DNA from: an uncultured Verrucomicrobiota bacterium
GTDB taxonomy: Bacteria > Verrucomicrobiota > Kiritimatiellia > Kiritimatiellales > Tichowtungiaceae
Assembly (NCBI GenBank): GCA_964398915.1
Contig: CAYNOR010000006.1
Span: 14,068-78,067 of the forward strand
DNA length: 64,000 bases
Direction: 5' to 3'
The notes beneath the pieces were generated by a model that had not been told where the DNA came from, searched no databases, and worked only from the letters and a program-made list of their open reading frames with translations. How positions within the stretch are numbered: position 1 is the first letter of the stretch; each line of letters starts with the position of its first letter. This document shows positions 1 through 64,000 of the stretch, piece by piece. Both the position numbers and the translations under genes were made by a program.

Positions 1-1044
1 GTCGCTGCCGTATTCCTTACGAACGGAGCCGGGCTGCGCTTTACTTGGATCGGTCGGGCCGAGAATGTTGCGGATTTTATTTACGGCATCTTTGCCGGCG
101 TAGATGAGCACCAGACAGCGCACTTTACCGTCGGCGGCCATTTCGTTTTCCGGAACATCGGGCATCCACAGGCCGGTCATGAATTTCATGATTTCGTAAA
201 ACTGGTTGTCGCCGTATACCGGACCGAGAGTCTGTCCGAGCGCCTGTTTAACCTCATCAGGCATAGCGAATCCAAATTCGTCTTCCAGCGTGGAGCAGGC
301 TTTATCCGCCGCCCGGCCGCCGAGTTTTTCGCGCAGTACGGGTTGCACGGGGCCGTAGAACTGCCGGGCTTCGGCCATGCTCATGCGATGAACCTGTGCG
401 CCGACAATGCGCAGACCTGAACGCGAAAACAGGTCGACGATGTTGCCGGGGCGCGAGCTGGGGAAGCGGAAGTTGTCCGGCTTTATGATCACCAGCGTCC
501 GCTCTACATCGGCATCCGGCAGGCTGAGGGCGTTTTTGACAATACCGCCGTCGGTATCAGCATATTCCATCCAGAGCGAGAGAATTTGTTTTGCCGCGGA
601 AACAGTCGGCGCGATCAGAACGGCCGGCTCAAAATAAATAATATTTCCGGAAGCATCCCGGACGCAATCACCGTAGGTTCCGCGCACCGTGTCGGCCGAT
701 TCCTGTGCGTCGTTCAATGCCCCGGCGGCCTCATAGATTTTCCGGATGGCGTCTTCGCCTTCAAACAGCAACAGCATAACCCGGTGCGGGCGTCCGGTGT
801 CGGACTCCGGACCGAAGGCGCGCAGAACATAGTCGGCGAGCAGGGTGCGGCGGTCGGCTGCGACATCCGGCATGGTACGCAACTGCCCGGCGAAGCGATC
901 GACCAGCTCCTGACTCGGCCCGAACATCCTCGACGCAACCAGATCCAATCCTTCAATACGGCTGAATCGACCGATAATGCCGCCGGTACGCGATTTGCGC
1001 AGCGAATGGGGGGTGATCATCACAAATCCGAGTTCTTTTGCCAT
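1..1044 (-). CDS. tandem nucleoside-diphosphate-kinase-like protein (C-terminus lies beyond window start)
   Basis: Absent from the ORF track because it runs off the edge. My reverse-complement translation from the ATG (complement of 1042-1044) reads MAKELGFVMITPHSLRKSRTGGIIGRF... and later ERTLVIIKPDNFRFPSSRPGNIVDLFSRSGLRIVGAQVHRMSMAEARQFY, an NDK-fold signature. The frame stays open to position 1. Confidence 0.7.
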   Translation of the reverse strand, partial: MAKELGFVMITPHSLRKSRTGGIIGRFSRIEGLDLVASRMFGPSQELVDRFAGQLRTMPDVAADRRTLLADYVLRAFGPESDTGRPHRVMLLLFEGEDAIRKIYEAAGALNDAQESADTVRGTYGDCVRDASGNIIYFEPAVLIAPTVSAAKQILSLWMEYADTDGGIVKNALSLPDADVERTLVIIKPDNFRFPSSRPGNIVDLFSRSGLRIVGAQVHRMSMAEARQFYGPVQPVLREKLGGRAADKACSTLEDEFGFAMPDEVKQALGQTLGPVYGDNQFYEIMKFMTGLWMPDVPENEMAADGKVRCLVLIYAGKDAVNKIRNILGPTDPSKAQPGSVRKEYGSD

Positions 1045-1092
1045 AACAGTTGCCTTTCGTCCTCTTTTACCTGCAATCTCTAGTTCTTCTGG

Positions 1093-2403
1093 TTGGGGCA
1101 CGGATTATGTCCAACTTTTAAAACAAAAAAACAAAAATCTGCAAGGAACCCTGTGAAAAATCTGAACGAAAAAATCATCAACCAGCAAACCAGACTGGCC
1201 GTCGAAATTTTAGAAACGCTCACTCCGCATGTGCTGGAAAACCGGCATCCGGCCGATCGCGTCCTGTTGCGCTTCTTCAAAAACCGTCATGAACTGGGTT
1301 CCCGCGACCGCCGTTTCCTCTCCGAATGCTTCTTTTCCTATTTCCGCTGGCTCGGCTGGACCAAAGCCTTGCAGCTTCCGCCGATTGAAGCTGCCGCGTT
1401 GAGCTGGCTGCTTGACCGGACGGATCTGCACGTTGCGTTGCAATCCGCTGCGAAACCGGGCTGGGAGCCGCTTGGCGGTAAAACGCTTGAGGAAAAACGC
1501 GCCGCGCTGGTTGGCTGGTTTCCTAACTTCCAAGGGTTGGGTAAAGCAGACCTTGTGCCTCCAAACCTTGGAAAAAGCGTCGGATTGCCCATCGGGGGTG
1601 AGGATCTTTTTTATGAAACGTTGCAACAGCGTCCGCCGACCTGGTTGCGCCTGCGCAATGACGAGTTTAAGCAGATACTGACCGAAGCAGGCATTGCTTT
1701 TACGGAACATCCGAAACTTTCCGGTGCGATCTCGGTCGAAGCCGGCACATCGCTCGGTAAGCTGGGTCACGGCGGTCAGTATGAGGTGCAGGACATTGCG
1801 TCGCAAGCCGTTGCGCGGATTGCTGCACCGGCATCCGGCTCGGACTGGTGGGATGCTTGCGCGGGTGCGGGCGGGAAAACGGTTCAGTTGGCCGACCTGA
1901 TTGGTCGCGATGGCAAGGTGCTGGCGACCGATTTGAGGACTGAGGCTTTGCATGAGTGTAAAAAACGGGCACATGCCGGCGGGATTTCCAATGTCCGGAT
2001 GCAGCTGCACGATTTAGCCAAAGACAAACCCTTTACCAAGGAGTTCGATGGCGTATTGGTGGATGCGCCCTGTTCGGGCTGGGGTACATGGAGCCGTAAC
2101 CCGGATGCCCGTTGGCGGAGTGATCTGCGTGATCCGGCGCAGAAACGGAATTTACAGGTGAGGATGCTCCATAATGCTGCTCAGTGTGTGAAATCCGGCG
2201 GCGTGCTGGTGTATGCAGTCTGTACGTTTACCCGCGAGGAAACGGTTGAAGTGATCGAACGCTTCCTGCCGGAGCATCCGGGTTTTGTGCTGGATTCATT
2301 TGCCCATCCATTGACGGGCGAACCGGTTAATGGTGCGGTGCAAATCTGGCCGTGGGAGGGCCCCGGCGACGGAATGTTCATCGCGCGTTTACGGAAAAGC
2401 TAA
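1093..2403 (+). CDS. rsmB: NOL1/NOP2/Sun (RsmB-type) rRNA cytosine-C5 methyltransferase
   Basis: Motifs DACAGAGGKT, VLVDAPCSGWGTWSRNPDARW and YAVCTFTREE. The track start is a TTG; an in-frame GTG at 1153 is an alternative and would leave a more plausible divergent promoter gap. Confidence 0.8.
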   Translation: MGHGLCPTFKTKKQKSARNPVKNLNEKIINQQTRLAVEILETLTPHVLENRHPADRVLLRFFKNRHELGSRDRRFLSECFFSYFRWLGWTKALQLPPIEAAALSWLLDRTDLHVALQSAAKPGWEPLGGKTLEEKRAALVGWFPNFQGLGKADLVPPNLGKSVGLPIGGEDLFYETLQQRPPTWLRLRNDEFKQILTEAGIAFTEHPKLSGAISVEAGTSLGKLGHGGQYEVQDIASQAVARIAAPASGSDWWDACAGAGGKTVQLADLIGRDGKVLATDLRTEALHECKKRAHAGGISNVRMQLHDLAKDKPFTKEFDGVLVDAPCSGWGTWSRNPDARWRSDLRDPAQKRNLQVRMLHNAAQCVKSGGVLVYAVCTFTREETVEVIERFLPEHPGFVLDSFAHPLTGEPVNGAVQIWPWEGPGDGMFIARLRKS

Positions 2404-2520
2404 GGATATTGTTCGAAAATTGAGCAACGACCTGATGATACGGCTTGAGAAATAACGGCCTCCTTTTCTCTTGAAACTCTTAGTGCTACCGCCTGATGAA
2501 TACATGGCACTCTTCAATTG

Positions 2521-5004
2521 TTAGCTTAAATCGATTCCGAATGTGATTTCATTTCCGAGACTCCCAGCATACTCAACAATCTTGGGTTTGTTTTTTGTAT
2601 GAACGTTTTCTTCTACAAGTTCATTAGGGAGTTCGTTTAGGAAGTAGCTTTCTATCAGTTGTTCCGTATTTTCATTTGTCTGATTTGTCGGTTCCTGTAT
2701 GGATTCCTGTATCTCAAGGATTCCTTGGCAGGTCGCTTGTTTATTTAGTTTTTTATGAGATTGTGTCGTTGAAGTAATACGGTTTCTTCGTGTGATGATA
2801 AGCTCATCCTTTGCGCGTGTGAGTGCAACGTAAAGAACTCTTCGTTCTTCTTCGATATCGTCCAGATTTCCGATGGAAAATGTCGATGGGTATTGCCCTG
2901 CTGAAACGTTCTGAATGTAACAAACTTCCCGTTCGGTTCCCTTTGCAGAGTGTATTGTGATTATCTGAACCACATCTTCATTTTGTTTTCGGCTAAGCTC
3001 TGAGCTGTACGCTGGGTCGAGTACGTATTCCTCAATGAACTCCAGTATGGATCTGTGTTTTTTTGCCAACTTAGCAACAAAGTCAAAATCACGGCGGCGT
3101 TTTTCCCAGTCTTGATTTTTATATTTTTCACTAAGAATATTATTCATCATCGCAGCCACTGTTTTTATGATCTCTGGGATCTGTCCATCAAGTTTCTGAA
3201 TGGTTTTTATAATTTCAATTAACAATGGAGGGATTTTCTGTTGCATTGCTAGGTGCCGCAGGGTTTCATCCAAATCAGAGTGTTGGAGAATCTCGTTCGC
3301 TATTTTTGCCGCCGTGACTTCGCCTAATCCGTTCCAGAGAATTAAATATCTCATCCATCCAATTTCATCTTGATGGTTTGCCGTAACGCGGAGTGCAGAT
3401 AAGACATCTTTTACATGCGCAGCTTCGAGCAATTTCGTTCCACCAATAAATATGTAAGGAATCTCTTTGGCAAGAAGGGCCGCCTCGACAGTTCTGGCAA
3501 TAAAAGAGGATCGGACAAGGATCATGTGTCTTGACCATGTGCTGCCATCCGCTTTTCTTTTTTCTAGGTCTTCAGCAATCCATCTTCCCTCCTCCCATTC
3601 ACATGAAAAAGTGTGAATTTTTGGGATGACACCATCTCCTCTTATTGCGCGCAGCCGCTTGCCATAAGGAACTTCACTTCTTGATAAAAGCCAGTTAGAG
3701 ATGTTGAGGATCTCTTGTGTTGACCGGTAGTTATCTTCAAGTTTTAAAACCAGCGCACCCGGAACGCGCTCCTTAAAGCTATGTACATTTCTAAAATCCG
3801 CGCCTCTAAATCCGTAAATAGATTGTGCGTCGTCGCCCACACAAAATAACTTTGCAAAGTTTGTCAGCGGCTGAAGGAGTTCCCATTGGATGGGATTGGT
3901 ATCCTGCATCTCATCAACCAATATGTGATCGTATTGTGAACCTATCCATGCGCAGACATCTGGATATTGGGCGATTCCCCGAGCGACAATGTCTAGGATG
4001 TCGTCGTAGTCAAAATAGTTTCGCGCCCGTTTCCGTTCCTCATAGTGTTTCATGACCGTCGCTATGTGTTCTTTTTGCGGATGGAAATTAGGAAATTTTT
4101 TTAAGAGAGCTTTATCAAGGGAACTCCGAGTGTTTCTGGCGTAAGAGTACAAATCACAAAGTTCAGCAGCTGTTAGAAATTGTGCCTTAGCTTTTTTGCC
4201 GCGGAGTATTCTGAATAATTGCAATTGGTCGTCACGATCGATGATCGTGAAGCTTTTAAAGCCAAAGGCGATCGGGTTACGATGAAGAAGAGATGTGCAC
4301 CATGTATGAAAGGTTGAAGCCCTCAATCCTTTACTGCTATCTCCAATAGTTAATCGAACCCGTTCAACAATTTCTGAAGCTGATCGACGAGTAAAGGTGA
4401 GTATTTGAATTCTTTCCGGACGAGTGCCGCTGGAGATCAAATACGCGGCTCGGGCGATGATCGTTTTTGTTTTCCCGCACCCGGCGCCTGCTAAGACAAG
4501 TGTATGTGTAGCGGGGGCGGTTGCGGCGTGTCGCTGGCTGTCATTCAACTCCCTTAACAGAGAGTCTACTGTATTCGCTTGCCCCGACCCGCTTTTCATG
4601 AATTCGCCGCAAGGGGTAAGATTCTTGGCTACAGTAAGTATTTGCTCGGAACAGATAGGTTGGGGGCGAGTTTGTCCGGGTGTTTCCGCTGGGATAAAGG
4701 GGAGAATCTCCGGAGTTTCTTGATGAATATCTTTTGTGGTTGCTATGCGTTCTGATTCTTTGGGCACATCAAAAGATGGTGGTGCCGGCATTTCTTTTGG
4801 TATCGGCTCTTTGCAGGTTGAACAACGCCATCGGGGTGCATCCGGGTTATAGTCGCTGGGATTATACTTTGCCCCGCAACCATTACATATGCACTCTATC
4901 GGCGTTTTAGTTTCCATATTCAGATTTCTGTTGTTTCGGGGGGCGTCTGAAAAGCGCCGTATCACTGACACAGTCTCACTTTTTACTCTTCCGCCAAGAC
5001 TCAT
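2521..5004 (-). CDS. UvrD/Rep/PcrA-family superfamily-1 helicase with N-terminal zinc ribbon and C-terminal extension
   Basis: Walker A LVLAGAGCGKTKT, then ILVDEMQDTN, GDDAQSIYGFRGA, EDNYRST, TIHSAKGTE and VLYVALTRAK. The N-terminus has CxxC...CxxC (CICNGCG...RCSTCK). An alternative ATG start lies at 4917. Confidence 0.85.
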   Translation of the reverse strand: MSLGGRVKSETVSVIRRFSDAPRNNRNLNMETKTPIECICNGCGAKYNPSDYNPDAPRWRCSTCKEPIPKEMPAPPSFDVPKESERIATTKDIHQETPEILPFIPAETPGQTRPQPICSEQILTVAKNLTPCGEFMKSGSGQANTVDSLLRELNDSQRHAATAPATHTLVLAGAGCGKTKTIIARAAYLISSGTRPERIQILTFTRRSASEIVERVRLTIGDSSKGLRASTFHTWCTSLLHRNPIAFGFKSFTIIDRDDQLQLFRILRGKKAKAQFLTAAELCDLYSYARNTRSSLDKALLKKFPNFHPQKEHIATVMKHYEERKRARNYFDYDDILDIVARGIAQYPDVCAWIGSQYDHILVDEMQDTNPIQWELLQPLTNFAKLFCVGDDAQSIYGFRGADFRNVHSFKERVPGALVLKLEDNYRSTQEILNISNWLLSRSEVPYGKRLRAIRGDGVIPKIHTFSCEWEEGRWIAEDLEKRKADGSTWSRHMILVRSSFIARTVEAALLAKEIPYIFIGGTKLLEAAHVKDVLSALRVTANHQDEIGWMRYLILWNGLGEVTAAKIANEILQHSDLDETLRHLAMQQKIPPLLIEIIKTIQKLDGQIPEIIKTVAAMMNNILSEKYKNQDWEKRRRDFDFVAKLAKKHRSILEFIEEYVLDPAYSSELSRKQNEDVVQIITIHSAKGTEREVCYIQNVSAGQYPSTFSIGNLDDIEEERRVLYVALTRAKDELIITRRNRITSTTQSHKKLNKQATCQGILEIQESIQEPTNQTNENTEQLIESYFLNELPNELVEENVHTKNKPKIVEYAGSLGNEITFGIDLS

Positions 5005-5015
5005 TCACCTTACGT

Positions 5016-6287
5016 CTATTCTTTTAGAAGCCTAACCCACGGAACAGTTTTTGAGGCTCCACTCACCGTAGTATAATTTTTTGAGCCAAGCAAAACGATG
5101 AACCCTTTTATCGCTTGCCCATCGACCATTTGGTCTGATGTTTCGTGGTCGACCATTAGAATAGAGCTTTCAGCAATTCGCATGCTTTTTGTCCCGAAAT
5201 TAAAATCACCTACAGCATGTATCAGAAGCACCTTTTTGTCGCATTGCAAAACCTCCCAAGATACGCGACCCACATCCAGTTCAAAAAATTCACCGATTTG
5301 GCTATCGATTGATTTCCCATCTACTATTACCGAAGATAGAAAGGCAAATGCGGTTCTGCCCTTAAAACAGTAGGAAGAGTTGAAGCCCTTTGCCCAGCTG
5401 TCAATTCTAACAATTCTGTCCGCTTGTGCGTTCTTTCGGGCCTCCTCAGCAGCCAGAGCTACCTCAGTCTGTCTCTTTATTACAGCCTGTTCCTTTTCTT
5501 TTTCTTCAAGCCGCAGCTGTTCCCACTGCGCTTCTTTCGCTTTCCGTTCGTCATCTTTAATTTTTTGATCTTTAATTCGCGCGGCCTCTTCGTCTTTTCG
5601 TTTAATTTCCCACGCTTTTTCCCGCGCATCCTCTTCGTCTTTTTTTCTAATTTCCCATGCTTTTGCTCGCGCCTTTTCTTCTTGTAGTAGTTTAATTTCC
5701 CATGCTCTCCCCATCGCTTTTTGGGGGTCAAATCCCTGTTCCTTCTTAACCAGCGGATTGAGGATTCCAGCGCGCTTTTTGAAGAAAGTCAGGTCTTCTT
5801 TGAAGTGGCGGGGGCCAATAGCCAGTTCGATGAACGCATCATCTCCGACCATGTATAGGCTAAGTAGTTTACCATCCCGATTATCTCCATTTGGAGGATT
5901 AGATGAACAATCTTTCGCGAAGCAATACTCTGTGCGGCCTTGAATCAGGTCGTTCAGCGCGCCTCCGCCGGACGGATCTCCAAATCGAAGGATTTTGATG
6001 TCAGGGGCAAACGCTAATGTCTGCGCAATGCTGGTAAATTTTTCGATAGCTTTGTCTGGGGGGCAGACCCATACCGCCCCGTATAAATCTGTGTCAGCTT
6101 CAAAATATTTCGAGTAGTTGGTGGAGGCAGATTCCCAGCCTGACGCGCCAGCGATTGCTTCCGGTTTGAGCCGATTTTTGTTTTGTTGGTCGTAGAGGAT
6201 GTCGTCTTCATAACTTTTGGTTACCTCTAGCAGCGTGCATCCGTTCAGTAAAAACACCCCGGCAATAATGATTAAAAACCGTCGCAT
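5016..6287 (-). CDS. lipoprotein with a central charged coiled-coil carrying AWEI repeats, function unknown
   Basis: Signal peptide plus lipobox MRRFLIIIAGVFLLNGC. The central region reads GRAWEIKLLQEEKARAKAWEIRKKDEEDAREKAWEIKRKDEE. It lies 11 nt upstream of the helicase ORF on the same strand. Confidence 0.6.
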   Translation of the reverse strand: MRRFLIIIAGVFLLNGCTLLEVTKSYEDDILYDQQNKNRLKPEAIAGASGWESASTNYSKYFEADTDLYGAVWVCPPDKAIEKFTSIAQTLAFAPDIKILRFGDPSGGGALNDLIQGRTEYCFAKDCSSNPPNGDNRDGKLLSLYMVGDDAFIELAIGPRHFKEDLTFFKKRAGILNPLVKKEQGFDPQKAMGRAWEIKLLQEEKARAKAWEIRKKDEEDAREKAWEIKRKDEEAARIKDQKIKDDERKAKEAQWEQLRLEEKEKEQAVIKRQTEVALAAEEARKNAQADRIVRIDSWAKGFNSSYCFKGRTAFAFLSSVIVDGKSIDSQIGEFFELDVGRVSWEVLQCDKKVLLIHAVGDFNFGTKSMRIAESSILMVDHETSDQMVDGQAIKGFIVLLGSKNYTTVSGASKTVPWVRLLKE

Positions 6288-6443
6288 TATAGTTCCTTTC
6301 GTTCGTGGACTAAGCATATTGGCTGTTTCTGAGCAGGGCTACTTCCTCATAACCTAAAATTTAAATGCCTGAGTGGGAAGCTAGACCTTACCGGCGGGCG
6401 ATAAAAGTGGAAAGAGCAGTTTATTGTATAACCTTAGAATTCG

Positions 6444-6467
6444 GCATATTTATTGAAAAGCTAAGGA
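6444..6467 (+). pseudogene. short remnant of the rsmB 3' end
   Basis: GAAAAGCTAAGGA at 6455-6467 is identical to 2394-2406, which spans the rsmB stop codon. The upstream positions partly match (..AYLLKS* versus ..ARLRKS*). Confidence 0.4.
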
Positions 6468-6493
6468 GTTGGCTTTCCCGTTGACCATCGGGA

Positions 6494-6526
6494 GGGGCAC
6501 GGCTATGCTGTGCCCCTGTTTTTTGT
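6494..6526 (+). terminator. rho-independent terminator with no adjacent plus-strand gene upstream
   Basis: GGGGCAC-ggctatgct-GTGCCCC followed by TGTTTTTTG. It sits about 30 nt after the rsmB-end remnant stop and just upstream of the ppiD-like gene. Confidence 0.6.
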
Positions 6527-6547
6527 TGTAAAACCAAGGGGTCTATT

Positions 6548-8200
6548 ATGGCTATGTTGATTACGCGCTTTCACAAACTGATTCAGTCCAAAGTGCTTTG
6601 GTACATCATTCTCGGGGTAATCGTTGTCTCGTTCGTCGGATTTTTTATGCCGACAAATAATGCGGGAGCCAAGGTTCGTGATGTTCCGCCCGTCGGTGAA
6701 GTGTTCGGCAAAAAGATATCACAGGATGAATACCGTCTTGCTTATCAAAATACCTATCTCTGGTACATCCTCTCTTCAGGCCGGATGATTCCTATGACCG
6801 ATGAGCTGACTGCGGAGCTTCGCAAGGAAGCCTGGCAGCGTGTTGCTATTTTGCGTAAAGCTCAGGCTGACAAGGTTCTGGTGGCTGACAATGAAGTGAT
6901 ACAACAATTGCAGTCTTTGCCTCTTTTCCATGCACAGAACGGGGCTTTTGATAAAAATGTCTACAAGGCCGTTCTGAAGCAGCTTAATCTTACACCGCGT
7001 CAGGCCGAAGAACTTTTCCGTGAACAGATTGCCATCTATAAACTCATGTACCGGCCAGCACAGGCTGCACTGATTTCGCCCTATGAGCTGACGAGGGCCT
7101 ATCATCTTTATACGGACCGCTTCGTGCTCGACTATGTTGTGGTGCCGCGCTCACAAGTTGAAAAAACCGTCACGGTTTCCAAGGAAGCCGCACAGGCTCT
7201 GTTTGCTCAGAATCCGGAAGCGTTTCGTATGCCAGCCAAGGTGCGCGTTTCTTACGTTGAATTTGCGGTCAGCAATTTCATGGCCAAAGCTGAAGTTCCG
7301 GAAGGGGCGGCTTTGCAGGTTTACAATCGGAACATTGAGAACTATCGCGTGGAAAACACGAATGAGAATGCGGCTGTGGAATATAAAGCCTTTGAAAAGG
7401 TAGAAGGCGAAATCACCAAACAGCTTAAGCAGGCAGCTGCCCGTAAACTGGCTGTGGAGAAGGCAACTGAGTTTGTCGTTGAGGTTTCACCTAAAGCCGA
7501 AGGCGGACAGCCTGACTTCCCCGGAGCGGCTGCAAAGGCCGGCCTGAAAATAAAAACCATGCCAGCTTTTAGCTCGAACGATGACCTTAAGGGGATCGAC
7601 AACACGGCACCCTTCCGTCAGGCGGCGTTCAGTCTGGAGAATGACTCTTATACGTCCTTCAGCGATGCCATTATCGGTAAAGATACCGTTTACGTGCTTT
7701 CGCTGAATCAGAAGCTGCCATCCTTCCTCCCTGCATTTGATGCGGTCGAGAAACAAGTGATGGACGCGGCGCGCGAACAGGCCCTTGCCAGAGCGCTGGC
7801 TGAGCATGCTGTTGAAATCGAAACCAAGGTTAAAGCTTCGCTGGCTTCCGGTGCAGGATTTAAAGAGGCGGTCAAGCCGCTCGGATTAAAAGTGCAAACG
7901 ACGTCCGAATTCGACTTGTCAACTGAACTCAAAGACAAATACGCCAGCACACTTACGGCAATTTGTCTTAACGTGCAAAAAGGGGAGCTCTGCAAACCTG
8001 CGCCGGTTGAAGGCGGCGTGCTTTTCGCCTTTGTAACGGAACGTAAAGCGACCGACGCAGTTTCCGGTCTGCCAGCCATTCGGCAGGAACTGGTTGACGG
8101 GCTATCCCGTAACCGCGCCCAGCGTTTGGCTTATTCCTGGCAGACATCACTTCTAAGCGAAGGAAACTTCAAAGAGATACATCGTCAGCCCGCCGAATAA
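6548..8200 (+). CDS. PpiD/SurA-N family periplasmic chaperone, membrane anchored
   Basis: The N-terminus MAMLITRFHKLIQSKVLWYIILGVIVVSFVGFF is typical of PpiD-type proteins. The length and a SurA_N-like region fit; I could not confirm a clear parvulin motif by eye. Confidence 0.65.
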   Translation: MAMLITRFHKLIQSKVLWYIILGVIVVSFVGFFMPTNNAGAKVRDVPPVGEVFGKKISQDEYRLAYQNTYLWYILSSGRMIPMTDELTAELRKEAWQRVAILRKAQADKVLVADNEVIQQLQSLPLFHAQNGAFDKNVYKAVLKQLNLTPRQAEELFREQIAIYKLMYRPAQAALISPYELTRAYHLYTDRFVLDYVVVPRSQVEKTVTVSKEAAQALFAQNPEAFRMPAKVRVSYVEFAVSNFMAKAEVPEGAALQVYNRNIENYRVENTNENAAVEYKAFEKVEGEITKQLKQAAARKLAVEKATEFVVEVSPKAEGGQPDFPGAAAKAGLKIKTMPAFSSNDDLKGIDNTAPFRQAAFSLENDSYTSFSDAIIGKDTVYVLSLNQKLPSFLPAFDAVEKQVMDAAREQALARALAEHAVEIETKVKASLASGAGFKEAVKPLGLKVQTTSEFDLSTELKDKYASTLTAICLNVQKGELCKPAPVEGGVLFAFVTERKATDAVSGLPAIRQELVDGLSRNRAQRLAYSWQTSLLSEGNFKEIHRQPAE

Positions 8201-8266
8201 CACAGTACGAGGCGCGGTGCTTCAGCGTCGATTTATATCAAAAATGCATGATACTCGGTTTGAAGA

Positions 8267-8318
8267 CAGGGCAGGCTGGAAGCCTGCGATACGTACCGCA
8301 GGCTTCCAGCCTGCCTTG
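8267..8318. terminator. long perfect hairpin between convergent genes (bidirectional terminator or REP-like element)
   Basis: GGCAGGCTGGAAGCCTGCG (8270-8288) pairs perfectly with CGCAGGCTTCCAGCCTGCC (8297-8315) around an 8-nt loop, and the stem can be extended by 3 more pairs. Confidence 0.5.
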
Positions 8319-8349
8319 ATAAAATACTGGATATCATCCGCAAATGGTA

Positions 8350-8955
8350 TTAGCGGTCGTATTGAATGATCCATTCGGTTGAGGGAAGTTGCAATTGCAC
8401 CTCGTGAGGAGTGGCAGAAAGTTCCCCCTTTTCTTCGGCAAGCCGGCCGCGGCAGATAATTTTATAAGCACGGCATCCTGCAAGGCCGGTGGCTTGGAGG
8501 AAATTTTCGGTTCGTATCATAATCGAAATAAGTCCTTGAAGCCGTCCGTTCGCGAGGATGGGATAACGTAAAGAGATTAAGCGCGGCTGGAAGAGGGTCC
8601 CGTGGTTTGGTTCGCTGAGTTGCGGGGCGGGTGCCGTGCGCATTAAATCCCAGAAATAATCAAGTTCTTTGACCTTTTTCAGATCATATCCGTTGGCAAG
8701 CGCGTGGATTTTGTAATAACTCTGATCAATTACAAAGCCGGAAGTGATCAGCGTACCGCCGAAAAAGCCATCCACGGAGTCGGCTAGCGGTTTCATGACC
8801 TCGCGCAGTGTATCGTGCGTCGGGTTCTGTGCGGCGACTGTTTCGAGTTTTGCAAAGAGCCCGGTAAAATAGGTTTCCACTGCGAAGCCGATCGGGTCTT
8901 CAGCCTGTACGGCAAGCACAGCGAACAGCGTGATCAGAATGATGAAACGTTTCAT
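8350..8955 (-). CDS. secreted protein of unknown function
   Basis: Signal peptide MKRFIILITLFAVLAVQA. Its start overlaps the stop of the upstream methyltransferase gene. Confidence 0.55.
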   Translation of the reverse strand: MKRFIILITLFAVLAVQAEDPIGFAVETYFTGLFAKLETVAAQNPTHDTLREVMKPLADSVDGFFGGTLITSGFVIDQSYYKIHALANGYDLKKVKELDYFWDLMRTAPAPQLSEPNHGTLFQPRLISLRYPILANGRLQGLISIMIRTENFLQATGLAGCRAYKIICRGRLAEEKGELSATPHEVQLQLPSTEWIIQYDR

Positions 8956-9632
8956 AATGCCGTCTTTTGCAGTTCAAAAACGGTGATGTACCCGGAGTGG
9001 TGTGACACCGCTTTCCATTTAAACGGACTCGCACTGAAGGCGTCGCGCAGTTTGCCGTCGATGTTCTCGGCAATTTCGTTCTGCTGAAAAAGCCAGTGGC
9101 CGGAGTGTGCGCAGAGGGACCCGAACCACGTTGTGGGGACGTCCACATCAACGATGATAAACCGTCCGCCGGGCTTCAGTACACGCGCTGTTTCAGTCAG
9201 TACCTTTTTTTTAAGGTCGAAATTAATGTGGTGGAAGAAGAAGGTGGAAACAGCGGAATCAAAGGTTGCGTCGGGGTGCGGCAGCTTTTCAGCTATAGCC
9301 GACTCAAAGCGGATATTTGGAATGTCAGCGGCCTTGCGTTGTGCGATTTCTATCATTTTTTCGGCGGCATCCAGACCGGTGCAGCAGGATTTCTGTTTAT
9401 CTGTCAGTGCGGCGGCGATGTCCTGCGTCAGCGTTCCCGTGCCGCAGCCGAGATCGAGGATTTTTTCGTCGCCGCGCAGCGCGAGTTGCTGAATAACGAT
9501 GCGGTGATAGCTCCGTTCAAGGCCGAGGGTCATCAATGGCGCAAGGAAGTCGTAGACTTTAGCGGCATGGTCGAGCGTGACGCCGGCGGTCTGTTGCGCG
9601 GTGGCGGAACGCGGATGTTTTTTTTTATGCAT
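8952..9632 (-). CDS. class I SAM-dependent methyltransferase (UbiE/Methyltransf_11-like)
   Basis: ILDLGCGTGTLT glycine-rich SAM loop, then LKPGGRFIIVD. Confidence 0.8.
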   Translation of the reverse strand: MHKKKHPRSATAQQTAGVTLDHAAKVYDFLAPLMTLGLERSYHRIVIQQLALRGDEKILDLGCGTGTLTQDIAAALTDKQKSCCTGLDAAEKMIEIAQRKAADIPNIRFESAIAEKLPHPDATFDSAVSTFFFHHINFDLKKKVLTETARVLKPGGRFIIVDVDVPTTWFGSLCAHSGHWLFQQNEIAENIDGKLRDAFSASPFKWKAVSHHSGYITVFELQKTAL

Positions 9633-10641
9633 AGTTCAAATCCTGCAGGTCGAGTAGGGCAAACATGGAATCAGCCATGTGTCCGGCCGTTTTCCTGCTG
9701 ATACCGAGGCCCATGTCGCCCAGAGCTGTAAGTCCTTCCCGCATCATGCTGCATCCGAGCCGTGCGGCGGGCAGCGCGTACTGCGGAACTTCCAGATAGA
9801 GGCGGTCGGTGACGTTGAGTTTGCGGGTTTCCAGAGTTTGGAAAAAGTCCGGCTGATTTTCCCAAAGTCTGGAAAGCAGGTAGTTGTGGCGGCGTTCAAC
9901 GCAGTCGCGGGCCATATCGCGGATATCGTCGAGGATTTGGCATCCAATACCGAACTTCATGAGCGCTTCTTTGAGTGCGGCGGCGCGTACCCGGTTGAGC
10001 TGAGGTTCTATGATTTCCGGTGCAAGGAAGGCCACATTGAAGAGAATGCCGGTCTTATAACGGTGGATGACGGAAAGGACATGCTCGGACGACGGACGTT
10101 CAGTGACGCCCATTTCTTCACTGGCTTCCTGCGCCGCGCTCGGCAGAAGAATTTGTAGCGAGCGGTCGGAGAGTTCGCGTGCCTGCGCTGCATTCAACGC
10201 ACCGGAGGCGAGACCTTCGGCTAGTAGTTGCTGGAAAATGCGGTCGGCGGTCATGATGGATACGACCTGTCGCATGACGCGTGATGAGCCGGGCATCTGG
10301 ATCGGGATGACGACCTTATCTTCATCGTCGAGCAGGTTGTCGGCGCTGGTTACCCAGATGCGAAACAGGTGAATCAATTTGCCGTAAAAGAGACGGTGCT
10401 GCGGGGCGCAATCCATCAGGTGATACATGGATTGGAAGAGTGTGGAGAAAATATTTTTGCGCAGGCTGTAGAATGAATCGGGAATTGAATCCATTGAAAC
10501 GGCATATTCGGCGGGTGTGCCGGGCGGAACCTGCAGTACCTTTCCCGCTATTTCGTAAATCGACTTGATGGCGATCTGCTGTTCGTCGAAGGATGCTTTA
10601 AAAACCTTGCCTGCGTTCCAAAAATCAGTCCATGCATTCAT
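9625..10641 (-). CDS. divergent polyprenyl-synthetase-like (class 1 isoprenoid synthase fold) protein
   Basis: Second Asp-rich motif GIGCQILDDIRDM (GxxFQxxDDxxD-like), KTGILFNVAF (KT motif), and a degenerate first motif ADNLLDDEDK that lacks the usual RRG. Confidence 0.55.
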   Translation of the reverse strand: MNAWTDFWNAGKVFKASFDEQQIAIKSIYEIAGKVLQVPPGTPAEYAVSMDSIPDSFYSLRKNIFSTLFQSMYHLMDCAPQHRLFYGKLIHLFRIWVTSADNLLDDEDKVVIPIQMPGSSRVMRQVVSIMTADRIFQQLLAEGLASGALNAAQARELSDRSLQILLPSAAQEASEEMGVTERPSSEHVLSVIHRYKTGILFNVAFLAPEIIEPQLNRVRAAALKEALMKFGIGCQILDDIRDMARDCVERRHNYLLSRLWENQPDFFQTLETRKLNVTDRLYLEVPQYALPAARLGCSMMREGLTALGDMGLGISRKTAGHMADSMFALLDLQDLNYA

Positions 10642-10743
10642 AAGATTGTTTCCTGAGCGATAAACTCACATATTGAGCTTAACCGCAAGCTTTCCGGTAA
10701 ATTACCATTTGGTAATCGGACGATCAGCCTCTGCGGCGCCTTG

Positions 10744-11616
10744 TCAGTTGTAGAGTATCTGAATGGCGAGGCCCGCGATGGTGCTGATAAAAACAAGTAG
10801 CGCCACGATACGCAGGGTGTCCTTCAAATTATGGTTTTCTTTGAGCAAAACCAGCAGACCAAGTCCGCCGCTGCAGCACAGGCCGGATACAGTTGCCCCG
10901 TAGCCGAGTCCGCCTTTCAGGAATAATTCAGCGATGGCCACCGATGTGGCGCAGTTGGGAATTAATCCAACCAGTGCGGCCAGAAACGGCTGGAGAAGTG
11001 AATGGCGCAGCAGAACGTGACCTAGATTTTCTTCGCCGACCAGAGCGATGAGTCCGTTGATGCTGAGTGTTACTATAAAGATGAAAACAAAAATTTTCGA
11101 TGTGTGGATCAGCGGATGTTTAAGCAGCTGCCACCGGTTAGGCCCGCCCGAAAGCTGGTGATTGCAGCAGCCCAGCTCGTGATGTTCGTCCGCGTGATCG
11201 TCACGGACGGGTTCGGCTGACTTGCGGCGTCGCGATATCAGGTCAATCAGATATCCGGCGGTTATGCCGATGATCAACTTGGTGACCAACAGCGTTACAA
11301 CAATTCCGCTTCGGCCCGGTTGCGCCAGAATGACCGGAATGGCTTCATCGGAGGTTGAGAGAATCACAGCCAGCAATGTACCTGTGGTAATCAGGCGGCG
11401 TGAATAAAAGGATGCGGCGACTACAGAAAAACCGCATTGCGGAACACAGCCGAAAAGAGCGCCCAGTGCCGGACCGGTTTGGGCGGATTTTTTCAGCTGG
11501 TGTTCGATGGCTTTTCCGAATTTCCGTTCAAACCACTCCACGATAAAATAGACCAGTAGCAGGAATGGGATTATTCCGGCGCTATCGAATAAAGCATCAA
11601 GGACGAGTTCTTTCAT
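10744..11616 (-). CDS. ArsP_2-type putative 10-TM metal permease
   Basis: MKELVLDALFDSAGIIPFLLLVYFIVEWFE... and GCVPQCGFSVVAA are typical of this family. There is a central His-rich loop (DDHADEHHELGCCNH). Confidence 0.6.
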   Translation of the reverse strand: MKELVLDALFDSAGIIPFLLLVYFIVEWFERKFGKAIEHQLKKSAQTGPALGALFGCVPQCGFSVVAASFYSRRLITTGTLLAVILSTSDEAIPVILAQPGRSGIVVTLLVTKLIIGITAGYLIDLISRRRKSAEPVRDDHADEHHELGCCNHQLSGGPNRWQLLKHPLIHTSKIFVFIFIVTLSINGLIALVGEENLGHVLLRHSLLQPFLAALVGLIPNCATSVAIAELFLKGGLGYGATVSGLCCSGGLGLLVLLKENHNLKDTLRIVALLVFISTIAGLAIQILYN

Positions 11617-11738
11617 ACGTGTTGTGATTTTATAACAGCCCGTTTGCTTCGCGCAAAGTTCCAAACATCGGAAATGGGGACTGGCCCCATTTTTATTTTC
11701 AGGTTAGATTTTCCACTTTGACTGATTCAGGCCTGATT

Positions 11739-11966
11739 ATGCTGACAGAAATCATTAAACTGCTGAAAGAACGCGGGCCGATGTCGCTCGCGGAACTGGC
11801 ACGCCATTTTCAAACGGAAGTCCCGGCCATGGAAGGCATGCTTGAAATGCTGGAGCGTAAAAGCCGTATCCGGCGTTTGGCAAACAAGTGTTCCGGTTGT
11901 AAAGGGTGTGCCGAAGTGAAGCCGGAAGACGCGGCGGTTTTCCAGGCAGCTGATAAAACGGGCTGA
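11739..11966 (+). CDS. FeoC-like winged-helix protein
   Basis: IKLLKERGPMSLAELARHFQ...MLEMLERKSRIRRL followed by a CSGCKGC cysteine cluster. No feoA or feoB is nearby. Confidence 0.6.
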   Translation: MLTEIIKLLKERGPMSLAELARHFQTEVPAMEGMLEMLERKSRIRRLANKCSGCKGCAEVKPEDAAVFQAADKTG

Positions 11967-12021
11967 ATTTCCAGCCCTTGGAATCTGCCGGAAGCAGCCC
12001 AAGGGGTGGAAGGGGCCGATG

Positions 12022-12360
12022 TTAATGATCGCAGGCGTTTGTGCCGGACACCAGAGTTCCGGCCAGATAGGCTGCGGTCAATTCTTCCGGCGTAGCGGCA
12101 GGAGCGCCGACGACGACCGAAATATTCTGTTCCGCAAACAGCTGTTGCGCCCGCTGTCCCATGCCGCCGGCGATAATGACGGTTACCTTTTGTTCTCCCA
12201 GCCAGCGCGGCAGAACGCCCGGCTCGTGCGGCGGCGGGACGAGGTTTTCGCGAGCGGTGACTTTTTTCGTTGATGAGTCAACGGTCAACACAGCGAAGGT
12301 TTCGCAGTGGCCGAAGTGCATGCAGAGTTGTTGATTGGCGACGGGTATGGCGATTTTCAT
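12022..12360 (-). CDS. NifB/NifX-family (dinitrogenase FeMo-cofactor-binding fold) small protein
   Basis: MKIAIPVANQQLCMHFGHCETFAVLTVD is the family-typical N-terminus. An ATGA overlap links it to the upstream gene. Confidence 0.7.
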   Translation of the reverse strand: MKIAIPVANQQLCMHFGHCETFAVLTVDSSTKKVTARENLVPPPHEPGVLPRWLGEQKVTVIIAGGMGQRAQQLFAEQNISVVVGAPAATPEELTAAYLAGTLVSGTNACDH

Positions 12361-13157
12361 TCGGATTCTCCTTTTTGTGCAACGAACAGTTCCGGTTCTT
12401 TGCGGGTTTGACACGTTTTGTAAAGGCGTTCGGCAATTTCATGGATTTTGGGCAGGGTGATGGTTCGTGCACCGGTCGGGCAGTTTTTTACACAGGCGGT
12501 GCACCAGATGCATAAAGCCGGATCGGTTAGCGGCAATCCTTCGCTGATACGGATCGCATTCGCAGGACAGTGCGCGACACACTGTCCGCAACGGATGCAG
12601 GTTTCAGGATTGGAATCAGTCGCCGCGCCTGCCGGTTTCATTTCCGGTTTGTATGGCCGGTTTCCGGGAATTTTATTTATATCCAGAAGCGGCTTTCCGC
12701 TGATAAATTGACTGCCGAACTGTTCAGCCTGCCGGATATCTTTTTCGTCCGGTCGGTTGGCAGCAATCGGGAAATCGGCGGAAGAAAAAGAATGCTTTCC
12801 GACGAAAGCCGCCGCGCCAGTCACCTTGAACCCTTGCGCAGTACACAGGTCGCAAAGTTCCAGCAACGCATCGTCGTAAGCGCGGTTACCGTAAACAACT
12901 ACCGCAATGGCGGGCGCTTCCGATCCCCTGACCGCAGCAAACCGTTCAACTGCAAGGCGGGGCAGTCTTCCGGCGTAAACCGGCATGCCGATCACAACCG
13001 GATCATCCACAGCGAAAAACAGATGTCCGTCGATGGGTTCTTTCAGGTCGATCTCGAGGTCTGGGCCTTGTCCGGTTCCCCGGCAGACGGCTTGAACCAC
13101 GGTGCGGGTTGTTCCAGTCGGTGAAAAGAAAATAGAATACATCGGTTTATTGTTCAT
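12357..13157 (-). CDS. flavodoxin-like domain fused to a 2x[4Fe-4S] ferredoxin domain (EFR1-type)
   Basis: YSIFFSPTGTTR N-terminus, then CIRCGQCVAHCP and CIWCTACVKNCP. Confidence 0.7.
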   Translation of the reverse strand: MNNKPMYSIFFSPTGTTRTVVQAVCRGTGQGPDLEIDLKEPIDGHLFFAVDDPVVIGMPVYAGRLPRLAVERFAAVRGSEAPAIAVVVYGNRAYDDALLELCDLCTAQGFKVTGAAAFVGKHSFSSADFPIAANRPDEKDIRQAEQFGSQFISGKPLLDINKIPGNRPYKPEMKPAGAATDSNPETCIRCGQCVAHCPANAIRISEGLPLTDPALCIWCTACVKNCPTGARTITLPKIHEIAERLYKTCQTRKEPELFVAQKGESE

Positions 13158-13161
13158 CGTT

Positions 13162-13413
13162 CTATTCCCATTCTTTCGCCTCAATGGCAATCAGGCAGTC
13201 GGCTCCGGTCCAGACGAGATCGCAGTTGGGAACAACCATTACCGGGGCCTGCCGGATCTGGCGGTGGTCAAGTTTCCGGGCGGTGACTTCTTTGATCAGG
13301 TCGTCCATATGTTCCTCTGCGGACAGAATCTGATGAGGAATCGGTTTTAATGCAGCTTTAACCTGTTCGCAGATCGGGCAGTTCTTACTTGTATACAATT
13401 TAATCCTGTTCAT
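13162..13413 (-). CDS. glutaredoxin/NrdH-like thioredoxin-fold protein
   Basis: KLYTSKNCPICEQVK CxxC motif in a protein of about 83 aa. Confidence 0.6.
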   Translation of the reverse strand: MNRIKLYTSKNCPICEQVKAALKPIPHQILSAEEHMDDLIKEVTARKLDHRQIRQAPVMVVPNCDLVWTGADCLIAIEAKEWE

Positions 13414-14342
13414 TGTGCGGCATCTTCCTGTTTTGCACTGTAAAAAGTCCGTCCACCGGATTCCCGTGCGTCCAGCAGGCCGCCGGTCTTGAGCTCTTCA
13501 ATATATTTGATGGCTTCATTCCGGTGAATGCCGAGTCCTTCTGCAACGTCATCCAGCGTGCACGGACGGCGGCGGAGCATTTCCAGTATGGTTTGTTTCT
13601 GTACGGTAAAATCGGTTTGGGCGTGTACACCCCGGTAATCAGCAATGATTTCAGCGGCCGGACTGAACTGAACCGCAATTTCGCTCAATCGGGTTTTGCT
13701 GACCTGAACAGCATATTTTTCTGCAGGCGGGCGGGTGGCGGTGTTCAGTTGAATCCGGTCGGGCTGAATCTGTTTGGCGCAGTCGGCCATTTCGCGAACC
13801 TGACTTTGGGACGTGTTGATTCCCTCCAGAAAAAACACTTCCAGCCAGTATTGGTTTTTAAATTCCCTCCGGAAGCGAACCAGCCCTTCCAGCATCTTGG
13901 CAAACGTGATTTCCGGTGCGGGCCGGTTCATGGCATCAAATACAGTCTGACTTCCGGCATCCAGCGAGGGAATCACCAGATCGGAGTTCAGTAATTGCGC
14001 CCGTACTTCTGTTTTCCAGAGTAACGACCCGTTGGTCAGGACGGCCACCGGAACTTTTGTAATGGAATGAATGCGGTCAATCAGTTCGTCGAGACGTGAA
14101 TACAGCGTCGGTTCACCCGAACCGCTGAGCGTGATCCAATCCGGCTTTAACGCCAGTTTCGCCTGCAAATCCTCAATCACGGTGTCCATCGGAACCCATT
14201 CGCGCCGTTCGACGGTTTTACAGGTGGTGCGTCCAAGCTGGCAGTAGATGCAATCATAGGAGCAGGTTTTAAATGGAACCAGATCAACCCCGAGCGACCG
14301 CCCGAGCCTGCGGGATGGAACTGGACCGAATACATAGCTCAT
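13410..14342 (-). CDS. radical SAM protein with C-terminal winged-helix-like domain
   Basis: YVFGPVPSRRLGRSLGVDLVPFKTCSYDCIYCQ contains the CxxxCxxC motif. The probable ATG at 14342 overlaps the stop of the upstream gene. Confidence 0.8.
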   Translation of the reverse strand: MSYVFGPVPSRRLGRSLGVDLVPFKTCSYDCIYCQLGRTTCKTVERREWVPMDTVIEDLQAKLALKPDWITLSGSGEPTLYSRLDELIDRIHSITKVPVAVLTNGSLLWKTEVRAQLLNSDLVIPSLDAGSQTVFDAMNRPAPEITFAKMLEGLVRFRREFKNQYWLEVFFLEGINTSQSQVREMADCAKQIQPDRIQLNTATRPPAEKYAVQVSKTRLSEIAVQFSPAAEIIADYRGVHAQTDFTVQKQTILEMLRRRPCTLDDVAEGLGIHRNEAIKYIEELKTGGLLDARESGGRTFYSAKQEDAAQ

Positions 14343-14343
14343 A

Positions 14344-15180
14344 TCAATCCTCGATTTGTATGACTGTACCGGACGGGCACGTTTCGCATTTTTCCGGGAA
14401 TTCATTCCATAAGCGCACTATCGCTGCGAAGCCGGTGCAGTGGCAGGGGATCAGCCGTTGAACATTAAAACGGCGCAGTTCAGCCACGGTTTTATTCATA
14501 CGTTCCGGGCTGGCGTTGAGCAGATGCATCCCGCCGATGACGGTATGGATCGGACGGTTATCCGTGAGAGTCTGGATATAGCGCAGCGTGTTGATGACGC
14601 CGGAGTGCGCACAACCGAGAATTACGGCGGTTCCGTTTTTTGTTTCTGTGAATAGTGCCTGATCATCCGGAAGATCATCCGGAATCCGGCACTCCGGGTC
14701 TTTGAAAAACGCGCCGCCGGTATCTTCAAAGCGGGTGGTTCTGGGAATCGGTCCGGTCAGGAAAAGTCCAGGAGCAATCATTGTTTTTTCTTCGACAAAA
14801 ACAATCTCTGCGAGTTCACCCGCTGTAATTTTGTTGCCGGCCGTCATGCCGACCTCGCGGGCAGAGCCACTCGGATTGAGTGCATATTTCAATGAGAAGG
14901 CTTCCGGATGGACGTAGAGACGCGGACAGTCCATGCCGTTCAGCGCATAGGTCAGTCCTCCGGTGTGATCGTAGTGTCCATGGCTCAAAACGACAGCATG
15001 GATTGTTTTCAGATCGACGTCCAGCGTCTCGGTGTTATGCCGCAACGCCAGCCCCTGACCGGTATCGAAGAGAATTTTATCCCGTCCGCTTTCGATCAAA
15101 AACGAAAGTCCGTGCTCTGCCAGCAGATCGCGTTTCCCGGCAGCATTCTCAACCAGAACGGTAATTTTTAGATTATTCAT
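14344..15180 (-). CDS. MBL-fold metallo-hydrolase
   Basis: VLSHGHYDHTGG motif. Confidence 0.8.
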   Translation of the reverse strand: MNNLKITVLVENAAGKRDLLAEHGLSFLIESGRDKILFDTGQGLALRHNTETLDVDLKTIHAVVLSHGHYDHTGGLTYALNGMDCPRLYVHPEAFSLKYALNPSGSAREVGMTAGNKITAGELAEIVFVEEKTMIAPGLFLTGPIPRTTRFEDTGGAFFKDPECRIPDDLPDDQALFTETKNGTAVILGCAHSGVINTLRYIQTLTDNRPIHTVIGGMHLLNASPERMNKTVAELRRFNVQRLIPCHCTGFAAIVRLWNEFPEKCETCPSGTVIQIED

Positions 15181-15782
15181 GTGTTTTTATCCTTTGAAAA
15201 GAGAAGCGGGAATACGATGTCGCTGGTACAGCAGGGAATCCATACTGCCAGAAACAGAAAGACTGCTGTGAGAATGATGGCAACCGCGCTCATGGTTGCA
15301 CCGGTCGCCATGGTGATGTGAAACAGGGAGGCCCAAGTGCTCAGGAGTACGTGGGTGGCGTGCGGAAATTTTGTTCTAGGCCATACGCAGGCCCACGCAA
15401 TACCGGCAAGTGCCAGCGGATTAACCAGCCACCATTTCTCGATAAATCCCAGATGCAGTCCGCGATGAGGTAGATCGAGCAGGATTTCTCCAATAAACGG
15501 GATGATACTGTCGCTGAGCGTTGCAATTCCAACAGAACCAAAGTAGCCGATAGCCAGCGTTTTCCAGAATCCCTTGTTGCCATGCAACCGGTACATGGCG
15601 GTTGTAACCAAAGCGCTGAGAAAAACGTGAACCGGATGGCACGTCCAAAACAAGACGGACGAAATCTCATGCGGCACCTGTGCCTGAATAAAAACGGCCA
15701 TCAGCACAATGCCTGTCACGGTTCCGAACGCTGTAAACGGCGCATGCTGTTTCAGCTCTTTTGCTATGATTCCGGCGCTCAT
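15177..15782 (-). CDS. polytopic membrane protein with conserved histidines, function unknown
   Basis: About 6 hydrophobic segments, several His residues (CHPVHVF, HATHVL), and overlaps with both neighbouring genes. Confidence 0.5.
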   Translation of the reverse strand: MSAGIIAKELKQHAPFTAFGTVTGIVLMAVFIQAQVPHEISSVLFWTCHPVHVFLSALVTTAMYRLHGNKGFWKTLAIGYFGSVGIATLSDSIIPFIGEILLDLPHRGLHLGFIEKWWLVNPLALAGIAWACVWPRTKFPHATHVLLSTWASLFHITMATGATMSAVAIILTAVFLFLAVWIPCCTSDIVFPLLFSKDKNT

Positions 15783-16252
15783 GCAGACACCTCACGATTC
15801 ATTGGAGACTTTGTCGTATTATAGTCACAGATCAGCACACCGTTCAGGTGATCCAGTTCGTGCTGAACCGTACGCGCCCACAAGCCGTCCAGCCGGTGAA
15901 GTTGTCTATGCCCGAGGATATTATACCCGACTACGTCAATGCAGGAGTCCCGTTCAACCGCTACGGATAATTCGGGAAGACTCAGACACCCTTCTGTCAT
16001 TTGACTGCGTCCGGTGTTGTTAATAACCATCGGATTGATCAAACACAAAAACCGGTTGTTGATTTCGGCGACAAAAAACCGGCCGGTTAGGCCCGCCTGA
16101 GGTGCCGCCAATCCGATTCCCTTGTGCATTTGCATCAGGGTGAACATTTCATTAATGACATCTGAAAGCCAGGTGTCGAATTTCTCAACCGGCATACAAA
16201 CCTGTCGCAGAACCGGATCGGGATGCATTTTCAGAGTAAGTGGCTGCGGCAT
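15779..16252 (-). CDS. def: peptide deformylase
   Basis: Motifs GIGLAAPQ, EGCLS and HELDHLNG. Confidence 0.9.
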   Translation of the reverse strand: MPQPLTLKMHPDPVLRQVCMPVEKFDTWLSDVINEMFTLMQMHKGIGLAAPQAGLTGRFFVAEINNRFLCLINPMVINNTGRSQMTEGCLSLPELSVAVERDSCIDVVGYNILGHRQLHRLDGLWARTVQHELDHLNGVLICDYNTTKSPMNREVSA

Positions 16253-16270
16253 AATGGGTTCTCTTTTTTA

Positions 16271-17488
16271 TCAGAATTCTTTTTTCAGCGCGGCATCAAT
16301 TTGTTCAACCGCTTTTTCAAACGCCTGTGCGGCGGCGGATTCGCTGTGTTTTTGCAGAAAGCTGTGTCCGGCATCGCCGCAAAGGCCGACGTTCGGATCA
16401 ATCGGAATGCGGCCAAGAAACGCAAGGTTGTATTTCTCCGCGGTCTTGTATCCGCCGTTTTTTCCGAACAGGTGGATGGTTTCTCCGCATTTCGGGCAGG
16501 TGTACCCGCTCATGTTTTCTAAAACTCCAAGAATCGGCAGATCAATTTTCCGGCAGAACTGAACCGACTTGCGTACATCGGCAGCAGCGATTTCCTGAGG
16601 CGTGGTCACAATGACCGCGCCATCCGGCGAGCCGATCAGCTGGCAGACGGAAAGAGGTTCGTCACCGGTGCCGGGCGGACAGTCTGTAATCAGATAATCC
16701 AGCTCGCCCCAGTTCACGCCGTGCAGCATTTGTTCGAGAACTTTCATTTTCAGCGGTCCGCGCATGATGACGGCCTGATCGGGATGCTCCAGCATAAAAC
16801 CGGAAGACATCAGTTTGATACCGCTGGCCCGCACGGGCTCAACGGTGTCGCCGAACTGTTCTGCGTGTGAGCCGACCTGATTGAACAGGGTGGGAATACT
16901 GGGGCCGTGAATGTCGGCATCGAGCAATCCGACCTTGAATCCTTTGGCCGCCAGCGACAGGGCCAGATTAGCCGCGACTGTGCTCTTGCCGACACCGCCT
17001 TTTCCGGAAAGCACCACGATGTTGTGTTTTACCCCGGAGAGTCCGTTAGATCCTGCTTGAACCGGCGGAGAGGTTTCCTTGCGCGAACTGCACTCTTTTT
17101 CGCAAGAGGAGCAGGCTTCCGGCGGACAGTGTTTTTTCCGGTAATCGGAAATCGCCGCCCGCAAGGTCGTGATCGCCAGAAGGGCACAATGGCTGGACTC
17201 CTCGGGAAACCCCGGCAGCAGAGCTAAAACATCTGCCGGTTCCAACGCAAAAGCGACAGACTCCGGAGCGCCGGAAGCCAGTGTGCAGGCGCTGGTACCG
17301 CAGGCGACGGAGTCGGTGCATCCGTCGGTTGTGAAGGTGCAGCGTGTAATCCGCTCTTCCTGAATTTTTACCCAGAACTCCATCGTGTCGCCGCACGGCC
17401 CGGTGAACCGTGCATTGCCGTTAGCTCCTTTAAGTGGCCCGAATACGCCGGGCAGGGCGGTGTTTCCATCTATTGCATTCGCTGACAT
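16271..17488 (-). CDS. NifU-N-like domain fused to an Mrp/NBP35/ApbC Fe-S cluster carrier ATPase
   Basis: N-terminal GPCGDTMEFW...TDGCTDSVACG, then VLSGKGGVGKSTVAANLA and a CPKCG motif. Confidence 0.8.
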   Translation of the reverse strand: MSANAIDGNTALPGVFGPLKGANGNARFTGPCGDTMEFWVKIQEERITRCTFTTDGCTDSVACGTSACTLASGAPESVAFALEPADVLALLPGFPEESSHCALLAITTLRAAISDYRKKHCPPEACSSCEKECSSRKETSPPVQAGSNGLSGVKHNIVVLSGKGGVGKSTVAANLALSLAAKGFKVGLLDADIHGPSIPTLFNQVGSHAEQFGDTVEPVRASGIKLMSSGFMLEHPDQAVIMRGPLKMKVLEQMLHGVNWGELDYLITDCPPGTGDEPLSVCQLIGSPDGAVIVTTPQEIAAADVRKSVQFCRKIDLPILGVLENMSGYTCPKCGETIHLFGKNGGYKTAEKYNLAFLGRIPIDPNVGLCGDAGHSFLQKHSESAAAQAFEKAVEQIDAALKKEF

Positions 17489-18339
17489 AGTTTCTCCCAT
17501 AAGGTTTGTATGAATTGCGAAGCGGGTCCTTCGTTATGTTCCACTACGCTTTGCCCGTTAATTTGGGCTTCCGTAATGGATTTATCGTAAGGAATCCGCG
17601 TTAAAACGGTTGCGCTGGCATTTGCTGCGGCGGATTCAATGGCCGCCGTCATCGCTGGATTGATGTCCCATTTGTTGACGCAGATGAACGCGGGAATCTG
17701 AAAGTGGCGCGTCAGTTCAAGAACCCGCAACAGATCGTGCTGCCCGGACAGTGTGGGCTCAGTGACCGCCAGTACAGCATCCGCGCCGGTGAGCGAGGCG
17801 ATAACCGGACAGCCGGTGCCGGGCGGGCCGTCCACTAAAATCCAGTCCGCTTGAATGGCTGCTGCAACTTGCTTGGCCTGACTGCGCACGGTACTCACGA
17901 GTTTACCGGAGTTTTCAGCGCCGATTCCAAGCCGAGCATGAACCATCGTACCGCAACGGGTTTTTGAAAGGAACCACTCGCCGCAGAGACGTTCTGGAAA
18001 ATCAATCGCCTTGGCCGGGCAGAAGTGGACGCAAACTCCGCAGCCTTCGCAGGAAGCCGGATCAATCCGGAAGAGCCCGTCGATTGCTTCGATCGCATCG
18101 AACCGGCAGAGCGTCTGGCAGAGTCCGCACTGCAAGCAATCTGCTGTACGGATGACCGCCTCGTGTCCGCTGTAAAACGGATGAGTTTGCTGTGCCTCGG
18201 GCCGGAGAATCAAATGCAGATCGGCTGCATCGACATCGCAGTCGGCCAGCACCGCGTTGTTCGCGAGCGTGGCGAAGGATGCCGTGATGCTGGTTTTACC
18301 GGTTCCGCCTTTGCCGCTGATGATGACGAGTTCTTTCAT
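17470..18339 (-). CDS. MinD/ParA-type P-loop ATPase with inserted 4Fe-4S ferredoxin domain
   Basis: IISGKGGTGKTS, then CLQCGLCQTLC and CEGCGVCVHFCP. Confidence 0.8.
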   Translation of the reverse strand: MKELVIISGKGGTGKTSITASFATLANNAVLADCDVDAADLHLILRPEAQQTHPFYSGHEAVIRTADCLQCGLCQTLCRFDAIEAIDGLFRIDPASCEGCGVCVHFCPAKAIDFPERLCGEWFLSKTRCGTMVHARLGIGAENSGKLVSTVRSQAKQVAAAIQADWILVDGPPGTGCPVIASLTGADAVLAVTEPTLSGQHDLLRVLELTRHFQIPAFICVNKWDINPAMTAAIESAAANASATVLTRIPYDKSITEAQINGQSVVEHNEGPASQFIQTLWEKLCQRMQ

Positions 18340-18348
18340 GGGGAATTC

Positions 18349-18669
18349 CTAAACCGTAATCAGTCTGTCCGAGTCCCGGACAATTTCGTAGTGATCTTTG
18401 AGTGTAGAAAGCGGGCAGATTTCAGAGCCGTCCGAGCGCCTCAATTTCAGGCAGGTCCCGCAGGCAAAAAATCTCCCGCCTTCCTTGAGAATGGATTCTG
18501 CAAGCGCTTTAATATCAAACTTCAGGTCTTCAATCCGGTCGATTTCCACGCCGCGGCCGGAAAGAAAAATTCTGACATCATCGCCTTCTTTTAAGCTGTA
18601 GAGTGCTAATCTTAATGCATTAAAAACTGTTTCCGGATCGGTTTGAGTGATGATGATTCCCAGCCTCAT
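18349..18669 (-). CDS. DsrE/DsrF-like family protein
   Basis: MRLGIIITQTDPETVFNALRLALYSLKEGDDVRIFL, and FFACGTCL. Confidence 0.65.
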   Translation of the reverse strand: MRLGIIITQTDPETVFNALRLALYSLKEGDDVRIFLSGRGVEIDRIEDLKFDIKALAESILKEGGRFFACGTCLKLRRSDGSEICPLSTLKDHYEIVRDSDRLITV

Positions 18670-19505
18670 TTCGGCTCCTTTTTTTGAATGACTTGAATCA
18701 TTTCCTGAAAGGTGGAACGGAGTTCCGGCGCGGAGGACAGAATGCTTTCGCCGCGTGAAGTTGCTTCCGCGATTTTACGAGATTCCGGGATTTGCAGTAG
18801 CAGACGGATATTTTCTTTTTCGCAATACTCGACCACGCGGTTATCGCCTGAATCGGAGCGGTTGATGAGTACGCCAAAGGGGATGTTCAGTAATCGCACG
18901 GTTTCGACCGCCAGTGTCAAATCATGCAGACCAAACGGCGTCGGCTCGGTGACGAGGATGACATAATCAGAGCCTTTGACGGCGGTAATCATCGGGCAGG
19001 AGGTGCCGGGCGGGCAGTCGATCAAAACCGGTAAAGCCGGATCGGCGGCCTTCTTTACGGCGCGGATGACCGGCGGGGCCATGGCATGACCGATGTTTAA
19101 CCGGCCTTCTATAAACCGGATGTTTCCGCTTTGTCCGCGAACGATTTTTCCGACAGAACGCGGTTGTTCGGCTATTGCATGTTCCGGACAGACTCGTGCG
19201 CACCCGCCGCAACTGTGACACAGATCATCAAACACCATCACGGTTTTTCCCGCTACGGCGAGGGCATTGAACTGACAGATTTTTGCGCACTGTCCGCAGC
19301 CGGTACAGCGGGAAGAATCCACGACAGGAACCGAAACAGAAACCGCTTGTTCTGTGGTGCTTTCCAGACTCAGGAAAAGCGCCGCATTCGGCTCTTCGAC
19401 ATCGCAGTCGAGCAGTTGAACCGGGCCGTCCCAGACCTTCGCCAGCGCGACCGACAGAGTCGTCTTGCCGGTTCCCCCTTTTCCGGATGCAATCGCAATT
19501 TGCAT
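18666..19505 (-). CDS. MinD/ParA-type P-loop ATPase with 4Fe-4S ferredoxin domain (second copy)
   Basis: MQIAIASGKGGTGKTT, then CTGCGQCAKIC and CHSCGGCARVCP. Its start overlaps the upstream stop as TAATG. Confidence 0.8.
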   Translation of the reverse strand: MQIAIASGKGGTGKTTLSVALAKVWDGPVQLLDCDVEEPNAALFLSLESTTEQAVSVSVPVVDSSRCTGCGQCAKICQFNALAVAGKTVMVFDDLCHSCGGCARVCPEHAIAEQPRSVGKIVRGQSGNIRFIEGRLNIGHAMAPPVIRAVKKAADPALPVLIDCPPGTSCPMITAVKGSDYVILVTEPTPFGLHDLTLAVETVRLLNIPFGVLINRSDSGDNRVVEYCEKENIRLLLQIPESRKIAEATSRGESILSSAPELRSTFQEMIQVIQKKEPK

Positions 19506-20377
19506 TACAAACTCCTTTTTGCGCAGCGCAGCACATGGGTGCCGATCGGTAGGTTGACCGATGCCGCTACGACTGGGCACTTAGCTTTAAACAGGAAGAA
19601 AATATTTTTTCCGCAGTGACTAAGCGTTTCAAAATTTCCCTGACCTTTGGAAACGATCAGATCGGATGTCTCAAAGGCGTTTTGGAATTCCCTGCTGCAA
19701 TCGTTCAGCAGTGTACCGGGCGCATCGGAGCCGTTTCCGATGACGCGGACGATTTGGTCGAGTCCGGCAGTTTGCGCATCAACCAGCGTGGCATCATTGA
19801 TAATCGGCATCCCACGCACAGCGACTGTGACCCAGTTGGCTCCAAGCTGTTCAATCAGCAGTGTATCGAAAACGATTTCGCCGCAGTTGTCGGCCAGATA
19901 AAGGATTTTTTTCGCCCGTGCAACTTCCTGGCGGAAATGTTCTCGGTCGCCTTCGAGCGGTTGCTCGGCGGCATGGCGGATCGCATCGTGAATTTCGTTT
20001 TCGTTCAGTCCGCTTTTTGCACCTAGATCGATAATGTTTCCGGCAACGGCCAGATTGGCTGCGGTCATCAGCGGATCATTAGAGGATTTGACCTGCGTGC
20101 GCAATCCGGGCAGCAACCGCAGCGCCATTTGGTTATGCTGATCTTTCTGCTCCCGGTACGGATCTTCAACGCCGGTGAGCTCGCGCAGGCGACGGTGAAT
20201 CCGTTGAGCCAGCGCGGGCGGCGACAGACTCATATCCATCTCGCTCAGCCAGCGCAGTACGTCGCGAATGATCTGTTCATGAACCACCGGATCGGCAGAA
20301 CTCATCCGGGCGGCATCCAGCGTCTGCCGGACAAAACAGGGAATACAATTGAGATAGGTTTTCATAATAAGTGGCAA
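19505..20377 (-). CDS. DUF89 (ARMT1-like damage-control phosphatase) family protein
   Basis: MKTYLNCIPCFVRQTLDAAR N-terminus, and KGQGNFETL. Confidence 0.7.
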   Translation of the reverse strand: MPLIMKTYLNCIPCFVRQTLDAARMSSADPVVHEQIIRDVLRWLSEMDMSLSPPALAQRIHRRLRELTGVEDPYREQKDQHNQMALRLLPGLRTQVKSSNDPLMTAANLAVAGNIIDLGAKSGLNENEIHDAIRHAAEQPLEGDREHFRQEVARAKKILYLADNCGEIVFDTLLIEQLGANWVTVAVRGMPIINDATLVDAQTAGLDQIVRVIGNGSDAPGTLLNDCSREFQNAFETSDLIVSKGQGNFETLSHCGKNIFFLFKAKCPVVAASVNLPIGTHVLRCAKRSL

Positions 20378-20450
20378 GTGGCGGGTATCGAGTGGCGGTC
20401 GGGTTGTTTCTTCATCAAATCGGAAATCACCAATCGGTAATCGTCAATTC

Positions 20451-20813
20451 TCACACCCAGTGTCCTTCGACATCCGCTTCCTGCGCGGCCGTCAGTTTCC
20501 CGGTCGCATACAAGTCCAGTGCTTCCTGAACGGTTGAGGCGGTACTCGGATAAACCGCGATTTTTGAAGCGCTTAACACCCGGAACGCTTTCGGGCCGAA
20601 GTGGCCGCTGATCACCGCAGCTGCTCCGGTGGAGGCCGCATTTTGCGCGGCCTGAATTCCTGCGCCCTGGGCTGCGTTCAGGTTCTGTGAATTATCGGCG
20701 ATTTCAAACGTTCCGGTTTCTGTTTCATAGATGATAAACCGTGCGGCGCGTCCGAAGCGCGGATCGAGCGGGGCGCTCAGATCGTTTCCCGATGTGGTAA
20801 TGGCAATTTTCAT
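20451..20813 (-). CDS. NifB/NifX-family small protein (second copy)
   Basis: MKIAITTSGNDLSAPLDPRFGRAARFIIYE. An ATGA overlap links it to the upstream gene. Confidence 0.7.
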   Translation of the reverse strand: MKIAITTSGNDLSAPLDPRFGRAARFIIYETETGTFEIADNSQNLNAAQGAGIQAAQNAASTGAAAVISGHFGPKAFRVLSASKIAVYPSTASTVQEALDLYATGKLTAAQEADVEGHWV

Positions 20814-21154
20814 GATGGAGTTTCCTTTGTAATCTCTTCCAGCAGTCCGGCAGCGGTTGCGACGCAATCGGCGCAGGGCATAACCCGGTTGCGGCGGATT
20901 TCCCGGCAGACGGTATGTCCGGATGCGTGTTGACTGAATTTTTCTTTAATCATTTCTTTTAAATGCGATTCGGCCAGTTCGCAGGCGGCGTGCAACGCGC
21001 CGCAAAGTCCTTCCGGAGCCTGACCGTTGCCGCAGTCTGAAAAACGGATGTGATGATCCGACTCCGGCTGTTTTTTATCTTTCCACGCCAAGGCAACTGC
21101 TTGTGCGCAGTTGCCCCGGCGGGCTTTGTAGTGTTCGACAGCGGATTTTTTCAT
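20810..21154 (-). CDS. C_GCAxxG_C_C family putative redox protein
   Basis: GNCAQAV, CGALHAA, CREI and CADCV match the family cysteine pattern. Confidence 0.6.
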   Translation of the reverse strand: MKKSAVEHYKARRGNCAQAVALAWKDKKQPESDHHIRFSDCGNGQAPEGLCGALHAACELAESHLKEMIKEKFSQHASGHTVCREIRRNRVMPCADCVATAAGLLEEITKETPS

Positions 21155-21408
21155 GACCGGGTCTGAATTTCTCCGATCCGCTTTTCAATCCGCGCCATCT
21201 GTTGTTTCAGTTCGAGCAGTTCATCGTCCTGTGACGGCTGAACGGGTTGCACGAACCGGTTGCGGAATCCGAAGCCCCGTCCGCATCCGCGTCCGAAGCC
21301 TCCGCCGACTGTTTGAAAGCCAGCTGTGTTGTATCCTGCGCAGAAGCCTGCGCTGCGTCCGGTCATCGGGCCTGCGCCCGCCGGACCTGTTCTGTCTCCC
21401 CTCGGCAT
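21151..21408 (-). CDS. DUF5320 family protein
   Basis: MPRGDRTGPAGAGPMTGRSAGFCAG N-terminus plus a C-terminal coiled coil. Confidence 0.65.
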   Translation of the reverse strand: MPRGDRTGPAGAGPMTGRSAGFCAGYNTAGFQTVGGGFGRGCGRGFGFRNRFVQPVQPSQDDELLELKQQMARIEKRIGEIQTRS

Positions 21409-21432
21409 GTTATGCCTCCTTTTCTTTTTAAA

Positions 21433-21801
21433 TTATTGGCAGCCGTGTCCATGGCCGTGCCCGCCTCGTCCGCATCGGCAGCCGCCATGTGGTTCATTCG
21501 GAGTTTCCGGTATGGTTATTTCTTTTCCGCCTTCCATGCGGATGGCTTTACCGTGTGTCAGGGCTTCGGCCACCTTTTTATGGGCTCTGGCGATGATCAG
21601 TCCGAACGTTTGGCGCGAAACGCCCATCCGTTCTGCCGCTTGTTCCTGATAGAGCTCCTCAAAGTCAGCCAGCCGGATGGCTTCCAGTTCATCCGGAGCC
21701 AGCTCGACGGCTTCCAGCATCCGCAGAGGAATCCCCTGAGGTTTAAAGTAAGTCACCGGCGCGCAATGGCCGATCCGTCGTTCTTTTTGGGGTCTTGGCA
21801 T
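21433..21801 (-). CDS. DUF134 (UPF0251) predicted DNA-binding protein, first gene of the operon
   Basis: MPRPQKERRIGHCAPVTYFKPQGIP, an HTH-like EQAAERMGVSRQTF, and a C-terminal Cys/His-rich tail. Confidence 0.7.
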   Translation of the reverse strand: MPRPQKERRIGHCAPVTYFKPQGIPLRMLEAVELAPDELEAIRLADFEELYQEQAAERMGVSRQTFGLIIARAHKKVAEALTHGKAIRMEGGKEITIPETPNEPHGGCRCGRGGHGHGHGCQ

Positions 21802-21926
21802 GTTTTATTTATGGCATATGCCAATAATTAAAGCAACCGCTGTTTTGATTTTTCTGATCTGCCGGATTTGAACATTGAGACTTTCGTTCGCATAGGGTTA
21901 TTCTCCGGAAGTTTTGGAGAATAACT

Positions 21927-22505
21927 ATGTTTGAAGGCATTTATGACAAAATCGGGATGGCGGGCGTGGTGCTGGCGTTTCTGCCGTTTTTCAGCCTCTA
22001 TTTCTTTTTGCAGACCCTGATCTATCTGGCGTGGGTTCCGCGCGGATTTAAAAAATTCCGCGCGGCATTTGAAAGTCCTGCTCCGGCGGTGACCGAAGCC
22101 CAGGCACGTTGCAATCCGCTCAGTTCGGTTCTTTGGGATGTTCTGAAGCATCAAACGCCGCGCGGCGAGGTGCAGGAGGAAGTGCAGTATCTTTTTCAGA
22201 GAACCTTTGGGCGCACCTATGTGGCTGTCACCGTATTGCGGCTGATTTCGGTGATTTCCCCGTTGTTGGGGCTGTACGGGACGGTGCTGGGGATCTCGAA
22301 AGTTTTCCATGGCATGGCTGCGCAGGCAGTGGTCGACCAAACGGTTCTGGCCAACGGCATTTGGGAAGCGCTGATCACAACCATCATGGGGCTGACCATC
22401 GCCATTCCGACGCTGGTTTTTTATTATTTGGTTCGTCTGCGCATCCGTTCGCTGATGATTGAGTGCATCGAAACAGCCCGTTCTCTGCAGAGAAATTTAA
22501 AATAG
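21927..22505 (+). CDS. exbB: MotA/TolQ/ExbB proton-channel protein
   Basis: GLYGTVLGISKVF...WEALITTIMGLTIAIPTLVFY. Confidence 0.8.
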   Translation: MFEGIYDKIGMAGVVLAFLPFFSLYFFLQTLIYLAWVPRGFKKFRAAFESPAPAVTEAQARCNPLSSVLWDVLKHQTPRGEVQEEVQYLFQRTFGRTYVAVTVLRLISVISPLLGLYGTVLGISKVFHGMAAQAVVDQTVLANGIWEALITTIMGLTIAIPTLVFYYLVRLRIRSLMIECIETARSLQRNLK

Positions 22506-22515
22506 AAATCAGGTT

Positions 22516-22920
22516 ATGTTTGAGCATTTTTCACTGGATGATGAATTTGATGCGGAGATTGATTTAACTCCGCTGGTGGATACGATTTTTATCCTGCTGA
22601 TATTTTTTGTTCTCACGACGACCTTTGTGCGCCCTTCACTGCCTGTGAATTTGTCGAAGGCCGCGTCGGCGGCAGTCTCCAGTGAGCGCAAGGAGCAGCT
22701 GGCGATCACGATTGATGCGCAGGGCAAGATATTTCATGGCAATGCAACGCTGAGTCGCGCAGAGATACCGGCCTTACTTAAAGCCAATCCGGATCGTGGT
22801 ATTAATCTGTTTGTGGATCGTGCGGCACCGTTCGAGGCTTTTTTATCGGTGGTGGATGAGGCCCGCCTGCTGAACCGCGAAGATATTTCGATCACAACGC
22901 TTCCTGCCGGCCGTGAATAA
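22516..22920 (+). CDS. exbD: ExbD/TolR biopolymer transport protein
   Basis: DLTPLVDTIFILLIFFVLTTTF. Confidence 0.8.
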   Translation: MFEHFSLDDEFDAEIDLTPLVDTIFILLIFFVLTTTFVRPSLPVNLSKAASAAVSSERKEQLAITIDAQGKIFHGNATLSRAEIPALLKANPDRGINLFVDRAAPFEAFLSVVDEARLLNREDISITTLPAGRE

Positions 22921-23584
22921 ATTCCGCAAAGTTGAACGGCACAGCGGGTTGCTGGCATTTCTGCTCAGCGGCCTGTTTTATGTTGCGACGGGTTCTTTCG
23001 TTTTTTTTATGGCGCAGCATGCGAAGGTCGATTCGCCTCCTGCCATGGGGCCGAAAGCGGTTAATTTGAGTTTTGCACAGATGGAGTTGCATGCCGTTGC
23101 GCCGGCACCGGCTCAACCGGTTCCTCCGCCGCCTGAAAGGGCGGATGTGGCACCGGAGGAAGTCAAAAAAGCTCCGGAGCCTGAGATTAAACCAGAGCCT
23201 GTTGCGGAACAGGTGGCGCAAGTGAATCAAGAAGCTTCTGTGATGGAAACCCCGATCATCGCAACCGTGCCGTTGACAGGCTCTCCGGCGATCGCGGTGG
23301 ATTGGCGGGCAATGGCGATCGCCAAGCTCCGTTCAATGATTGAGTACGAAAAATATTATCCGGCGGCGGCTCAAAAGGCGGGCTACACCGGCCGGGTCAG
23401 CGTACAAATCCGCCTTGAACCAGACGGTACGATTGTCAGTTATGAAGTCAAAGATCGGCGCGGTCATCCGCTGCTCGGCAAAGCAGTCGAAACGACGATG
23501 GAAAAAATTAAGGGCAGAAACGTTGGATTGACCCTGCCGGAACCGTTTGAGGTTCTATTGCCTATCGAATTCGAGTTGAATTGA
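22913..23584 (+). CDS. tonB: TonB-family energy transducer
   Basis: N-terminal TM segment, Pro-rich spacer PAPAQPVPPPPE...PEPEIKPEP, and C-terminal YPAAAQKAGYTGRVSVQIRLEPDGTI. Confidence 0.75.
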   Translation: MNKFRKVERHSGLLAFLLSGLFYVATGSFVFFMAQHAKVDSPPAMGPKAVNLSFAQMELHAVAPAPAQPVPPPPERADVAPEEVKKAPEPEIKPEPVAEQVAQVNQEASVMETPIIATVPLTGSPAIAVDWRAMAIAKLRSMIEYEKYYPAAAQKAGYTGRVSVQIRLEPDGTIVSYEVKDRRGHPLLGKAVETTMEKIKGRNVGLTLPEPFEVLLPIEFELN

Positions 23585-23601
23585 TTTAATCAGGACTGCG
23601 G

Positions 23602-23778
23602 ATGAACTGGGATTCAATCAGAAGTTGGGCGGCGATTCTGCTGTTGCTGGATGCGGCATTCGGGCTGTGGAACCATGAACGGGTCAAGGCACTGGTGCCA
23701 AAAGTTAATATTATGCGCATAGCGCTGATTGAGGCTTGTGCTGCGCTGATTCTTGTCCTGCTTGGATTGTGGCTGTGA
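23602..23778 (+). CDS. possible 58-aa two-TM membrane peptide
   Basis: Below the track cutoff. I translate MNWDSIRSWAAILLLLDAAFGLWNHERVKALVPKVNIMRIALIEACAALILVLLGLWL*. It directly follows tonB. Confidence 0.3.
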   Translation: MNWDSIRSWAAILLLLDAAFGLWNHERVKALVPKVNIMRIALIEACAALILVLLGLWL

Positions 23779-23864
23779 TTGCCTTTGTACGGCTTCTTGT
23801 GCTTATATCTCCGGCCTGTAAGGCGGATCCTTTTCCTTAGTTAGTGATGCGCGGAGTATTTTAT

Positions 23865-26399
23865 ATGGCGAAATCCACATTTTTAAGGTTTCTTTTCCTT
23901 AGTCTTTTGATTTTTCCACCGGCCATGCGCGCTGCAGAAGAGGCTCAGGAGTGGCCTCCTTTGACGCGAATTGAACTTACACGCGGTCCCTTTGATCTTC
24001 GTCTTTATGCCACGGCGGGCGGCGACCCGCGTGCACTGATAGTCTTCGGTTCGGGTGACGGCGGCTGGAGCGCATGGGAACACACCGTTTGCACATGGTT
24101 ACAGGAGGCCAATCTGGCGGTGGTCGGGATCGATTTCGATAAATATGCCGCTACGGACTTTAATCAACCGACACTTGCGAAAGATATGGCTGCAGCTGCC
24201 GCGTTTGCTGCCGGACAGTTGAATGCAAAGGAGGTCCCTGTTCTTTATGCAGGCTGGAGTATTGGCGCTGTGCAGGCGGTTGCGGCGGCGGGCGGAACCA
24301 ATCGTCCGCCATCACTTGCCGGGCTGTTGCTGCTGAGTCTGGACAGTCGCGGGCGTTATGGAATCCGCGCTCCGGATATGGTCGGGATCACACCGACCGG
24401 GCCGGGAACCTTTGATTTGCATGAGTTCAATCAGGCGATGGAAGGATTGCGGGTGGTCCAATATCACGGAACGGCCGATTTTATGGCTAAAACGACCTGG
24501 ATCCGGCTGCTGAAATCTCCGCATCAGGTGTATCTGCTGCAAGGGATGAACCATGGATTCGACGGACCGGTTCCGGAATTTATTCCCGTATTGTTGCAAG
24601 GTGCAGCCTGGGCATTAGGGGACGATTCGGCTGCGGCATCATCTGAAGAATCAAAGAACACATTTTCCGGGGAGATGTTTATCTACGGTACGTTGCTGAT
24701 TCTCCTCACGATCGCTTTGATTTCCAGCCGAGCCGCCCTGATTTTTCTGCCCGTCTCAGTGGCTCTTTGCGGAATCGCCGGTATTCTGGCAACCGTTTTT
24801 CATGAAGCACCTTCCTTTATTGCAGAAATGGAAGCATGGGTCCCTTTGGAAGTCAGTCAGCACGGCCGTTTTCTTCTGTTTCTTTCGGGAGCACTGCTGC
24901 TGGTGCTGGCCCGGGGATTATACCGGCATAAACGGGTTGCTTGGCACATGACAGTGATTGTCCTGACCATATCAGCAATTTTAAATTTCACACAGACGTT
25001 CAATTGGAACCGTTCGGCGGTTGCCGTTATTCTGCTGGTCGCATTGATTCGGCACCGCAAAATGTTTTCAGCCCGATCCGATAAACATTCTTTCTGGGCC
25101 GGAACTGGACTTGCAGTCGGAACACTGGTGTTGATCGTTGGATATGGTGCGGTGTCTCTTTATGTGGTTGGTGAACGCGGACTTTTCGGTAATCCGTTGT
25201 CATGGATGGAGTCGTTTCGCGGTGCGGCCTTGACGGTGTTGCAGGTTAAGACCGATCTGGATGAACTCGCCGGACGGGAAGCCGTTCATCTGTTGAATAC
25301 GATCCGGTTGCAAGGGCTGATGGCTGGGCTTGCGGCGTTGATTATGGTGCTACGCCCAGTAATTTTACGGCAGCATGCACACAGCCCGGAAGATTTTGAG
25401 AATGTGAAAAGGCTGGTGGACGCCTATTCAGACGACCCGATGTCAGTATTCGCCCTGCTTCCGGATAAGCATTATTATTTTGAGGAAGGCGTGGACGGCG
25501 TTGTGGCCTACGCGCTGTGGTGGAATATTGCGGTGGTGCTGGCGGATCCGATTTGCAGGCCGGATTGCCGGGAGAAGCTGGCACATGGGTTTATTCATCA
25601 TTGCCGCACCTGTGACTGGAAACCGGTTTTCTACTGTTCGCACTACAGTAATCGGGAGATTTATGACCGCGCGGGCTTCCAGCTTGTCCGGATTGCGGAA
25701 GAGGCCCGGCTTAAGCTGGCTGAATTCAAATTAGATGGCGCCCGGTTTCAGAATTTACGGACGGCCCGGAACAAGGCCCGTAAAAACGGTCTGGTATTCG
25801 GATGGTACGGCGGCGACGGAACGTCGCAGGACGAACAGCTTGAGCAGCAGCTTCTGGATTTATCCAGGGAATGGCTGGCAAGAAAACGCGGCGGAGAAAT
25901 GAGCTTCGATCTCAGTTCGTTTAACAAACAAACCATTCGTGAAAAAGGCGCGGCAGTTGTCCGGTCTCCGGACGGACGGCTGGAAGCTTTCGCCACATGG
26001 CATCCCTATGCCCATGGCAGAGGCCGATGTCTTGATCTCATGCGGAGTCATGTTCAGGCCCGGGATGTGATGGACTTTCTCATTCTGGAAGCAATACAAT
26101 CGTTCCGGGATCAAGGGGTCGAGGAGGTCTGTTTCGGTAGCGCACCTCTTGCGAATACCGCGGATCCGAGCGAACACAATGTGTATGATCGGTCCATCCG
26201 GTTTGTCTTTGAAAATCTCGAACGGTTTTACGGCTACAAACGGCTGTTTTTCTTTAAGCAGAAGTATTATCCCTGCTGGACCCCGCGTTATCTTGCTTAT
26301 CCGTGCGGCACCTCGCTGCTGCTGGTGGGTCTGGCAATTGCTGGCGTTCATTTGACGAGCGGATTCCGAAGCCTTTTCCGCCGTTCCGGCCGGGGGTAA
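23865..26399 (+). CDS. fusion of a VirJ/AcvB-like periplasmic hydrolase domain, a TM region and an MprF-type aminoacyl-phosphatidylglycerol synthase C-domain (DUF2156)
   Basis: Signal peptide MAKSTFLRFLFLSLLIFPPAMRA. VirJ-like FGSGDGGWSAWE...VVGIDFDKY...GWSIGA. About 6 TM segments. DUF2156-like VVAYALWWNIAVVLADPIC...KPVFYCS...RIAEEARLKLAEFKLDGARFQNLRTARNKARKNG. Confidence 0.7.
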   Translation: MAKSTFLRFLFLSLLIFPPAMRAAEEAQEWPPLTRIELTRGPFDLRLYATAGGDPRALIVFGSGDGGWSAWEHTVCTWLQEANLAVVGIDFDKYAATDFNQPTLAKDMAAAAAFAAGQLNAKEVPVLYAGWSIGAVQAVAAAGGTNRPPSLAGLLLLSLDSRGRYGIRAPDMVGITPTGPGTFDLHEFNQAMEGLRVVQYHGTADFMAKTTWIRLLKSPHQVYLLQGMNHGFDGPVPEFIPVLLQGAAWALGDDSAAASSEESKNTFSGEMFIYGTLLILLTIALISSRAALIFLPVSVALCGIAGILATVFHEAPSFIAEMEAWVPLEVSQHGRFLLFLSGALLLVLARGLYRHKRVAWHMTVIVLTISAILNFTQTFNWNRSAVAVILLVALIRHRKMFSARSDKHSFWAGTGLAVGTLVLIVGYGAVSLYVVGERGLFGNPLSWMESFRGAALTVLQVKTDLDELAGREAVHLLNTIRLQGLMAGLAALIMVLRPVILRQHAHSPEDFENVKRLVDAYSDDPMSVFALLPDKHYYFEEGVDGVVAYALWWNIAVVLADPICRPDCREKLAHGFIHHCRTCDWKPVFYCSHYSNREIYDRAGFQLVRIAEEARLKLAEFKLDGARFQNLRTARNKARKNGLVFGWYGGDGTSQDEQLEQQLLDLSREWLARKRGGEMSFDLSSFNKQTIREKGAAVVRSPDGRLEAFATWHPYAHGRGRCLDLMRSHVQARDVMDFLILEAIQSFRDQGVEEVCFGSAPLANTADPSEHNVYDRSIRFVFENLERFYGYKRLFFFKQKYYPCWTPRYLAYPCGTSLLLVGLAIAGVHLTSGFRSLFRRSGRG

Positions 26400-26414
26400 A
26401 AGTTTTTCCCGGTT

Positions 26415-28556
26415 TTACAGATAGAGCGCGGTCGTCGGCTTGCTTTCCAGAATATTGTATTGCCGCAGTGCGGTTTTCCACCACGGGGCAAGCTTCTCAA
26501 GCGGCAGTAGCCATATCTGTTCGTGCAGCCAGGCCATACATTCAGGATTTAACAGTAAGGCCATTTGCTCGCGGCGGCTGAGAACATCAGGACCTTCCGT
26601 GACGACGCGATCCTGAAGATGTGTAAAGTAGACGCTGTCGAGACGGCGGTGTTTATTGCGTCGCCGCAGGAGGGAGATGTGGATGGCGTTGACGTAGGGA
26701 TCAATGACGACCTGCATGAAGCCATAGTTTTTCCGGAGCAGTTCAAGCGGGGGAATATGCTGTTTGCAGGCATCCAGATTGGTTTGCAGTTCAGCGATCT
26801 CGAGCGGCGGATGGCTTTCCTGCGGAGTTACAAAAAGTCCCATCTGGAGAAACAGGGTTCCCAGTGATGTTTTGCTGGATAGTACGGAGAGCGGAATCGA
26901 GCAGATCAATCCGATGAAAATGGGGCTCATCCACCAGAAAAAGGCGGGATTAATCCACCAGGCCAGTGCGCCCCATACAGCACCGATGAGAGAGTGTCCC
27001 CAGTGTGCTTCAATGGCTTCTGCCCATTCAATACCGTCGTCTCCGCCACGACGCTGGGAACCCCAGCCGACTTCCTGCCCCGCCATTACACCGAGCACGA
27101 AACGGGAGTGAAACAGCATGAGGATCGGGGTGATCAGCATGGAAAAGAAGTGTTCAATCAGTACGCTGGCTGTGACACGCAGGCGTCCTCCGAACGGTTT
27201 AGCTTCCTGTTTTCTAAACAGAACGAGAAGCAGTCCGAGCAGTTTGGGCAGGAAGAGCAGGAAAATCGTAGTGCTGAAGAGAATAATGGCCAGTCGGTTC
27301 CCGCCGATGTCCAGAAAAGAGGACAACCCGACATCGTAGTCGAAGCTTCGTTGCGTAAAGCGGGACGCAAATACGAACTGCATGGTTCCTAAAAGCATAA
27401 AGAAGAGCCAGAGCGGCGAGGAGAGATAACTCATGATGCCAAGCGCAAGATGCAACCGGTTGATTGGACGAACATGGGGCGAAAGCATGAGCCAGCTGTG
27501 CTGAAAATTTCCCCGGCACCAGCGCCGGTCGCGTTTAGCCATGTCGGTGAGCGTCGGCGGGCCTCCTTCATAGCTGCCGCCCAGCCCATAGGCCAGCCAG
27601 ACTTCATAGCCAGCGCGGCGCATAAGGGCTGCTTCGACATAGTCGTGGCTCATAAATTTAGCCCGGGGTGTTTTGCTGGCTGGCAGGTCGGGCAGTGCAC
27701 AGTGCTCGATGAATGGAGCCAGACGTATAATTGCATTATGACCCCAGTAGTTTCCTTCGTCGGCCTGCCAGAAATTAAGACCGGCCTGAAAAATCGGGCC
27801 GTACAAGGTGCCCGCAAACTGCATGCAGCGGCAAAAGAGACTTTCGCTCATGGCCTGAACAGGCGCAGCCTGAATAATACCGGACTGCGGGTGCAGTTCC
27901 ATGAGTTGTGCGAGTTTGACGAGGCAGTCACCGCTCATCACGCTGTCGGCATCCAGGATAACCATGTAGCGGTATTTACTGCCCCACCGGCGGCAGAAAT
28001 CACTGATGTTTCCGCTCTTACGGTTCAGAGCTATTTTACGTTTGCGGTAGAAGATGCGTCCGAAGCCGTGCACCTGTTTACAGAGTTCAGCCCAGGCCAT
28101 TTCCTCTTCGATCCATTTGTTCGGATCATTCGAATCGCTGAGAATGAAAAAGTCGAATCGCGAGAGGTTTCCGGTTTTCTCAACGGAACGGTAGATGGTC
28201 CGCAACCCTTCATAAACGCGGCTGACATCTTCATTGAAAATCGGCAGAACCACTGCGGTAACGGGAAGTTCTACCGGCGTATTCGTTTTCTCGAGCAGTG
28301 AAAGCAGGCGGGCGGAGTCGCGACGGTGCCAGAGAATAAGGAACCCGGTCAGCGCTTGAACGATACCGAAGGAAACTGGTGTAAAAAGTATGGCGAACAG
28401 GATCAGGATGGCGACTTCGCAACTGTTCATGCCGCCGCGCCAGAGAATGTCGGCCATGACCCAGGTGGCCAGGGTGGTGAGTAACAGCACCAGCGAAAAG
28501 AAGAGAATCCGCCGGCGCACTTTCTGCGCGCCTGATAGAAGTTTTACAGCCGTCAT
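26415..28556 (-). CDS. opgH: osmoregulated periplasmic glucan glucosyltransferase
   Basis: GT2 core ILSDSND...MVILDADSVM...GHNAIIR...QRRWCRGN-like (RDRRWCRGNFQH), flanked by multiple TM segments. Confidence 0.85.
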   Translation of the reverse strand: MTAVKLLSGAQKVRRRILFFSLVLLLTTLATWVMADILWRGGMNSCEVAILILFAILFTPVSFGIVQALTGFLILWHRRDSARLLSLLEKTNTPVELPVTAVVLPIFNEDVSRVYEGLRTIYRSVEKTGNLSRFDFFILSDSNDPNKWIEEEMAWAELCKQVHGFGRIFYRKRKIALNRKSGNISDFCRRWGSKYRYMVILDADSVMSGDCLVKLAQLMELHPQSGIIQAAPVQAMSESLFCRCMQFAGTLYGPIFQAGLNFWQADEGNYWGHNAIIRLAPFIEHCALPDLPASKTPRAKFMSHDYVEAALMRRAGYEVWLAYGLGGSYEGGPPTLTDMAKRDRRWCRGNFQHSWLMLSPHVRPINRLHLALGIMSYLSSPLWLFFMLLGTMQFVFASRFTQRSFDYDVGLSSFLDIGGNRLAIILFSTTIFLLFLPKLLGLLLVLFRKQEAKPFGGRLRVTASVLIEHFFSMLITPILMLFHSRFVLGVMAGQEVGWGSQRRGGDDGIEWAEAIEAHWGHSLIGAVWGALAWWINPAFFWWMSPIFIGLICSIPLSVLSSKTSLGTLFLQMGLFVTPQESHPPLEIAELQTNLDACKQHIPPLELLRKNYGFMQVVIDPYVNAIHISLLRRRNKHRRLDSVYFTHLQDRVVTEGPDVLSRREQMALLLNPECMAWLHEQIWLLPLEKLAPWWKTALRQYNILESKPTTALYL

Positions 28557-29146
28557 CGTGTCATCCAGAAAAGATAAGTTAGAATCGTCAGAAAAATAAG
28601 CCAGCCAATGAATGCCTTGATAACCGGCATGCGGTTCAGGGTGTCCATCGCATCGTCGGCAAAAGCGGGAATCATTCCCAGATCAATTGGGCGGGGAACC
28701 ATGTTGCTGATTTGCAGTTCAGGTCCGGCGCGCATCAGACTGCTGCGCATAGCGGTTTTCAGTTCTTCCGGTATCTGCTGAGTGGCCATAAAGGCATAGG
28801 GCCAGCGAAGGGGGCCGTCGCAGAGGAACAGTGCAACGCGTCCGTCGGCCGCTGTGAAATTGGTGTCTGTCCCGGCAGGGAGATCCATGATGCGGGTAAA
28901 CCATTCATTGAGCAGGCGGTTGGTTTCCTCGATTACGAGAGTTGCCAGAGGCTCCGGCGGGGTCTGACCCTGCCAGCGGTGGCTGACGCGCCGCAAAATC
29001 ATCGTAATCAGGTGCGCGCGGTGCAAATGACTGTCGACCTCGTGAGCCCGTAAGTAGCTCTCGAGTTTTTCGCAGGCGCCGTTCCATTCCTCAGGGCTGC
29101 CCCAGGAGGGAACAAAGGGTTCTATGGGTTCCAGAAGTAAGTCCAC
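28553..29146 (-). CDS. hypothetical protein with C-terminal TM anchor, wedged between opgG and opgH
   Basis: The ORF overlaps the opgG end by about 25 nt and the opgH start by 4 nt. It has a C-terminal hydrophobic segment IKAFIGWLIFLTILTYLFW. Confidence 0.5.
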   Translation of the reverse strand: MDLLLEPIEPFVPSWGSPEEWNGACEKLESYLRAHEVDSHLHRAHLITMILRRVSHRWQGQTPPEPLATLVIEETNRLLNEWFTRIMDLPAGTDTNFTAADGRVALFLCDGPLRWPYAFMATQQIPEELKTAMRSSLMRAGPELQISNMVPRPIDLGMIPAFADDAMDTLNRMPVIKAFIGWLIFLTILTYLFWMTR

Positions 29147-30630
29147 GTTTCACTCCGCGGCAGTCCGCCCGATTGCAGGAAACAGCGCATTTCAACAGGT
29201 TTGGTTTTATCAACGGGTTCAACATCAAAGAATACGCGCCAAGCGTTGCCGGGGTCATTGCGTTGGAGATGTTTGCCCTTCAGGTTGCCGTTGGTGACGG
29301 ATACAATCGGCTTAACGCTGTCAGGGTTGTTCCGGTCAAGCCCCGCACCGTTACTGAAATCGAGCACAAATTTTTTGGAACCGGGGTATTCAGTGGCATT
29401 GCCGATGCGGGTGGCCAGTGTCCGTGCAAGCGGCGGCAACGCAGGATCGTCCTTGAACCAGTGCAGGCGGTATGAAAATTCAAGCGGTTTTTCGGGGGTA
29501 AGCGGTTCAGCCGGAGTCCAGAAGGCAACGATGTTGTCGAAGTATTCCTCGCCGTACGGTAATTCAACGAGCCGGATTTCGCCGCAGCCCCAATCTGATC
29601 CCGGTTCAATCCAGGTGCTCGGACGGTTATGATAGAAGGTTTCTAGATCTTCATAGCTCGAGAAACTCCGATCGCGCTGGAACAGGCCGAAGCCTCGCGG
29701 GGTTTTGTCGGCAAAGCAGGAAATCCGTACGTCCTTTTCCTTGGTGAGCGGACGCCAAAGCCATTCGTCGGCGCCGGTGTGAAGAAGCAATCCATCGGAA
29801 TCATGTACTTCAGGACGGAAATCACCGTGGCGGGATGCGGAGTTTTCGCCGAACCAGAACATGCTGGTCAGCGGGGCCAGACCAAGGCCTTCGACCGTGG
29901 TGCGGGCGAACAGTGTGGCTTTAATCTCCATGACCGTGTCTGCACCGGGGATGAGGAGCATTTCATAGGCACCGGCCAGACTCGGGCTGTTCAGTAGAAT
30001 AAATATTTTTATACGGTCGGCCCGGTTATCCGGTTTCTCAATCCAGTATTCTACAAACTCCGGAAATTCTTCGTTTGTCTGACCCGCCACGTTGATGGCC
30101 AGTCCGCGGGCGGACAGCCCGTAGTGCAAGCCCTTGCCCGGAGCCCGGAAATAAGAGGCTCCCTGAAAGGCCACGATTTCGTCGAGATATTCCATCGAGT
30201 TGATTGGATAATGAATGCGGAAGCCGTTGAAACCCAGATCGTCCGGCAGGCGGCCAGTGATTTTCGCCTGTGAATAATTGAAAAGACTCTTCGAAAAAGG
30301 AATCGGCTCAACCCGCCCGTTTTCTACGGAATTGATGGTAATACGTCCGGTTTGTGCCCCGCCGCGGTGAACGCACTGGAGCTGAAAGGGGAGGCGTTCC
30401 ATACGCCAGATGGCGGCCTTAGGGTCAAAGCGGATGTTGCGCATCTCGTCGTAATTTAAACGGCTTAGTTCCTGAGGAAGTGTTTTGTCAGGAGCCTGAT
30501 AAGGTGCGGCCGCCAGATTCTGCGCACGGTTCTTGAGCGCATTGAAATCGAAAGACGAACCATCATCCTGTGCAACACCGTGGAGTGTCGCACACGCGAG
30601 TACAACGGACATAAGAATTTGTTTATTCAC
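29122..30630 (-). CDS. opgG: periplasmic glucan biosynthesis protein G
   Basis: Signal peptide, then MdoG-like RFDPKAAIWR, FRAPGKGLHYGLSARGLAI and HDSDGLL. Confidence 0.85.
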   Translation of the reverse strand: MNKQILMSVVLACATLHGVAQDDGSSFDFNALKNRAQNLAAAPYQAPDKTLPQELSRLNYDEMRNIRFDPKAAIWRMERLPFQLQCVHRGGAQTGRITINSVENGRVEPIPFSKSLFNYSQAKITGRLPDDLGFNGFRIHYPINSMEYLDEIVAFQGASYFRAPGKGLHYGLSARGLAINVAGQTNEEFPEFVEYWIEKPDNRADRIKIFILLNSPSLAGAYEMLLIPGADTVMEIKATLFARTTVEGLGLAPLTSMFWFGENSASRHGDFRPEVHDSDGLLLHTGADEWLWRPLTKEKDVRISCFADKTPRGFGLFQRDRSFSSYEDLETFYHNRPSTWIEPGSDWGCGEIRLVELPYGEEYFDNIVAFWTPAEPLTPEKPLEFSYRLHWFKDDPALPPLARTLATRIGNATEYPGSKKFVLDFSNGAGLDRNNPDSVKPIVSVTNGNLKGKHLQRNDPGNAWRVFFDVEPVDKTKPVEMRCFLQSGGLPRSETWTYFWNP

Positions 30631-30752
30631 GCGCCGAGCATATTAAAAGCCCATGTAAATGCACGAAAAAAAAAGCTGCAGCTCTCAAATTGACCCCAGT
30701 ATACTTTCAAAACCCCGTGAAGGGGGCCCGGACATGCAGAAAATGCCCGAAT

Positions 30753-33023
30753 TTATAGTCCCGCAAACGGATTGGCGGAAAATCCGCGCGGCGGCTGGCG
30801 TTGCGGAGGCTTGTTTTGCTGCGGTCGCGGTACGGAACCTTTGGCCGGAGCCGTCTTGCCGCTGTCCTTGCGGGCCGTCAGCGAAATCCGTTTGCGCTCC
30901 AGATCGACCTCCAGCACCTTCACGGTAATGCGGTCGCCCGCCTGAACCGCTTCGGACGGATCGCTGATGAACCGGTCGCAGAGCTGGGAAATGTGAACCA
31001 GTCCGTCCTGATGCACGCCGACATCGACGAACGCGCCGAAAGCGGTGACGTTGGTGACGATTCCTTTGAGTTCCATCCCTTCCTTGAGATCGTTCATGGT
31101 CATCACGTCGTCTCGGAAGCCGACGGCTTCAAACTGTTCGCGCGGATCGCGGCCCGGCTTTTTTAATTCGTCGATGATGTCCTTTAGTGTCAGCTCGCCG
31201 ACGCTGTCGCTCTTGTACTTTTCGATCTTCACTTTGCTGACGATCTCTACATTGCCGACCAGCTTGTTGAGCGGCTCGCCGAGGTCGGCGGCAATCTGTT
31301 CGACCAGTTTATAGCGTTCCGGATGAACCGCCGAGGCGTCGAGCGGATTTTCGCTACCGTGAATGCGCAGGAATCCTGCCGCCTGTTCAAAGGCGCGCGG
31401 GCCAAGGCTTGGAACTTTCGTCAGCTCCTGACGGCTTTTAAACGCACCGTGTTCATTGCGGTAGGTGACGATTTTTTTGGCGAGGCTTTCGCCGATCCCG
31501 GCGACGCGCGAGAGCAGGGGGGCGCTGGCGGTGTTGAGTTCGACGCCGACGCGGTTCACGCAACTGACGACTACTTCGTCGAGTTTGTCCTTCAGCAGTT
31601 CCTGATAGACGTCGTGCTGGTACTGCCCGACGCCGATGGATTTCGGATCGGTTTTCACCAGTTCGGCCAGCGGATCTTGAAGGCGGCGGGCAATCGAGAT
31701 CGCGCCGCGGATGGTCAGGTCGAGGTCCGGAAACTCCTCGCGGGCGATTTCCGACGCGCTGTAAACCGACGCTCCGGCCTCGCTGACGGAAACTACGCTG
31801 GTGCCGGTTTTCTTCATCAGGCTGAGCAGCTTTTTGACGAATGTTTCGGTTTCGCGTCCGGCGGTGCCGTTACCGACGGCGATGGCCTGCGGCTGGTGCT
31901 TTTCAATGAACTTCGCTAGCGTGATTTGCGCCTGCTGGGTTTTCTCCGCGCCTTGCTCAGGATAGATGGTGACGGTGTCGAGGTATTTGCCGGTGGCGTC
32001 AATGGCAACGCATTTGCAACCGGTGCGCAGACCGGGGTCGATGCCGATAACCGGCTTTTCGCCGTATGGGGCAGCCAGCAGCAGACTCCGCAGGTTTTTG
32101 GCGAAAATTTCGACGGCGGCGCGGTCGGCCTTCATTTTCATTTCGACCGACACGTCGATTTCGACGCTGAGCGTCAGCATCCGCTTGTAGGCATCCTGAA
32201 TGGTCTTTTCGAGTTCACCGGCGAACGGCGAAGCGAGGTTGAGTCCGCAAAGTTCTTTCATCCGGTTAATCTGTTTGTCGGCGTCGATCACCAGTTTGCG
32301 GCGCAGTTCACCTTCGGTTTCGCCGCGGCGGATCGCCAGGTAGCGGTGCGACGGAATGTCGGAAATCGCCTGGCTGAAGTCGAAATAGTCTTTGTACTTG
32401 GAGGTTTCCGGCTTGGCGTCGGCCTTGACCGGCTCGGAGGCGATCACGCCGGTTTTGAAATAGGCTTCGCGGATCAGCGCACGGACGTCGGCTTTTTCAG
32501 CGACCTGCTCGGCGACGATGTCGCGTGCTCCGGCCAGCGCCTCTTCGGCGGTGGCGACCTCTTTTTCCGCATTGATGAACGCGGCGGCGGCTTTCAACGG
32601 ATCACTTTCCAGTGACTGGCTGGCGATCAGTTCGGCCAGCGGTTCGAGTCCTTTTTCCTTGGCGATGGTCGCGCGGGTGCGGCGTTTCGGTTTGTAGGGC
32701 AGATAAAGGTCTTCGAGTTCGGTTTTGGAAATTGTCCGCTCGATCTGCTCGCGCAGCTCGTCGGTCAGCTTGCCCTGTTCATTGATCGAACCGAGGATGG
32801 TCACGCGGCGGGCTTCCAGCGTGTTGTAGTAAGTCAGCTTTTCCTGAATGTTCAGAATCTGCACTTCGTCGAGATTGCCGTGCGCCTCCTTGCGGTAGCG
32901 GGCGATGAACGGGACGGTTGCCCCTTCGGCGAAAAGCTGGGCGACGGCGGCCACCTGGCGCGGGCCGATGCTGAGGTCTTTGGACACAAACGGGACGGCA
33001 TCAAACAGGTTTTGCTCGGACAT
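30753..33023 (-). CDS. tex: Tex-family transcription accessory protein (YqgF/HhH/S1 domains)
   Basis: VAQLFAEGATVPFIARYRKE, GIDPGLRTGCK, and a C-terminal S1 domain GIVTNVTAFGAFVDVGVHQDGLVHISQL. The ATG is at 33021-33023. Confidence 0.9.
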   Translation of the reverse strand: MSEQNLFDAVPFVSKDLSIGPRQVAAVAQLFAEGATVPFIARYRKEAHGNLDEVQILNIQEKLTYYNTLEARRVTILGSINEQGKLTDELREQIERTISKTELEDLYLPYKPKRRTRATIAKEKGLEPLAELIASQSLESDPLKAAAAFINAEKEVATAEEALAGARDIVAEQVAEKADVRALIREAYFKTGVIASEPVKADAKPETSKYKDYFDFSQAISDIPSHRYLAIRRGETEGELRRKLVIDADKQINRMKELCGLNLASPFAGELEKTIQDAYKRMLTLSVEIDVSVEMKMKADRAAVEIFAKNLRSLLLAAPYGEKPVIGIDPGLRTGCKCVAIDATGKYLDTVTIYPEQGAEKTQQAQITLAKFIEKHQPQAIAVGNGTAGRETETFVKKLLSLMKKTGTSVVSVSEAGASVYSASEIAREEFPDLDLTIRGAISIARRLQDPLAELVKTDPKSIGVGQYQHDVYQELLKDKLDEVVVSCVNRVGVELNTASAPLLSRVAGIGESLAKKIVTYRNEHGAFKSRQELTKVPSLGPRAFEQAAGFLRIHGSENPLDASAVHPERYKLVEQIAADLGEPLNKLVGNVEIVSKVKIEKYKSDSVGELTLKDIIDELKKPGRDPREQFEAVGFRDDVMTMNDLKEGMELKGIVTNVTAFGAFVDVGVHQDGLVHISQLCDRFISDPSEAVQAGDRITVKVLEVDLERKRISLTARKDSGKTAPAKGSVPRPQQNKPPQRQPPRGFSANPFAGL

Positions 33024-33104
33024 AAGTTGGATCAATTCCTCGGTTAGCAGTTACAAAATCAGCTACCGATGGTCTTTGAAACAGGCTGGTCCGTCAAGAC
33101 GTTC
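32981..33104. repeat. direct repeat copy A: tex 5' codons plus upstream leader
   Basis: Hand alignment to 34942-35065 gives 79 of the first 90 positions identical. Confidence 0.75.
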
Positions 33105-33215
33105 TGGCGGGCGGAACGGCAGCAAAGAGTTTAAACACCCCTTTATGTCATTTTTTTTGATAAAAAAGCACTTTCGCGATAGCTTAGGTTTACCGCTCAG
33201 TGATTCCGCTGATTT

Positions 33216-33452
33216 TGACCCTCGCGAACAAAAGAGCCTTGTTTACTTGCAAGCGGTTTTTCACCTTCGTATCGTTATGCCAGTGGTAAAGGCGTTCCGC
33301 AGGATTACGTTCAGTCTTATGCATGGTGCAATATAGCGGCGGCGCCCGCAATAAAAGCGCGAGAAATCATCCTGAAAAGAATGACCCCGGCCCAGATTGA
33401 AGAAGGACAGCGGCTATCTCGGGAGTGTGTAGAGAAGTTTATTAAAAAATAG
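33216..33452 (+). pseudogene. C-terminal fragment of a Sel1-repeat protein with no start codon
   Basis: The frame opens after a TGA and reads ...YRYASGKGVPQDYVQSYAWCNIAAAPAIKAREIILKRMTPAQIEEGQRLSRECVEKFIKK*. There is no in-frame ATG and no entry in the track. Confidence 0.5.
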
Positions 33453-33488
33453 GGAGTTTTTGAAAACTCAATAAAGGAGTCACCTATT

Positions 33489-34343
33489 ATGGGCTTTCTA
33501 GCGAAGAGTGAGGCGTTTGTTTTGAAAAAAAGGGCTGAAACAGGAGATGCGATAGCACAGCACGACTTGGGGATTTGCTACGCTACAGGGAGTGGGGTTC
33601 CTCAGAATCATATAGAGGCGGTGAAATGGTACCGTCTAGCTTGTGCGCAAGGGATTCCAAACTCTCAGCACAACCTCGGTGTCTGCTACTTAGATGGCAC
33701 AGGTGTTCCGCAGGATTATAAAGAAGCTGCGAGGTGGTTCCGCCTTGCCGCTGAACAGGGCCATCCGGCGGCGCAAGCTAATCTCGGGATATGCTTCTGT
33801 TACGGGGTCGGAGTTCCGCAGGATTACATCCAAGCTTATGCGTGGCTTTCTCTTTCGGCCGACCAAGGCAATGAGATCGGTAAGTTGGAAGAGGAGAAAT
33901 TACGAAACAATATATCAACGCTGAAGTATTTAGAAGGGAGGCGGATGGCGGAGACGTATCGGGAATGTCAGTCGATTTGGAAGAAGATTAAACATGAAAA
34001 TGGTGACGTTACCATGAGCGACAAATCTACAGGTAAAATGTGGACCGGCATTGCGAACCTTGGCGGCCGCAAGCGATGGGATGATGCTTTAACCTTTTGC
34101 AAGAGCCTAACCTATGCGGGGTATTCGGACTGGCGACTGCCTAATAAAACCGAGCTCCGTGCTCAATTCCAGCACCAAAGAGAGTTTTCGGGTGTGGAGC
34201 GCGGTGGTAACTTATACTGGTCGGGAACCCTCTGTGGATATATTCCAGGTTTCGCGTGGTATGTGGATATGAACACCGGAAATGTAAGTACGCTAAGTAA
34301 GAGTTGGGATCTTTTTGTGTGGCCGGTGCGCGGCAAACAATAA
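33489..34343 (+). CDS. Sel1-repeat protein with C-terminal DUF1566 (Lcl-C-like) domain
   Basis: Repeated G(V)PQ(D/N)...A..W...A..QG units (four copies). The C-terminus has YSDWRLPNKTEL and WSGT. Confidence 0.75.
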   Translation: MGFLAKSEAFVLKKRAETGDAIAQHDLGICYATGSGVPQNHIEAVKWYRLACAQGIPNSQHNLGVCYLDGTGVPQDYKEAARWFRLAAEQGHPAAQANLGICFCYGVGVPQDYIQAYAWLSLSADQGNEIGKLEEEKLRNNISTLKYLEGRRMAETYRECQSIWKKIKHENGDVTMSDKSTGKMWTGIANLGGRKRWDDALTFCKSLTYAGYSDWRLPNKTELRAQFQHQREFSGVERGGNLYWSGTLCGYIPGFAWYVDMNTGNVSTLSKSWDLFVWPVRGKQ

Positions 34344-34366
34344 ACAACTAAAGCTAAAGGAAGAGA

Positions 34367-34750
34367 ATGAACATACCATATCTTAAAATCGATCACCGAT
34401 CAGATACGACTATTGGATTCATTTTTAGAGTAAAAACAGGGCTTTTTTCAGGATTTGATTGCGTAGGGGTGCTTTCTAACACCCGCACCCCCACAAATAA
34501 TAAAAGTGGGTGGGGTGTTTACCGGTCTCCCAGTGCTCGGAGCATTCGACATTCTTTAGAGGGAATAATAACACCGGGCTGTTTCGAGTCATCGGACAAC
34601 TCTTTTGGAGGACGGATAGAAGACGTGTGTGGAAATTTTACTTTGAGGAAATTTGATAGCAGCGACTATGCATGGCACGGTGGGTATGCTGCTTGGAAAA
34701 ATCACGACCGGCTATTCCCAAGCTCAGAGGAGGATATAGATATCGCGTAG
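34367..34750 (+). CDS. hypothetical protein
   Basis: 127-aa ORF with an upstream AAGGAAGAG Shine-Dalgarno-like sequence. I recognised no motif. Confidence 0.35.
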   Translation: MNIPYLKIDHRSDTTIGFIFRVKTGLFSGFDCVGVLSNTRTPTNNKSGWGVYRSPSARSIRHSLEGIITPGCFESSDNSFGGRIEDVCGNFTLRKFDSSDYAWHGGYAAWKNHDRLFPSSEEDIDIA

Positions 34751-34869
34751 GGGAGCCTTTCAAGATGCAGAGAGGGGTCCTTGAATCTTGATCTGCGATA
34801 GGCGGGAACCGGGCCTCATTTCCCAGGCTTCGGAAAGAAACCGGATGGGGCGGTTGTGCGGGATTTTCA

Positions 34870-34896
34870 ACGTAGATGCGACGCCCTCGTCGCATC
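34870..34896. repeat. solo REP-like unit (GTAG head plus 9-bp hairpin)
   Basis: aCGTAGATGCGACG-CCCT-CGTCGCATC, the same unit as the arms of the intragenic doublets. Confidence 0.7.
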
Positions 34897-34936
34897 CAGT
34901 TCGGAGCAGGAAACGCAGTCAGCGCCCGCGGTTACA

Positions 34937-34984
34937 GTCTGTGGAAACAAACGGAACAACATCAAAAAGGTTTTGCTCGGACAT
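34937..34984 (-). pseudogene. remnant of the tex 5' end (first 16 codons)
   Basis: Reads MSEQNLFDVVPFVSTD and reaches a stop after 5 more codons. Intact tex begins MSEQNLFDAVPFVSKD. Confidence 0.75.
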
Positions 34985-35065
34985 AAGTGAAATCAATTCC
35001 TCGGTTAGCGGTTAAAAAATCAGCCACCGATGCTCTGCAAAACCGCTCCCGAGGTCAAGCTGTTC
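34942..35065. repeat. direct repeat copy B of the tex 5' end and leader
   Basis: See copy A at 32981-33104. Confidence 0.75.
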
Positions 35066-35228
35066 CAATCATTGGGAAAATTTCACCGCGAGAGAGCGCA
35101 AGGAACGCAAAAAATTCCAGATTTTGGGAAATATGCATCAGAGTGATCTGATAACGTTCAGGGTGACTTTCGGTGCGCGTAAACCATAGACCGAATCAAC
35201 AGGCGGTTTCACCGTAAAGTCCAACCGC

Positions 35229-36173
35229 TTAGCTACCTTTATTGTTTTGTTTTGTCTGGTTCTTCTCCCATGAGTCTTCTGGCTCAATACCAAGGTCAAA
35301 CCAGATGTCCTTTCTAATGTTCCTGTTCGAAATACAGTATTTGTCACAAAGACACCCTGTTCGGCGATTATACTCTTCAACTGCTCGCTTATTATTTAAC
35401 TCTAGGTACCCATCTTTCTGTTCGTCCCACGATATTAATATGATTTGCTCGGGAGAAACTGGCAACGTAACTTCCGTTTTCTTTTGCCCCAGACCAATAT
35501 GGCGATAGAAGGGAGGAAGTTTGTGGATTTCTGGGTTAACCCATACACAAGGCGAATCAGATGTAATGAAAGTAGAAGACGAATTTGTCCCAATTATTGA
35601 AAGATGCATTTGAGCCAATAGCTCTGTTTGAGAAATTATCATTGGAAACAGCGAATTTTGCATTGGTTTTTCTGCAAGGTTACGAACCTGCTCATGCGAA
35701 AGAGATTCTCCAGAGCCAGAAGAATGTTGTGTCGCTATAAATCGCTCTGCTCCTTCTTTTGTCATTTGTTCAGCTAATGAATCCATCATCTTTAGAGCTT
35801 CGCCCCATTGATTCTGCATATGATCGCGTTGCGCTACAGTGCGACTCTTCATAGCAGCAACGAATAATAACAATTGGAATTTTTCATCAGGCAAAAGATC
35901 CATTCTGTTTGTTAATTTTTCACGACGTAATCGAGCAAAAAAACCTTCAAGTCCTGAAAGGCCATGCTCTAAGGTCAAATCTCTTTCGCCTCCGCTCCCG
36001 TGAATGGTATACATCTCGCTCTCACAAAAAATGTTTTGCGGAGCTTTGTTTTTTGAAGCAGAACCATCCTTGGCAATCATCCATACATATGGCTCATGAT
36101 TTTTTGGCGCGTCAGGATCACACCAAGCCTTGAGATATGATTCAGGTATCCAGTGCTGTTTCTTGTGCCTCAT
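35229..36173 (-). CDS. DUF4238 domain protein
   Basis: The N-terminus KKQHWIPESYLKAWCD matches the H(Y/W)(V/I)P..YL..(F/W) start of DUF4238. The gene is AT-rich. Confidence 0.6.
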   Translation of the reverse strand: MRHKKQHWIPESYLKAWCDPDAPKNHEPYVWMIAKDGSASKNKAPQNIFCESEMYTIHGSGGERDLTLEHGLSGLEGFFARLRREKLTNRMDLLPDEKFQLLLFVAAMKSRTVAQRDHMQNQWGEALKMMDSLAEQMTKEGAERFIATQHSSGSGESLSHEQVRNLAEKPMQNSLFPMIISQTELLAQMHLSIIGTNSSSTFITSDSPCVWVNPEIHKLPPFYRHIGLGQKKTEVTLPVSPEQIILISWDEQKDGYLELNNKRAVEEYNRRTGCLCDKYCISNRNIRKDIWFDLGIEPEDSWEKNQTKQNNKGS

Positions 36174-36397
36174 GTTTTTTATTCGTAGCTAACAGTTTGT
36201 TAGGCAGAAACGGACTCTGCTTATCACGGGGATTTCGGTGTTCGGCAGAAACCTGCCGATCCGGAGTCCGAAGCCGGATTGCTTATAGCAGTCTGGGGAG
36301 GGGCGTTCAATCTTTCATCCGCCTCCGCCGACGGGCTACGGCGCGACACGAAGGGTGGAAAAAATCTTGGCGGCTCTGCGCCTCTTTGCGCGAGGAA

Positions 36398-36571
36398 TTT
36401 CCAATGTTTGGAAAAGTGCGGGGTAAAAGTTCCGAACATTGGAAAAACATGGTTGCTACCCGCTGGTAGGGACGGTTCGCCGAACTGTCCGCGGCGCGCT
36501 CGGCGAGCACGCCCTACCTTCTTCTTCCAAGCATTGGAAAAGTTGGGCAAAAAGTTCCAAACATTGGAAAA
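36398..36571. repeat. two copies of a composite module made of TTCCAA-N3-TTGGAA type palindromes around a GC-rich imperfect palindrome
   Basis: TTTCCAATGTTTGGAAAAGTgcGGggtAAAAGTTCCGAACATTGGAAAA (36398-36446) versus CTTCCAAGCATTGGAAAAGTtgGGcaAAAAGTTCCAAACATTGGAAAA (36524-36571). Between them lies GGTAGGGACGGTTCGCCGA...TCGGCGAGCACGCCCTACC. Confidence 0.7.
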
Positions 36572-36700
36572 TGAGTCTGTGCGCCGAGCGGCGTTTTCTT
36601 ATTAAAAACCCTATCCAAAAGCGGGATGGACGGCTATTTTCCGGATGTGGAAAAGTTAGACAGACTTTATAACCAAAAGTATCAACAGGAGACATCAGTC

Positions 36701-37552
36701 ATGAGTGCTGAAAAGACAACCAAGCTGACCGTGTTTGAAGGTAAGCATATCCGCAAGGTTCTTCACGGCGGCGAATGGTGGTTTTCGGTTATTGATGTTA
36801 TTGAGGTGCTGGTCGGTGGGGATCGTCCTCGCAAATACTGGAATGACTTGAAGAAGAAGCTGTTACAAGAGGGCTATATTGAACTGTCCGATAAAATCGG
36901 ACAGTTGAAAATGCCAGCACCGGACGGGAAACAACGTCTGACCGACTGCGCTAATACGGAGACGATGTTCCGTATCATCCAGTCCATTCCTTCGCCTAAA
37001 GTCGAGCCGCTCAAACGCTGGCTGGCCCGGGTCGGCAAAGAGCGCATCGACGAGATCGAAAACCCCGAACTGGCTATGGCCCGGATGCAGGAACTTTATG
37101 AAAAGAAGGGCTACCCCAAGGAGTGGATTGATAAGCGGCTGAGGGGCATTGCCGTCCGGCAGGATTTGACCGACGAATGGAAAAACCGGGGTGCCCGAAC
37201 CGCTTTGGAATACGCGCTTCTGACCAACGAGATCATGCAGGGGACTTTTGATCTGAAAGTTGAGGAATATAAGCAGATCAAAAATATCGACCGTGAAAAC
37301 CTGCGCGATCACATGACCGATATTGAGTTGATCCTGACTATGCTGGGTGAGGCGACCACCACGAAAATTCACCGGGATCTTGATTCTCAGGGCTTAATTC
37401 CGCTAACAAAAGATGCCCGGGATGGCGGGGCGGTGGCGGGCAGAACACGGAAGGATATTGAGGCTCAGACCGGCAATCCGGTCATCTCAGCCGGCAACTT
37501 CAAAAAACTGTCCGCAAAGAAGTCGAAAAAGTCGCCTGAGAATGAGGGGTAA
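36701..37552 (+). CDS. Bro-N domain protein (phage antirepressor / DinD-like family)
   Basis: FEGKHIRKVLHGGEWWFSVIDVIEVL (Bro-N), then KRWLARVGKERIDEIENPE...LTDEW...YALLTNEI. AGGAGA lies 7 nt before the ATG at 36701. Confidence 0.7.
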   Translation: MSAEKTTKLTVFEGKHIRKVLHGGEWWFSVIDVIEVLVGGDRPRKYWNDLKKKLLQEGYIELSDKIGQLKMPAPDGKQRLTDCANTETMFRIIQSIPSPKVEPLKRWLARVGKERIDEIENPELAMARMQELYEKKGYPKEWIDKRLRGIAVRQDLTDEWKNRGARTALEYALLTNEIMQGTFDLKVEEYKQIKNIDRENLRDHMTDIELILTMLGEATTTKIHRDLDSQGLIPLTKDARDGGAVAGRTRKDIEAQTGNPVISAGNFKKLSAKKSKKSPENEG

Positions 37553-37779
37553 TGAGAATGAAAGCTTGCTCCTGTTAAGGGTGGAGCGCACGAGCACACG
37601 GCCCGCATGAGAAACGCGCCCAGAGGTCGCGTTCCACCTGCCGTTTTCGTGGCTTTTCGTGTTTTTCGTGGCCATTCCCGGCTTGAGTCTGTTCCATTTT
37701 TCCAAGGGTTGGAAAAATCGGGTTTGGCATCCCCCTTCATTCGTGTACATTCGCGGCCTCTTTTAAAAAAGGAATTCCA

Positions 37780-40700
37780 ATGATTTATAGAATTGAAATC
37801 GGACTGAAACAGGGCGTGCCGGATGCTCGCGGACGCGGCGTGATCGGGCGGGCGAAAAGCGCGCTGGGTATGAAGATCAAGGGTTGCCAGACGCGCGACG
37901 TTTATAAGGTGGACGCCAACATTAAGCGCGCCGAGGCCAAGGCGGTTCAGCTCGGCTTTGCCGACGCCGTGGTCGCCCGTTCCGCTCTCGGTCGCCTGAA
38001 AGCTCCCGGCAGCTTCGATTGGATGCTCGAAATCGGCTTTAAGCCGGGCGTAACTGATAACGTCGGTCGTACCGCCCGCGGCGCGATGGCTGATATTCTC
38101 GGCCGCGAACTGGCGTGGGAGGAACAGGTGTACACCTTAATTCAGTATTTCCTCAAAGGCGACCTGACCCGCGAAGACGTTTTGCATCTCGGCAAAGACC
38201 TGCTGGCCAATACGCTGATTCAAACGATTCAGGTTTTCTCGAAGGAAGAGTGGCTGGCCGCTGAACCGGATATGACCGCGCCGATCTTCGACGACCATCA
38301 GGAAGTCAAAGTTAACGTGATCGAGCTGCCGGACAACGATGCCGCGCTGATGAAGATTTCCAGCGACGGGATTCTATCCCTTTCTCTCGAGGAAATGCGC
38401 GTGATCCGCAACCACTACCTGAGTGACGCTGTGAAAGCGCACCGCGCCGAACTCGGCATGCCCGTCTGGCCGACCGACGTCGAGCTGGAGTGTATCGCCC
38501 AGACCTGGTCGGAGCACTGCTCGCACAAGGTGTTTGCCGGAACGATCGAATACAAAGACGAAGAAACCGGCAAAGAGGAGATCATCAATTCCCTCTACAA
38601 AACCTACGTCAAAGCCTCCACCAAGAAGGTGGCTGAAAAAATCGACTGGCTGGTTTCGGTGTTCACCGACAACGCGGGCGTGATCAAATTTAACGAAGAC
38701 CTCCATCTGGTCTATAAAGTTGAAACCCATAACTCGCCGTCGGCGCTTGATCCGTTCGGCGGATCGATGACCGGCATTGTCGGCGTCAACCGCGACCCGA
38801 TGGGCACCGGCATGGGCGCGCAGCTGGTTTCCAACGTCTGGGGCTACTGCCTCGGCTCGCCGTTCTACGATAAGGAAATTCCTGCCGGGCTGATGCATCC
38901 GCGCCGTATTCGCGACGGCGTACATGCCGGCGTGATTGCGGGCGGCAACGAGTCAGGCATTCCGTGGAGCCGCGGCTTTGAATGTTTTGACGAGCGCTAC
39001 CTAGGCAAGCCGCTGGTTTACTGCGGCACGATGGGAACTCTGCCGGTTAACGTCGGCGGACGGCCTTCCGAACGCAAAGAGGTGCAGGTCGGCGACTGGA
39101 CCGTCATGTGCGGCGGCCGCATCGGCAAAGACGGCATTCACGGCGCGACGTTCTCGTCCGAAGAACTCCGCACCGAATCGCCCGCGCAGGCAGTGCAGAT
39201 CGGCGACCCGCTGACCCAGCGCAAGCTCTACGAATTTCTGATGGAAGCGCGCGATCTCGGCCTTTTCCGCTGTATCACCGATAACGGCGCGGGCGGCATT
39301 TCCTGCTCGTTCGGCGAAATGGGCAAATATTCCGGCGGCTGCGAATGCGAACTCAAAGACGCTCCGCTGAAATACGAAGGGCTCCAGCCGTGGGAAATTC
39401 TGGTTTCCGAAGCGCAGGAACGCATGACGCTGGCCGTTCAGCCCGAATGCCGCAGCGCTTTTGAAGCGTTAGCTAAAAAGCGCGATGTAGAGGTATCCTT
39501 TATGGGTACCTATAACGACAGCGGATATTTTACAGTGAAATATGAAGGCAAGGTCGTCGCCAGTCTCGATATGGATTTCCTCTACGAAACCGGCTGTCCG
39601 AAACTGCACATGAAAGGCGTCTGGAAGAAACCGGAAGTTCCGGCGCCGGAAAAAGCGAAGGGCGGAAACCGCACGAAATCTCTCCGTCAGATGATGGGCC
39701 GACTCAATATCTGCTCTCGCGAATACAAGAGCCGCATCTATGACGGCGAAGTCAAAGGCCTTTCGGTCGTCAAACCGTTTGTCGGCGTCAACGCCGACGT
39801 GCCGTCCGACGCGACCGTCATGCGTATCGAATACAACAAAGATCGCGGCGCGATTCTGGCCGAAGGGATTAATCCGTGGTTTTCCGATATCGACACCTAC
39901 CACATGACGGCGTCAGTTATCGACGAATCCATCCGCCGCGTTATCAGCGTCGGCGGACGGCTTGATCGTATCGCGATTCTCGACAACTTCTGCTGGCCCG
40001 ATCCGGTGCAGTCGCCCAAGACGCCGGACGGTGAATACAAGATGGCTCAGCTCGTCCGCTCCAACAAAGCGCTCTACGACTACACCATTGCGTTTGGCAC
40101 ACCGGCGGTTTCCGGTAAGGACTCCTGCAAGAACGACTCGACGCGCGGCGGAAAGAAAATCTCCATTCCGCCGACACTGCTCATTTCATCCATCGGCCAG
40201 ATCGACGACGTGAAGAAAGCGGTTACCATGCCGCTCAAAGAAACGGGCAGTCTGATCTACATGGTCGGTGTGACGAAAAACGAGCTCGGCGCTTCCGAAT
40301 GGAACCGCATGCTGGCCGAAGAGCAGGGCAATCCGTGGAACTACGGCGGTGACGTGCCGACCGTTGATGCCGCCTCCGCGCTGGCAATTTATCGCGCGAT
40401 GAACAAAGCGCAGGATGAAGGAATTCTGCTTTCGTCGCATACGCCGTCCAAAGGCGGACTGGCGATCGGTTTCGCGCTCATCTGCATGGGCGGCGGACTC
40501 GGTGCAGAAATCGATCTGGCAAAAGTTCCAACACCTGGCAAACGGAAACTCAAAGACGATTCGATTCTCTTCTCGGAATCCAACAGCCGCTTCATCGTTT
40601 CGGTTAAACCTGAAAATGCCGCGAAGTTTGAAGCGCTGTTTTCCGGCCTGCCGGTCGCGCAGATCGGAACCGTCACGGCGGATAAAAAGTTGGTGGTTAA

Positions 40701-40782
40701 AGGGGTCAAAGGCGCGACGCGCATCAACACAGCAATTTCTGATTTGGTGAAGCCTTTCAAAAAGACACTGTACGGAATATAG
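37780..40782 (+). CDS. purL: phosphoribosylformylglycinamidine synthase, PurS-like N-domain fused to PurL
   Basis: 1000 aa, with HNSPSALDPFGGSMTG, DNGAGGISCS and SGKDS. Confidence 0.9.
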   Translation: MIYRIEIGLKQGVPDARGRGVIGRAKSALGMKIKGCQTRDVYKVDANIKRAEAKAVQLGFADAVVARSALGRLKAPGSFDWMLEIGFKPGVTDNVGRTARGAMADILGRELAWEEQVYTLIQYFLKGDLTREDVLHLGKDLLANTLIQTIQVFSKEEWLAAEPDMTAPIFDDHQEVKVNVIELPDNDAALMKISSDGILSLSLEEMRVIRNHYLSDAVKAHRAELGMPVWPTDVELECIAQTWSEHCSHKVFAGTIEYKDEETGKEEIINSLYKTYVKASTKKVAEKIDWLVSVFTDNAGVIKFNEDLHLVYKVETHNSPSALDPFGGSMTGIVGVNRDPMGTGMGAQLVSNVWGYCLGSPFYDKEIPAGLMHPRRIRDGVHAGVIAGGNESGIPWSRGFECFDERYLGKPLVYCGTMGTLPVNVGGRPSERKEVQVGDWTVMCGGRIGKDGIHGATFSSEELRTESPAQAVQIGDPLTQRKLYEFLMEARDLGLFRCITDNGAGGISCSFGEMGKYSGGCECELKDAPLKYEGLQPWEILVSEAQERMTLAVQPECRSAFEALAKKRDVEVSFMGTYNDSGYFTVKYEGKVVASLDMDFLYETGCPKLHMKGVWKKPEVPAPEKAKGGNRTKSLRQMMGRLNICSREYKSRIYDGEVKGLSVVKPFVGVNADVPSDATVMRIEYNKDRGAILAEGINPWFSDIDTYHMTASVIDESIRRVISVGGRLDRIAILDNFCWPDPVQSPKTPDGEYKMAQLVRSNKALYDYTIAFGTPAVSGKDSCKNDSTRGGKKISIPPTLLISSIGQIDDVKKAVTMPLKETGSLIYMVGVTKNELGASEWNRMLAEEQGNPWNYGGDVPTVDAASALAIYRAMNKAQDEGILLSSHTPSKGGLAIGFALICMGGGLGAEIDLAKVPTPGKRKLKDDSILFSESNSRFIVSVKPENAAKFEALFSGLPVAQIGTVTADKKLVVKGVKGATRINTAISDLVKPFKKTLYGI

Positions 40783-40821
40783 GTCGAATAGGGCTTATTT
40801 GATCTATTGAAAGAAGTTCGC

Positions 40822-41382
40822 ATGCACGGCAAAGACGATTTAATTAAGGCGCACGGCGGCTACCGTGATCTGAAGTCGTTTCAGATGTCTGAAATCGTGT
40901 TTGATGGGACCGTGAAGTTTTGCGAGCGCTTCGTGGATCGTTTTTCCCGCACAACGGATCAGATGATTCAGGCCGCCCGATCCGGCAGGCAGAACATCGC
41001 CGAAGGATCGCAGGTCTCCGGAACCTCCAAGAAAACTGAACTGAAGCTGGTCAGTGTGGCTCGCGGCAGTTTGGAAGAACTTCTGCTCGACTACGAAGAT
41101 TTTCTGCGCCAGCGCGAGCTGAAGAAATGGGAGAAAGATTCCAAAGAAGCGTTGTTCGTGCGCAAACTTGGCAAGCAGGAGGATAGGTCTTATAGGACTT
41201 ATAAGACCTATCTCGAGACCCGCCCGGCCGAAGTTTGTGCGAACATCCTGATCTGCCTGATTTATCAGGCCAATTATCTGCTCGACCAGCAGCTCAAAGC
41301 GCTTGAGACGGATTTTCTCGAAGAAGGCGGCTTCACTGAACGCCTTTACAACTCCCGTCGCCGCAAGAGGGGAGATGGATGA
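40822..41382 (+). CDS. four-helix-bundle protein (23S-rRNA-IVS / Avd-like fold) with the four-helix-bundle suffix domain
   Basis: SRTTDQMIQAARSGRQNIAEGS and ARGSLEELLLDYEDFLRQR. Confidence 0.7.
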   Translation: MHGKDDLIKAHGGYRDLKSFQMSEIVFDGTVKFCERFVDRFSRTTDQMIQAARSGRQNIAEGSQVSGTSKKTELKLVSVARGSLEELLLDYEDFLRQRELKKWEKDSKEALFVRKLGKQEDRSYRTYKTYLETRPAEVCANILICLIYQANYLLDQQLKALETDFLEEGGFTERLYNSRRRKRGDG

Positions 41383-41606
41383 ATACTCAGGCACAAGCTG
41401 AAGATATTTGGCAGTACGGCACCTACGAAGGTGAGGAGAAGCTTCGTATGCAGCAGGAGCGAAAACTTTCGCTCGCACAAAAGCTGGATTTGCTGGATGA
41501 AATGATCGACTTCGCCACGAGCACCCACGGCACCCAAATGCTGGTTCGTGAGGATTCTCCCGGTTACGGTACCTTTGCCAAAAAAACAAAATCGGATGAT
41601 TCGTGA
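41379..41606 (+). CDS. hypothetical 75-aa protein
   Basis: ATGA overlap with the upstream gene. It contains SLAQKLDLLDEMIDFA. Confidence 0.4.
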   Translation: MNTQAQAEDIWQYGTYEGEEKLRMQQERKLSLAQKLDLLDEMIDFATSTHGTQMLVREDSPGYGTFAKKTKSDDS

Positions 41607-41842
41607 TGAATAAGGACGTACTCAAGATTCTAAAGCAGGCCTCGCCGGAAGATTTCGACGGACATACGGCGTTTGCGAGAATGACACCCGATCAGCGTCT
41701 AACATGGCTTGAAGAAGCCAATGCCGCCTATTTCGAGCTACACGGACGCGCCGTGCCGGAACTTCGCGTAAAATTGACACCGACCTCGACTCGCTCCGCA
41801 AACCGTTCAAGAAAACGCTCTATGGGATATAGATCTTTTTGA
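41603..41842 (+). CDS. hypothetical 79-aa protein; its 3' end reads through the purL remnant in another frame
   Basis: ATGA overlap with the upstream gene. TPDQRLTWLEEANAAY resembles the motif of the preceding ORF. Confidence 0.35.
   Translation: MMNKDVLKILKQASPEDFDGHTAFARMTPDQRLTWLEEANAAYFELHGRAVPELRVKLTPTSTRSANRSRKRSMGYRSF
41767..41832 (+). pseudogene. remnant of a diverged purL 3' end
   Basis: Translates RKIDTDLDSLRKPFKKTLYGI*, compared with TRINTAISDLVKPFKKTLYGI* at 40720-40782. The last 10 codons encode identical residues but 8 of them differ at synonymous sites. Confidence 0.75.
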
Positions 41843-41908
41843 AGGTTATCGGAGAAGTTATTTGTCTGCTATGAAACACGCCGAAAACACAGAACCAAAA
41901 ATTAATAC

Positions 41909-42169
41909 CTAAATCATATCGAGTGCCATTCGCCGTGTCTCTCTGGCATCGGAGTCGCCAGAAGTTGCAAGTTTATCTACGATGTATGCGAGAGCTTCGG
42001 TATAACCGTATTCGCCGAGCTTTTTCAGTGCGGCACGTCTGGTTTCGCGCGCATCAGAATCGCCGCTTGTCGCGTACTTCATAACAATTCGAAGAAGTTC
42101 TGCACATCTGGTGTCTGCTTCGATCCCGCCAAATTCGACTAACGTGATTCTGGGCATGAAACTCTCCAT
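41909..42169 (-). CDS. small HEAT-like repeat protein
   Basis: Internal duplication ATSGDSDARETRR(A/M)AL, present twice. Confidence 0.45.
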   Translation of the reverse strand: MESFMPRITLVEFGGIEADTRCAELLRIVMKYATSGDSDARETRRAALKKLGEYGYTEALAYIVDKLATSGDSDARETRRMALDMI

Positions 42170-42198
42170 TCTTGTTTCAAAACCGGTGCAGATTAGGA

Positions 42199-42822
42199 CT
42201 ATCTTCGCTTGGAATTCCGCATGACTTTTCTGCCTGCCAAGAGCACACCTGCACCTGAAGCCAAAAGTCCAATAGTCATGGGTTCGGGAATTGCCACTGG
42301 CACATTAATTTGGGCGATTTGGGTTGCTCCTGAGTTAGCAAAACCTTGAATTCCAACCTGCTCTTGACCAATTATTCGATCTGCATCAATCAAAGCACGG
42401 AAATAGTGGAGATCATTTCCTCTGATGGGCTCGTTTCCAGGTAGATTAGCCACCCAAGAATAGTTGCCATTATCTTCGCCGGAACTCCACTTTGTAAAAC
42501 TAGGAAGATCAAAATTATTGTCATAATTGTTATTACTGAAACCATACATTCCTCTTTGTGCTAAATCTGCACCAATAGTTACTTTCCATAAGGCATCTTC
42601 CGTATAATCACCTGCTGGAGGGTCTTGGTTTCTTATTCGCCATTCATACATCAGCTGAATTCCTTCCCGGGCCGTATCCATGTCTTGAGAGTCGTAAACC
42701 GTTGTTTGGATGTAATCAAGATTAAGAACTTTGTCCGCCCGCACCTTCATAGGCACCAAAGCGGCGAGCGCTAGCGCAACCAAAACATTTGAGAACATAA
42801 ACGCGCGAATTGTCTTGTTCAT
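42199..42822 (-). CDS. PEP-CTERM sorting-domain secreted protein
   Basis: Signal peptide MNKTIRAFMFSNVLVALALAALVPMKVRA. The C-terminus reads PEPMTIGLLASGAGVLLAGRKVMRNSKRR. Confidence 0.75.
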   Translation of the reverse strand: MNKTIRAFMFSNVLVALALAALVPMKVRADKVLNLDYIQTTVYDSQDMDTAREGIQLMYEWRIRNQDPPAGDYTEDALWKVTIGADLAQRGMYGFSNNNYDNNFDLPSFTKWSSGEDNGNYSWVANLPGNEPIRGNDLHYFRALIDADRIIGQEQVGIQGFANSGATQIAQINVPVAIPEPMTIGLLASGAGVLLAGRKVMRNSKRR

Positions 42823-43005
42823 AAACGCCCCTCTTTTCTGTTTGCGCAGACGGTAATCACATCTTTTCATCCGGTCAAGTTCAGATCGAGTCAGCACGCA
42901 TGTTCGTCAATAATCACTCTGGTATTTAAGAGTTTACATCCGTTATGTCGGCTGTTATAGCGACGTGGTCTATTGAGCCAAACCTTTGTTTGAAAGGGCT
43001 GCTTT

Positions 43006-44031
43006 ATGGCGACAGAACATTCGTACGACTATATCGTTACTCCTTATCCAGAGTATTGGGCGAAGAAGCTACATGTCGCCTATCCTATTTTATGGGGGCT
43101 TTTTTCCGGAGCTTTGTTTTGTCTGCAACTCGGAACGCTTTTACTTGCCGGTGAAAGAGAGCGTCTGATTTGCAGCTCAGTTTGGCCGTATGTCGCACTC
43201 AGCCTGCTTCCTGCAATCCTGGCGATCACCATAGTCCGGTTTTCAAAAATTCTGGAAGATTTCTCTCCATCTCTTATGTCCTTTGTGACTTGGCCAAAAG
43301 AGAAAGCACTCGACTGGTACTCCGGGCAGGTTCGTAAGATTTTCGATACGCGTCGCATGTGCATCGTCGGCCTTTGTTTCATTTGCAGCCTTCTTTATGT
43401 GACGCTTAACAGCCCCGTTCTGCCCTCCGCCACTGCGCCACGAATTGTTTTTCTGATCATCATGCTGGCGATTCAGTTTTTTGGCGGCGGAATGCTTTAT
43501 GTGATGTGGCACATAGCCCGGATGATCCGGGAGCTCGGACAAATTGATGCGATTAAGATTTCAGTGTACCAGCACCCCATGTCCAGTGTGAAAGCGGTGG
43601 GGGTGTTGATGGCTAAAGTGGCATTCACCATCGTGCTGATTTATCTATTTGGCATTTCGTACAGCATGTTCTGCACGCCGACCAAAGCTGTTTTGGCCAC
43701 GAACTTTATATTCGGCCTGATCGTCTTGTTCTTTTTTATTTTTCCGCAGATGGAGATTCACCGATTGATGGTCAAAGTAAAGCATCAGCGCTTGATACAG
43801 TTTTCCGGTCATTTGGAAAACGCCTTGCAACAGGTTGCAGAGAATCCATCAGGGGAAGCTGCCCAGCATGTCAAGGAGCTGTTTGATATCCAGAATTCTC
43901 TCAATGAAATGGGTGAGTGGCCGTTTAACACCAAAATGTTTATGACCATTTTTACTGGGATAGCCGTTCCCCTACTGGCGGTTCTTCTCCAGATCGCCTG
44001 TCAGTGGATAGAAAAGGTGGTTTCGCCTTAA
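43006..44031 (+). CDS. polytopic membrane protein, function unknown
   Basis: Six to seven hydrophobic segments. I recognised no motif. Confidence 0.5.
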   Translation: MATEHSYDYIVTPYPEYWAKKLHVAYPILWGLFSGALFCLQLGTLLLAGERERLICSSVWPYVALSLLPAILAITIVRFSKILEDFSPSLMSFVTWPKEKALDWYSGQVRKIFDTRRMCIVGLCFICSLLYVTLNSPVLPSATAPRIVFLIIMLAIQFFGGGMLYVMWHIARMIRELGQIDAIKISVYQHPMSSVKAVGVLMAKVAFTIVLIYLFGISYSMFCTPTKAVLATNFIFGLIVLFFFIFPQMEIHRLMVKVKHQRLIQFSGHLENALQQVAENPSGEAAQHVKELFDIQNSLNEMGEWPFNTKMFMTIFTGIAVPLLAVLLQIACQWIEKVVSP

Positions 44032-44052
44032 AATCGTGGCGGGGGATATCAC

Positions 44053-44670
44053 ATGGTACGTCGTTGCACACACATCTATCTGATTCGTCACGGCGAAAGC
44101 ATCCACAATGCGGACAGGAATAGATTTTCGGGAGTAACGGATATCCCCCTCTCCGAGAATGGAAAGAGGCAGTGTGCAGAAATGGCAACCTCACCTCTTT
44201 GGAGTGATATCGACAGCATATGGAGCAGTCCTCTCGAACGGGCTATCGACAGTGCCAAGCTTATTTTCCCGGACAGACAGGATTGCATAGAAACAGTTCC
44301 CAGCCTGATTGAATTTGATTACGGCAAATATGAAGGTAAATTGCCTGCCGAGTTGCCTTCGGACGACCCTGTAACTGTTCAGTGGGAATCGGATCCGACT
44401 CATCTCGCTTTTCCCGGCGGCGGTAACATCTCTGAACATGCTGACAGGGTGTGCGACGATTTGTTGAGATTGCTTGACCGTGCCGGCGACAGCAAGATAG
44501 CTGCCGTTTCCCACCGCACTACAATCCGGCTGTTGATCGCCAAAATCATGCATATTCCTCTACGATATTTCCGCGACATTCCTTGCGAGAATTGTAGCGT
44601 TACCGCGCTGACCTATTGCGACCGAAAATTGTCTCTCAAGAATCTGAATCTTAAACTGAGGTGTATATGA
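44053..44670 (+). CDS. histidine phosphatase (phosphoglycerate-mutase-like / CobC-like) family protein
   Basis: IYLIRHGESIHN catalytic RHG motif, and a later SHRTTIR. Confidence 0.75.
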   Translation: MVRRCTHIYLIRHGESIHNADRNRFSGVTDIPLSENGKRQCAEMATSPLWSDIDSIWSSPLERAIDSAKLIFPDRQDCIETVPSLIEFDYGKYEGKLPAELPSDDPVTVQWESDPTHLAFPGGGNISEHADRVCDDLLRLLDRAGDSKIAAVSHRTTIRLLIAKIMHIPLRYFRDIPCENCSVTALTYCDRKLSLKNLNLKLRCI

Positions 44671-45272
44671 GTCTGGCATCTGTTCTTAACTGGGCGGGTT
44701 ATATTTTTGCAGTCATAGGCCTTCTTGCGACGGTTTACAAATCTGTGACCGCTTGGCTAAGTTTAAAGACATTCAATTGGAAAGAATTCGACCGGATTGC
44801 CAAGCGGGTGATTGCAAAAATAGCTGCGGATAAATTTTATCCGGACGTAATCGTGACGATTGGGCGAGGCGGCGCGATTCTCGGAGCCGTTTTGTCGGGA
44901 AATCTTCCCGATGTGGGGCATCCGCTAAAAACGAAAAAGCGAAACATTCCGATTCTTGGAACGGACAGGCTTTACAAATGGGAAGATGGAAATCGTATCG
45001 AAATTCCGAATGAGATGGTGAGCTTTTTTCCACTTAGAGGGAAGAAAGTGTTAATTGTTGCCGCTGATGTTTTGTCTGGCGGCACAATGGAGTTTTTTGC
45101 AGAGCAAATCAGCGTGATTCAGCCCGCCGTGTTAAGGACGGCATGTCTGGTTAAAGGAATCACTTCAACTTTTGTTCCGAATTATTACGGCAAGGAAATT
45201 CCTGCCGATTTCAAGATGCCGTGGATGTACAAGGGATTTGGATACAGTCGGGATTCTCGGAAACCAAACTAA
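44661..45272 (+). CDS. membrane-anchored type I phosphoribosyltransferase-like protein with a divergent PRPP loop
   Basis: N-terminal TM segment, PDVIVTIGRGGAILG, and VLIVAADVLSGGTM in place of the canonical VLIVDDxxDTGxT. It overlaps the upstream gene by 10 nt. Confidence 0.55.
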   Translation: MYMSLASVLNWAGYIFAVIGLLATVYKSVTAWLSLKTFNWKEFDRIAKRVIAKIAADKFYPDVIVTIGRGGAILGAVLSGNLPDVGHPLKTKKRNIPILGTDRLYKWEDGNRIEIPNEMVSFFPLRGKKVLIVAADVLSGGTMEFFAEQISVIQPAVLRTACLVKGITSTFVPNYYGKEIPADFKMPWMYKGFGYSRDSRKPN

Positions 45273-45315
45273 CAATTTTTCTTAATAGTTGACGGAATTC
45301 CTGTAGTTTCCCCGA

Positions 45316-47079
45316 ATGCTAATAATTATCCAACACAGTGACGGCTGGCTTCGATTTGAGAAGCCGGTCGAAGTGCTGACGGCGCGCGCATCGGATGAAG
45401 TTTTCCAATGTCTGGAAAAAATTGAAGCCAGCGGTTTGTGGGCCGCCGGATTTATTTCCTACGAAGCCGCCGGCGCGTTTGATTCCGTATTGAAAACGCG
45501 CGCGACGGGTAATCTGCCGCTTCTGCAGTTCGGGCTTTTTAAAAATGTGGAAACCCACCCCGGCCTGCGGCCACCCCTCCATGGGAGGGGATTGTATCAA
45601 CTCGGCGAATGGACGCCGTCGGTGACGCGCGGAGAATATTCCGAAGCAATTGCGAAAATCAAAGAGCACATTGCGGCGGGCGACACGTATCAGGTGAATT
45701 ACACCTTCCGGCTGAATGCCGATTTTTCCGGTTCGCCGTTCGACTTTTTTTGCGATTTGGCCGTCGCCCAGCAGGGCAGTTATGCCGCCTTTATAGAAAC
45801 CAATGAGTTCGCTATCTGTTCGGCTTCGCCGGAACTTTTTTTCGAACTCAAAGACGGCGTGATTACATCGCGTCCGATGAAAGGCACCCTGCCGCGCGCG
45901 TTGACGGCGGAGGCGGATCGCGCCGCCGCTGAAGCACTGAAGAATTCGGCGAAAGATCGTGCGGAAAATATTATGATCGTCGATATGATCCGCAACGATA
46001 TCGGGCGCATTGCTGAGGCGGGAAGTGTCGAAACGCTCAGCCGGTTCGATGTCGAAAAATATCCGACTGTCTGGCAGTTGACTTCGACGGTGCGAGGAAA
46101 TGTAGACGCGACGCCCTCGTCGCGTTTCCCATCTGGAATAAAACGCGACGAGGGCGTCGCGTCTACGTTGAGACCTCTGTTTACGGCGTTATTTCCCTGC
46201 GCATCGATTACCGGCGCGCCGAAGGCGAAGACGATGGAGATTATCCAAGGTTTGGAGAAGTCGCCGCGCGGCGTTTATACCGGAGCGATTGGTTTTATTG
46301 CGCCGGACGGTTCAGCTCAGTTCAATGTTGCGATCCGGACAGCCGTGGTGGATCGGAGTGCTGGAGTGGTGGAGTACGGGATTGGCGGGGGGATTGTTTG
46401 GGACTCTGATCCGGATCAGGAATATCAGGAAGCCATGTCCAAAGCGGCGATCCTGACGAAAAAGATGCCGCAGTTTCAGTTGCTGGAAACGATGCTTTGG
46501 GAGGATGGAGAAATCTTTCTGCTGGAGCGCCACCTGAAACGGCTGGCGGAGTCGGCGGAGTATTTTGACGTCAAAATCGATCTGAATGAAATCCGCGACC
46601 ATCTGCGCCATCTGCGGTTTGAATATCCAACACGAATCCGGCTGTTGTTGAGCCGGGACGGGCAATTTAAGGTGGAAGCGGCATCCTGCTGCTGGACTCA
46701 GCGGCAGGATGCCGCTTCCACACTGGCGCTTGCGAAGCGTCCGGTCGATTCCGGGGATGTTTTCCTTTATCACAAGACGACGAACCGCTCGGTTTATGAA
46801 AAAGCGAAGGCGGACTTTCCGGAGGCCGACGACGTATTGCTGTTTAATGAGCGCGGCGAGGTGACGGAGAGCTGTATGGCCAACATCGTGGTCGAGCTGG
46901 ACGGGCGCAAGGTGACGCCGCCGGTCTCCTGCGGGCTGCTTGCGGGAACGTTCCGCGACGAACTGCTCGCAAAGGGCGAGATTGAGGAGCGGGCCATTAC
47001 ACTGGATGATTTAATGCGTGCCGACTCCGTCTGGTTGATCAATTCGGTGCGGCGATGGCAAGTCGCCAGCCTGCTCTAA
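45316..47079 (+). CDS. pabB: aminodeoxychorismate synthase component I fused to an aminotransferase class IV (ADC lyase-like) domain
   Basis: FPCASITGAPK, RGVYTGAIGF and GGGIVWDSDP, followed by a class IV-like C-terminal half (FLYHKTTNR). Confidence 0.85.
   Translation: MLIIIQHSDGWLRFEKPVEVLTARASDEVFQCLEKIEASGLWAAGFISYEAAGAFDSVLKTRATGNLPLLQFGLFKNVETHPGLRPPLHGRGLYQLGEWTPSVTRGEYSEAIAKIKEHIAAGDTYQVNYTFRLNADFSGSPFDFFCDLAVAQQGSYAAFIETNEFAICSASPELFFELKDGVITSRPMKGTLPRALTAEADRAAAEALKNSAKDRAENIMIVDMIRNDIGRIAEAGSVETLSRFDVEKYPTVWQLTSTVRGNVDATPSSRFPSGIKRDEGVASTLRPLFTALFPCASITGAPKAKTMEIIQGLEKSPRGVYTGAIGFIAPDGSAQFNVAIRTAVVDRSAGVVEYGIGGGIVWDSDPDQEYQEAMSKAAILTKKMPQFQLLETMLWEDGEIFLLERHLKRLAESAEYFDVKIDLNEIRDHLRHLRFEYPTRIRLLLSRDGQFKVEAASCCWTQRQDAASTLALAKRPVDSGDVFLYHKTTNRSVYEKAKADFPEADDVLLFNERGEVTESCMANIVVELDGRKVTPPVSCGLLAGTFRDELLAKGEIEERAITLDDLMRADSVWLINSVRRWQVASLL
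46102..46166. repeat. REPIN-like inverted REP doublet inserted in-frame in pabB
   Basis: GTAGACGCGACGCCCTCGTCGCGTT-spacer-AACGCGACGAGGGCGTCGCGTCTAC, translated as VDATPSSRFPSGIKRDEGVAST. Confidence 0.8.
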
Positions 47080-47178
47080 CCGGTTGTTCCATCAGGATGG
47101 TCGTTGTTAGCGTTGTTTTGACAGTCGTTCGCGCGGCGTTTAGCATGCTGGCATTTCATGCTAAAGGATTGGAGATTT

Positions 47179-47847
47179 ATGAAGGCATTTCAAATCGGGT
47201 TGATGGTTCTTCTGTTCGCAGGGATCGTTTGCGGCCAGCCGCTGGAGATCACTGCTTATGATCCGGTGAGCGGGGAGGTGAAAATCAAAGACGGGTCGGG
47301 GAGTGCCACCCGGCTGTTCGACACATTCAGTGCGGAAGAACAACAGCAAATTACCGAATGGCTGGCGGATAAGGAGTTTAGAAAATTAAAAATAACGATC
47401 CAAAAAGAAAGCAAGAAGGAATATAAAGAAGAATCTTTCTTCACGTCCGGCAGTATTAAGAAGGTGTCATATAGTATAACGGTGAAAAATCCTGCACAGA
47501 TCGAATTCAAGGATCTCGAGCTGGTCTGCCGCATATTTTGTGAAACGAAAGGAGGGAAAGTGGATCGACCATGGGGCGTGGAGGACAAAAAAAAATTCAC
47601 AATTGCACCCGGTGAAACCCAGCGGTTTGAGCAGTCTGTGGGGATTCGTGACCAAAAAACTGAATTTGAATCTTACCGCGACTCCTCATGGAATTCCGCA
47701 GTGGTTTCTCCGGAGGATATAATCATAAAGGATAAGCTTCTGGGTTTGTACTTGTGCATCAGTAAAAAAGGTCGGAATGGGAAGGTCATGAAACTGGAGC
47801 AGGAAGCGGGCCATATCCCCGATGAGAAAAAATGGTCGCAGTATTGA
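47179..47847 (+). CDS. secreted hypothetical protein
   Basis: Signal peptide MKAFQIGLMVLLFAGIVCG, with GGAG 8 nt upstream of the start. Confidence 0.5.
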   Translation: MKAFQIGLMVLLFAGIVCGQPLEITAYDPVSGEVKIKDGSGSATRLFDTFSAEEQQQITEWLADKEFRKLKITIQKESKKEYKEESFFTSGSIKKVSYSITVKNPAQIEFKDLELVCRIFCETKGGKVDRPWGVEDKKKFTIAPGETQRFEQSVGIRDQKTEFESYRDSSWNSAVVSPEDIIIKDKLLGLYLCISKKGRNGKVMKLEQEAGHIPDEKKWSQY

Positions 47848-47880
47848 CCTTTGGTTCAGCCAAAAACAACGACTTCCCGC

Positions 47881-48864
47881 ATGCCGGAAAATGTTTCTGC
47901 TGACCGAAAAAACAGCGGAAAGGCAAGCGCGGAGGGCCTGGTGTTCGCGGAGGGCGGAACTTTTATAATGGGCGGGGGGGATGTATCCGATGACATGCTG
48001 CGGGGTGAAGATGAACTTCCCGCTCATTCCATAACGTTAGATTCGTTTGAGATCGCAAAATATGAAACCACTCATGAAGAAGTGTTCCGGGTTTTAAGCT
48101 GGGCTCTTAAAGGCGGAAAGGTATGGCTGAAAGGGAATACCGGCAAAGGATACGGAGCCATGGTGTATCTGTCTGCCGGGAAAAAGAAACAGCTTCTGCG
48201 CACGTATATAGTCGGGGTTTCGTGTGACGACAATGGACTTGTGTTAAAGCGAGGGTGGGAGAATCACCCCTGCTCTCAAGTCACCTGGTACGGTGCAGCA
48301 GCTTACTGCAATTTCCGTTCCGAGATGGAGGGGCTGGCTCCCTGTTATGACATGGAGAAGGGTTGGGAATGTAATTTTAAGGCAAGCGGGTATCGGCTGC
48401 CGACCGAAGCCGAGTGGGAATATGCCGCGAGAGGCGGGGCGTCCGGAAGGGGAACTATATACAGCGGGTCTGATTCTCTTGAAGATGTCGGGTGGTGTAA
48501 TCAAAAACAGACGACAGTGGATTACCGGACAACGGAGATTAAGATTAGGCAGGATGATGACCGGGAGCAACCCGTTGGAACCAAAGAGCCCAATGAACTG
48601 GGGATCTATGATATGAGCGGCAATGTGTCGGAGTGGTGTAACGATTGGTACGGAGAATACGATGACAAAGCGCAGACAAACCCTGTTGGGGAAAAACGCG
48701 GGAAGAGTCGTGTTGTGCGAGGTGGGAGTTATATTGATTCACCACAGTTTTGCCGAGTTTCGGCCCGGCGGAACGAAGACCCGGACAGGGGCGTTTCAGG
48801 GCTGGGGTTACCTGACGGCGGATTTCGTGTTGTTAAACCGGTTCCTAAAAATTCCGGCGATTAA
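47881..48864 (+). CDS. formylglycine-generating-enzyme (SUMF1/FGE-sulfatase) family protein
   Basis: GYRLPTEAEWEYAARGG, GNVSEWCNDWY and RVVRGGSY. The start is uncertain (TTG at 47851 or ATG at 47881). Confidence 0.8.
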   Translation: MPENVSADRKNSGKASAEGLVFAEGGTFIMGGGDVSDDMLRGEDELPAHSITLDSFEIAKYETTHEEVFRVLSWALKGGKVWLKGNTGKGYGAMVYLSAGKKKQLLRTYIVGVSCDDNGLVLKRGWENHPCSQVTWYGAAAYCNFRSEMEGLAPCYDMEKGWECNFKASGYRLPTEAEWEYAARGGASGRGTIYSGSDSLEDVGWCNQKQTTVDYRTTEIKIRQDDDREQPVGTKEPNELGIYDMSGNVSEWCNDWYGEYDDKAQTNPVGEKRGKSRVVRGGSYIDSPQFCRVSARRNEDPDRGVSGLGLPDGGFRVVKPVPKNSGD

Positions 48865-48890
48865 TTGCAGCCATGAAGGCGGCCCGGGTG

Positions 48891-49074
48891 CAAGGTGACG
48901 CCGCCGGTCTCCTGCGGGTTGCTTGCGGGAACGTTCCGCGACGAACTGCTCGAAAAGGGCGAGATTGAGGAGCGGGCTGTCTCACTTAGTGACCTGAAAC
49001 GGGCAAAAGCTGTCTGGCTGATAAATTCTGTTCGCAAATGGCGGAGGGTTTCTGTTAACTGGACGGCCTTATGA
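48891..49074 (+). pseudogene. remnant of the pabBC 3' end, with its stop overlapping the purQ ATG
   Basis: 85 of 88 nt are identical to 46908-46995, followed by a diverged tail encoding ...AVSLSDLKRAKAVWLINSVRKWRRVSVNWTAL*. Its TGA (49072-49074) overlaps the purQ ATG (49071-49073). Confidence 0.85.
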
Positions 49075-49868
49075 AACCTAAGATTTTAATTATTACGGGC
49101 TATGGAGTGAACTGCGAAGCGGAGTCATCGCGGGCGTGGGAACTGGCGGGCGGGTCACCGGTTAAGGTTCATCTGAATGACCTGCTGGACAGTCCGGTGC
49201 AGATGCGCGATTTCTGCGGGCTGATGTTTATCGGCGGATTCTCCTACGGCGACCACATGACCAGCGGCCATGTTTTCGCTTTGCGGGTGAAGCACCACCT
49301 GCGCGAAGAACTTCAGAAATTCATCGACGACGGAAAAATCATTCTCGGCGTCTGCAACGGGTTTCAGACAATGACCAAGATCGGCCTGCTGCCGGGGCTG
49401 AACGGCGAATATTTTGATCCGAAGGTTTCACTGATGCAGAACGACTGCGGCACCTTCCAGAATTTCTGGGTCAATTTGAAGTTCGAGGCTAACTCGCCGT
49501 GTATCTTCACCAAAGGACTCGACACGATGCCGCTGCCGATCCGCCACGGTGAAGGTAAGATTTTTACCACGGACAAAGCCGTCATCGAACAGATCGAAAA
49601 ACTCGGTTGCGCCGCCGCGCGCTATGCGGATGCTGCCGGCAATCCGACCAAAGATTTTCCGGCCAACCCGAACGGCTCGCTGAATGCCATTGCCGGACTG
49701 TGCGATCCGACCGGACGCATCTTCGGCCTGATGCCGCATCCCGAGGCCTATCTTTTTCCGGAAAATCATCCCAACTGGGACATTCAAAAACTGAACGGCA
49801 CGCTTCCCGCGCACGGGCTCGGGCTGAAGTTTTTTGAAAACGGCGTGAAGTATCTCGCCGCCAGCTAG
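49071..49868 (+). CDS. purQ: phosphoribosylformylglycinamidine synthase glutamine amidotransferase subunit
   Basis: GVCNGFQ, HGEG and MPHPE motifs. Confidence 0.9.
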   Translation: MKPKILIITGYGVNCEAESSRAWELAGGSPVKVHLNDLLDSPVQMRDFCGLMFIGGFSYGDHMTSGHVFALRVKHHLREELQKFIDDGKIILGVCNGFQTMTKIGLLPGLNGEYFDPKVSLMQNDCGTFQNFWVNLKFEANSPCIFTKGLDTMPLPIRHGEGKIFTTDKAVIEQIEKLGCAAARYADAAGNPTKDFPANPNGSLNAIAGLCDPTGRIFGLMPHPEAYLFPENHPNWDIQKLNGTLPAHGLGLKFFENGVKYLAAS

Positions 49869-50044
49869 CTGGTCTATAGATTTTTCAAAATACTAAAAAA
49901 TGCAGTTCTTGAGCCGCGAAGCGCTGTGCCGCAACGCAGTTGCTTCCAAAGTTTGGAGAAAAGAGACATTGACGAGGCGGGGCTTTCCACGTAAAACGCC
50001 CGCTTGCTTAGGGGATAGGCCCACTATACTAAAGGAGAAAAACC

Positions 50045-51145
50045 ATGGCAGTTATTGATTTCGGCGGCACAAAAGAAACCGTCGTCACCCGCAAAGAGTT
50101 TTCGCTGGCGAAAGCCCGCAAAGTTCTGAAGAACGAAGTGATCGCGGTTATCGGCTACGGCGTACAGGGCCCGGCCCAGGCGCTTAACCTGCGCGACAAC
50201 GGCTTCAACGTCATCATCGGTCAGTCCAAACAGTTCATGCAGGACTGGAACCGCGCGATCAAAGACGGTTTCGTCCCGGGCAAAACCCTGTTCGAAATCG
50301 AAGAAGCAGTTCAGAAAGGAACTGTCATTCAATACCTCCTTTCCGACGCCGCCCAGAAACTCTGCTGGCCGCAGATCAAGCGCAACCTGAAAGCGGGCGA
50401 CGCCCTCTACTTCAGCCACGGCTTCTCGATCGTTTACAAAGATCTGACCAAAATCATTCCACCGACTAACGTGGACGTTCTTTTGGTTGCTCCGAAAGGT
50501 TCCGGCTTGAATGTTCGCCGCAACTTCCTGACCGGCGCAGGGATCAACTCCAGCTTCGGCGTATTCCAAGACGCCACCGGCCGCGCCGAAGAGCGTTGCA
50601 TGGCACTCGGTATCGGTATTGGTTCAGGCTACCTGTTCCCGACCAGCTTTGAAAAAGAAGTAACGTCCGACCTCGTCGGCGAGCGCGGCGTCCTGATGGG
50701 CTGTCTCGCTGGTGTTATGGAAGCGCAGTATGAAGTGCTCCGCAAGAACGGTCATAGCCCGTCCGAAGCGTTTAACGAAACGGTTGAAGAGCTCACTCAG
50801 AGCCTGATCCGCCTCGTTGACGAAAACGGCATGGACTGGATGTTCTCGAACTGTTCCGCCACCGCACAGCGCGGCGCGCTGGACTGGGCGCCGAAGTTCA
50901 AAAAAGCCACGTTGCCGGTATTCAATGACCTCTACAAAGCGGTCAAAACGAAATCCGAAGCCAAGCGCGTTCTGAAAGTCTGCGGTGCCAAGGACTACAA
51001 AGTCCGCCTGACCGCAGAACTGAAAGCCATCCACGACTCTGAAATGTGGCAGGCTGGCGCAGCTTCCCGTTCGCTCCGTCCGAAAGGCGAAGCCAAAGTG
51101 ATCGCCAAAGGCACCAAAGGGGTCGGCGGTCGCGCCACCAACTAA
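50045..51145 (+). CDS. ilvC: ketol-acid reductoisomerase
   Basis: VIGYGVQGPAQALNLRDNGFNVIIG Rossmann motif. AAAGGAG lies upstream of the start. Confidence 0.85.
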   Translation: MAVIDFGGTKETVVTRKEFSLAKARKVLKNEVIAVIGYGVQGPAQALNLRDNGFNVIIGQSKQFMQDWNRAIKDGFVPGKTLFEIEEAVQKGTVIQYLLSDAAQKLCWPQIKRNLKAGDALYFSHGFSIVYKDLTKIIPPTNVDVLLVAPKGSGLNVRRNFLTGAGINSSFGVFQDATGRAEERCMALGIGIGSGYLFPTSFEKEVTSDLVGERGVLMGCLAGVMEAQYEVLRKNGHSPSEAFNETVEELTQSLIRLVDENGMDWMFSNCSATAQRGALDWAPKFKKATLPVFNDLYKAVKTKSEAKRVLKVCGAKDYKVRLTAELKAIHDSEMWQAGAASRSLRPKGEAKVIAKGTKGVGGRATN

Positions 51146-51168
51146 AGTCTGAATCCATCAGACGACGA

Positions 51169-51199
51169 AACGGGCTCCCGCAAAGGAGCCCGTTTTTTA
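51169..51199 (+). terminator. rho-independent terminator after ilvC
   Basis: ACGGGCTCC-cgcaaa-GGAGCCCGT followed by TTTTTT. Confidence 0.75.
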
Positions 51200-51290
51200 T
51201 GAGGCGTGCAGGGCCGTTCCTAAGTTGACTCCGGCCCTTTTTTCCTTATATTCGGGGCTCATTTTTTAACCTTTGGAAAGGAATGTTGCT

Positions 51291-52547
51291 ATGAAGAAAA
51301 TGACGATTCGTGATGTGGATGTGAAAGGTCACCGGATTTTGATGCGTGTGGATTTCAATGTGCCGGTTAAAGAAGGTAAAGTGGGCGATGTAACCCGTAT
51401 TACTGCCGCTATTCCGACGATCAAGTATGTGCTCGAAAAGGGCGGTTCGCTCGTGCTGATGAGCCATCTCGGACGTCCGAAAGGTAAAGGTTACGAAGCG
51501 GAATTCAGTCTTAAGCCGGTTGCCGCCAAGCTGGAAGAGCTGCTGGGCAAGCCGGTTCAATTCGGAACCGATTGTGTTGGTGCTGAAACCATAGCTCAGG
51601 CCAAGGCACTCAAGGCCGGCGAAATCATGGTGGTCGAGAACACCCGTTTCTATAAGGAAGAAGAAGGCAAAGCCAAGCTGGCTGACGATGCTACCGACGA
51701 GCAGAAGAAAGCCGCCAAGGCTGAAATGAAGGCCAAGCAGAAAGAACTCGCCAAGAAGCTGGCCGAACTCGGCGATGGCGAAATCTTCTGCAACGACGCC
51801 TTCGGTTCCGCTCACCGCGCCCATGCTTCCACCGCGATTGTCTGTCAGTTTTACAAAAAGAACGTCGCCGGCTTCCTGATGGAGAAGGAAATTGATTACC
51901 TCGGCAAGGCGCTCGAAGCTCCGGAAAAACCGTTTGTCGCCATTATCGGCGGCGCGAAAATTTCCGGCAAGATCGACGTGGTTACCAGTCTGATGGATAA
52001 GTGCGACGCCATTCTGATCGGCGGCGGCATGGCGTATACCTTCTACAAGGCGCAGGGCTTTAAGGTTGGCAATTCGCTGGTTGAAGATGATCGCGTTGAA
52101 ATGGCGAAAGACATTCTGGCCAAGGCCAAAGCCAAAGGCGTCAAACTGATGCTTCCTGTCGATAATATTGCCGCTGACAAATTTGATATTGCGGCGAACA
52201 CCAAAGTGGTTGGCGAAAACATCGAAGACGGCTGGATGGCTCTTGATGTCGGCCCGAAAACAATAGCCCTTTACTGTGCGGAAGTCGCCAAAGCCAAAAC
52301 GGTGGTCTGGAACGGCCCGATGGGATGCTTCGAAATGGCTCCGTTTGCCAAAGGCACTTTCGCGGTCTGTCAGGCGGTAGCCGATTCCGACAGCGTCAGC
52401 ATTATCGGCGGCGGCGACAGCGTGAGCGCAGTCAACAAGAGCGGTCTGGCCGACAAGATGACCCACATCAGCACCGGCGGCGGAGCCAGCCTTGAGTTTC
52501 TCGAAGGCAAGCAACTTCCCGGCGTTACCGCGCTGACAGATAAGTAA
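51291..52547 (+). CDS. pgk: phosphoglycerate kinase
   Basis: MSHLGRPKG and [15 protein letters not shown]. Confidence 0.9.
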
Positions 52548-52572
52548 CTTTAAAATCAGACTGGAAAATCTT

Positions 52573-53328
52573 ATGAGAAAAAAAATTATTGCGGGCAACT
52601 GGAAGATGAATAAGACCGTTGCCGATGCGGTGACGCTGGCCAAGGGTATTCACGCTGAACTGGCTGGATGTACAGAAGTTGAAGTAGTGGTCTGTCCGCC
52701 GTTCACGGCGCTTAAATCCGTCAGCGACGTGCTGACTGACAGCCAGATCAAGCTGGGCTGTCAGAATATGAGCTCGGAAGACGACGGAGCGTACACCGGC
52801 GAAATTTCCCACGCCATGCTCAAAGAGCTTTTCGTCAAGTATGTCATTCTCGGCCACAGCGAGCGCCGTGATTATTACAAAGAAACCGACTTCTGGGTGA
52901 ACAAGAAGGTCAAAAAAGCGCTCGAAAAAAATATGCGTCCGATCGTTTGTGTCGGAGAAAAGCTGGCTGACCGCGAAGCCGGGAACACCGAGAAAGTTGT
53001 TGAGGCGCAGGTTCGCGGCAGTCTGGCCGATATTACCGCTGAACAGTTTGAGAATGTTGTGGTGGCGTATGAGCCGGTCTGGGCGATCGGCACCGGTAAA
53101 ACGGCAACCAGCGAACAGGCACAGCAGGTGCATGCCTTTATCCGTGGCATCATCCGCGACATGGTTGGCGAAAAGGCGGCCAAAGGTCTGCGTATTCAGT
53201 ACGGCGGAAGCATGAAGGCTTCGAATGCCAAGGAACTGCTTTCGCAGCCGGACATTGACGGCGGTTTGATCGGCGGCGCGGCGCTTGAGGCTCGTTCCTT
53301 CATCGATATCGTCAAAGCAGGAATGTAA
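52573..53328 (+). CDS. tpiA: triosephosphate isomerase
   Basis: AGNWKMN, LGHSERR and YEPVWAIGTGKTAT. Confidence 0.9.
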   Translation: MRKKIIAGNWKMNKTVADAVTLAKGIHAELAGCTEVEVVVCPPFTALKSVSDVLTDSQIKLGCQNMSSEDDGAYTGEISHAMLKELFVKYVILGHSERRDYYKETDFWVNKKVKKALEKNMRPIVCVGEKLADREAGNTEKVVEAQVRGSLADITAEQFENVVVAYEPVWAIGTGKTATSEQAQQVHAFIRGIIRDMVGEKAAKGLRIQYGGSMKASNAKELLSQPDIDGGLIGGAALEARSFIDIVKAGM

Positions 53329-53438
53329 GAGAAGAAGGTATTGGTCTTTAGGTTGTGGACTTTGGGGACATGAATTTGTGTTGGCAGAGTTCTTCCTAAA
53401 GCCTAAAGTCCAAAGCCTAATGTCTTAGGAGAAAATTT

Positions 53439-53783
53439 ATGGCTGTTATTCGTACATTGCTCATTATTCTGGAAGCCGCGTGCAGTTTGGCGCTGATCGG
53501 TTTGATTCTGCTGCAAAAATCTAAAAACGAAGGCCTCGGCCTGGCGTTCGGTTCCGGCGGCGGCGATTCACTTTTCGGCGCGCGGGCCGGTAACGTGCTG
53601 ACTAAAGCGACGGTTGTGATCGGTGGTGTCTTTTTATTGAACACGCTGATTCTCGGTATGCTTTTTGCCGGCAGTGCCAGCGAGTCGCTTATGGATAATG
53701 CCAAGGTTGAACAACCCGTTCCGATGGAACAGACTGCAATGCCTCAGGCTCCGGTGCAAATGCCGGTCAGTCCTGCGGAGTAA
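53439..53783 (+). CDS. secG: preprotein translocase subunit SecG
   Basis: LILLQKSKNEGLGLAFGSGGGDSLFGARAG, in the conserved pgk-tpiA-secG order. Confidence 0.85.
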   Translation: MAVIRTLLIILEAACSLALIGLILLQKSKNEGLGLAFGSGGGDSLFGARAGNVLTKATVVIGGVFLLNTLILGMLFAGSASESLMDNAKVEQPVPMEQTAMPQAPVQMPVSPAE

Positions 53784-53837
53784 CGGAGGCTTTCCTCCCA
53801 TATCGAACAAGGAACTCCGAATAATGAAGTAAGAGTT

Positions 53838-55658
53838 ATGCGCAAATTCACTTCGTTATTCATTATTCCCTGTTCGATATTTTTTTGTTTGCTTATTACT
53901 GCCTGCGGGCGGCGTGAGCTGGATACATTACGTTTCGAAGGCGAGCAGGTTCTTTACGGTCAGACTTCACGCATCAAGGGGCTTGATCCGGCCCGGGCTG
54001 GCGACGTGGCATCTTCCGCGATCATCGGCCGCATTTATGAAGGTCTGCTTGAATACGCGTATCTCGACCGTCCCTATCATCTTCAGCCTATGCTGGCCTC
54101 CGCCATGCCGGATATTTCCGCCGATGGGCGCATCTATACCTTTCATATCCGCAAGGGCATCTTTTTTCAGGATGACCCCTGTTTTCCCGGCGGGAAAGGG
54201 CGCGAGCTGACGGCGGAGGATTTTGTTTATTCAATTAAACGCATTGCCGATTTGAAAAATGCCTCTTCCGGTTATTGGGCCTTCAACGGGCGCATTGTCG
54301 GTCTCGATGAATTCCGGGCTGCGTCGGCGGGCGGGACCCCGACTGCGTATGATGCGCCGGTTGAGGGTTTGTCCGCGCCCGATCGATATACCTTTCAGAT
54401 TAAGCTCAAAGAATCTTATCCGCAGCTTCTCTGGGTGCTGGCCATGCATTATGCCTTTGCCGTGCCGCGTGAAGCGGTGGAGTTTTATGGCGCCGGGTTT
54501 GTTAATCATCCCGTTGGCACCGGACCGTATATTCTCGAAAAATGGAAACACAACTATCGTATCGAATTCGTCCGCAATCCTAAGTGGGCTGAAACCGGCC
54601 GGATCGAAACGTATCCTTCGACCGGAACCGAATCGGCCCGTTCAGCCGGACTGCTCGACGACGCGGGCAGGCAGCTTCCGTTTGTTGACCGCATTGTGCA
54701 GTATGTCGTAGATGATGCGGCGACTTCATGGATGATGTTTCTTGCCGGCCAGTTCAGCTACAGCAGTATTTCGCGCGACAACTGGGATGCTGTTATTAAG
54801 CCCGACAGCGGTCTGGTTGAAGAGCTTAAGAACCAGGGCGTTGAGTTGCTTTCCAGTCCGACTCTCAATCTTTATTACATCGGCTTCAATCTGGACGATC
54901 CGGTCGTCGGCAAAAATAAAAAACTGCGTCAGGCGCTCAGCTGTGCGTTCGAGCCTGCTCTGCTGGTTCAGTATTACAATGGACGCGTCACGCCCATTTA
55001 CGGTCCGCTTCCCGACCCGCTGGCCGGCTTTAAGCCGAACCCGACGACGTATTCGTATAACCTTGAGAAAGCGAAACAGCTTCTGGCCGAAGCTGGCTAT
55101 CCGGAAGGCATTGATCCGGCAACCGGCCGGCGGCTGGAACTGACGCTTGAACTGGGCGGTGCAACCCCCGATGTCCGGCAGGTCGTTGACCTGATGGCCG
55201 GTATGTTTGACAAAGTCGGCGTGGTGCTCAAAGCCAGCTACAACAACTGGCCCGCCTTCCTCGACAAAATGGATCGCCGTCAGGCGCAGCTTTTTGAGCT
55301 CGGCTGGGTTGCCGACTATCCGGATGCCGAAAATTTCCTGCAGCTGTTCTACAGTGCCAACGCCTCGCCGGGGCCCAACCACGCCAATTATGCCAATTTG
55401 CAATTTGACAGGCTCTACGAGCAAATGCGCATCATGCTTCCCGGTCCGGAAAAAGACCGTCTTTGCGAACAGATGGCCGATCTGGTCATTGAAGACTGCC
55501 CGTGGATTTTTATGTACCAGCCGATGGATTTTGCTGTTATTCACGACTGGCTGAAGAATTACAGCCTCCACGATTTTCCATACACCATGGTTAAATACCG
55601 CCGTGTTGATAATGCGGTTTGGGGTGAATGGAAAGAGAAGCGAGGGAGAAACAACTGA
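53838..55658 (+). CDS. ABC transporter substrate-binding protein, family 5 (peptide/nickel type)
   Basis: Lipoprotein-like start ...LLITACG, with SBP_bac_5-like length and sequence (WVADYPDAENFL). Confidence 0.75.
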   Translation: MRKFTSLFIIPCSIFFCLLITACGRRELDTLRFEGEQVLYGQTSRIKGLDPARAGDVASSAIIGRIYEGLLEYAYLDRPYHLQPMLASAMPDISADGRIYTFHIRKGIFFQDDPCFPGGKGRELTAEDFVYSIKRIADLKNASSGYWAFNGRIVGLDEFRAASAGGTPTAYDAPVEGLSAPDRYTFQIKLKESYPQLLWVLAMHYAFAVPREAVEFYGAGFVNHPVGTGPYILEKWKHNYRIEFVRNPKWAETGRIETYPSTGTESARSAGLLDDAGRQLPFVDRIVQYVVDDAATSWMMFLAGQFSYSSISRDNWDAVIKPDSGLVEELKNQGVELLSSPTLNLYYIGFNLDDPVVGKNKKLRQALSCAFEPALLVQYYNGRVTPIYGPLPDPLAGFKPNPTTYSYNLEKAKQLLAEAGYPEGIDPATGRRLELTLELGGATPDVRQVVDLMAGMFDKVGVVLKASYNNWPAFLDKMDRRQAQLFELGWVADYPDAENFLQLFYSANASPGPNHANYANLQFDRLYEQMRIMLPGPEKDRLCEQMADLVIEDCPWIFMYQPMDFAVIHDWLKNYSLHDFPYTMVKYRRVDNAVWGEWKEKRGRNN

Positions 55659-56899
55659 TGCTTCGTTACATCACCAAACGAATATTGCAAATGATCCCGA
55701 CGGTGTTCGGGGTCATCCTGATCACGTTCATCCTGTTCAATATCGTTGGCGGCAGTCCGGCTCAGCAGGTGCTCGGTCCGCATGCACAGGCCGATACGCT
55801 CGAAGCATTTGATGAGCAGCGCGGTTTCAATAAACCTCTTTTCTTTGGGACGAAAACGAAAACCCGCGCGTTTACCGACCCGGACTTTGAACGATCTGCC
55901 GGCGACTGGAAGGGGATGCGCGGCGTTTCCTGGACGAACGGTGTCATGGTTTTCGCCGCTGAGGGTGAGTACGCTGTTCCGCTCAAATTTGCCCTGCGTA
56001 CAGACTGTAAATATGAACTGGAAACAGAGACATTCGTTTCCAACTCTTGGAAAATCACCCGTGAAGTTTTCCAAGGTTCGGAAAAACCGGCCATCCGGAC
56101 GGGCGTCCGGCCCTTGGAAATCCGCTCCATCAAATTGCGGCGGGTAATGAATAGTCCGTTTGACTCGCAGTTTATGTTTTATCTCAACCGGCTGGCTCAC
56201 CTCGATTTCGGTGTCTCGCATAGCACGAATCAGCGGGTTTCAAAACTCCTCCTCGACGGTATCGGCCCGTCGCTGATGCTCACCGCGCCGATTTTCTTTG
56301 TTGGACTGATTACCTCCGTCATGCTGTCGCTCTTCTGTGCTTTCTGGCGCGACACCTGGGTAGACCGCTTTTTCGTGGTTTTCTCTGTCGCACTGATGAG
56401 CGTGAATTATCTCGTCTGGATTGTCGGCGGACAGTATCTGCTCGGTTTTAAACTAGGCTGGTTCCCGGTCTGGGGGTTTGAAGATCCTCGCTACCTGATT
56501 CTGCCGGTGCTGATCGGCGTATTCAGCGGACTCGGCGCTGAACTGCGTTTTTATCGCACCATCATGCTCGACGAAGCGCACCGTGACTATGTCCGCACCG
56601 CGCAGGCCAAAGGCGTCAGCCGCGGCGGGGTGCTGTTCAAACACGTTTTGAAAAACGCGATGATTCCCATCATCACCAACACCGTCATCGCAATTCCTTT
56701 TCTTTATACCGGTAGCCTGCTGCTTGAGAGCTTCTTCGGTATTCCCGGCCTCGGCTACCTCGGCATCAACGCCATCAACTCGTCCGACGTGGATGTCGTG
56801 CGCGCCATCGTGCTGGTCGGCTCCATCATGTTTGTTATCGCCAATCTCCTGACCGACCTCTGCTACGCGCTGGTTGATCCGCGGGTGAAGCTTAAATAA
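55658..56899 (+). CDS. ABC transporter permease (DppB/OppB type) with a long periplasmic insert after TM1
   Basis: MLRYITKRILQMIPTVFGVILITF start, with an EAA-like region YVRTAQAKGVSRGGVLFKHVLKNA. A TGATG overlap links it to the binding-protein gene. Confidence 0.8.
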   Translation: MLRYITKRILQMIPTVFGVILITFILFNIVGGSPAQQVLGPHAQADTLEAFDEQRGFNKPLFFGTKTKTRAFTDPDFERSAGDWKGMRGVSWTNGVMVFAAEGEYAVPLKFALRTDCKYELETETFVSNSWKITREVFQGSEKPAIRTGVRPLEIRSIKLRRVMNSPFDSQFMFYLNRLAHLDFGVSHSTNQRVSKLLLDGIGPSLMLTAPIFFVGLITSVMLSLFCAFWRDTWVDRFFVVFSVALMSVNYLVWIVGGQYLLGFKLGWFPVWGFEDPRYLILPVLIGVFSGLGAELRFYRTIMLDEAHRDYVRTAQAKGVSRGGVLFKHVLKNAMIPIITNTVIAIPFLYTGSLLLESFFGIPGLGYLGINAINSSDVDVVRAIVLVGSIMFVIANLLTDLCYALVDPRVKLK

Positions 56900-57046
56900 G
56901 GCTTTACGTGGATGATGCTACTTTAAGGGTCAAAGCGAAACCGAAGGACGCATTAAAGTGATGAAAAAAAGCGTTCGGACTCTTTTGATATGAGATTGTG
57001 CGTGACAGCGATAACGAGTGGGGCAGTTTGGTGCTCTCTGTCTAAT

Positions 57047-57078
57047 AAAAAACCCCGCTCGTTGAGCAGGGTTTTTTA
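57047..57078. terminator. bidirectional terminator-like hairpin between convergent genes
   Basis: AAAAAACCCCGCTC-gtt-GAGCAGGGTTTTTT, with one mismatch in the stem. Confidence 0.55.
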
Positions 57079-57098
57079 GAATCGGACAACACTGGTAT

Positions 57099-57470
57099 TT
57101 ATTTTGCAGACTGCCAGACGTAATCGGGATTCATCAGGCTGTCATAGCCGAGTTCTTCATTCAGCGGCAACGGGAATGTGACGATTTCAACCACGCCGGC
57201 ACCGGTACGGACGATAGTCATGAAGACGCCGTTGAGAATTCCGGTGGGAACGCCGACGAGACCATCTTCCTGAGTCATGACGATCGGTTGACGGAAGAGT
57301 TCGCCCCAGCCGGTGAGTGTATTCACAATACCACGCCAGAGTTTTACGCTCACTGGTTTCACGGAGTATTCAGGATCACCCATTTTTGTCTGTTCGGCAA
57401 AAGAGACCTGAGTCAGAAGAACTGTCAGAAGAAAAAGACCTGTAACGACCATCTTGCGAGAACGAATCAT
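57099..57470 (-). CDS. small secreted protein resembling the exosortase-associated TIGR04073 family
   Basis: Signal peptide MIRSRKMVVTGLFLLTVLLTQVSFA, and RGIVNTLTGWGELFRQP. The family assignment is from memory. Confidence 0.45.
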   Translation of the reverse strand: MIRSRKMVVTGLFLLTVLLTQVSFAEQTKMGDPEYSVKPVSVKLWRGIVNTLTGWGELFRQPIVMTQEDGLVGVPTGILNGVFMTIVRTGAGVVEIVTFPLPLNEELGYDSLMNPDYVWQSAK

Positions 57471-57650
57471 ACCCAACTCCTTATGTTTAAGTTCCATCTG
57501 CGGCAACACTTGCGTCCACTTGATGTGGGGAATGTCTTAACAAACAGAACTGAACGGATCAAGAGAAATTCAGTTTTGTGTCGTATTGGGTGAATTTCTC
57601 ATTAAAACCCCTATCCAAAGTCAGGGCGGACGGCTATTTTCAGACCTGCG

Positions 57651-57869
57651 ATGGTGATTTGTACGCTGGCAGAGTTGATGGGAGGGTACAAAGATGAAAC
57701 TGACCCGATTGTAGAAGAGGTGCGGAACGCGCGCCGGAAACTGGCTGAAAAATTCCAGTTTGATATCAAAAAAATATTTGAAGATGCAAAAACAGAACTG
57801 GAAACCGGCGGCAGAGCCGCCTCGTCTTTCAGACCGCCGCCCAATAGACTTTGGACTCATCAAATATGA
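57651..57869 (+). CDS. hypothetical small protein
   Basis: 72-aa ORF; the start is uncertain and I recognised no motif. Confidence 0.3.
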   Translation: MVICTLAELMGGYKDETDPIVEEVRNARRKLAEKFQFDIKKIFEDAKTELETGGRAASSFRPPPNRLWTHQI

Positions 57870-57936
57870 AACCGTGGGTTAAAGAGCTTCGTGTATTGGC
57901 GCACTCCCCGTATCGTTTCTCCGCTGGAGGTAGAAG

Positions 57937-58182
57937 ATGAAGAAGGTTGAAAAATCAGGAATCCCCGCCGCTTTGCGTGAAGTCTGGGCCTGGAAAGAGG
58001 CGGTCTATCGCGAAACAGAAAAACTGAGTACAGCGGAAGCGCTGGAGCGGATTCATGCGGATGCCGCAGTGATACGTCAACGGTTCGGACTCTCCGTTGC
58101 CGAGCCGCAGTTCGCCGCCGGACTGGTTTGCGAAGAACCGGCGGAATACAAAACGAAGAAAACGGGGAACGAAAAGCCATAG
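57937..58182 (+). CDS. hypothetical small protein
   Basis: 81-aa ORF MKKVEKSGIPAALREVWAWKEAVYRE... Confidence 0.35.
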   Translation: MKKVEKSGIPAALREVWAWKEAVYRETEKLSTAEALERIHADAAVIRQRFGLSVAEPQFAAGLVCEEPAEYKTKKTGNEKP

Positions 58183-58526
58183 ACTTTCAGACCTTCGACC
58201 TTTAGACTTTCGACTCATTAACAAAGGAACCAGAAACTGATAACTCATAACTAAATTTTAAATGCGTTAACGCGCAGTGTTGCTTCTTCTGAAAACCGCC
58301 AAATTTAAAGTTTGGAAGCGAGACACGCGGAGACGCGTCCCATGTGGGCGCGGCTCCCTGTCTTGTGTTTCCAAACAGGGGCTTGGCGGTCCCTCGAACG
58401 GGGCATGAGCTTGGAGTTCGCGCCCCTTTTTTGTTTCCAATCCTTGGAAACAACCTCGGCATAGTCCTGTAAGGACGAAGCTGGGTTAAGTTGGCGGCTC
58501 CTTGTCTGCACAAGGAAGCACGCCTC

Positions 58527-59069
58527 ATGGGAATTTGGAAAACAGCTCTTTTGCTGACCGCCGCACTGGTTATCGTTCTGCTGGTCAGCCGCAGCATCCG
58601 CAAAACGGTTTGCGTAGCCGCCGGATACGGCATCTACGCGCTCTTCGGAGAACTGTACGACAAAATCCTTTGGCCAATTGTGCAGGGACGTTACGGCCTG
58701 ACGGGAGCAGTGGCGATGTCCGCCGGAGCGCTGGTCATCAACTTCTCCCTGTTGATTATTTATCAGAAGTGTGGCGTTGATTGGCTGGGCGTCTCTCTGC
58801 TCGATGATTTGCAAAAACGTACCAGTCAAGTTCGGGCATCTCTGAAACACGGCACCGCGAGAAGCTTTCTTCTCCGTCCCCCTGTGATGGTGATGCAGGC
58901 GGCCATGTGGATGCTCCAGACGCCATGGTCGGCCTTTATCCTGCTCACGGTCTGGGAGGATTCTTTTGTACCACCGCCTTTCTTCGTCAGGGCCGGTTCG
59001 GCCCGCTCGAACGCCGGGATATCCGCAGGCGGTAAAACCGTTTGCAGAGGCGGCGTTACGGACAGCTGA
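58527..59069 (+). CDS. membrane protein, function unknown
   Basis: MGIWKTALLLTAALVIVLLV plus further hydrophobic segments. The track ORF begins earlier, at 58491. Confidence 0.45.
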   Translation: MGIWKTALLLTAALVIVLLVSRSIRKTVCVAAGYGIYALFGELYDKILWPIVQGRYGLTGAVAMSAGALVINFSLLIIYQKCGVDWLGVSLLDDLQKRTSQVRASLKHGTARSFLLRPPVMVMQAAMWMLQTPWSAFILLTVWEDSFVPPPFFVRAGSARSNAGISAGGKTVCRGGVTDS

Positions 59070-59096
59070 AGAACGCAGTTTGAAATGAGGGATGTC

Positions 59097-59144
59097 CTTA
59101 AGGTGAATTCAGCAGTTCCTTCGGATCGATAGCATCGGTACGGC
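59097..59144 (-). pseudogene. remnant of the AddB-like gene 3' end
   Basis: Translates CRTDAIDPKELLNSP*, compared with CRTTAIDPKELLKS* at the end of the intact gene (59250-59294). Confidence 0.7.
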
Positions 59145-59249
59145 ATCCAAATCGCAAAATTAACCTTTTCTGCCTTTTGACCTCTCGGAGCTACTCTGAC
59201 TTTCTCTGGCGAAGCGGGTGGTAGAATATCTTTTTTGTGTTTTTCGTGG

Positions 59250-62200
59250 CTATGACTTGAGCAGTTCTTTTGGATCGATGGCGGTGGTGCGGCAGATGTG
59301 GGAATAGTCGTCGTACCCGGCGATGAGCGGTTCGGTGGCGAGGTCGCCGGCACGCAGTTTCCGGACATTGGAAAAGAGTGTTTTGAGGAACGCTTCCGTC
59401 AGCTCCGGATTCATTGAAAGCCGTTTCTTTGTGAAGTGTTTGGTCATTTCGTTCAGGTCGCGTTCCTGCAGGTGATAGACGGCCTGTGTTTTTTCGTTCA
59501 GTTCCGGCGTGTTGTGCGCGCCAAAAAACTTTTGCTGCGCCGCAAAGGTGTAGAGCGGAAGCTGGCAGTCGAGATTGAGCGCGATTTTCTTTTCGAGGTT
59601 GTCCAGCGAGTCCTTGCGCGACTTGCTCTTGTAGTCCACCACCAGCAACCGTTCCAGTTCGCCATTGGAGTCGAAGATCAGATCAATGCGGTCGATTTTA
59701 CCTTTCAGCCGGACTTCTTCATCGCCGCGCTTTAGCGTCACCGGCAAATCGTGTTTGGCGTCGAACTTCAGTTCGAACAGTGCCGGATAACGATTTTCAG
59801 CATGCGCCGTTTCGATATCCATGCGGACAAAGTTTTCGATCATCTGCCGCAGCTTGCGTTTTTCGGTTTCCCATATCGCGGGGTGGCCGAGGTGACGGCT
59901 GGGCCGCCGCTCCGCTTTTTTGAATTCTTCTTCCGCAATGCTGCGTGCCAGCGCCAGCAGTTCGCCGGACTTCGACGGATCAAAAACCGCCAGCGGGATA
60001 GAATCTGCTCCGGACTTTTGGCTGATCTTCCAACGTAGATGCGACGCCCTCGTCGCATTTTCATCCTGTGAGGAACGCGACGAGGGCGTCGCGTCTACGT
60101 TAATTCTTGTCGCGTACCGACCGCTTTGTCTGGCGATGGCGGTATAAACCTGTTCGAGAATGTCGTGAATGACGTTGCCGCGGTCTGCCGGGTCGGTGCC
60201 GTCTTCGTGTGTGCGGTCGGGCCGGATGCTCAGTACCTTTTCGAGGAAGAAAACAAACCGGTTGCGGGCCAGCGATTCCAGTGCCGTTGCGCTGAACTCC
60301 GGATGGTCTTTGAGCCATTTCTGGATCGTAGACGCGACGCCCTCGTCGCGTTCAGATTTTCCAATGTTTGGAAAACGCGACGAGGGCGTCGCGTCTACGT
60401 TAAAAGCCAGCTTCGCCCGTGTCTGCCGGACTTCATCCTCGGCGCGGCAGAGTTCCGGCGGCAGAATCGTGTGAAACGATGCGCCGAGTACCGGTTTTTC
60501 GATTCCGGTCAGGCTGCGCATCCGTTCAAAAAATTCACCCGGCGCGCGCTCTTTGCCGTCGGCACCGGTGCGGGTATAGGAAAGCGTCAGCCGTTCACGC
60601 GCCGCGCTCATGGCGGTGAGAAAAAGAATTTCTTCCTGAATCAGCGCGGCTCCGGTTTCCGAAAGCGCCAGCCGCGGGCAGGGAATTTTCCGTTCGTCCA
60701 GAAATGCCCGTAGCGCTTTGCGCTCGTTCCCGTTCAGCAGAGAATCAACTTTTGGAATCTGAGGGAAAGTACGGTCATCCATTCCGGCAATATAAACCGA
60801 TTCGAAGCGCAGCCCCGCCGTGTCCATCGGATTGACAATCCAGACGCCGCTTTCTGTTCCGGCGTCATCTTTGAGTGTGACGTTATCGAGCAGTTCCTCA
60901 AACAGCGGAATCATTTGCCCGATCGGGAGCGCCGGGATAGCGGGTGTGTTCAGTTCTTCAATTAAAACCAGAACCTCATCAGGCAATTTCAGGCTGTGTT
61001 GCTGAATCAGAACCGTGACTTGTTCTGAGAAACGTAGACGCGACGCCCCCGTCGCGTTTCTTTGCACACGGGCCGCGACGGGGGCGTCGCGTCTACACTC
61101 AAAGAAGCTTTCCAGTTCCTTCGGCAGGCGGCGCAGGCGCGGAGGTTCTTTGTGGCGGATTTCCTGAATCAGTGCCGCGGGGTCTTCAATACCGGGCCAC
61201 TGGATGCCGGGCATTAACAGCAGGTCGCAAAGCCGGTCGCGCGAAAGCGTTTGGGGAAATGCGAGTAAAGCCATCAAGGCTTTAACCGGCGGATGAGCGG
61301 CGGCGGGCGTACCGCGCCGGAAATGGTACGGGATGCTGAAGCGCGCAAAGACGTCGGGGATAATGTCAGTGTACGGGCTCAGGTCGCGCAGGATCAGCGC
61401 GATTTCGTCGGGCGGAGTTCCGGCCTCGATCTCATGGGCGATGCGCCGCGCGGCATCTTCGATTTCGCCGTACGGGTGGGCGGAAACAAAAAACGAAACC
61501 CGTTCCCGCGATTCCGATTCGAGGATATTGCTGTCGTCAGCTTCGATGGCATCGGCGAAATCCTCCAACCACGGTTTCCATTCTTCTTCGGATCCTCGCA
61601 TCAGCTCGCTGCGTACGACGGCGCAGAGCCGGTCTTCAGCCGCTTCGGCGTGGGCACCCGGCAGAACGGAATAGATTTTCACGCGATCCGTCCCTAGCCG
61701 TTTTTTGAGCGCGGCTACGAAACGCTCTTCGAACGGGTTGAACCAGCGGACGGCACGGAAGTGGATTTTTCCAGCCAGTTCGCGGGGCAGTTTGCCGGAT
61801 TCAATCAGACGGAGCAGGGCGGTGTTGACAGCGAAGCGGTCGGCGATGTCCATTTTTGTACACCATGCGCGCCATGCTTTGAGAAGCTGGCCGATACCGT
61901 GCAGTTTATGGTTCGGCTCATGCGCCAGCAGCCATTCAGTAATGCCGGATTCGTTTTCGGCAAAAACGGCGAAGGTTTCAATCGTCTGCCGGAGCAGTCC
62001 AGCTCGCGCGGCAGACGAAAGGCTGGCGAGCGGCTGGCCGGATGCAAAAGAAACGTTTCTAGCGGCTTCTTCGAGAAGCAGGCGGATTTCGGTTGGGCCG
62101 GGCACGCGGCCCTTGAGCAGTCCTGTGCGCCGGGCGGCCCGTTCGCAAAGGATAAGGAGCTTTTTCTGGGTTAAAAGGCGGGATGTATCGACAACCCCGT

Positions 62201-62282
62201 GTTCGTTGACGCAATGGCGTTCATACCGGCGTTTAGCCAGTTCAGTCGGGAAAATCATCAATGCCTCGCCGCTCATCTTCAT
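59250..62282 (-). CDS. AddB/RexB-like PD-(D/E)xK nuclease family protein (inactive-helicase-like N-region plus C-terminal nuclease)
   Basis: VWIVNPMDTAGLRFESVYIAGMDDRTFP, ERLTLSY, DRGNVIHDILEQ and KGKIDRIDLI...LLVVDYKSK. No AddA partner gene lies next to it. Confidence 0.7.
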   Translation of the reverse strand: MKMSGEALMIFPTELAKRRYERHCVNEHGVVDTSRLLTQKKLLILCERAARRTGLLKGRVPGPTEIRLLLEEAARNVSFASGQPLASLSSAARAGLLRQTIETFAVFAENESGITEWLLAHEPNHKLHGIGQLLKAWRAWCTKMDIADRFAVNTALLRLIESGKLPRELAGKIHFRAVRWFNPFEERFVAALKKRLGTDRVKIYSVLPGAHAEAAEDRLCAVVRSELMRGSEEEWKPWLEDFADAIEADDSNILESESRERVSFFVSAHPYGEIEDAARRIAHEIEAGTPPDEIALILRDLSPYTDIIPDVFARFSIPYHFRRGTPAAAHPPVKALMALLAFPQTLSRDRLCDLLLMPGIQWPGIEDPAALIQEIRHKEPPRLRRLPKELESFFECRRDAPVAARVQRNATGASRLRFSEQVTVLIQQHSLKLPDEVLVLIEELNTPAIPALPIGQMIPLFEELLDNVTLKDDAGTESGVWIVNPMDTAGLRFESVYIAGMDDRTFPQIPKVDSLLNGNERKALRAFLDERKIPCPRLALSETGAALIQEEILFLTAMSAARERLTLSYTRTGADGKERAPGEFFERMRSLTGIEKPVLGASFHTILPPELCRAEDEVRQTRAKLAFNVDATPSSRFPNIGKSERDEGVASTIQKWLKDHPEFSATALESLARNRFVFFLEKVLSIRPDRTHEDGTDPADRGNVIHDILEQVYTAIARQSGRYATRINVDATPSSRSSQDENATRASHLRWKISQKSGADSIPLAVFDPSKSGELLALARSIAEEEFKKAERRPSRHLGHPAIWETEKRKLRQMIENFVRMDIETAHAENRYPALFELKFDAKHDLPVTLKRGDEEVRLKGKIDRIDLIFDSNGELERLLVVDYKSKSRKDSLDNLEKKIALNLDCQLPLYTFAAQQKFFGAHNTPELNEKTQAVYHLQERDLNEMTKHFTKKRLSMNPELTEAFLKTLFSNVRKLRAGDLATEPLIAGYDDYSHICRTTAIDPKELLKS
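60033..60100. repeat. REPIN-like doublet inserted in-frame in the AddB-like gene (copy 1)
   Basis: ACGTAGATGCGACGCCCTCGTCGCAT...AACGCGACGAGGGCGTCGCGTCTACGT. On the minus strand it reads INVDATPSSRSSQDENATRASHLR. Confidence 0.8.
60327..60400. repeat. REPIN-like doublet inserted in-frame in the AddB-like gene (copy 2); its spacer carries TTTCCAATGTTTGGAAA
   Basis: CGTAGACGCGACGCCCTCGTCGCGTT-cagaTTTTCCAATGTTTGGAAAA-CGCGACGAGGGCGTCGCGTCTACGT. It reads NVDATPSSRFPNIGKSERDEGVAST. Confidence 0.8.
61033..61097. repeat. REPIN-like doublet inserted in-frame in the AddB-like gene (copy 3, other reading frame, compensated loop change)
   Basis: ACGTAGACGCGACGCCCCCGTCGCG...CGCGACGGGGGCGTCGCGTCTAC. It reads CRRDAPVAARVQRNATGASRLR. 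Confidence 0.8.
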
Positions 62283-62354
62283 GATTGATGAAACTAGCAG
62301 AGAACGGTAGGGTTTGCCACCGTTTTAGATCCGGGCAGTAAACAAGGAATAGCG

Positions 62355-63326
62355 ATGAATTTTCAAAAACGCGCCAGAGAAGTGATGGATGTTGAAATTG
62401 CAGGCATGGAGAAAGTCCGCGACAGTATCAGCGGGAATTTCAGTACGGCGGTGGAGTGGATTCTTGCGACTATAAAAAACGGCGGCAAGGTGGTCGTCAC
62501 CGGCGTCGGTAAGAATTTTCATATTGGACAGAAGATGGTCGCCACATTTAACAGTACCGGAACGCCTTCAGCCCTGTTGCATCCGATTGAGGCCATGCAC
62601 GGCGACTTCGGGCTTGTCGGCGGAAAAGACATTGCGCTGGCGCTCAGCTACAGCGGCGGATCTGACGAGCTGCTCGCCCTGCTTCCGGCGCTCAAGCGGC
62701 GCGGTCTAAAAATTATCGGCATGACGGGTGACGCGACCAGTCCGTTGGGACAGCAGAGCGATTTGATTCTGCCGATCACGGTGGACAGAGAAGCCTGTCC
62801 GTTCGGCATGGCGCCGACCACCAGTACGACGGTGACGCTGGCACTCGGCGATGCGCTGGCGATTGTTCTGCTTGAAGCGCGTGGATTTAAAAAAGAAGAC
62901 TACGCCAAGCTGCATCCCGGCGGGGCGATTGGCCGCACGCTCTTGCTTAAAGTTTCTGATGTGATGCGCACCAAAGACCGGCTGGCGAAAGTGAAAAGCG
63001 GTGCCAAGGTGAAAGAGGCCGTGCTGGCCATGACCGGCGCGCGTTCCGGGTGTGTCGCAGTGGTGGATGAGAAAGAAAAACTGCTTGGCATTTTCACCGA
63101 CGGCGACCTGCGCCGCCATTTGATTAAAACCCCCGATATTACCGAAGTTGCCATCGACTCCGTCATGACACGAAATCCGGTTACGCTCAAGGCGGACCAG
63201 CTTGCAGTGGATATTCTGCAAATCTACGAGCAGAAAAACATCGACGACCTGATTGTGGTGGATGACGCCGGACACATCGTCGGTGCGGTGGATATTCAGG
63301 ATCTGCCGAAGTTGAAGATTCTTTGA
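62355..63326 (+). CDS. kdsD: arabinose-5-phosphate isomerase (SIS domain plus CBS pair, KdsD/KpsF type)
   Basis: VVVTGVGKNFHIGQKMVATFNSTGTPS, a GGSDE-like motif, and C-terminal CBS repeats. Confidence 0.85.
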   Translation: MNFQKRAREVMDVEIAGMEKVRDSISGNFSTAVEWILATIKNGGKVVVTGVGKNFHIGQKMVATFNSTGTPSALLHPIEAMHGDFGLVGGKDIALALSYSGGSDELLALLPALKRRGLKIIGMTGDATSPLGQQSDLILPITVDREACPFGMAPTTSTTVTLALGDALAIVLLEARGFKKEDYAKLHPGGAIGRTLLLKVSDVMRTKDRLAKVKSGAKVKEAVLAMTGARSGCVAVVDEKEKLLGIFTDGDLRRHLIKTPDITEVAIDSVMTRNPVTLKADQLAVDILQIYEQKNIDDLIVVDDAGHIVGAVDIQDLPKLKIL

Positions 63327-63333
63327 TTTCAGA

Positions 63334-63564
63334 CTACGTCTTGATCGGCTCGTTCTGCTTTCCGCATTTCGGGCAGCGGGCGAGCGGAATGCGGCAGGGT
63401 ACGGTGTAAATGTGACGGCAGGCGTCGCAACGGTAAACCACGGCTTTGTTAATATTTTTGCGGCGGCGGAAGAGGATACAATCGTAGGCTGCGGTTGCGG
63501 CAAAAAGAGCCGTCAAAGCAAGTACAAGCGGAAGTACGAACAAACTGAGCGGATCGACAGGCAT
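63334..63564 (-). CDS. small membrane-anchored zinc-ribbon protein
   Basis: N-terminal TM segment, then CDACRHIY...CPKCGKQN. Confidence 0.45.
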   Translation of the reverse strand: MPVDPLSLFVLPLVLALTALFAATAAYDCILFRRRKNINKAVVYRCDACRHIYTVPCRIPLARCPKCGKQNEPIKT

Positions 63565-64000
63565 TACTCTTTTCCCTCCTGCGTAAAATGGATGTCCATC
63601 CAGCCTTCTGTCGGTCCGGATGCCGACTTGAAGTGCAGTTGCCGAACGGCGTTGAGCAGGGCAATGCCAGCCGCCGGATTTTCAAACAGTGCGCGTTCGA
63701 CGGTTCCGTCCGGTCCGACGGTTAGATTCACGCGGATGGTTTCGGGCAGTCCGGCAGAGACAATGTTGATGCGTAGCGCGTCATGAGCACGCGGGGTCAG
63801 TTCGGGCGACAGGAATAGCTGAGTGGTTGCTCCGGGTGGCGGGATTTGTCGCGGTGTTGCGCCGGGAACCGGGAGTTCATTTTTTGGGATGATCGCTTTT
63901 GTTGTCAAAAGGGTTAGATTTGCACTAGGTCCTATAGCGTTCTCTTGCGGCAGATAGCGGATGGGGCTGGCTGGTTTTTCGAGGGAGAGTCGTATATCCA
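63564..64000 (-). CDS. hypothetical protein, probably 5'-partial (the frame is open to the window end)
   Basis: The track starts it at a TTG (63908), but the same frame continues without a stop to position 64000. The C-terminal region is vaguely TonB-C-like. Confidence 0.35.
   Translation of the reverse strand, partial: DIRLSLEKPASPIRYLPQENAIGPSANLTLLTTKAIIPKNELPVPGATPRQIPPPGATTQLFLSPELTPRAHDALRINIVSAGLPETIRVNLTVGPDGTVERALFENPAAGIALLNAVRQLHFKSASGPTEGWMDIHFTQEGKE

Follow-up and report, generated by a model that had tools for sequence, protein, structure and literature searches.

The pabBC gene and its palindromes

The window (the whole stretch of DNA that was analysed, 64 kb) carries an open reading frame (ORF) for a fused PabB-PabC protein with two palindromes in frame. 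Further copies of the first palindrome lie elsewhere in the window, inside and outside an AddB-like nuclease gene. The features are as follows.

45316-47079, plus strand: PabB-PabC fusion (aminodeoxychorismate synthase component I + ADC lyase), 587 aa, intact by Pfam matches and invariant columns
46102-46166, no strand: head-to-head doublet of GTAG-tagged REP units, 65 nt, in frame in the PabB loop; encodes VDATPSSRFPSGIKRDEGVAST
46102-46126, plus strand: left REP unit, GTAGA-CGCGACG-CCCT-CGTCGCG-TT, with a 7-bp stem, a 4-nt loop and a 5' GTAG tag
46127-46141, no strand: 15-nt spacer TCCCATCTGGAATAA, not conserved between genomes (4/15 identical to the relative L115)
46142-46166, minus strand: right REP unit, exact reverse complement of the left unit (0 mismatches)
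46672-46721, no strand: second in-frame palindrome, a GTGG-tagged REP-like hairpin (GTGGAAGCGGCATCCTGCTGCTG/CAGCGGCAGGATGCCGCTTCCAC) in the PabC half; encodes VEAASCCWTQRQDAAST
34872-34896, plus strand: single REP unit, 3 mismatches, outside any long ORF
60035-60098, no strand: REP doublet 1, in frame in the AddB-like PD-(D/E)XK gene (ORF 59250-62282, minus strand); missing from the orthologue L007
60328-60398, no strand: REP doublet 2, in frame in the AddB-like gene; peptide frame as in pabB
61034-61096, no strand: REP doublet 3, in the AddB-like gene, where the other open frame is used (RRDAPVA...); missing from L007 and most homologues

The ORF gave strong matches to Chorismate_bind (PF00425, 267.9 bits, 1.3e-79) and Aminotran_4 (4.2e-43). 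The initial annotation had named the gene pabB; the chorismate-binding domain is there and intact, but the additional Aminotran_4 match makes the gene a pabB-pabC fusion. All columns invariant across 110 homologues are retained in the window protein, including those of the motifs SRPMKGT (PMKGT) and FPCASITGAPK (FPC.S.TGAPK). The doublet follows the TSTVRG strand and precedes the FPCASITGAPK helix, upstream of the latter motif as had been annotated, but the motif had also been called catalytic. In an alignment to E. coli PabB (1K0E), K274, which we take to be the nucleophilic lysine, falls in SRPMKGT, about 70 residues upstream; FPCASITGAPK is a conserved active-site motif with the nucleophile elsewhere.

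The palindrome is a perfect inverted doublet of 25+15+25 nt with GTAG...CTAC ends, in which the left arm GTAGACGCGACGCCCTCGTCGCGTT is separated by the spacer from its exact reverse complement. A repeat finder gave longer arms of 29 nt (46099-46127 / 46141-46169) that are 97% complementary, and each arm contains a hairpin of its own (CGCGACG-CCCT-CGTCGCG). The fold of the 77-nt stretch is very stable both as RNA (-58.7 kcal/mol, z = -11.1) and as DNA (-39.4 kcal/mol, z = -11.7). No Rfam family matched the hairpin at threshold; a plant miRNA precursor (34.8 bits; gathering score 70) and asX2 (E = 0.5) were dismissed as generic hairpin matches. The arm occurs nine times in the window at three or fewer mismatches, as the singlet and the four doublets listed above, compared with 0.00 expected from 100 shuffles.

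The element is read in frame as ...TSTVRG NVDATPSSRFPSGIKRDEGVASTLRP LFTALFPCASITGAPK, and both its sequence and its peptide are as first described. Since the REP unit is free of stops in five of its six frames and the frame is kept, the doublet would simply be translated, and the loop grows from 13 to 31 aa. The net gain over the empty loop is 18 aa, and not 26 as had been counted; it corresponds to 54 nt against an element of 65 nt, and native codons were therefore lost or replaced. In an AF2 model built from 110 sequences, the strand (residues 252-263) and the helix (285-292) were modelled and the insert (266-279) came out as coil with pLDDT <50. This run replaced a first one based on 25 sequences, which was poor near the site (pLDDT <50 over residues 186-304). 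The insert is thus modelled as a disordered excursion of a surface loop, and judging from the retained residues the PabB-PabC enzyme most likely stays active despite it.

The second palindrome also folds stably as DNA (z = -8.6), and its site is polymorphic among homologues. The initial annotation had missed it. It had also given no name to the first element, which is a REP tagged with GTAG and linked to a REP-associated tyrosine transposase (RAYT).

No second pabB was found in the 64-kb window; the only related sequence is a relic, 57 aa long, of the 3' end of a pabC (48886-49056), 1.8 kb downstream of pabBC. This relic and the metagenome-type origin of the contig could suggest an artefact of assembly or binning, or a decaying pseudogene. 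Such an origin is hardly credible: independent assemblies share the insert (P0004 and, on another contig, P0361), the REP unit occurs in cultured isolates, the relic is short, and the ORF runs without interruption, scores strongly in Pfam and retains every invariant residue.

The GTAG-tagged REP family and its RAYT

The element at 46102-46166 is a GTAG-tagged REP doublet of a multicopy family found in Kiritimatiellales and other PVC bacteria. The consensus of 181 aligned units is AAC-GTAGACGCGACGCCCTCGTCGCG-TT, with the G, T, A and G of the tag each conserved at 98-99%. The unit, about 28 nt long, is a short GC-rich palindrome as is usual for REPs; its stem (CGCGACG/CGTCGCG) has 7 bp and its loop 4 nt. 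An exact 23-mer was recovered from more than 114 loci, mostly in Kiritimatiellales/Pontiella but also in other PVC genomes, and including cultured Pontiellaceae isolates; about 34 of the loci listed come from one MAG (QKFE01). The loci examined comprised 64 doublets and 73 apparent singlets. The doublets resemble REPINs in that two inverted REPs fold into one long hairpin. In REPINs the doublet and its spacer are copied together; the spacers of the 55 type-A doublets are almost all different (the biggest cluster has four members), which does not fit copying of the doublet as one unit, whereas the B-variant doublets in pabB share their spacer.

REPs are mostly extragenic, but in the window four of the five units are intragenic. 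Among 115 units the intragenic share was 57% when the ORF had to stay open for 40 codons or more on each side and 32% at 120 codons or more, against 78% in a random-position control. Copies are found both in intergenic DNA and in unrelated genes. Reading frames were used very unequally: VDATPSSR was encoded by 32 intragenic units, and the other open frame was read in three.

The AddB-like gene shows the same behavior at three sites, with clear presence or absence at about 80% identity. The site of doublet 1 is empty in 58 of 107 homologues, and L007 has doublet 2 at the same position with identical arms and a different spacer. It had been proposed that the AddB-like peptide is nearly the same as that of pabB. 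This holds fully for one copy (NVDATPSSRFPNIGKSERDEGVAST); the second shares the left-arm frame only, and for the third another frame is used (CRRDAPVAARVQRNATGASRLR). The reason offered for the likeness, the palindrome itself, is sound, as the doublet gives the same sequence from either strand. The second in-frame palindrome of pabBC and the lack of doublets 1 and 3 in L007 also agree with the earlier statement that intragenic insertion is not peculiar to one gene.

A scan of all six frames of the 64 kb detected no RAYT motif. Three relatives (L008, L028, L038) encode a Y1_Tnp protein whose gene is flanked by, and contains, the GTAG-tagged unit of the window, which is the arrangement of a REPtron. 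The protein matched PF01797 (40.9 bits) and, as its best NCBIfam match, REP_Tyr_transpos (68 bits), and its homologues are annotated as RayT. In all three relatives the RAYT lies in frame within priA. A protein database search for PriA-RAYT fusions gave only free-standing RayT-like proteins with a best identity of 59%, so that the three priA cases come from GTDB contigs alone. A literature search for RAYT with priA and for palindromic repeats in Kiritimatiellota returned nothing relevant. Based on the association in relatives, the partner enzyme of the family would be a RAYT of the HUH/Y1 family, and we infer that a RAYT moved the window copy.

Contents of the PabB loop in relatives

Distant homologues have a loop of 13 aa, as do 17 of 120 close ones, and E. 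coli PabB and other solved structures have a short loop at the same place; a similar loop in unrelated taxa, which would have counted against an insertion, was not seen. In the other 103 of the 120 homologues the loop is filled. Its contents fall into at least 12 unrelated insert families, and nested inserts also occur (P0035, P0069/L127, P0096). L197, the closest relative compared at the DNA level (flanks 84-86% identical), carries a 50-nt GTGG-tagged REP doublet at the same junction, of the same family as the palindrome at 46672-46721. This DNA also disposed of the idea that the type C insert (AASSR..QRQDAAST) derives from the doublet by inner deletion, as it is a separate GTGG-tagged REP doublet. 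Some replacement sequences in close relatives are not palindromic (KPRMNANERE, QRHKGTK), and families that are not REPs and lack GTAG ends occur in the loop as well. The empty loops and the different doublet in L197 support the initial annotation in its reading of the palindrome as a mobile, in-frame element in an enzyme of an essential pathway. The target-site duplication that it had suggested looking for did not emerge: neither a consistent duplication nor a clean empty-site junction was found at empty pabB loops or at AddB-like sites 1 and 3 compared with L007. The AAC before GTAG is conserved at only 63-77% and is also present at one empty site; it may belong either to the target or to the element.

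A neighbor-joining tree of 120 PabB proteins was star-like, with 79 Fitch changes compared with 90 for shuffled labels, and the resulting count of insertions was distrusted because pabBC genes are recombination mosaics. The protein of P0361, for example, is 97% identical to that of the window over aa 181-540, yet identity drops to 76% and 57% towards its ends. We therefore claim only that at least one event per family has taken place in the PabB loop.

All six sequenced A- and B-type doublets at the pabB site are exactly 65 nt long, with a 15-nt spacer, and sit at the same codon; in every A-type protein the spacer-encoded stretch is 6 aa. Between the window and L115 the arms are identical at 50/50 positions, the flanks at 74% and the spacer is randomised. 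The B-variant spacers are 12-14/15 identical although their flanks are only 71-84% identical. It is possible, although somewhat unlikely, that all this goes back to a single ancient insertion early in Kiritimatiellales that was later overwritten in place, either by gene conversion with copies elsewhere in the genome as donors or by RAYT strand exchange at the GTAG ends. Recombination would then have shuffled the alleles, so that the loop resembles a hot spot although it is not preferentially targeted. The uniform length and codon, the constant A-type stretch, identical arms around a randomised spacer, the L197 replacement at the same junctions, the nested inserts as intermediates and the mosaic genes all agree with such a history. 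It is at odds with empty 13-aa loops scattered among occupied relatives at 82-85% identity, with the non-REP families at the site and with the presence or absence seen in the AddB-like gene, and conversion limited to the arms would leave the conserved B-type spacers unexplained.

Conservation of the arms, and in the B type of the whole element, far beyond that of the flanking coding DNA may also suggest that the hairpin is kept for a role as nucleic acid, such as ribosome pausing, transcript shielding, or binding of gyrase, IHF or Pol I as has been suggested for classical REPs. The stability of the fold and its position at a boundary within the domain, just before the active-site helix, would suit this role. 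We nevertheless consider it quite unlikely, as close relatives have unrelated and partly non-palindromic sequences or nothing at this place, the unit is scattered over unrelated genes and intergenic DNA, and no Rfam family reached threshold.

Very improbable, in our view, is an adaptive protein feature, in which the loop serves as a contact surface or regulatory loop and the DNA palindrome is incidental. The preference for one hydrophilic frame and the large share of filled loops could be cited for it, but purging of Arg-rich or hydrophobic frames explains the frame bias equally well. An unrelated nuclease and many further ORFs contain the same peptide, unrelated contents are swapped among close relatives, and the insert is modelled as disordered.

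The explanation that we hold to be likely is that a RAYT-linked GTAG-REP doublet sits in a tolerant PabB loop and is translated in an active enzyme, and that this loop is recurrently hit or exchanged. The doublet would have landed in the loop that joins the last strand to the FPCASITGAPK helix, or have got there by exchange. Its peptide would be functionless in itself and dictated by the DNA palindrome. The loop would tolerate insertions and act as a recurrent landing or exchange site, at which different REPs and other short repeat families take the same junction in related lineages, and homologous recombination between lineages would spread the loop alleles. Counting against this explanation are the absence of a RAYT motif from the 64 kb, the lack of a defined duplication or empty-site junction, a net gain smaller than the element, and the varied type-A spacers. 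The intact motifs suggest an active protein, and the insert is probably near-neutral to selection. A simple neutral passenger is unlikely, however, given identical arms (50/50) and B spacers (12-14/15) between diverged flanks; either the insertions are recent and recurrent or the element is preserved.

Relation to known repeats and significance

REPs within genes are already known, and what is added here is a host clade and a host gene, Kiritimatiellota and pabB not being among those of PMC3733652. In-frame GTAG-REP dimers that add 20-30 aa have been known since 2013; they are most numerous in Opitutus terrae and often lie in repair genes (Di Nocera, De Gregorio and Rocco 2013, BMC Genomics 14:522; PMC3733652). 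The present elements share with the GTAG-REPs a short GC-rich stem-loop with a terminal GTAG, hosts in the PVC superphylum, head-to-head dimers with variable spacers, and RAYT genes flanked by REPs (PMC3733652). As in O. terrae, dimers are in frame, often in replication or repair genes (recB-like here) and sometimes twice per gene (PMC3733652). Much like the PabB loop, recB of two Xanthomonas species carries different REPs at about the same site (PMC3733652). The unit sequence differs from that of the O. terrae REPs, whose peptides VGPALAAG and GTGVPPV have no match here, and VDATP and GVAST are absent from the supplementary tables of PMC3733652. Also unlike the REPs of that study, one third to one half of the copies are intragenic, and a single loop is occupied by a dozen families in a whole order.

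Common ground with REPIN-RAYT systems includes the inverted REP pair forming one long hairpin, the association with a Y1/HUH RAYT and the abundance of doublets (Bertels and Rainey 2011, PMC3116915; Nunvar et al. 2010, PMC2817692). However, Pseudomonas REPINs are almost wholly extragenic, with 14 of 1,067 16-mers overlapping genes (PMC3116915; PMC2817692). In Pseudomonas the doublet is the replicative unit, whereas type-A spacers here are nearly all different. The RAYT gene of those systems is free-standing, and here it lies in frame inside priA.

Palindromic repeats in frame in many unrelated protein genes, where they add a peptide to an apparently functional host protein, are shared with the Rickettsia palindromic elements (RPE), reportedly described by Ogata et al. 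in 2000 and cited in PMC3733652. RPEs are longer (about 100-150 bp for RPE-1) and their hosts are obligate intracellular alphaproteobacteria; to our knowledge they have no RAYT partner. The unit in the window is GTAG-tagged and unrelated in sequence to the RPE consensus. The short RPE-4 and RPE-6 are CGTC-tagged (PMC3733652). Coxiella burnetii MITEs, as far as the available part of their description goes, are likewise small non-autonomous palindromic repeats that give coding sequence to host genes, by fusion with an ORF or insertion into it, but their terminal inverted repeats place them in another class of elements (PMC5896051).

To what is known, the present analysis adds the recurrently occupied PabB loop, the second in-frame palindrome in pabBC, an intragenic share of 32-57% together with strongly unequal use of reading frames, a conservation of the elements that far exceeds that of their flanks, and a RAYT in frame inside priA. 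A bolder reading, which we regard as rather doubtful, is that in Kiritimatiellales and other PVC bacteria the GTAG-REP/RAYT system is specialised for intragenic life. Its units would be stop-free in five of six frames, biased to one hydrophilic frame, gained, lost or swapped at fixed codons in surface loops of conserved proteins (PabB and the AddB-like nuclease among them) and kept sequence-perfect within diverging genes, with a RAYT in frame in the replication-restart helicase PriA. PriA-RAYT could be a fusion that links REP mobility to stalled forks. If so, REPs would generate variation in the loops of essential proteins throughout the lineage, driven by an enzyme, and PriA-RAYT would be a host-transposase fusion of a new kind.

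In practice, protein families are inflated and fragmented by such inserts, which can lead the annotation of PVC genomes astray, as well as alignment and structure prediction. A loop of a folate-pathway enzyme has taken up at least a dozen short repeats across the order Kiritimatiellales, and three loops of a repair nuclease behave alike. Kiritimatiellales thus offer a natural system for target choice and re-use by REPs and RAYTs, for possible seamless excision, and for the capacity of surface loops to accept insertions.

In-frame REP doublets and their host genes

The palindrome inside pabB is a head-to-head doublet of a short unit, and nine copies of its arm were found in the window (up to three mismatches allowed), compared with none in shuffled sequences.

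REP units in the window
46102-46126, left arm of the pabB doublet: GTAGACGCGACGCCCTCGTCGCGTT
46127-46141, spacer between the arms, 15 nt
46142-46166, right arm, exact reverse complement of 46102-46126
60035-60098, doublet in frame in the AddB-like ORF
60328-60398, doublet in frame in the AddB-like ORF
61034-61096, doublet in frame in the AddB-like ORF
34872-34896, slightly diverged singlet, GTAGATGCGACGCCCTCGTCGCATC; outside long ORFs and, of the window's copies, the only one that is clearly extragenic

Including flanking AAT/GTT, the arms measure 29 nt with 97% complementarity, and a single arm folds on its own into a small hairpin (CGCGACG-CCCT-CGTCGCG). Folding energies of a 77-nt stretch were -58.7 kcal/mol (RNA) and -39.4 kcal/mol (DNA), both with z about -11. 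The consensus of 181 aligned units, taken from the window and from other genomes, is AAC-GTAGACGCGACGCCCTCGTCGCG-TT, with 98-100% conservation of the core and GTAG and 63-77% of the flanking AAC. GTAG-tagged REPs are by definition short GC-rich stem-loops that end in GTAG, and they commonly form inverted dimers (Di Nocera et al., 2013, PMC3733652); judged from its sequence, the window element is assigned to this class. Another palindrome, a 45-nt imperfect inverted repeat (8248-8337, 76% complementary, GCAGGCTGGAAGCCTGC core), lies between convergent ORFs at 6548-8200 (+) and 8350-8955 (-) and may be a further palindromic repeat or a bidirectional terminator.

The pabB doublet lies in frame, upstream of FPCASITGAPK as initially annotated, in an ORF of 587 aa (45316-47079, +). 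This ORF contains both Chorismate_bind (1.3e-79) and Aminotran_4 (4.2e-43) domains and thus encodes a PabB-PabC fusion. The initial description of the host as a chorismate-utilising enzyme holds for the domain and its intact invariant columns; it is amended in that the gene is pabBC, not pabB alone. All three other doublets are in frame in a single 1010-aa PD-(D/E)XK (AddB-like) ORF on the minus strand. Intragenic insertion therefore extends beyond one gene, as had been proposed, with one doublet in pabBC and three in the AddB-like gene.

Every column invariant in 110 homologues is intact in the window protein, including SRPMKGT and FPC.S.TGAPK. The SRPMKGT lysine aligns with E. coli PabB K274, which has a catalytic role. 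In the same alignment the insert takes the place of loop residues 347-355 (QLPEQLHAS), located between a strand and the helix leading into FPGGSITGAPK. An AF2 model (110 sequences, mean pLDDT 77.8) contained strand 252-263 and helix 285-292, with residues 266-279 as coil at pLDDT < 50, which is consistent with a disordered surface excursion. A second, intact pabB, which could have left this copy free to decay, was not found in the window; only a 57-aa relic of the pabC 3' end was detected (48886-49056, +; 77% identical to PabBC residues 530-586, E = 1.7e-22), directly upstream of a purQ-like gene (49071-49868). Relatives have purL, pabBC and purQ side by side; the window has extra genes at 40807-45272 and 47158-48864, among them a 23S-IVS-like protein, a histidine phosphatase, a phosphoribosyltransferase and an FGE-sulfatase. 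The relic and the extra genes suggest insertions that duplicated the gene end.

Empty, filled and exchanged sites

Measured from the conserved G of TSTV.G to FPCASITGAPK, the pabB loop has 31 residues in the window and 13 in every distant homologue with a readable loop. The 13-residue length also occurs in 17 of the 120 closest homologues, among them Tichowtungia aerotolerans, and the corresponding loop of E. coli PabB (1K0E) is 15 residues long. A loop of equivalent length in unrelated taxa would have argued against insertion, and in those compared (E. coli and other solved structures) the loop is short. The net gain of 18 aa (54 nt) falls short of the 65-nt element, which means that part of the native codons was lost or replaced.

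The most similar flanks among relatives compared at the DNA level (84-86% identical) were those of locus L197, which encodes protein P0002. At the same junction it carries a different 50-nt palindromic doublet, GTGGATGCGGCTTCCAGCCGC-AGAGCTCA-GCGGCAGGATGCCGCTTCCAC, which is a GTGG-tagged REP. The window's insert, with an identical spacer peptide, recurs in proteins P0004 and P0361. Doublets 1 and 3 are missing from the AddB-like orthologue in locus L007 (about 80% identical), which has, at the site of doublet 2, identical arms with a different spacer. The search for empty sites thus revealed presence, absence and replacement at orthologous pabB and AddB-like positions (L197, L007, the 13-residue loops); no target-site duplication was definable from these comparisons. 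Overall, the initial observation and its interpretation stand.

At least 12 recognisable insert families and several unique inserts were found in the loop among 120 PabB-PabC homologues.

Inserts in the pabB loop
Window's type: 7 proteins
Stem variant with compensatory changes, GTAGACGCGGTGTCCTCACCGCG: 13 proteins
GTGG type: 9 proteins
Further GTAG element: GTAGGGACGCC...TCCCTAC
Other palindromes
Short non-palindromic repeats: peptides KPRMNANERE, QRHKGTK, RNTQNTRK, QNKECRISN, HEGSKGTK...LCLCGE

Nested inserts were observed in P0035, P0069 (locus L127) and P0096, and some lineages carry repeat-like inserts at about ten further PabB-PabC positions. At one of these positions the window's own PabC half holds a second palindrome, absent from the initial annotation:

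46672-46721, perfect GTGG-type hairpin with 23-nt arms, in frame, read as VEAASCCWTQRQDAAST

Its DNA fold has z = -8.6, and its family is the one that fills the PabB loop of L197. This site is polymorphic among homologues, often with single REP half-units (KRDEGVAST, KRGEDTAST) at almost native length. The three AddB-like sites vary in the same way: at each of them some homologues have no insert, and the inserts of the others belong to several families. At site 1, 58 of 107 homologues have no insert; at site 3 most have none.

PabB-PabC proteins at least 90% identical share the same insert; below 90%, overall similarity says almost nothing about which insert is present. Recombination accounts for part of this, pabBC being a mosaic: at residues 181-540, P0361 and the window protein are 97% identical, compared with 76% at the N-terminal and 57% at the C-terminal end, and P0004 and P0002 show similar blocks relative to 45316-47079.

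Two loci give a hint that the site may mimic a REP. In a distant homologue (L165, about 6784-6822) the native 13-aa loop DNA (ACC GAC GCG AGC GTC GCT) is a small REP-stem-like GC palindrome, and L130 (about 1016-1054) has a decayed single unit (AAAAGCGACGAGGGCATCGCTTCTACG) with the loop at native length.

Conservation, reading frame and distribution

REP doublets are far better conserved than the surrounding pabB coding DNA. Between the window and locus L115 the flanks are 74% identical, whereas the arms match at 50/50 positions and the spacer at 4/15; in four loci with the stem variant the corresponding values are 71-84%, 44-48/50 and 12-14/15. All six elements at the orthologous site (window, L115, L116, L120, L126, L128) are exactly 65 nt long and occupy the same codon. 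The excess conservation fits both repeated recent insertion into one precise target and an old insert whose sequence is kept or refreshed.

Spacers of the window's doublet type are nearly all different, indicating that doublet and spacer are not one copied unit, in contrast to classical REPINs (inverted REP doublets). Among 115 units in the loci compared, 57%, 37% and 32% lay in ORFs that stay open on both sides for 40, 80 and 120 codons or more, respectively; random positions gave 78% in the 40-codon test. In Pseudomonas fluorescens SBW25, by comparison, only 14 of 1,067 REP 16-mers overlap genes (PMC3116915). Only one of the unit's six frames contains a stop codon (TAG). Intragenic units (L001-L114 and the window) were read as VDATPSSR 32 times versus 3 times in the other open forward frame (RRDALVA).

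By the homologues of its PabB-PabC and AddB-like proteins, the window itself falls within Kiritimatiellales. With one genome per species, the exact 23-mer was found at no fewer than 114 loci. Among the matches listed, most were MAGs of Kiritimatiellales, Pontiellaceae or Pontiella, and two were cultured Pontiellaceae isolates; scattered matches carried the labels Verrucomicrobiota, Lentisphaerae, Victivallales and Planctomycetaceae, with one each for Ignavibacteria and Nitrospirota. Distant labels may reflect either an old PVC-wide family, horizontal spread or mis-binned contigs. Udaeobacter- and Limisphaerales-labelled MAGs also have the 23-mer, and at the outlying loci (L001, L014, L029, L050, L052, L060, L069, L070, L072, L097, L103) it is often paired with a GCGGCG-stem variant, forming hetero-doublets.

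A putative cognate transposase and relation to known systems

A motif scan of all loci compared identified an HUH/Y1 protein in L028, with the same arrangement in L038 and L008; no such motif was found in the 64-kb window. Against Pfam Y1_Tnp (cut-off 23) the protein scored 40.9 bits. In NCBIfam it matched 'REP-associated tyrosine transposase' (RAYT) best, at 68 bits; this falls short of the 80-bit cut-off, probably owing to a REP unit that interrupts the N-terminal part. Database homologues are proteins of about 200-250 aa named RayT by JGI. Units of the window type flank the gene in L028, L038 and L008, and the gene has one unit within, which corresponds to the REPtron arrangement expected of a cognate RAYT. 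Unexpectedly, in all three the gene is placed in frame inside priA, after the 3'-DNA-binding domain and ahead of the helicase core.

priA-RAYT genes
L038, 2969-6496 (-), single ORF
L008, 2696-5599 (+), single ORF
L028, about 5798-8000 (+), frame break in a decayed G/C-rich doublet

The domain order in the L038 and L008 ORFs is PriA_3primeBD, Y1_Tnp, DEAD, Zn_ribbon_PriA, Helicase_C, PriA_C. Our literature search found no publication on RAYT together with priA. Some RayT-like homologues (P0150, P0183, P0222, P0151, P0184) have type I restriction-enzyme domains (PF01420, PF08463) or are named hsdR; RAYTs may thus share a continuous reading frame with adjacent genes in other lineages too.

Rickettsia palindromic elements (RPEs) are an older analogue of in-frame REP dimers. 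Published in-frame GTAG-REP dimers add 20-30 aa, often to proteins of recombination and repair. The largest numbers were described in the verrucomicrobium Opitutus terrae, and two Xanthomonas species carry different REPs at about the same recB site (PMC3733652). The window doublet therefore belongs to a known phenomenon; relative to the published dimers, the unit, the phylum and the host gene are new here. Four features go beyond the literature searched: the extent to which sites are re-used, the large share of intragenic copies with their frame bias, the excess conservation of the elements and the nesting of a RAYT in frame in priA.

Follow-up and report, generated by a model that had tools for sequence, protein, structure and literature searches.

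Organisation of the purL–pabBC–purQ region

The window analysed here, 64,000 nt (64 kb) from an uncultured Kiritimatiellales bacterium, carries purL, a pabBC fusion and purQ on the plus strand, with the 3′ end of pabBC present twice, once at the end of the intact gene and once running into the start of purQ. The features are as follows.

37780–40782, plus strand: purL (FGAM synthase; Pfam FGAR-AT_linker/AIRS/AIRS_C)
45316–47079, plus strand: intact pabBC fusion (aminodeoxychorismate synthase plus lyase; Pfam Chorismate_bind and Aminotran_4) with a foreign tail at its end
46902–46995, plus strand: proximal copy of the core, the left direct repeat (90/94 identical to 48885–48978)
46996–47079, plus strand: tail A, a foreign homologous PabC C-terminus, AITLDDLMRADSVWLINSVRRWQVASLL followed by the stop codon (62.5% nucleotide identity to tail B)
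47118–47146, plus strand: candidate sigma-70-like promoter ahead of the cargo, TTGACA, 17 nt, TAGCAT (10/12, consensus match only)
47179–47847, plus strand: cargo gene 1, a 222-aa orphan whose N-terminus resembles a signal peptide by eye
47851–48864, plus strand: cargo gene 2, a protein with an FGE-sulfatase (SUMF1/EgtB/PvdO) domain (Pfam PF03781, E = 1.4e-50); gene callers place its start at 47941
48865–48884, plus strand: 20-nt spacer from the FGE stop to the distal repeat, the right-hand junction of the insert
48885–48978, plus strand: distal copy of the core, the right direct repeat
48979–49074, plus strand: tail B, the displaced native pabC 3′ end, AVSLSDLKRAKAVWLINSVRKWRRVSVNWTAL followed by a stop codon that overlaps purQ
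49071–49868, plus strand: purQ (FGAM synthase glutaminase subunit; Pfam GATase_5, E = 4.9e-82)

In the relatives L003, L082 and L170 the purL stop overlaps the pabBC start, and in the window 4.5 kb of extra genes follow purL. With its frame restored, pabBC encodes an intact protein of 587 aa, which scores 355 bits against TIGR00553 pabB (cut-off 328) and matches the Aminotran_4 profile up to position 218 of 223, while purQ shares 92–94% amino acid identity with its relatives.

The direct repeat, made of the pabBC 3′ end, flanks the insert and spans 158 nt in a self-BLAST comparison (46902–47059 against 48885–49042; 82% identity, offset 1983, E = 2.8e-39). The initial annotation had reported 85 of 88 identical nucleotides between 46908–46995 and 48891–48978; these coordinates hold, the repeat being somewhat larger, and the two peptide tails read as given there. 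Identity is distributed unevenly, since the 64 nt that follow the core (46996–47059) match their distal counterpart at only 40 positions, and similarity ends after 47059. The left edge is sharp, as only 3 of the 22 positions preceding 46902 are identical, and the 20-nt spacer does not resemble the pabBC sequence ahead of 46902. A central 33-mer of the core occurs exactly twice in the window and in none of its shuffles. Across 20 related genomes, pairwise nucleotide identity averages 71% in the core (maximum 87.5%) and likewise 71% in the tail, so that ordinary conservation does not account for the contrast between them. Comparison with 30 relatives gave no polarity for the three to four differences between the core copies.

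The metagenomic source, together with a small contig (L084) that breaks within the core at 46937, would fit an artefact in which two co-occurring strains were joined through the shared 88-nt stretch, a mis-assembly the initial annotation had named as able to overturn its reading. However, the sequence spanning the repeats is identical in three assemblies, namely the metagenome contig, megahit k141 and Logan k31. The source JGI contig (L001) carries this sequence across both copies, as does the ENA megahit k141 contig (L085; 8542 of 8542 positions identical), and since k = 141 exceeds the 94-nt length of the repeat, a strain chimera is very unlikely. A Logan k = 31 unitig (L172) extends from copy to copy (window 46940–48949, 100%), joining tail A with the end of the FGE gene and with the distal core, and the junction of FGE gene, spacer and core is unique sequence that must be present in the reads. 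An assembly artefact is therefore hardly credible. The identical 27-nt ends of L172 were considered as a sign of a circle and rejected; they are neutral, since the repeat itself yields them at k = 31 and any repeat-bounded unitig looks alike.

Empty sites in relatives and the native tail

The ancestral gene order had been proposed to be pabBC–purQ, with the empty site to be sought in relatives. It is found in five of them (L082, L010, L087, L091 and L171), where pabBC and purQ overlap by ATGA, and in L011/L088, L095, L099 and L012 the two genes lie at most 10 nt apart. All tails of the five empty-site relatives are of the distal type, VS[VL]NW.AL. In the window, the described ATGA overlap of the distal stop with the purQ start is present at 49071–49074, in the same context as in L082 and L091, and in the original arrangement purQ was coupled translationally to pabBC. 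Over 46440–46790, L171 and L170 are 98–100% identical to the window and can thus be considered near-conspecific genomes without this cargo.

The two tails differ in their affinity to these genomes. In L171, the closest relative with an empty site, the tail agrees with tail B at 56 of 64 positions and with tail A at only 42 of 64; tail B is also 86–88% identical to L006, L010 and L019. When the nearest relatives (L082, L003, L170) are aligned to the proximal gene, the alignments break off at 46988–46992, and the best nucleotide match of tail A among the 20 relatives compared reaches 77%. L167, which was fetched later and stands outside these 20, aligns at 81% along the entire proximal copy, core and tail alike. 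A donor of tail A was not found via the proteins whose tails resemble it most (P0045 and P0052); their DNA (L167 and L168) is 77–81% identical to the window across the whole 3′ end and continues into different downstream genes. Since relatives show the empty site, including the near-identical L171, the distal copy is the displaced native tail. Its frame is still open (a 59-aa ORF at 48895–49074), and from this undecayed state we conclude that the event is young.

The locus therefore records a recent 1,983-bp (~2-kb) insertion within the final 180 nt of pabBC, by which the native core and tail B were pushed downstream, still overlapping the purQ start. Tail A, the secreted-protein gene and the FGE-domain gene came in together, and the incoming DNA, read from its predicted features, comprised a diverged PabC C-terminus (tail A), a putative promoter, a probable secreted orphan protein and an FGE-domain protein. 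The empty sites and the tail identities bear out the earlier view of the proximal tail and the two genes as an insertion between direct repeats. They also bear on a different history, in which the copies of an old tandem-like duplication diverged and recent gene conversion re-homogenised their first 94 nt only. Direct repeats 2 kb apart are able to convert each other, and the tract would naturally end at the left limit of homology. However, such a history predicts the opposite of what the tails display, as it is the non-functional tail B that is ortholog-like (86–88%, intact frame) and the functional tail A that is the outlier. Together with the empty site of near-conspecific L171 and the 62% identity nearby, which would not support conversion, this renders the scenario very unlikely.

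Cargo genes and the question of site-specific integration

Cargo gene 1 has a GC content of 44–47%, compared to 55% for pabBC, retrieved only itself among 5.8 billion clusters, and matched no entry in Pfam, NCBIfam or PADLOC. Cargo gene 2 stays below all NCBIfam equivalog cut-offs. Its best foreign homologs, apart from a few short partial alignments (42–45% of the query, up to 52% identity), show at most 45% identity and belong to other phyla, so they provide no alternative context for the cargo. PADLOC returned no match in the cargo, its sole match being a DUF4238 gene elsewhere in the window. The initial annotation had suggested a search for circular or alternative-context copies; by cluster homologs and by the core 33-mer in metagenome and viral sequence, neither a circular form, a donor genome nor another context of the cargo was found. 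No close homolog of the cargo appeared, and the exact search of the 33-mer gave 0 matches in metagenome and viral contig collections, which do not contain the source sample.

Integrase, excisionase, transposase and relaxase domains were detected by Pfam neither in the 1.98-kb insert nor in 33 selected ORFs of the window, which include nearly all likely real genes, and precomputed Pfam matches for the genes called across 16.4–57 kb likewise held none. A transposon or insertion sequence was rejected, as there is no transposase, terminal inverted repeats are lacking at 47080/48884, and a repeat of 94–158 nt that is partly diverged is unlike a fixed short target-site duplication.

The geometry had been read as attL/attR of a site-specific integration, and as a description of the layout this stands. 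The direct repeats flank the insert as they do for e14 in icd of E. coli K-12, where phage 21 inserts as well and where the icd/icdC arrangement is described in PMC13626634. There, too, the target gene ends in sequence that came with the insert, its original 3′ end persists beyond the insert as a fragment (the icdC pseudogene), the left repeat edge is sharp, and the repeat reaches the stop codon. However, e14 is a prophage of 15.2 kb and encodes intE and xisE beside att, while the insert in the window measures 1.98 kb and is devoid of a recombinase. The e14 repeat, measured on MG1655, comprises 165 nt with 153 identical positions and is uniformly ~93% identical, in contrast to 97% and then 62% in the window.

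The integration itself is not supported, as no recombinase was found among the window genes examined, the cargo is orphan, and the core is found nowhere else in the collections searched. It would have to proceed by an attP × attB exchange within the 94-nt core, with the integrase encoded elsewhere or lost from a larger element. The e14-like sharp left edge with an insert-supplied 3′ end and the native end at the far side, and the existence of empty sites, are in line with such an exchange. So is a pabC′ remnant behind a znu block in L170, the only other long one, from an independent event that begins within ~15 nt of the repeat in the window; yet the two events do not share a left edge (46916 and 46899–46902, respectively). 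No integrase or excisionase was found in the insert, among the ORFs and genes examined in the 64-kb window or in the cargo genes of L170 or L011, the insert is just 1.98 kb long, and cluster, metagenome and viral searches place core and cargo in no other context. The nucleotide sequence of the core is not conserved across hosts either, and with a mean identity of 71% it would make a poor general attB. In addition, reciprocal exchange leaves one core copy derived from the element, which fits poorly to 97% identity directly beside 62%, and the uniform e14 repeat differs in just this respect. We consider site-specific integration unlikely, with a small but real chance of being correct.

Recurrent insertion at the junction and a proposed route of entry

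The pabBC/purQ junction is a recurrent insertion hot spot in the Kiritimatiellales/Pontiellaceae clade. In relatives, the two genes are separated by anything between −4 nt and 5.2 kb, and at least nine cargo sets occur at this place, among them an NTase+HEPN pair, hexokinase, alcohol dehydrogenase, PAS-PP2C, a PQQ-type propeller, ArsP plus hexokinase, FUR-znuABC and MITE-like DNA (labels assigned by eye from ORF translations, for L168 and L170 from precomputed Pfam matches). The genes flanking the hot spot are 92–97% identical at the amino acid level. Within pabBC of close relatives, blocks of 100% and then 82% identity form a mosaic, which shows that homologous exchange is frequent here.

Gene ends are also duplicated elsewhere in the window and in relatives. 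In L011/L088, an MNT+HEPN-like pair (by eye) lies between repeats of the pabBC 5′ end that measure 94 nt; the L011 cores are identical at 72 of 74 positions and pass, toward the cargo, into ~20 nt of semi-homologous sequence. In the window, a Sel1 gene is enclosed by two copies of the tex 5′ end (100 nt, 87%), and behind a four-helix-bundle gene lies a remnant of the purL tail. ORF 41606–41842 crosses this purL′ remnant out of frame. No integrase was found in the cargo genes of any of these duplications. Repeat lengths over the window and the analogous events amount to 158, 150, 100, 94, 60 and 44 nt, by which a fixed duplication length from a staggered-cut enzyme was rejected. By eye, the duplicated cores of different events share no motif, and GGAAC-type inverted repeats within them are unconvincing and encode conserved residues.

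Different cargo between the same conserved flanks, free of mobility genes, also characterizes the minimal mobile elements of Neisseria, which are exchanged through homologous recombination in the flanks (PMC3787668). These are normally swapped by double crossover with no duplication of the flank, while in the window the end of one flank occurs twice, and the two flanking genes overlapped before the insertion. In the Campbell-type integration of a circle that carries a short homologous segment, which HFIR assays in E. coli yield as their chief by-product, this segment is likewise duplicated around the insert; single crossovers between chromosome and circular DNA gave duplications of 109–950 bp (PMC3240628). 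No site-specific recombinase is needed, and repeat length is set by the fragment and not by an enzyme. Those assays employed laboratory plasmids with perfect homology, whereas the segment in the window is in part near-identical and in part 38% diverged, and its circle is hypothetical.

We propose a model in which the DNA entered the hot spot in a homology-dependent manner and without a dedicated integrase, by a single crossover of the Campbell type. A circularised fragment of core, tail A and cargo would have recombined with the chromosomal pabBC end, duplicating the homologous segment on either side of the insert. Crossovers would be confined to the 94-nt core, which with 90 of 94 identical positions and the exact 33-mer offers RecA a stretch of sufficient similarity. 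With each passage of the insert through a host of the same species, the core would be reset to the host sequence, while tail A, too diverged to recombine, would travel with the cargo and retain the mark of a more distant origin; the drop from 97% to 62% identity could be explained in this way. Because the flanking genes overlap, only insertions that duplicate the junction would leave both intact, which may be the reason why the geometry recurs. We regard this combination of hot-spot insertion, Campbell-type entry and core resetting as the best explanation, although as a whole it may equally well be wrong in some part. The 94 nt are short for RecA-dependent exchange, a recombinase could be encoded elsewhere in the genome, and the two remnants (window and L170), with starts no more than ~15 nt apart, might reflect a preferred site.

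A one-step duplicative insertion, by homology-facilitated illegitimate recombination (HFIR) or replication template switching, would dispense with the circle. A native-core strand would pair in register with a foreign pabBC allele, copy tail A, the secreted-protein gene and the FGE gene, and rejoin the native template ~94 nt behind its exit via microhomology, so that both cores would be native. Near-identical cores beside a foreign tail are explained here with no extra assumption, the right junction contains imperfect microhomology (CGGG[C/T]GCAAGG), and the L011 layout, with its ~20 semi-homologous nucleotides on the cargo side, is the same. HFIR and transformation-induced merodiploidy share the combination of one homologous and one non-homologous joint, and transformation-driven interchromatid joining is documented to create duplications in S. 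pneumoniae (PMC3784515). However, reported merodiploid duplications extend over 100–900 kb, compared to 94 nt in the window, and HFIR mostly deletes recipient DNA rather than duplicating it (PMC3240628). Furthermore, alleles that are probably ~20–30% diverged would have to pair, no donor is known, and all three to four core differences must be later mutations. We consider this course improbable.

The Campbell-type reading can be extended to a general route of integrase-free gene gain between overlapping genes, in which islets of one to five genes, each carrying a private end of the neighbouring gene, cycle by host recombination. We offer this as a speculation with a low chance of being right. 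If true, the coding sequence carried by an islet would act as self-renewing attL/attR, spread would occur within species while the tail of the first host is kept as a fossil, and gene-end duplications could serve as a search signature for islets missed by recombinase-based finders.

As a gene gain at a recombination hot spot, the insertion itself is clear though rather ordinary. It constitutes a clean before-and-after case of genes wedged between a translationally coupled pair with neither destroyed, in which pabBC gained a foreign but compatible C-terminus and its old C-terminal coding sequence survives as a leader of purQ. Over the window and its relatives, at least five gene-end duplications are observed (pabC 3′ twice, purL 3′, pabBC 5′ and tex 5′). 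The insertion also identifies purL/pabBC/purQ as a gene-gain hot spot in a group that degrades polysaccharides in marine and freshwater habitats.

The duplicated pabBC end and its native form

The 3' end of pabBC is present twice, once within the gene and once directly before purQ. We reproduced the coordinates and the count of the near-identity described in the initial annotation (46908-46995 versus 48891-48978, 85 of 88 bases). The full homologous stretch is larger than stated there, comprising 158 nt (46902-47059 versus 48885-49042) at 82% identity (self-BLAST E = 2.8e-39). Its left edge is sharp, with 3 identities in the 22 nt directly upstream, and identity falls in steps, from 90/94 in the first segment, here called the core, to 40/64 in the following one and none past 47059. 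The features concerned are:

pabBC fusion, 587 aa, with Chorismate_bind and Aminotran_4 domains, exceeding the TIGR00553 cut-off; its end is the proximal repeat copy (tail A after the core)
47118-47146, promoter-like site between the copies
Cargo gene 1, 222-aa orphan protein, N-terminus signal-peptide-like by eye
Cargo gene 2, FGE-sulfatase-domain protein
Distal repeat copy (tail B after the core), 59-aa open frame; its TGA overlaps the purQ ATG at 49071-49074, where this overlap had already been noted

Among 20 related genomes the 88-nt core has a mean pairwise identity of 71% (maximum 87.5%), and the 64 nt after it likewise average 71%. A drop from 97% to 62% within a single genome can therefore not reflect conservation, and the border of core and tail marks two histories.

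The repeat is almost certainly not an assembly artefact, and a mis-assembly of two strains, which the initial annotation had named as a possible refutation, is not borne out. A megahit k141 contig from a separate ENA analysis (L085) covers both copies and is identical at 8542/8542 positions, the source JGI contig has the same sequence over both, and a Logan k=31 unitig (SRR7760392) extends exactly between the two occurrences of the common 33-mer (window 46940-48949, 100%). With three assemblies in agreement and a 94-nt repeat shorter than the assembly k = 141, an artefact is hardly credible. A contig from another ENA analysis (L084, equal to window 46937-48082) begins one base past the core mismatch at 46936 and carries a 2-nt deletion at 47812-47813, close to where the secreted-protein gene ends; the differences may be population variants or the onset of cargo decay.

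By the names given in its sources, the organism belongs to Kiritimatiellales/Pontiellaceae. The gene order purL-pabBC-purQ-ilvC is conserved across relatives in this clade (L-handles denote fetched loci), and some of them, e.g. L003, L082 and L170, have the stop codon of purL overlapping the start of pabBC. The ancestral coupling of pabBC to purQ proposed in the initial annotation proved right, since sites without insert and with the ATGA overlap were found in L082, L010, L087, L091 and L171, and the two genes lie ≤10 nt apart in L011/L088, L095, L099 and L012. At these empty or near-empty sites pabBC ends in the distal type of tail (…KWRKVS[VL]NW.AL*). The closest relatives, drawn from the 90% cluster of the window's own protein, are L170 and L171, which over 46440-46790 match the window at 98-100% identity. 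L171 has an empty site, and its tail matches tail B at 56/64 positions but tail A at only 42/64; L082, L003 and L170 align to the proximal gene only as far as 46988-46992, where the core finishes. It follows that tail B is the gene's native end and that tail A, derived from a more distant pabBC, arrived together with the cargo. The earlier proposal that a pabBC tail and two genes were inserted thus holds. The reading frame of tail B remains unbroken and typical of the family, so the event is recent. The cargo itself looks acquired, since the search for homologs of the secreted protein returned none at all, the homologs of the FGE-domain protein, short partial alignments aside, reach at most 45% identity, and the GC content of cargo gene 1 (44-47%) is lower than that of pabBC (55%).

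The pabBC–purQ junction as a hot spot

The junction is an insertion hot spot, occupied by different cargos in different relatives.

Content of the pabBC–purQ junction in relatives (cargo functions assigned by eye from ORF translations, for L168 and L170 from precomputed Pfam hits)
Nothing: L082, L010, L087, L091, L171
Gap of 45-93 nt, partly MITE-like: L014, L016, L006, L019
Gap of 389 nt: L004
Nucleotidyltransferase and HEPN-like pair: L003, L017
Hexokinase-like gene: L007, L009
Alcohol dehydrogenase: L015
PAS-PP2C protein: L021
PQQ-type propeller: L096
ArsP and hexokinase: L168
FUR-znuABC and toxin-antitoxin-like pair: L170

Protein identity to relatives is 92-97% for the flanking genes and 71-82% for pabBC, which between close relatives is a mosaic of blocks at 100% followed by about 82%, a pattern that indicates frequent homologous exchange. 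In descriptive terms the case qualifies as a minimal mobile element or a hot spot flanked by core genes (PMC3787668).

In all uncoupled genomes (L004, L006, L007, L009, L014-L016, L019, L021, L168) a conserved leader of roughly 25-50 nt (…FSV*L[QR]..*ATGA) precedes purQ, and its last 25 nt derive from the old pabC end. A MITE-like sequence (translating as …PQKGAENSKNL / LCALCAL…) lengthens some pabBC tails and in L006, L019 and L004 lies between pabBC and purQ. Within the pabBC coding sequence we additionally observed two in-frame palindromic elements of ~70 nt (46099-46169, aa 262-285) and ~50 nt (46672-46721, aa 453-469), resembling the in-frame palindromic elements of Rickettsia type. Both are absent from Tichowtungia and from another distant homolog, and different palindrome families occupy the same two positions in relatives. 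Further copies reside inside a 1010-aa PD-(D/E)XK nuclease ORF (60032-60101, 60327-60403, 61031-61096), with a partial copy at 34865-34895.

Routes to the insertion

The initial annotation had read the two repeats as attL and attR of a site-specific integration within the 88-nt core, and their layout does parallel that of e14 in icd/icdC. However, no integrase, excisionase, transposase or relaxase domain was detected in the insert or in the ORFs tested across the 64-kb window, the core 33-mer was not found elsewhere in the metagenome and viral collections searched, and the core is too poorly conserved across hosts for a general attB. This reading is consequently not supported, and an integrase that worked in trans or has meanwhile disappeared is unlikely. 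The insert behaves like an e14-type gene-end integration, but lacks the encoded integrase that defines this family, whereas e14, an element of 15.2 kb, encodes both intE and xisE. Identity along the e14 repeat, which we measured for comparison (165 nt, 153/165), is evenly spread, in contrast to 97% and then 62% here.

Any reciprocal exchange between a circle and the chromosome leaves one core copy donor-derived, so that a 97% core beside a 62% tail needs additional explanation. Both cores would be native from the outset if the duplication had arisen in one step, through template switching or homology-facilitated illegitimate recombination (compare PMC3784515); we regard this as rather doubtful. 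An old duplication followed by gene conversion is highly improbable, as the orthodox copy is the non-functional one.

We favour a homology-dependent single-crossover insertion, to which we give about an even chance. By description the insert is of Campbell type, and in experiments with E. coli single-crossover insertion produced duplications of the homologous segment measuring 109-950 bp (PMC3240628). The islet would move among conspecific strains by single crossovers, with the exchange point always within the core as its sole recombination-competent part; each passage would swap the core for host sequence while tail A remains on the cargo side. This model would also account for the end of the identity at 46995, where divergence sets in, and for the fixed left edge, set by the limit of the fragment first captured. 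We infer that the intermediate was circular, that the exchange depends on RecA and that the islet cycles among conspecific strains; the repeat, the insertion, the empty sites, the identity of the native tail, the lack of recombinase domains in the ORFs tested across the window and the hot spot are demonstrated. That there is a whole family of such islets, which lack integrases and recombine through the gene end they carry, seems a long shot.

Related gene-end duplications and neighbouring features

Gene ends are duplicated in several further cases, with repeat lengths of 44-158 nt across events and no integrase gene among the cargos of L170, L011/L088, tex and the purL tail. In L170 a decayed pabC' remnant (11007-11156 versus the functional 3' end at 6817-6966), uniformly 80% identical, lies behind the FUR-znuABC block and is followed by an NTase and HEPN pair and then purQ; its left edge corresponds to about window 46916, some 15 nt from the window's repeat edge. 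L170, L005 and L008 share the znu block and its 'KAVLRKAYA'-type tail, and the L170 event is therefore older and of the same kind. In L011/L088 the 5' end of pabBC is repeated over 94 nt (L011 4232-4325 / 5061-5153) around an MNT and HEPN-like pair (by eye) between purL and pabBC, with 72/74 identities in the first 74 nt, while towards the cargo a further ~20 nt are homologous but diverged; in L011 the functional copy begins at a new start codon that overlaps the stop of the HEPN gene. L098 likewise has a duplicated pabBC 5' end (3275-3318 / 5013-5056) around a small insertion between purL and pabBC.

In the window itself the 5' end of tex and its upstream region are directly repeated (32976-33075 versus 34937-35036, ~100 nt, 87%), in a geometry mirroring the pabBC case:

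Start at 33023, minus strand, tex
33489-34343, Sel1/Lcl_C gene enclosed by the tex 5'-end repeats

The purL 3' end is also present twice (40723-40782 and 41773-41832, 57% nucleotide identity, both …KPFKKTLYGI*). The downstream remnant is the copy matching the purL tails of relatives (81-92%), while purL itself has a different tail; between them lie a four-helix-bundle gene (23S rRNA IVS-type, TIGR04258) and two small ORFs, variably present in relatives.

A 1.9-kb segment (34472-36380), consisting of a DUF4238 gene (35229-36173) and its flanks, is 99.8% identical to L170, compared with about 91-93% for neighbouring core genes, which suggests a very recent transfer. The gene matches the PADLOC candidate defence model DUF4238-Pers, and L170 lacks the Bro-N gene adjoining the segment in the window. 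Ahead of the Bro-N gene and of purL (36396-36571 and 37696-37722), motifs resembling TTCCAA-N3-TTGGAAAA recur, which may serve as operator sites. Finally, a 52-nt near-perfect palindrome (8267-8318, 92%) between two convergent genes is probably a terminator.

Follow-up and report, generated by a model that had tools for sequence, protein, structure and literature searches.

Five copies of a palindromic repeat were located in the 64-kb window (the whole stretch of DNA that was analysed) of a Kiritimatiellales bacterium, four of them inside long open reading frames (ORFs) with Pfam domains. Three of these lie in a single gene for an AddB-like nuclease and one in a PabB/PabC fusion gene, while the fifth copy is intergenic. 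The features are as follows, with the 23-nt arms given by position and orientation.

34869..34896, plus strand: single REP arm of the T..A subvariant (arm 34872-34894), intergenic, between ORFs ending at 34343 and 35229
45316..47079, plus strand: PabB/PabC fusion ORF (Pfam Chorismate_bind and Aminotran_4)
46099..46169, unstranded: putative REPIN doublet 4 (arms 46102-46124 and 46144-46166), in frame in the PabB/PabC fusion
59250..62282, minus strand: intact 1010-codon gene for an AddB-like PD-(D/E)XK nuclease whose body resembles an inactivated helicase
60032..60101, unstranded: putative REPIN doublet 1 at site 1 of the AddB-like gene, residues ~728-750; arms 60035-60057 (+) and 60076-60098 (-)
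60327..60399, unstranded: putative REPIN doublet 2 at site 2, residues ~628-651; arms 60328-60350 (+) and 60376-60398 (-)
61031..61096, unstranded: putative REPIN doublet 3 at site 3, residues ~395-416; arms 61034-61056 (+) and 61074-61096 (-)

The ORF that carries three doublets matched the Pfam family PDDEXK_1 (2e-26) and, weakly, UvrD_C, and a phmmer search of its product returned 3u44_B (1.3e-8). An AlphaFold2 model of the protein had a mean pLDDT of 83.3, and its top Foldseek matches were the AddB chains 4cej_B and 3u4q_B (E ~1e-26). The predicted structure is that of an AddB fold, in which a C-terminal PD-(D/E)XK nuclease would sit on a UvrD-like inactive helicase scaffold. An exact-sequence look-up of the 1010-aa ORF gave no match; the catalogued protein P0001 begins 8 codons downstream of the ORF start. 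Next to it lie a gene for a SIS/CBS protein and an ORF of 180 aa that had no Pfam match.

Each repeat unit has the form AAC-GTAGACGCGACGCCCTCGTCGCG-TT and consists of AAC, a GTAG head, a single A, a 7-bp stem (CGCGACG and CGTCGCG) closed by the 4-nt loop CCCT, and a terminal TT. A doublet contains two such units in inverted orientation, with the tails pointing inward, the GTAG heads pointing outward and a variable spacer of 10-39 nt between them. Scanning the window for the arm GTAGACGCGACGCCCTCGTCGCG with up to two mismatches revealed nine matches, where 0.00 were expected from 100 dinucleotide-preserving shuffles. The inverted-repeat arms in the window are 23-29 nt long, 93-100% complementary and 14-21 nt apart. 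In the AddB-like gene the three doublets measure 63-71 bp and are all in frame; the ORF and arm coordinates thus bear out the preliminary description, which had placed three elements in frame within an open 1010-codon ORF. Its statement that one frame of the arm alone contains a stop was also correct: the TAG lies in the forward arm, and the reverse arm is stop-free in all three frames. No conserved spacer and no modulo-3 length rule was found among the doublets, and copies differ in unrelated spacers.

The four doublets of the window, folded as mRNA, gave energies of -53.6 to -60.4 kcal/mol (z = -8.6 to -12.5), and the single arm at 34869..34896 formed a hairpin of -15 kcal/mol (z = -4.8). 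Rfam and tRNA scans of the window returned no match, so the hairpins are not accounted for by a known RNA family.

Doublet 1 (-53.6 kcal/mol), whose plus arm is the compensated T..A subvariant GTAGATGCGACGCCCTCGTCGCA, translates as NVDATPSSRSSQDENATRASHLR. Both arms of doublet 2 (-60.4 kcal/mol) are exact consensus copies, and its spacer contains a separate palindrome, TTCCAATGTTTGGAA, at 60359-60373; its translation, NVDATPSSRFPNIGKSERDEGVAST, is of the VDATPSSR...RDEGVAST type. Doublet 3 (-56.6 kcal/mol) has the same loop change, CCCC, on both arms and reads, in the rare second frame, as RRDAPVAARVQRNATGASRL. The peptide VDATPSSR...RDEGVAST had been reported twice in the AddB-like protein. 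It occurs there once, at 60328-60398, and the second copy in the window belongs to the PabB/PabC ORF, where doublet 4 translates as NVDATPSSRFPSGIKRDEGVAST; the stretch 60035-60098 encodes VDATPSSRSSQDENATRASHLR. At doublet 4 the PabB/PabC protein is about 16 residues longer than E. coli PabB (1k0e).

The three inserts are among the segments predicted with least confidence in the AlphaFold model, and well-predicted elements flank them. The pLDDT falls below 50 at residues 732-743 for doublet 1, between strands 722-727 and 750-754; at residues 630-645 for doublet 2, between helices 615-629 and 646-659; and at residues 398-414 for doublet 3. We therefore read the inserts as probable loop extensions of 21-24 residues (about 20-25 aa), and the predicted structure is consistent with the proposal that the segments sit in loops.

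Comparison with homologues showed that each of the three AddB sites is empty in some close relatives, as near as 85% identity, in agreement with the earlier suggestion that the 20-25 aa segments are lineage-specific. Site 1 is empty in the homologues P0002 and L007 and filled with near-identical DNA in P0003 and P0010; here the insert belongs to a tract of roughly 100 nt with no differences between lineages whose dS is 0.5-0.65. Site 2 is occupied in L007 by a doublet with identical arms and an unrelated spacer, and in P0002 by a different REP family. Most homologues lack an insert at site 3 (F-Q-P-LDF), and about ten have one. The site of doublet 4 is also filled in a Pontiella orthologue (58% aa identity), again with a different spacer. 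Against homologues, the AddB-like gene had dN/dS values of 0.16-0.22 (~0.18), including between lineages that share insert 1, and is under purifying selection. Two separate assemblies, from JGI and ENA, give the gene with the same sequence.

These observations bear on another reading of the locus, in which the segments would be ordinary ancestral or convergent protein sequence, or the gene a dead pseudogene or an assembly artefact. The unbroken ORF is the one observation that speaks for it. Against it, the same DNA recurs between genes and inside unrelated ones, homologues with 85% identity have empty sites, dN/dS is ~0.18, two assemblies agree on the sequence, and isolate genomes contain the family. 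The tests made thus contradict this reading, which we consider exceedingly improbable.

The arm family extends well beyond the window. The exact 23-mer was found at a minimum of 114 loci in other GTDB genomes, all outside the window's own genome and mostly in Kiritimatiellales and Pontiellaceae, so that the motif is indeed repeated elsewhere, as had been proposed. At least about 30 loci are in the metagenome-assembled genome (MAG) SZUA-494 and at least 11-13 in each of two further MAGs; the cultured isolates B1224 and B12227 carry the family as well. Among 210 arms, GTAG was kept in more than 98%. The stem pair at positions 5/22 was CG in 160 arms, AT in 24, TA in 16 and TG in 4, with 6 mispairs, and the pair at 9/18 was AT in 193 and GC in 10. 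The AT class lay outside the scan pattern and is therefore no product of search bias. This pattern of covariation shows that the 7-bp hairpin is preserved by compensatory changes. Pairs were oriented with tails facing in 74 cases and heads facing in one, and single arms were common. A GTAG head, a GC-rich stem-loop, a compensated stem and inverted pairs, four hallmarks of GTAG-type REPs (imperfect palindromes of 20-40 bp), were thus observed.

Could the doublets instead be miniature inverted-repeat elements (MITEs), the terminal inverted repeats left by a decayed insertion sequence of the DDE type and moved by a transposase unrelated to RAYT? A doublet does resemble two inverted repeats of 26-29 nt around a short core. 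However, every arm forms a GTAG-headed hairpin of its own, with compensatory changes in the stem, single arms are common, and the same arms bracket a Y1 transposase (see below). Direct reading of the flanks of the four window doublets (CCAAC/GTTAA, GGATC/GTTAA, GAAAC/ACTCA and GAAAT/GTTGA, in which AAC and GTT belong to the palindrome) also showed no target-site duplication, which counts further against MITEs. This origin is very unlikely. A target-site rule for the insertions was looked for and not found.

Location within genes is a general habit of the family. Long ORFs contained 70 of the 210 arms and 45 of 136 elements (~33%), compared with 54% for random segments; the family is depleted from coding DNA only mildly. 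Among intragenic copies the VDATPSSR frame was preferred 35:1 over RRDALVA. The hosts elsewhere are genuine genes and include ValRS, PdxA, HypF, TilS, MnmA, PrmC, PabBC, glycosidases, a kinase and others. An extragenic location is therefore not a property of this family, nor is it required of GTAG REPs in PMC3733652. The preliminary description, which called REPs extragenic by definition, was wrong or outdated on this point; GTAG REPs inside ORFs had already been documented (PMC3733652).

A candidate enzyme for these repeats was found inside priA, the gene for the replication-restart helicase. The PriA protein P0244, present like the AddB-like gene of the window in both the JGI and the ENA assembly, contains an internal Y1_Tnp domain with intact catalytic motifs (HUH, MPNHVH; Tyr, YIEDNP). 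This RAYT domain is flanked on the left by GTAGATGCGACGCCCTCGTCGCA, the subvariant found in the window, and has a consensus arm inside it and another to its right; at the corresponding locus (L122), arms lie at 1870(+), 2086(+), 2525(-) and 2554(-). Co-occurrence in two assemblies, the shared subvariant and similar GC contents (51.8% for the window and 52.6% for the PriA::RAYT contig, which are separate contigs) suggest that L122 and the window come from the same genome. REP-flanked RAYT domains inside PriA were also found in L008, L100 and L038. A search for a RAYT bordered by this REP had been suggested from the window alone, and RAYTs bordered by its variants were thus found both in the window's own metagenome and in related genomes.

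Across much of Kiritimatiellales, a RAYT lies in frame inside priA, with the 3'-end-binding domain on one side and the winged helix on the other. Its catalytic residues are conserved in dozens of lineages, and cultured Pontiella strains have the same priA::RAYT architecture. Among homologues the priA linker is near-empty, holds a plain REPIN doublet, or contains the full REP-RAYT-REP module. The closest stand-alone relatives of the nested domain are RayT genes with flanking GTAG REPs. The best PDB match of a profile of the domain was E. coli TnpA-REP (4er8); phmmer with the domain sequence found no match in the PDB, and the profile was required. The first RAYT probe was an E. coli YafM sequence used as a lead only, with every match re-tested against Pfam. 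Searches with the RAYT domain only returned stand-alone RayTs and no PriA fusions, which emerged only with a full-length PriA query; their absence from the domain-only search therefore carries no weight. A limited literature search for PriA with RAYT, Kiritimatiellaeota REP and in-frame REPIN gave nothing relevant, and a RAYT nested in frame inside priA was met in none of its papers.

Together, repetition, covariation, empty sites, the structural model, dN/dS and a REP-flanked cognate RAYT support the reading of the AddB elements as REPINs that the preliminary description had put forward. We conclude that they are likely to be dimers of the REPIN type, placed by a RAYT and tolerated in loops, and that the GTAG-headed REP family to which they belong is native to Kiritimatiellales. 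A RAYT, a Y1 HUH transposase acting on single-stranded REP hairpins, would have placed the elements in the AddB-like gene, and the insertions would have survived by falling in loops. Tolerance may be aided by the arm itself, which is stop-free in two of three forward and all three reverse frames, and in the frames used would yield small polar peptides such as VDATPSSR and RDEGVAST. The AddB-like gene is probably still functional, with the repeats translated into protein, and the elements may still be mobile or undergoing homogenisation.

Two aspects call for more than this. One might expect hairpins of -54 to -60 kcal/mol in an mRNA to impede translation or to draw RNases. Furthermore, where different species carry a doublet at one and the same codon, the arms are identical and the spacers unrelated. 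Neither this nor the identical tract around insert 1 is explained by a one-off insertion with neutral decay; re-insertion, gene conversion, recombination or selection at the DNA level must be invoked beyond simple insertion.

Such selection is the core of another explanation, in which the elements are kept because, as DNA or as RNA, they benefit the host, the RAYT merely maintains them and the in-frame site is itself selected. Hairpins could, for example, adjust how repair genes are translated or how their mRNA decays, or form structures sensed at replication forks. The arms are 23/23 identical at orthologous sites despite saturated flanking codons, the hairpins are very stable, intragenic REPs are enriched in replication and repair genes (PMC3733652) and the RAYT is located inside priA, all of which would fit. 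However, the host genes have unrelated functions (a tRNA synthetase, PdxA, glycosidases, a kinase), and many close relatives have empty sites with no visible consequence. The occupation of the same loops by different REP families points to permissive loops rather than a sequence-specific role. Maintenance for host benefit is therefore unlikely, and placement by a RAYT with tolerance in loops is preferred.

The nesting in PriA allows a bolder proposal, which we advance tentatively and rate somewhat below an even chance: that in much of Kiritimatiellales the RAYT servicing the REPs is an internal domain of PriA, brought to stalled forks, and that the linker is the home of the REPtron. If so, the REP-cleaving enzyme would reach the very forks at which REP hairpins exist in single-stranded form, and the priA linker would be a permanent, vertically inherited REPtron home. 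REPINs would be deletion derivatives of the REP-RAYT-REP module at this linker, and the in-frame habit of the family would follow from residence inside an essential gene.

Intragenic REPINs as such are not new. GTAG REP singles and dimers inside ORFs were published in 2013 (Di Nocera, De Gregorio & Rocco, 2013, BMC Genomics 14:522; PMC3733652), with dimers encoding 20-30 aa, at times two to an ORF. The verrucomicrobium Opitutus terrae (PVC) had most of them, and recBCD is among the replication and repair genes enriched for them (PMC3733652). The repeats described here share with those REPs the GTAG head, a GC-rich stem of 6-9 bp, the occurrence as singles, inverted dimers and coding dimers, the association with RAYTs (REPtrons) and sub-families with alternative complementary stem bases. 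Neither the text of that paper nor the supplements examined contained this exact arm family or its peptides. In contrast to that study, three dimers occur here in one gene, the intragenic share of about one-third of copies and the 35:1 frame bias are quantified, and the cognate RAYT, nested in priA, is not free-standing. The AddB case is a clear, well-controlled example of protein-resident REP/REPIN repeats, a little-used phenomenon since 2013. The mild coding depletion, the frame bias, the identical orthologous arms and the priA-nested RAYT offer a handle on RAYT function and on how REPIN populations persist through vertical descent; the presence of priA::RAYT in cultured Pontiella strains makes biochemistry and proteomics feasible.

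Among Rickettsia palindromic elements (RPEs), the main RPE-1 family is longer, at ~100-150 bp, and we know of no dedicated transposase for it. RPEs, too, are described as palindromic repeats in frame in functional genes, translated as extra peptides (PMC3733652). The intragenic R. conorii repeats RPE-4 and RPE-6 are assigned to the CGTC class, which lacks a dedicated transposase (PMC3733652). RPEs had been named as the closest precedent for the AddB inserts, and the intragenic GTAG REPs of PMC3733652 are a precedent as well.

The Kiritimatiellales repeats share three features with the REPIN-RAYT systems of Bertels & Rainey (2011; PMC3116915): a long hairpin made by two inverted REPs, a cognate RAYT with the REPs on its flanks, and covariation of REP with RAYT from lineage to lineage. 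Published REPINs are regarded as extragenic and their RAYTs as genes of their own, whereas here the REPINs are often coding and the RAYT is an in-frame module of priA. A close parallel to a REP within a RAYT is tnpA-REP subclass 2.4, in which a REP lies in frame within the RAYT gene and leaves it undisrupted (Quentin et al., 2018; PMC6006769). The motifs of this subclass (NH[IFV]H, WQ and YIxNNP) are similar to NHVH, WQKESFDH and YIEDNP in the PriA-nested RAYT, where the internal REP follows the first strand-helix unit and precedes the HuH motif. Subclass 2.4 RAYTs are separate genes, unlike the PriA-nested RAYT, and unusually long proteins were discarded in that study as fusions or annotation errors (PMC6006769).

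The minus-strand ORF 59250..62282 runs for 1010 codons without a stop; Pfam finds a PD-(D/E)XK nuclease domain in it and, weakly, UvrD_C. Because it also matches Bacillus AddB distantly in sequence, and the AlphaFold model of its product (mean pLDDT 83.3) has AddB chains of AddAB as best structural matches (E about 1e-26), the name AddB-like is fair. The gene is base-for-base identical in one JGI and one ENA assembly, and homologues assign the organism to Kiritimatiellales. Searching with GTAGACGCGACGCCCTCGTCGCG at up to three mismatches gave nine matches across the window and none in shuffles. Motif and inverted-repeat searches agreed with the doublet coordinates and arm formula of the preliminary description, which had reported three in-frame REPIN-like doublets in this gene.

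GTAG-headed REP arms in the window (motif search)
60035-60057 / 60076-60098, inverted pair, site 1, inside ORF 59250..62282
60328-60350 / 60376-60398, inverted pair, site 2, inside ORF 59250..62282
61034-61056 / 61074-61096, inverted pair, site 3, inside ORF 59250..62282
46102-46166, fourth inverted pair, in the PabB/PabC fusion ORF
34872-34894, lone arm, unpaired

Arm length in the inverted repeats is 23-29 nt, with 93-100% complementarity and a gap of 13-21 nt between arms; a T..A stem variant at 34872 and 60035 represents one compensated sub-family. The insert peptides VDATPSSR..RDEGVAST and RRDAPVAA..NATGASRL were correctly placed in the AddB-like gene, but the second copy of the former, assigned to the same gene, belongs to PabB/PabC, and the third AddB-like insert reads VDATPSSR..NATRASHLR in the ORF translation. 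The PabB/PabC fusion has Chorismate_bind and Aminotran_4 domains (Pfam). It holds repeats of two families, since a GTGG-headed REP doublet of a different family (GTGGAAGCGGCATCCTGCTGCTG / CAGCGGCAGGATGCCGCTTCCAC) lies in frame at 46672-46721 (VEAASCCWTQRQDAAST). A further candidate for a small insert is the GC-rich palindrome GCGGCCACCCCTCCATGGGAGGGG at 45567-45590, in the N-terminal region of PabB (..GLRPPLHGRG..); the Pontiella orthologue is unrelated in sequence there.

The motif recurs in other genomes: screening one genome from each GTDB species with GTAGAYGCGACGCCCYCGTCGCR recovered at least 114 loci. Among the matches listed, most came from Kiritimatiellales and Pontiellaceae, two cultured isolates among them, and a few from Udaeobacter, Limisphaerales, Lentisphaerae, Planctomycetaceae, Ignavibacteria and Nitrospirota MAGs; single MAGs contributed tens of loci. 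GTAG was conserved in >98% of the 210 arms among these matches. The outermost stem pair was CG in 160, AT in 24, TA in 16 and TG in 4, with mispairs in only 6, and an inner pair had changed from AT to GC in 10 of 210. The repeat unit is AAC-arm-TT, and pairs are nearly always tails-facing, separated by spacers of 10-39 nt that are unrelated in sequence. Judged from sequence, this anatomy is that of GTAG REPs and REPINs, and the conserved head, compensated stems, repeat unit and pair orientation support the REPIN reading. It is not the anatomy of a TIR-type MITE; no target-site duplication was visible at the doublets.

MAGs labelled Udaeobacter, Limisphaerales, Verrucomicrobiae, Planctomycetaceae, Ignavibacteria and Nitrospirota likewise contain the exact 23-nt arm (loci L001, L014, L029, L050, L052, L065, L069, L072 and L103), and L065 and L072 carry it in frame at the same place in MnmA. 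Its presence in these MAGs could reflect horizontal spread, deep conservation or mis-binning.

A second palindrome occurs at 16 window sites against 0.07 expected.

Sites of the second palindrome (motif count)
TTCCRRNNNTYGGAA, window 9829, 11659, 11969, 17136, 36399, 36430, 36525, 36555, 37700, 44947, 45403, 56038, 56069, 58435, 59359, 60359

Its copies often lie in pairs about 30 nt apart in intergenic DNA. One, encoding FPNIGK, sits at the apex of doublet 2; the site-2 loop of AddB homologues that lack REP arms likewise shows (F/V)PN(I/L)GK. The palindrome might be a site for regulator binding, or a further small repeat.

Alignment of 105 AddB-like homologues, four of them also at codon level, agreed with the proposal that the inserts are lineage-specific. 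Most homologues have site 3 empty (F-Q-P-LDF) and about ten have it filled. Site 1 lacks the insert in the homologue P0002 (85% identity) and at L007, a relative's AddB locus, and has it in about twenty; the loop at site 2 is hypervariable. Because different palindromic repeat families occupy these loops elsewhere (such as VDAVSSPR..NAMGTSRL, ..NDRDGRSTL and RTGFQPV..GQAGSLSY, which in P0002 is a GTGG-headed hairpin at DNA level), the loops are permissive and gather REP-type elements. In the AlphaFold model, low-confidence segments include residues 398-414, 630-645 and 732-743, which are the three inserts, each flanked by well-predicted helices or strands. The dN/dS of the gene against homologues was 0.16-0.22, and since this range includes pairs sharing insert 1, the gene remained under purifying selection after that insertion. 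At 8248-8337, between convergent ORFs, a third family is represented by a 90-bp palindrome (..CAGGCTGGAAGCCTGCGATAC / GTACCGCAGGCTTCCAGCCTG..) related to the RTGFQPV..GQAGSLSY inserts of AddB homologues.

We scored an element as intragenic if it lay in a stop-free frame of at least 250 codons reaching at least 60 codons on each side. In a census of intragenic versus intergenic copies among the matches listed from the scanned GTDB genomes, 45 of 136 elements (70 of 210 arms) were inside ORFs; the same rule was passed by 54% of 65-nt segments drawn at random from these loci. Pfam found clear domains in 15 of 20 arm-bearing ORFs, the hosts including ValRS, PdxA, HypF, TilS (two doublets), MnmA, PrmC, PabBC, glycosidases and a kinase. 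Open reading is, as had been argued, built into the arm. Among intragenic arms, forward frames read VDATPSSR versus RRDALVA at 35:1, and reverse frames RDEGVAST, NATRASRL and RRGRRVY at 22:9:3. There is a strong filter for a small polar reading, probably acting at the protein level.

Across species, doublets occupying one and the same codon share their arms exactly but not their spacers, which are unrelated; this is seen for AddB site 2 against L007 and for PabB against a Pontiella orthologue (58% identity). Insert 1 lies within a ~100-nt tract identical between lineages with dS 0.5-0.65: across window 60014-60115 (gene nt about 2168-2268), insert 1 and about 15-20 nt on each side are identical to loci L120 and L121 or show 2 differences, and the genes otherwise differ at about 18% of sites. 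Because the tract is near-identical and filled alleles have different flanks (WKISQK) from empty ones (WKIAQS), there is a hint that the filled haplotype spread by recombination. Some process acting on the DNA preserves or renews these sequences; it could be selection, re-insertion, recombination across lineages or conversion among copies. The mRNA hairpins of the doublets are predicted by folding to be very stable, within a gene evidently kept functional.

A search for a RAYT flanked by the same REP, with a crude probe and then Pfam, located one within priA. At L008, L100 and L038, one continuous priA ORF holds a Y1_Tnp (PF01797) domain between the PriA 3'BD and the helicase core, with inverted arms of the window's REP family on both sides.

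priA genes with an in-frame RAYT module of about 230 aa, HUH and Tyr conserved, between 3'BD and winged helix
L122 1501-4398, same metagenome as the window
L008 2696-5599
L100 488-3421
L038 2969-5866

L028 (5798-8000) has the same module, but its 3'BD part (ORF ending 6361) is in a different frame from the RAYT-plus-helicase part, and a degenerate arm lies at 6266-6288; the explanation is a gene split in two, a frameshift that would need recoding, or faulty assembly.

Both the JGI metagenome and the ENA assembly that hold the window's AddB also encode the L122 product, P0244 (965 aa). On the left its gene carries GTAGATGCGACGCCCTCGTCGCA, the subvariant found in the window itself; the consensus is matched exactly by the internal arm and by one right arm, and the second right arm departs from it at 3 positions. 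The HUH (MPNHVH) and tyrosine (YIEDNP) motifs are intact, and GC is 51.8% at this locus versus 52.6% in the window. From co-occurrence, not a shared contig, we infer that this is the cognate RAYT of the window's organism. Its identity as a RAYT is supported by its nearest stand-alone relatives (50-58% identity, annotated RayT), by a domain profile whose best match is E. coli TnpA-REP 4er8, and by the internal arm, a 12-residue insertion relative to stand-alone RayTs. Both stand-alone RayT loci examined (2/2) are flanked by arrays of another GTAG REP.

Among the best 120 PriA homologues, at least 36 clusters of 950-1040 aa, including cultured Pontiella sulfatireligans, have recognisable RAYT motifs (HUH in 35/36, tyrosine in about 34/36), and about 45 carry the PF01797 annotation; the rest are about 733-760 aa and lack the domain. 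In RAYT-less PriAs the same linker holds almost nothing or a plain REPIN doublet, giving three states, nearly empty, plain doublet and full REP-RAYT-REP (P0342, P0271, P0281, P0295, P0273 and P0284 compared). P0281 shares a nearly identical N-terminus with P0244, yet lacks a RAYT and carries a doublet from another REP family, which suggests fast turnover at this site. The REP peptides flanking the RAYT vary by lineage, as would be expected if REP and RAYT co-evolve in place. In the P0244 model (mean pLDDT 71.7) the RAYT region is moderately confident, and the low-confidence linkers are the REP-encoded stretches at about 121-153, 194-200 and 344-358. We found no publication on a RAYT nested in priA in the limited body of literature searched, and this nested priA::RAYT is the part worth specialist follow-up.

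The in-frame REPINs of the AddB-like gene are thus confirmed as an observation and supported in their interpretation, but are of moderate interest because intragenic REPs are already published. The preliminary description had held REPs to be extragenic by definition and in-frame Rickettsia palindromic elements to be the closest precedent; neither statement survives two earlier reports. GTAG REPs inside ORFs were described as singles and dimers that encode 20-30 aa, in some ORFs twice, most of them in Opitutus terrae; replication and repair genes, recBCD among them, were over-represented, and flexible linkers were the suggested location (Di Nocera et al., 2013; PMC3733652). The doublets found here are likewise in-ORF GTAG dimers of that coding length, one host being a repair gene. 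In-frame REP insertions have also been described within tnpA-REP genes (Quentin et al., 2018; PMC6006769), as with the arm inside the RAYT here.
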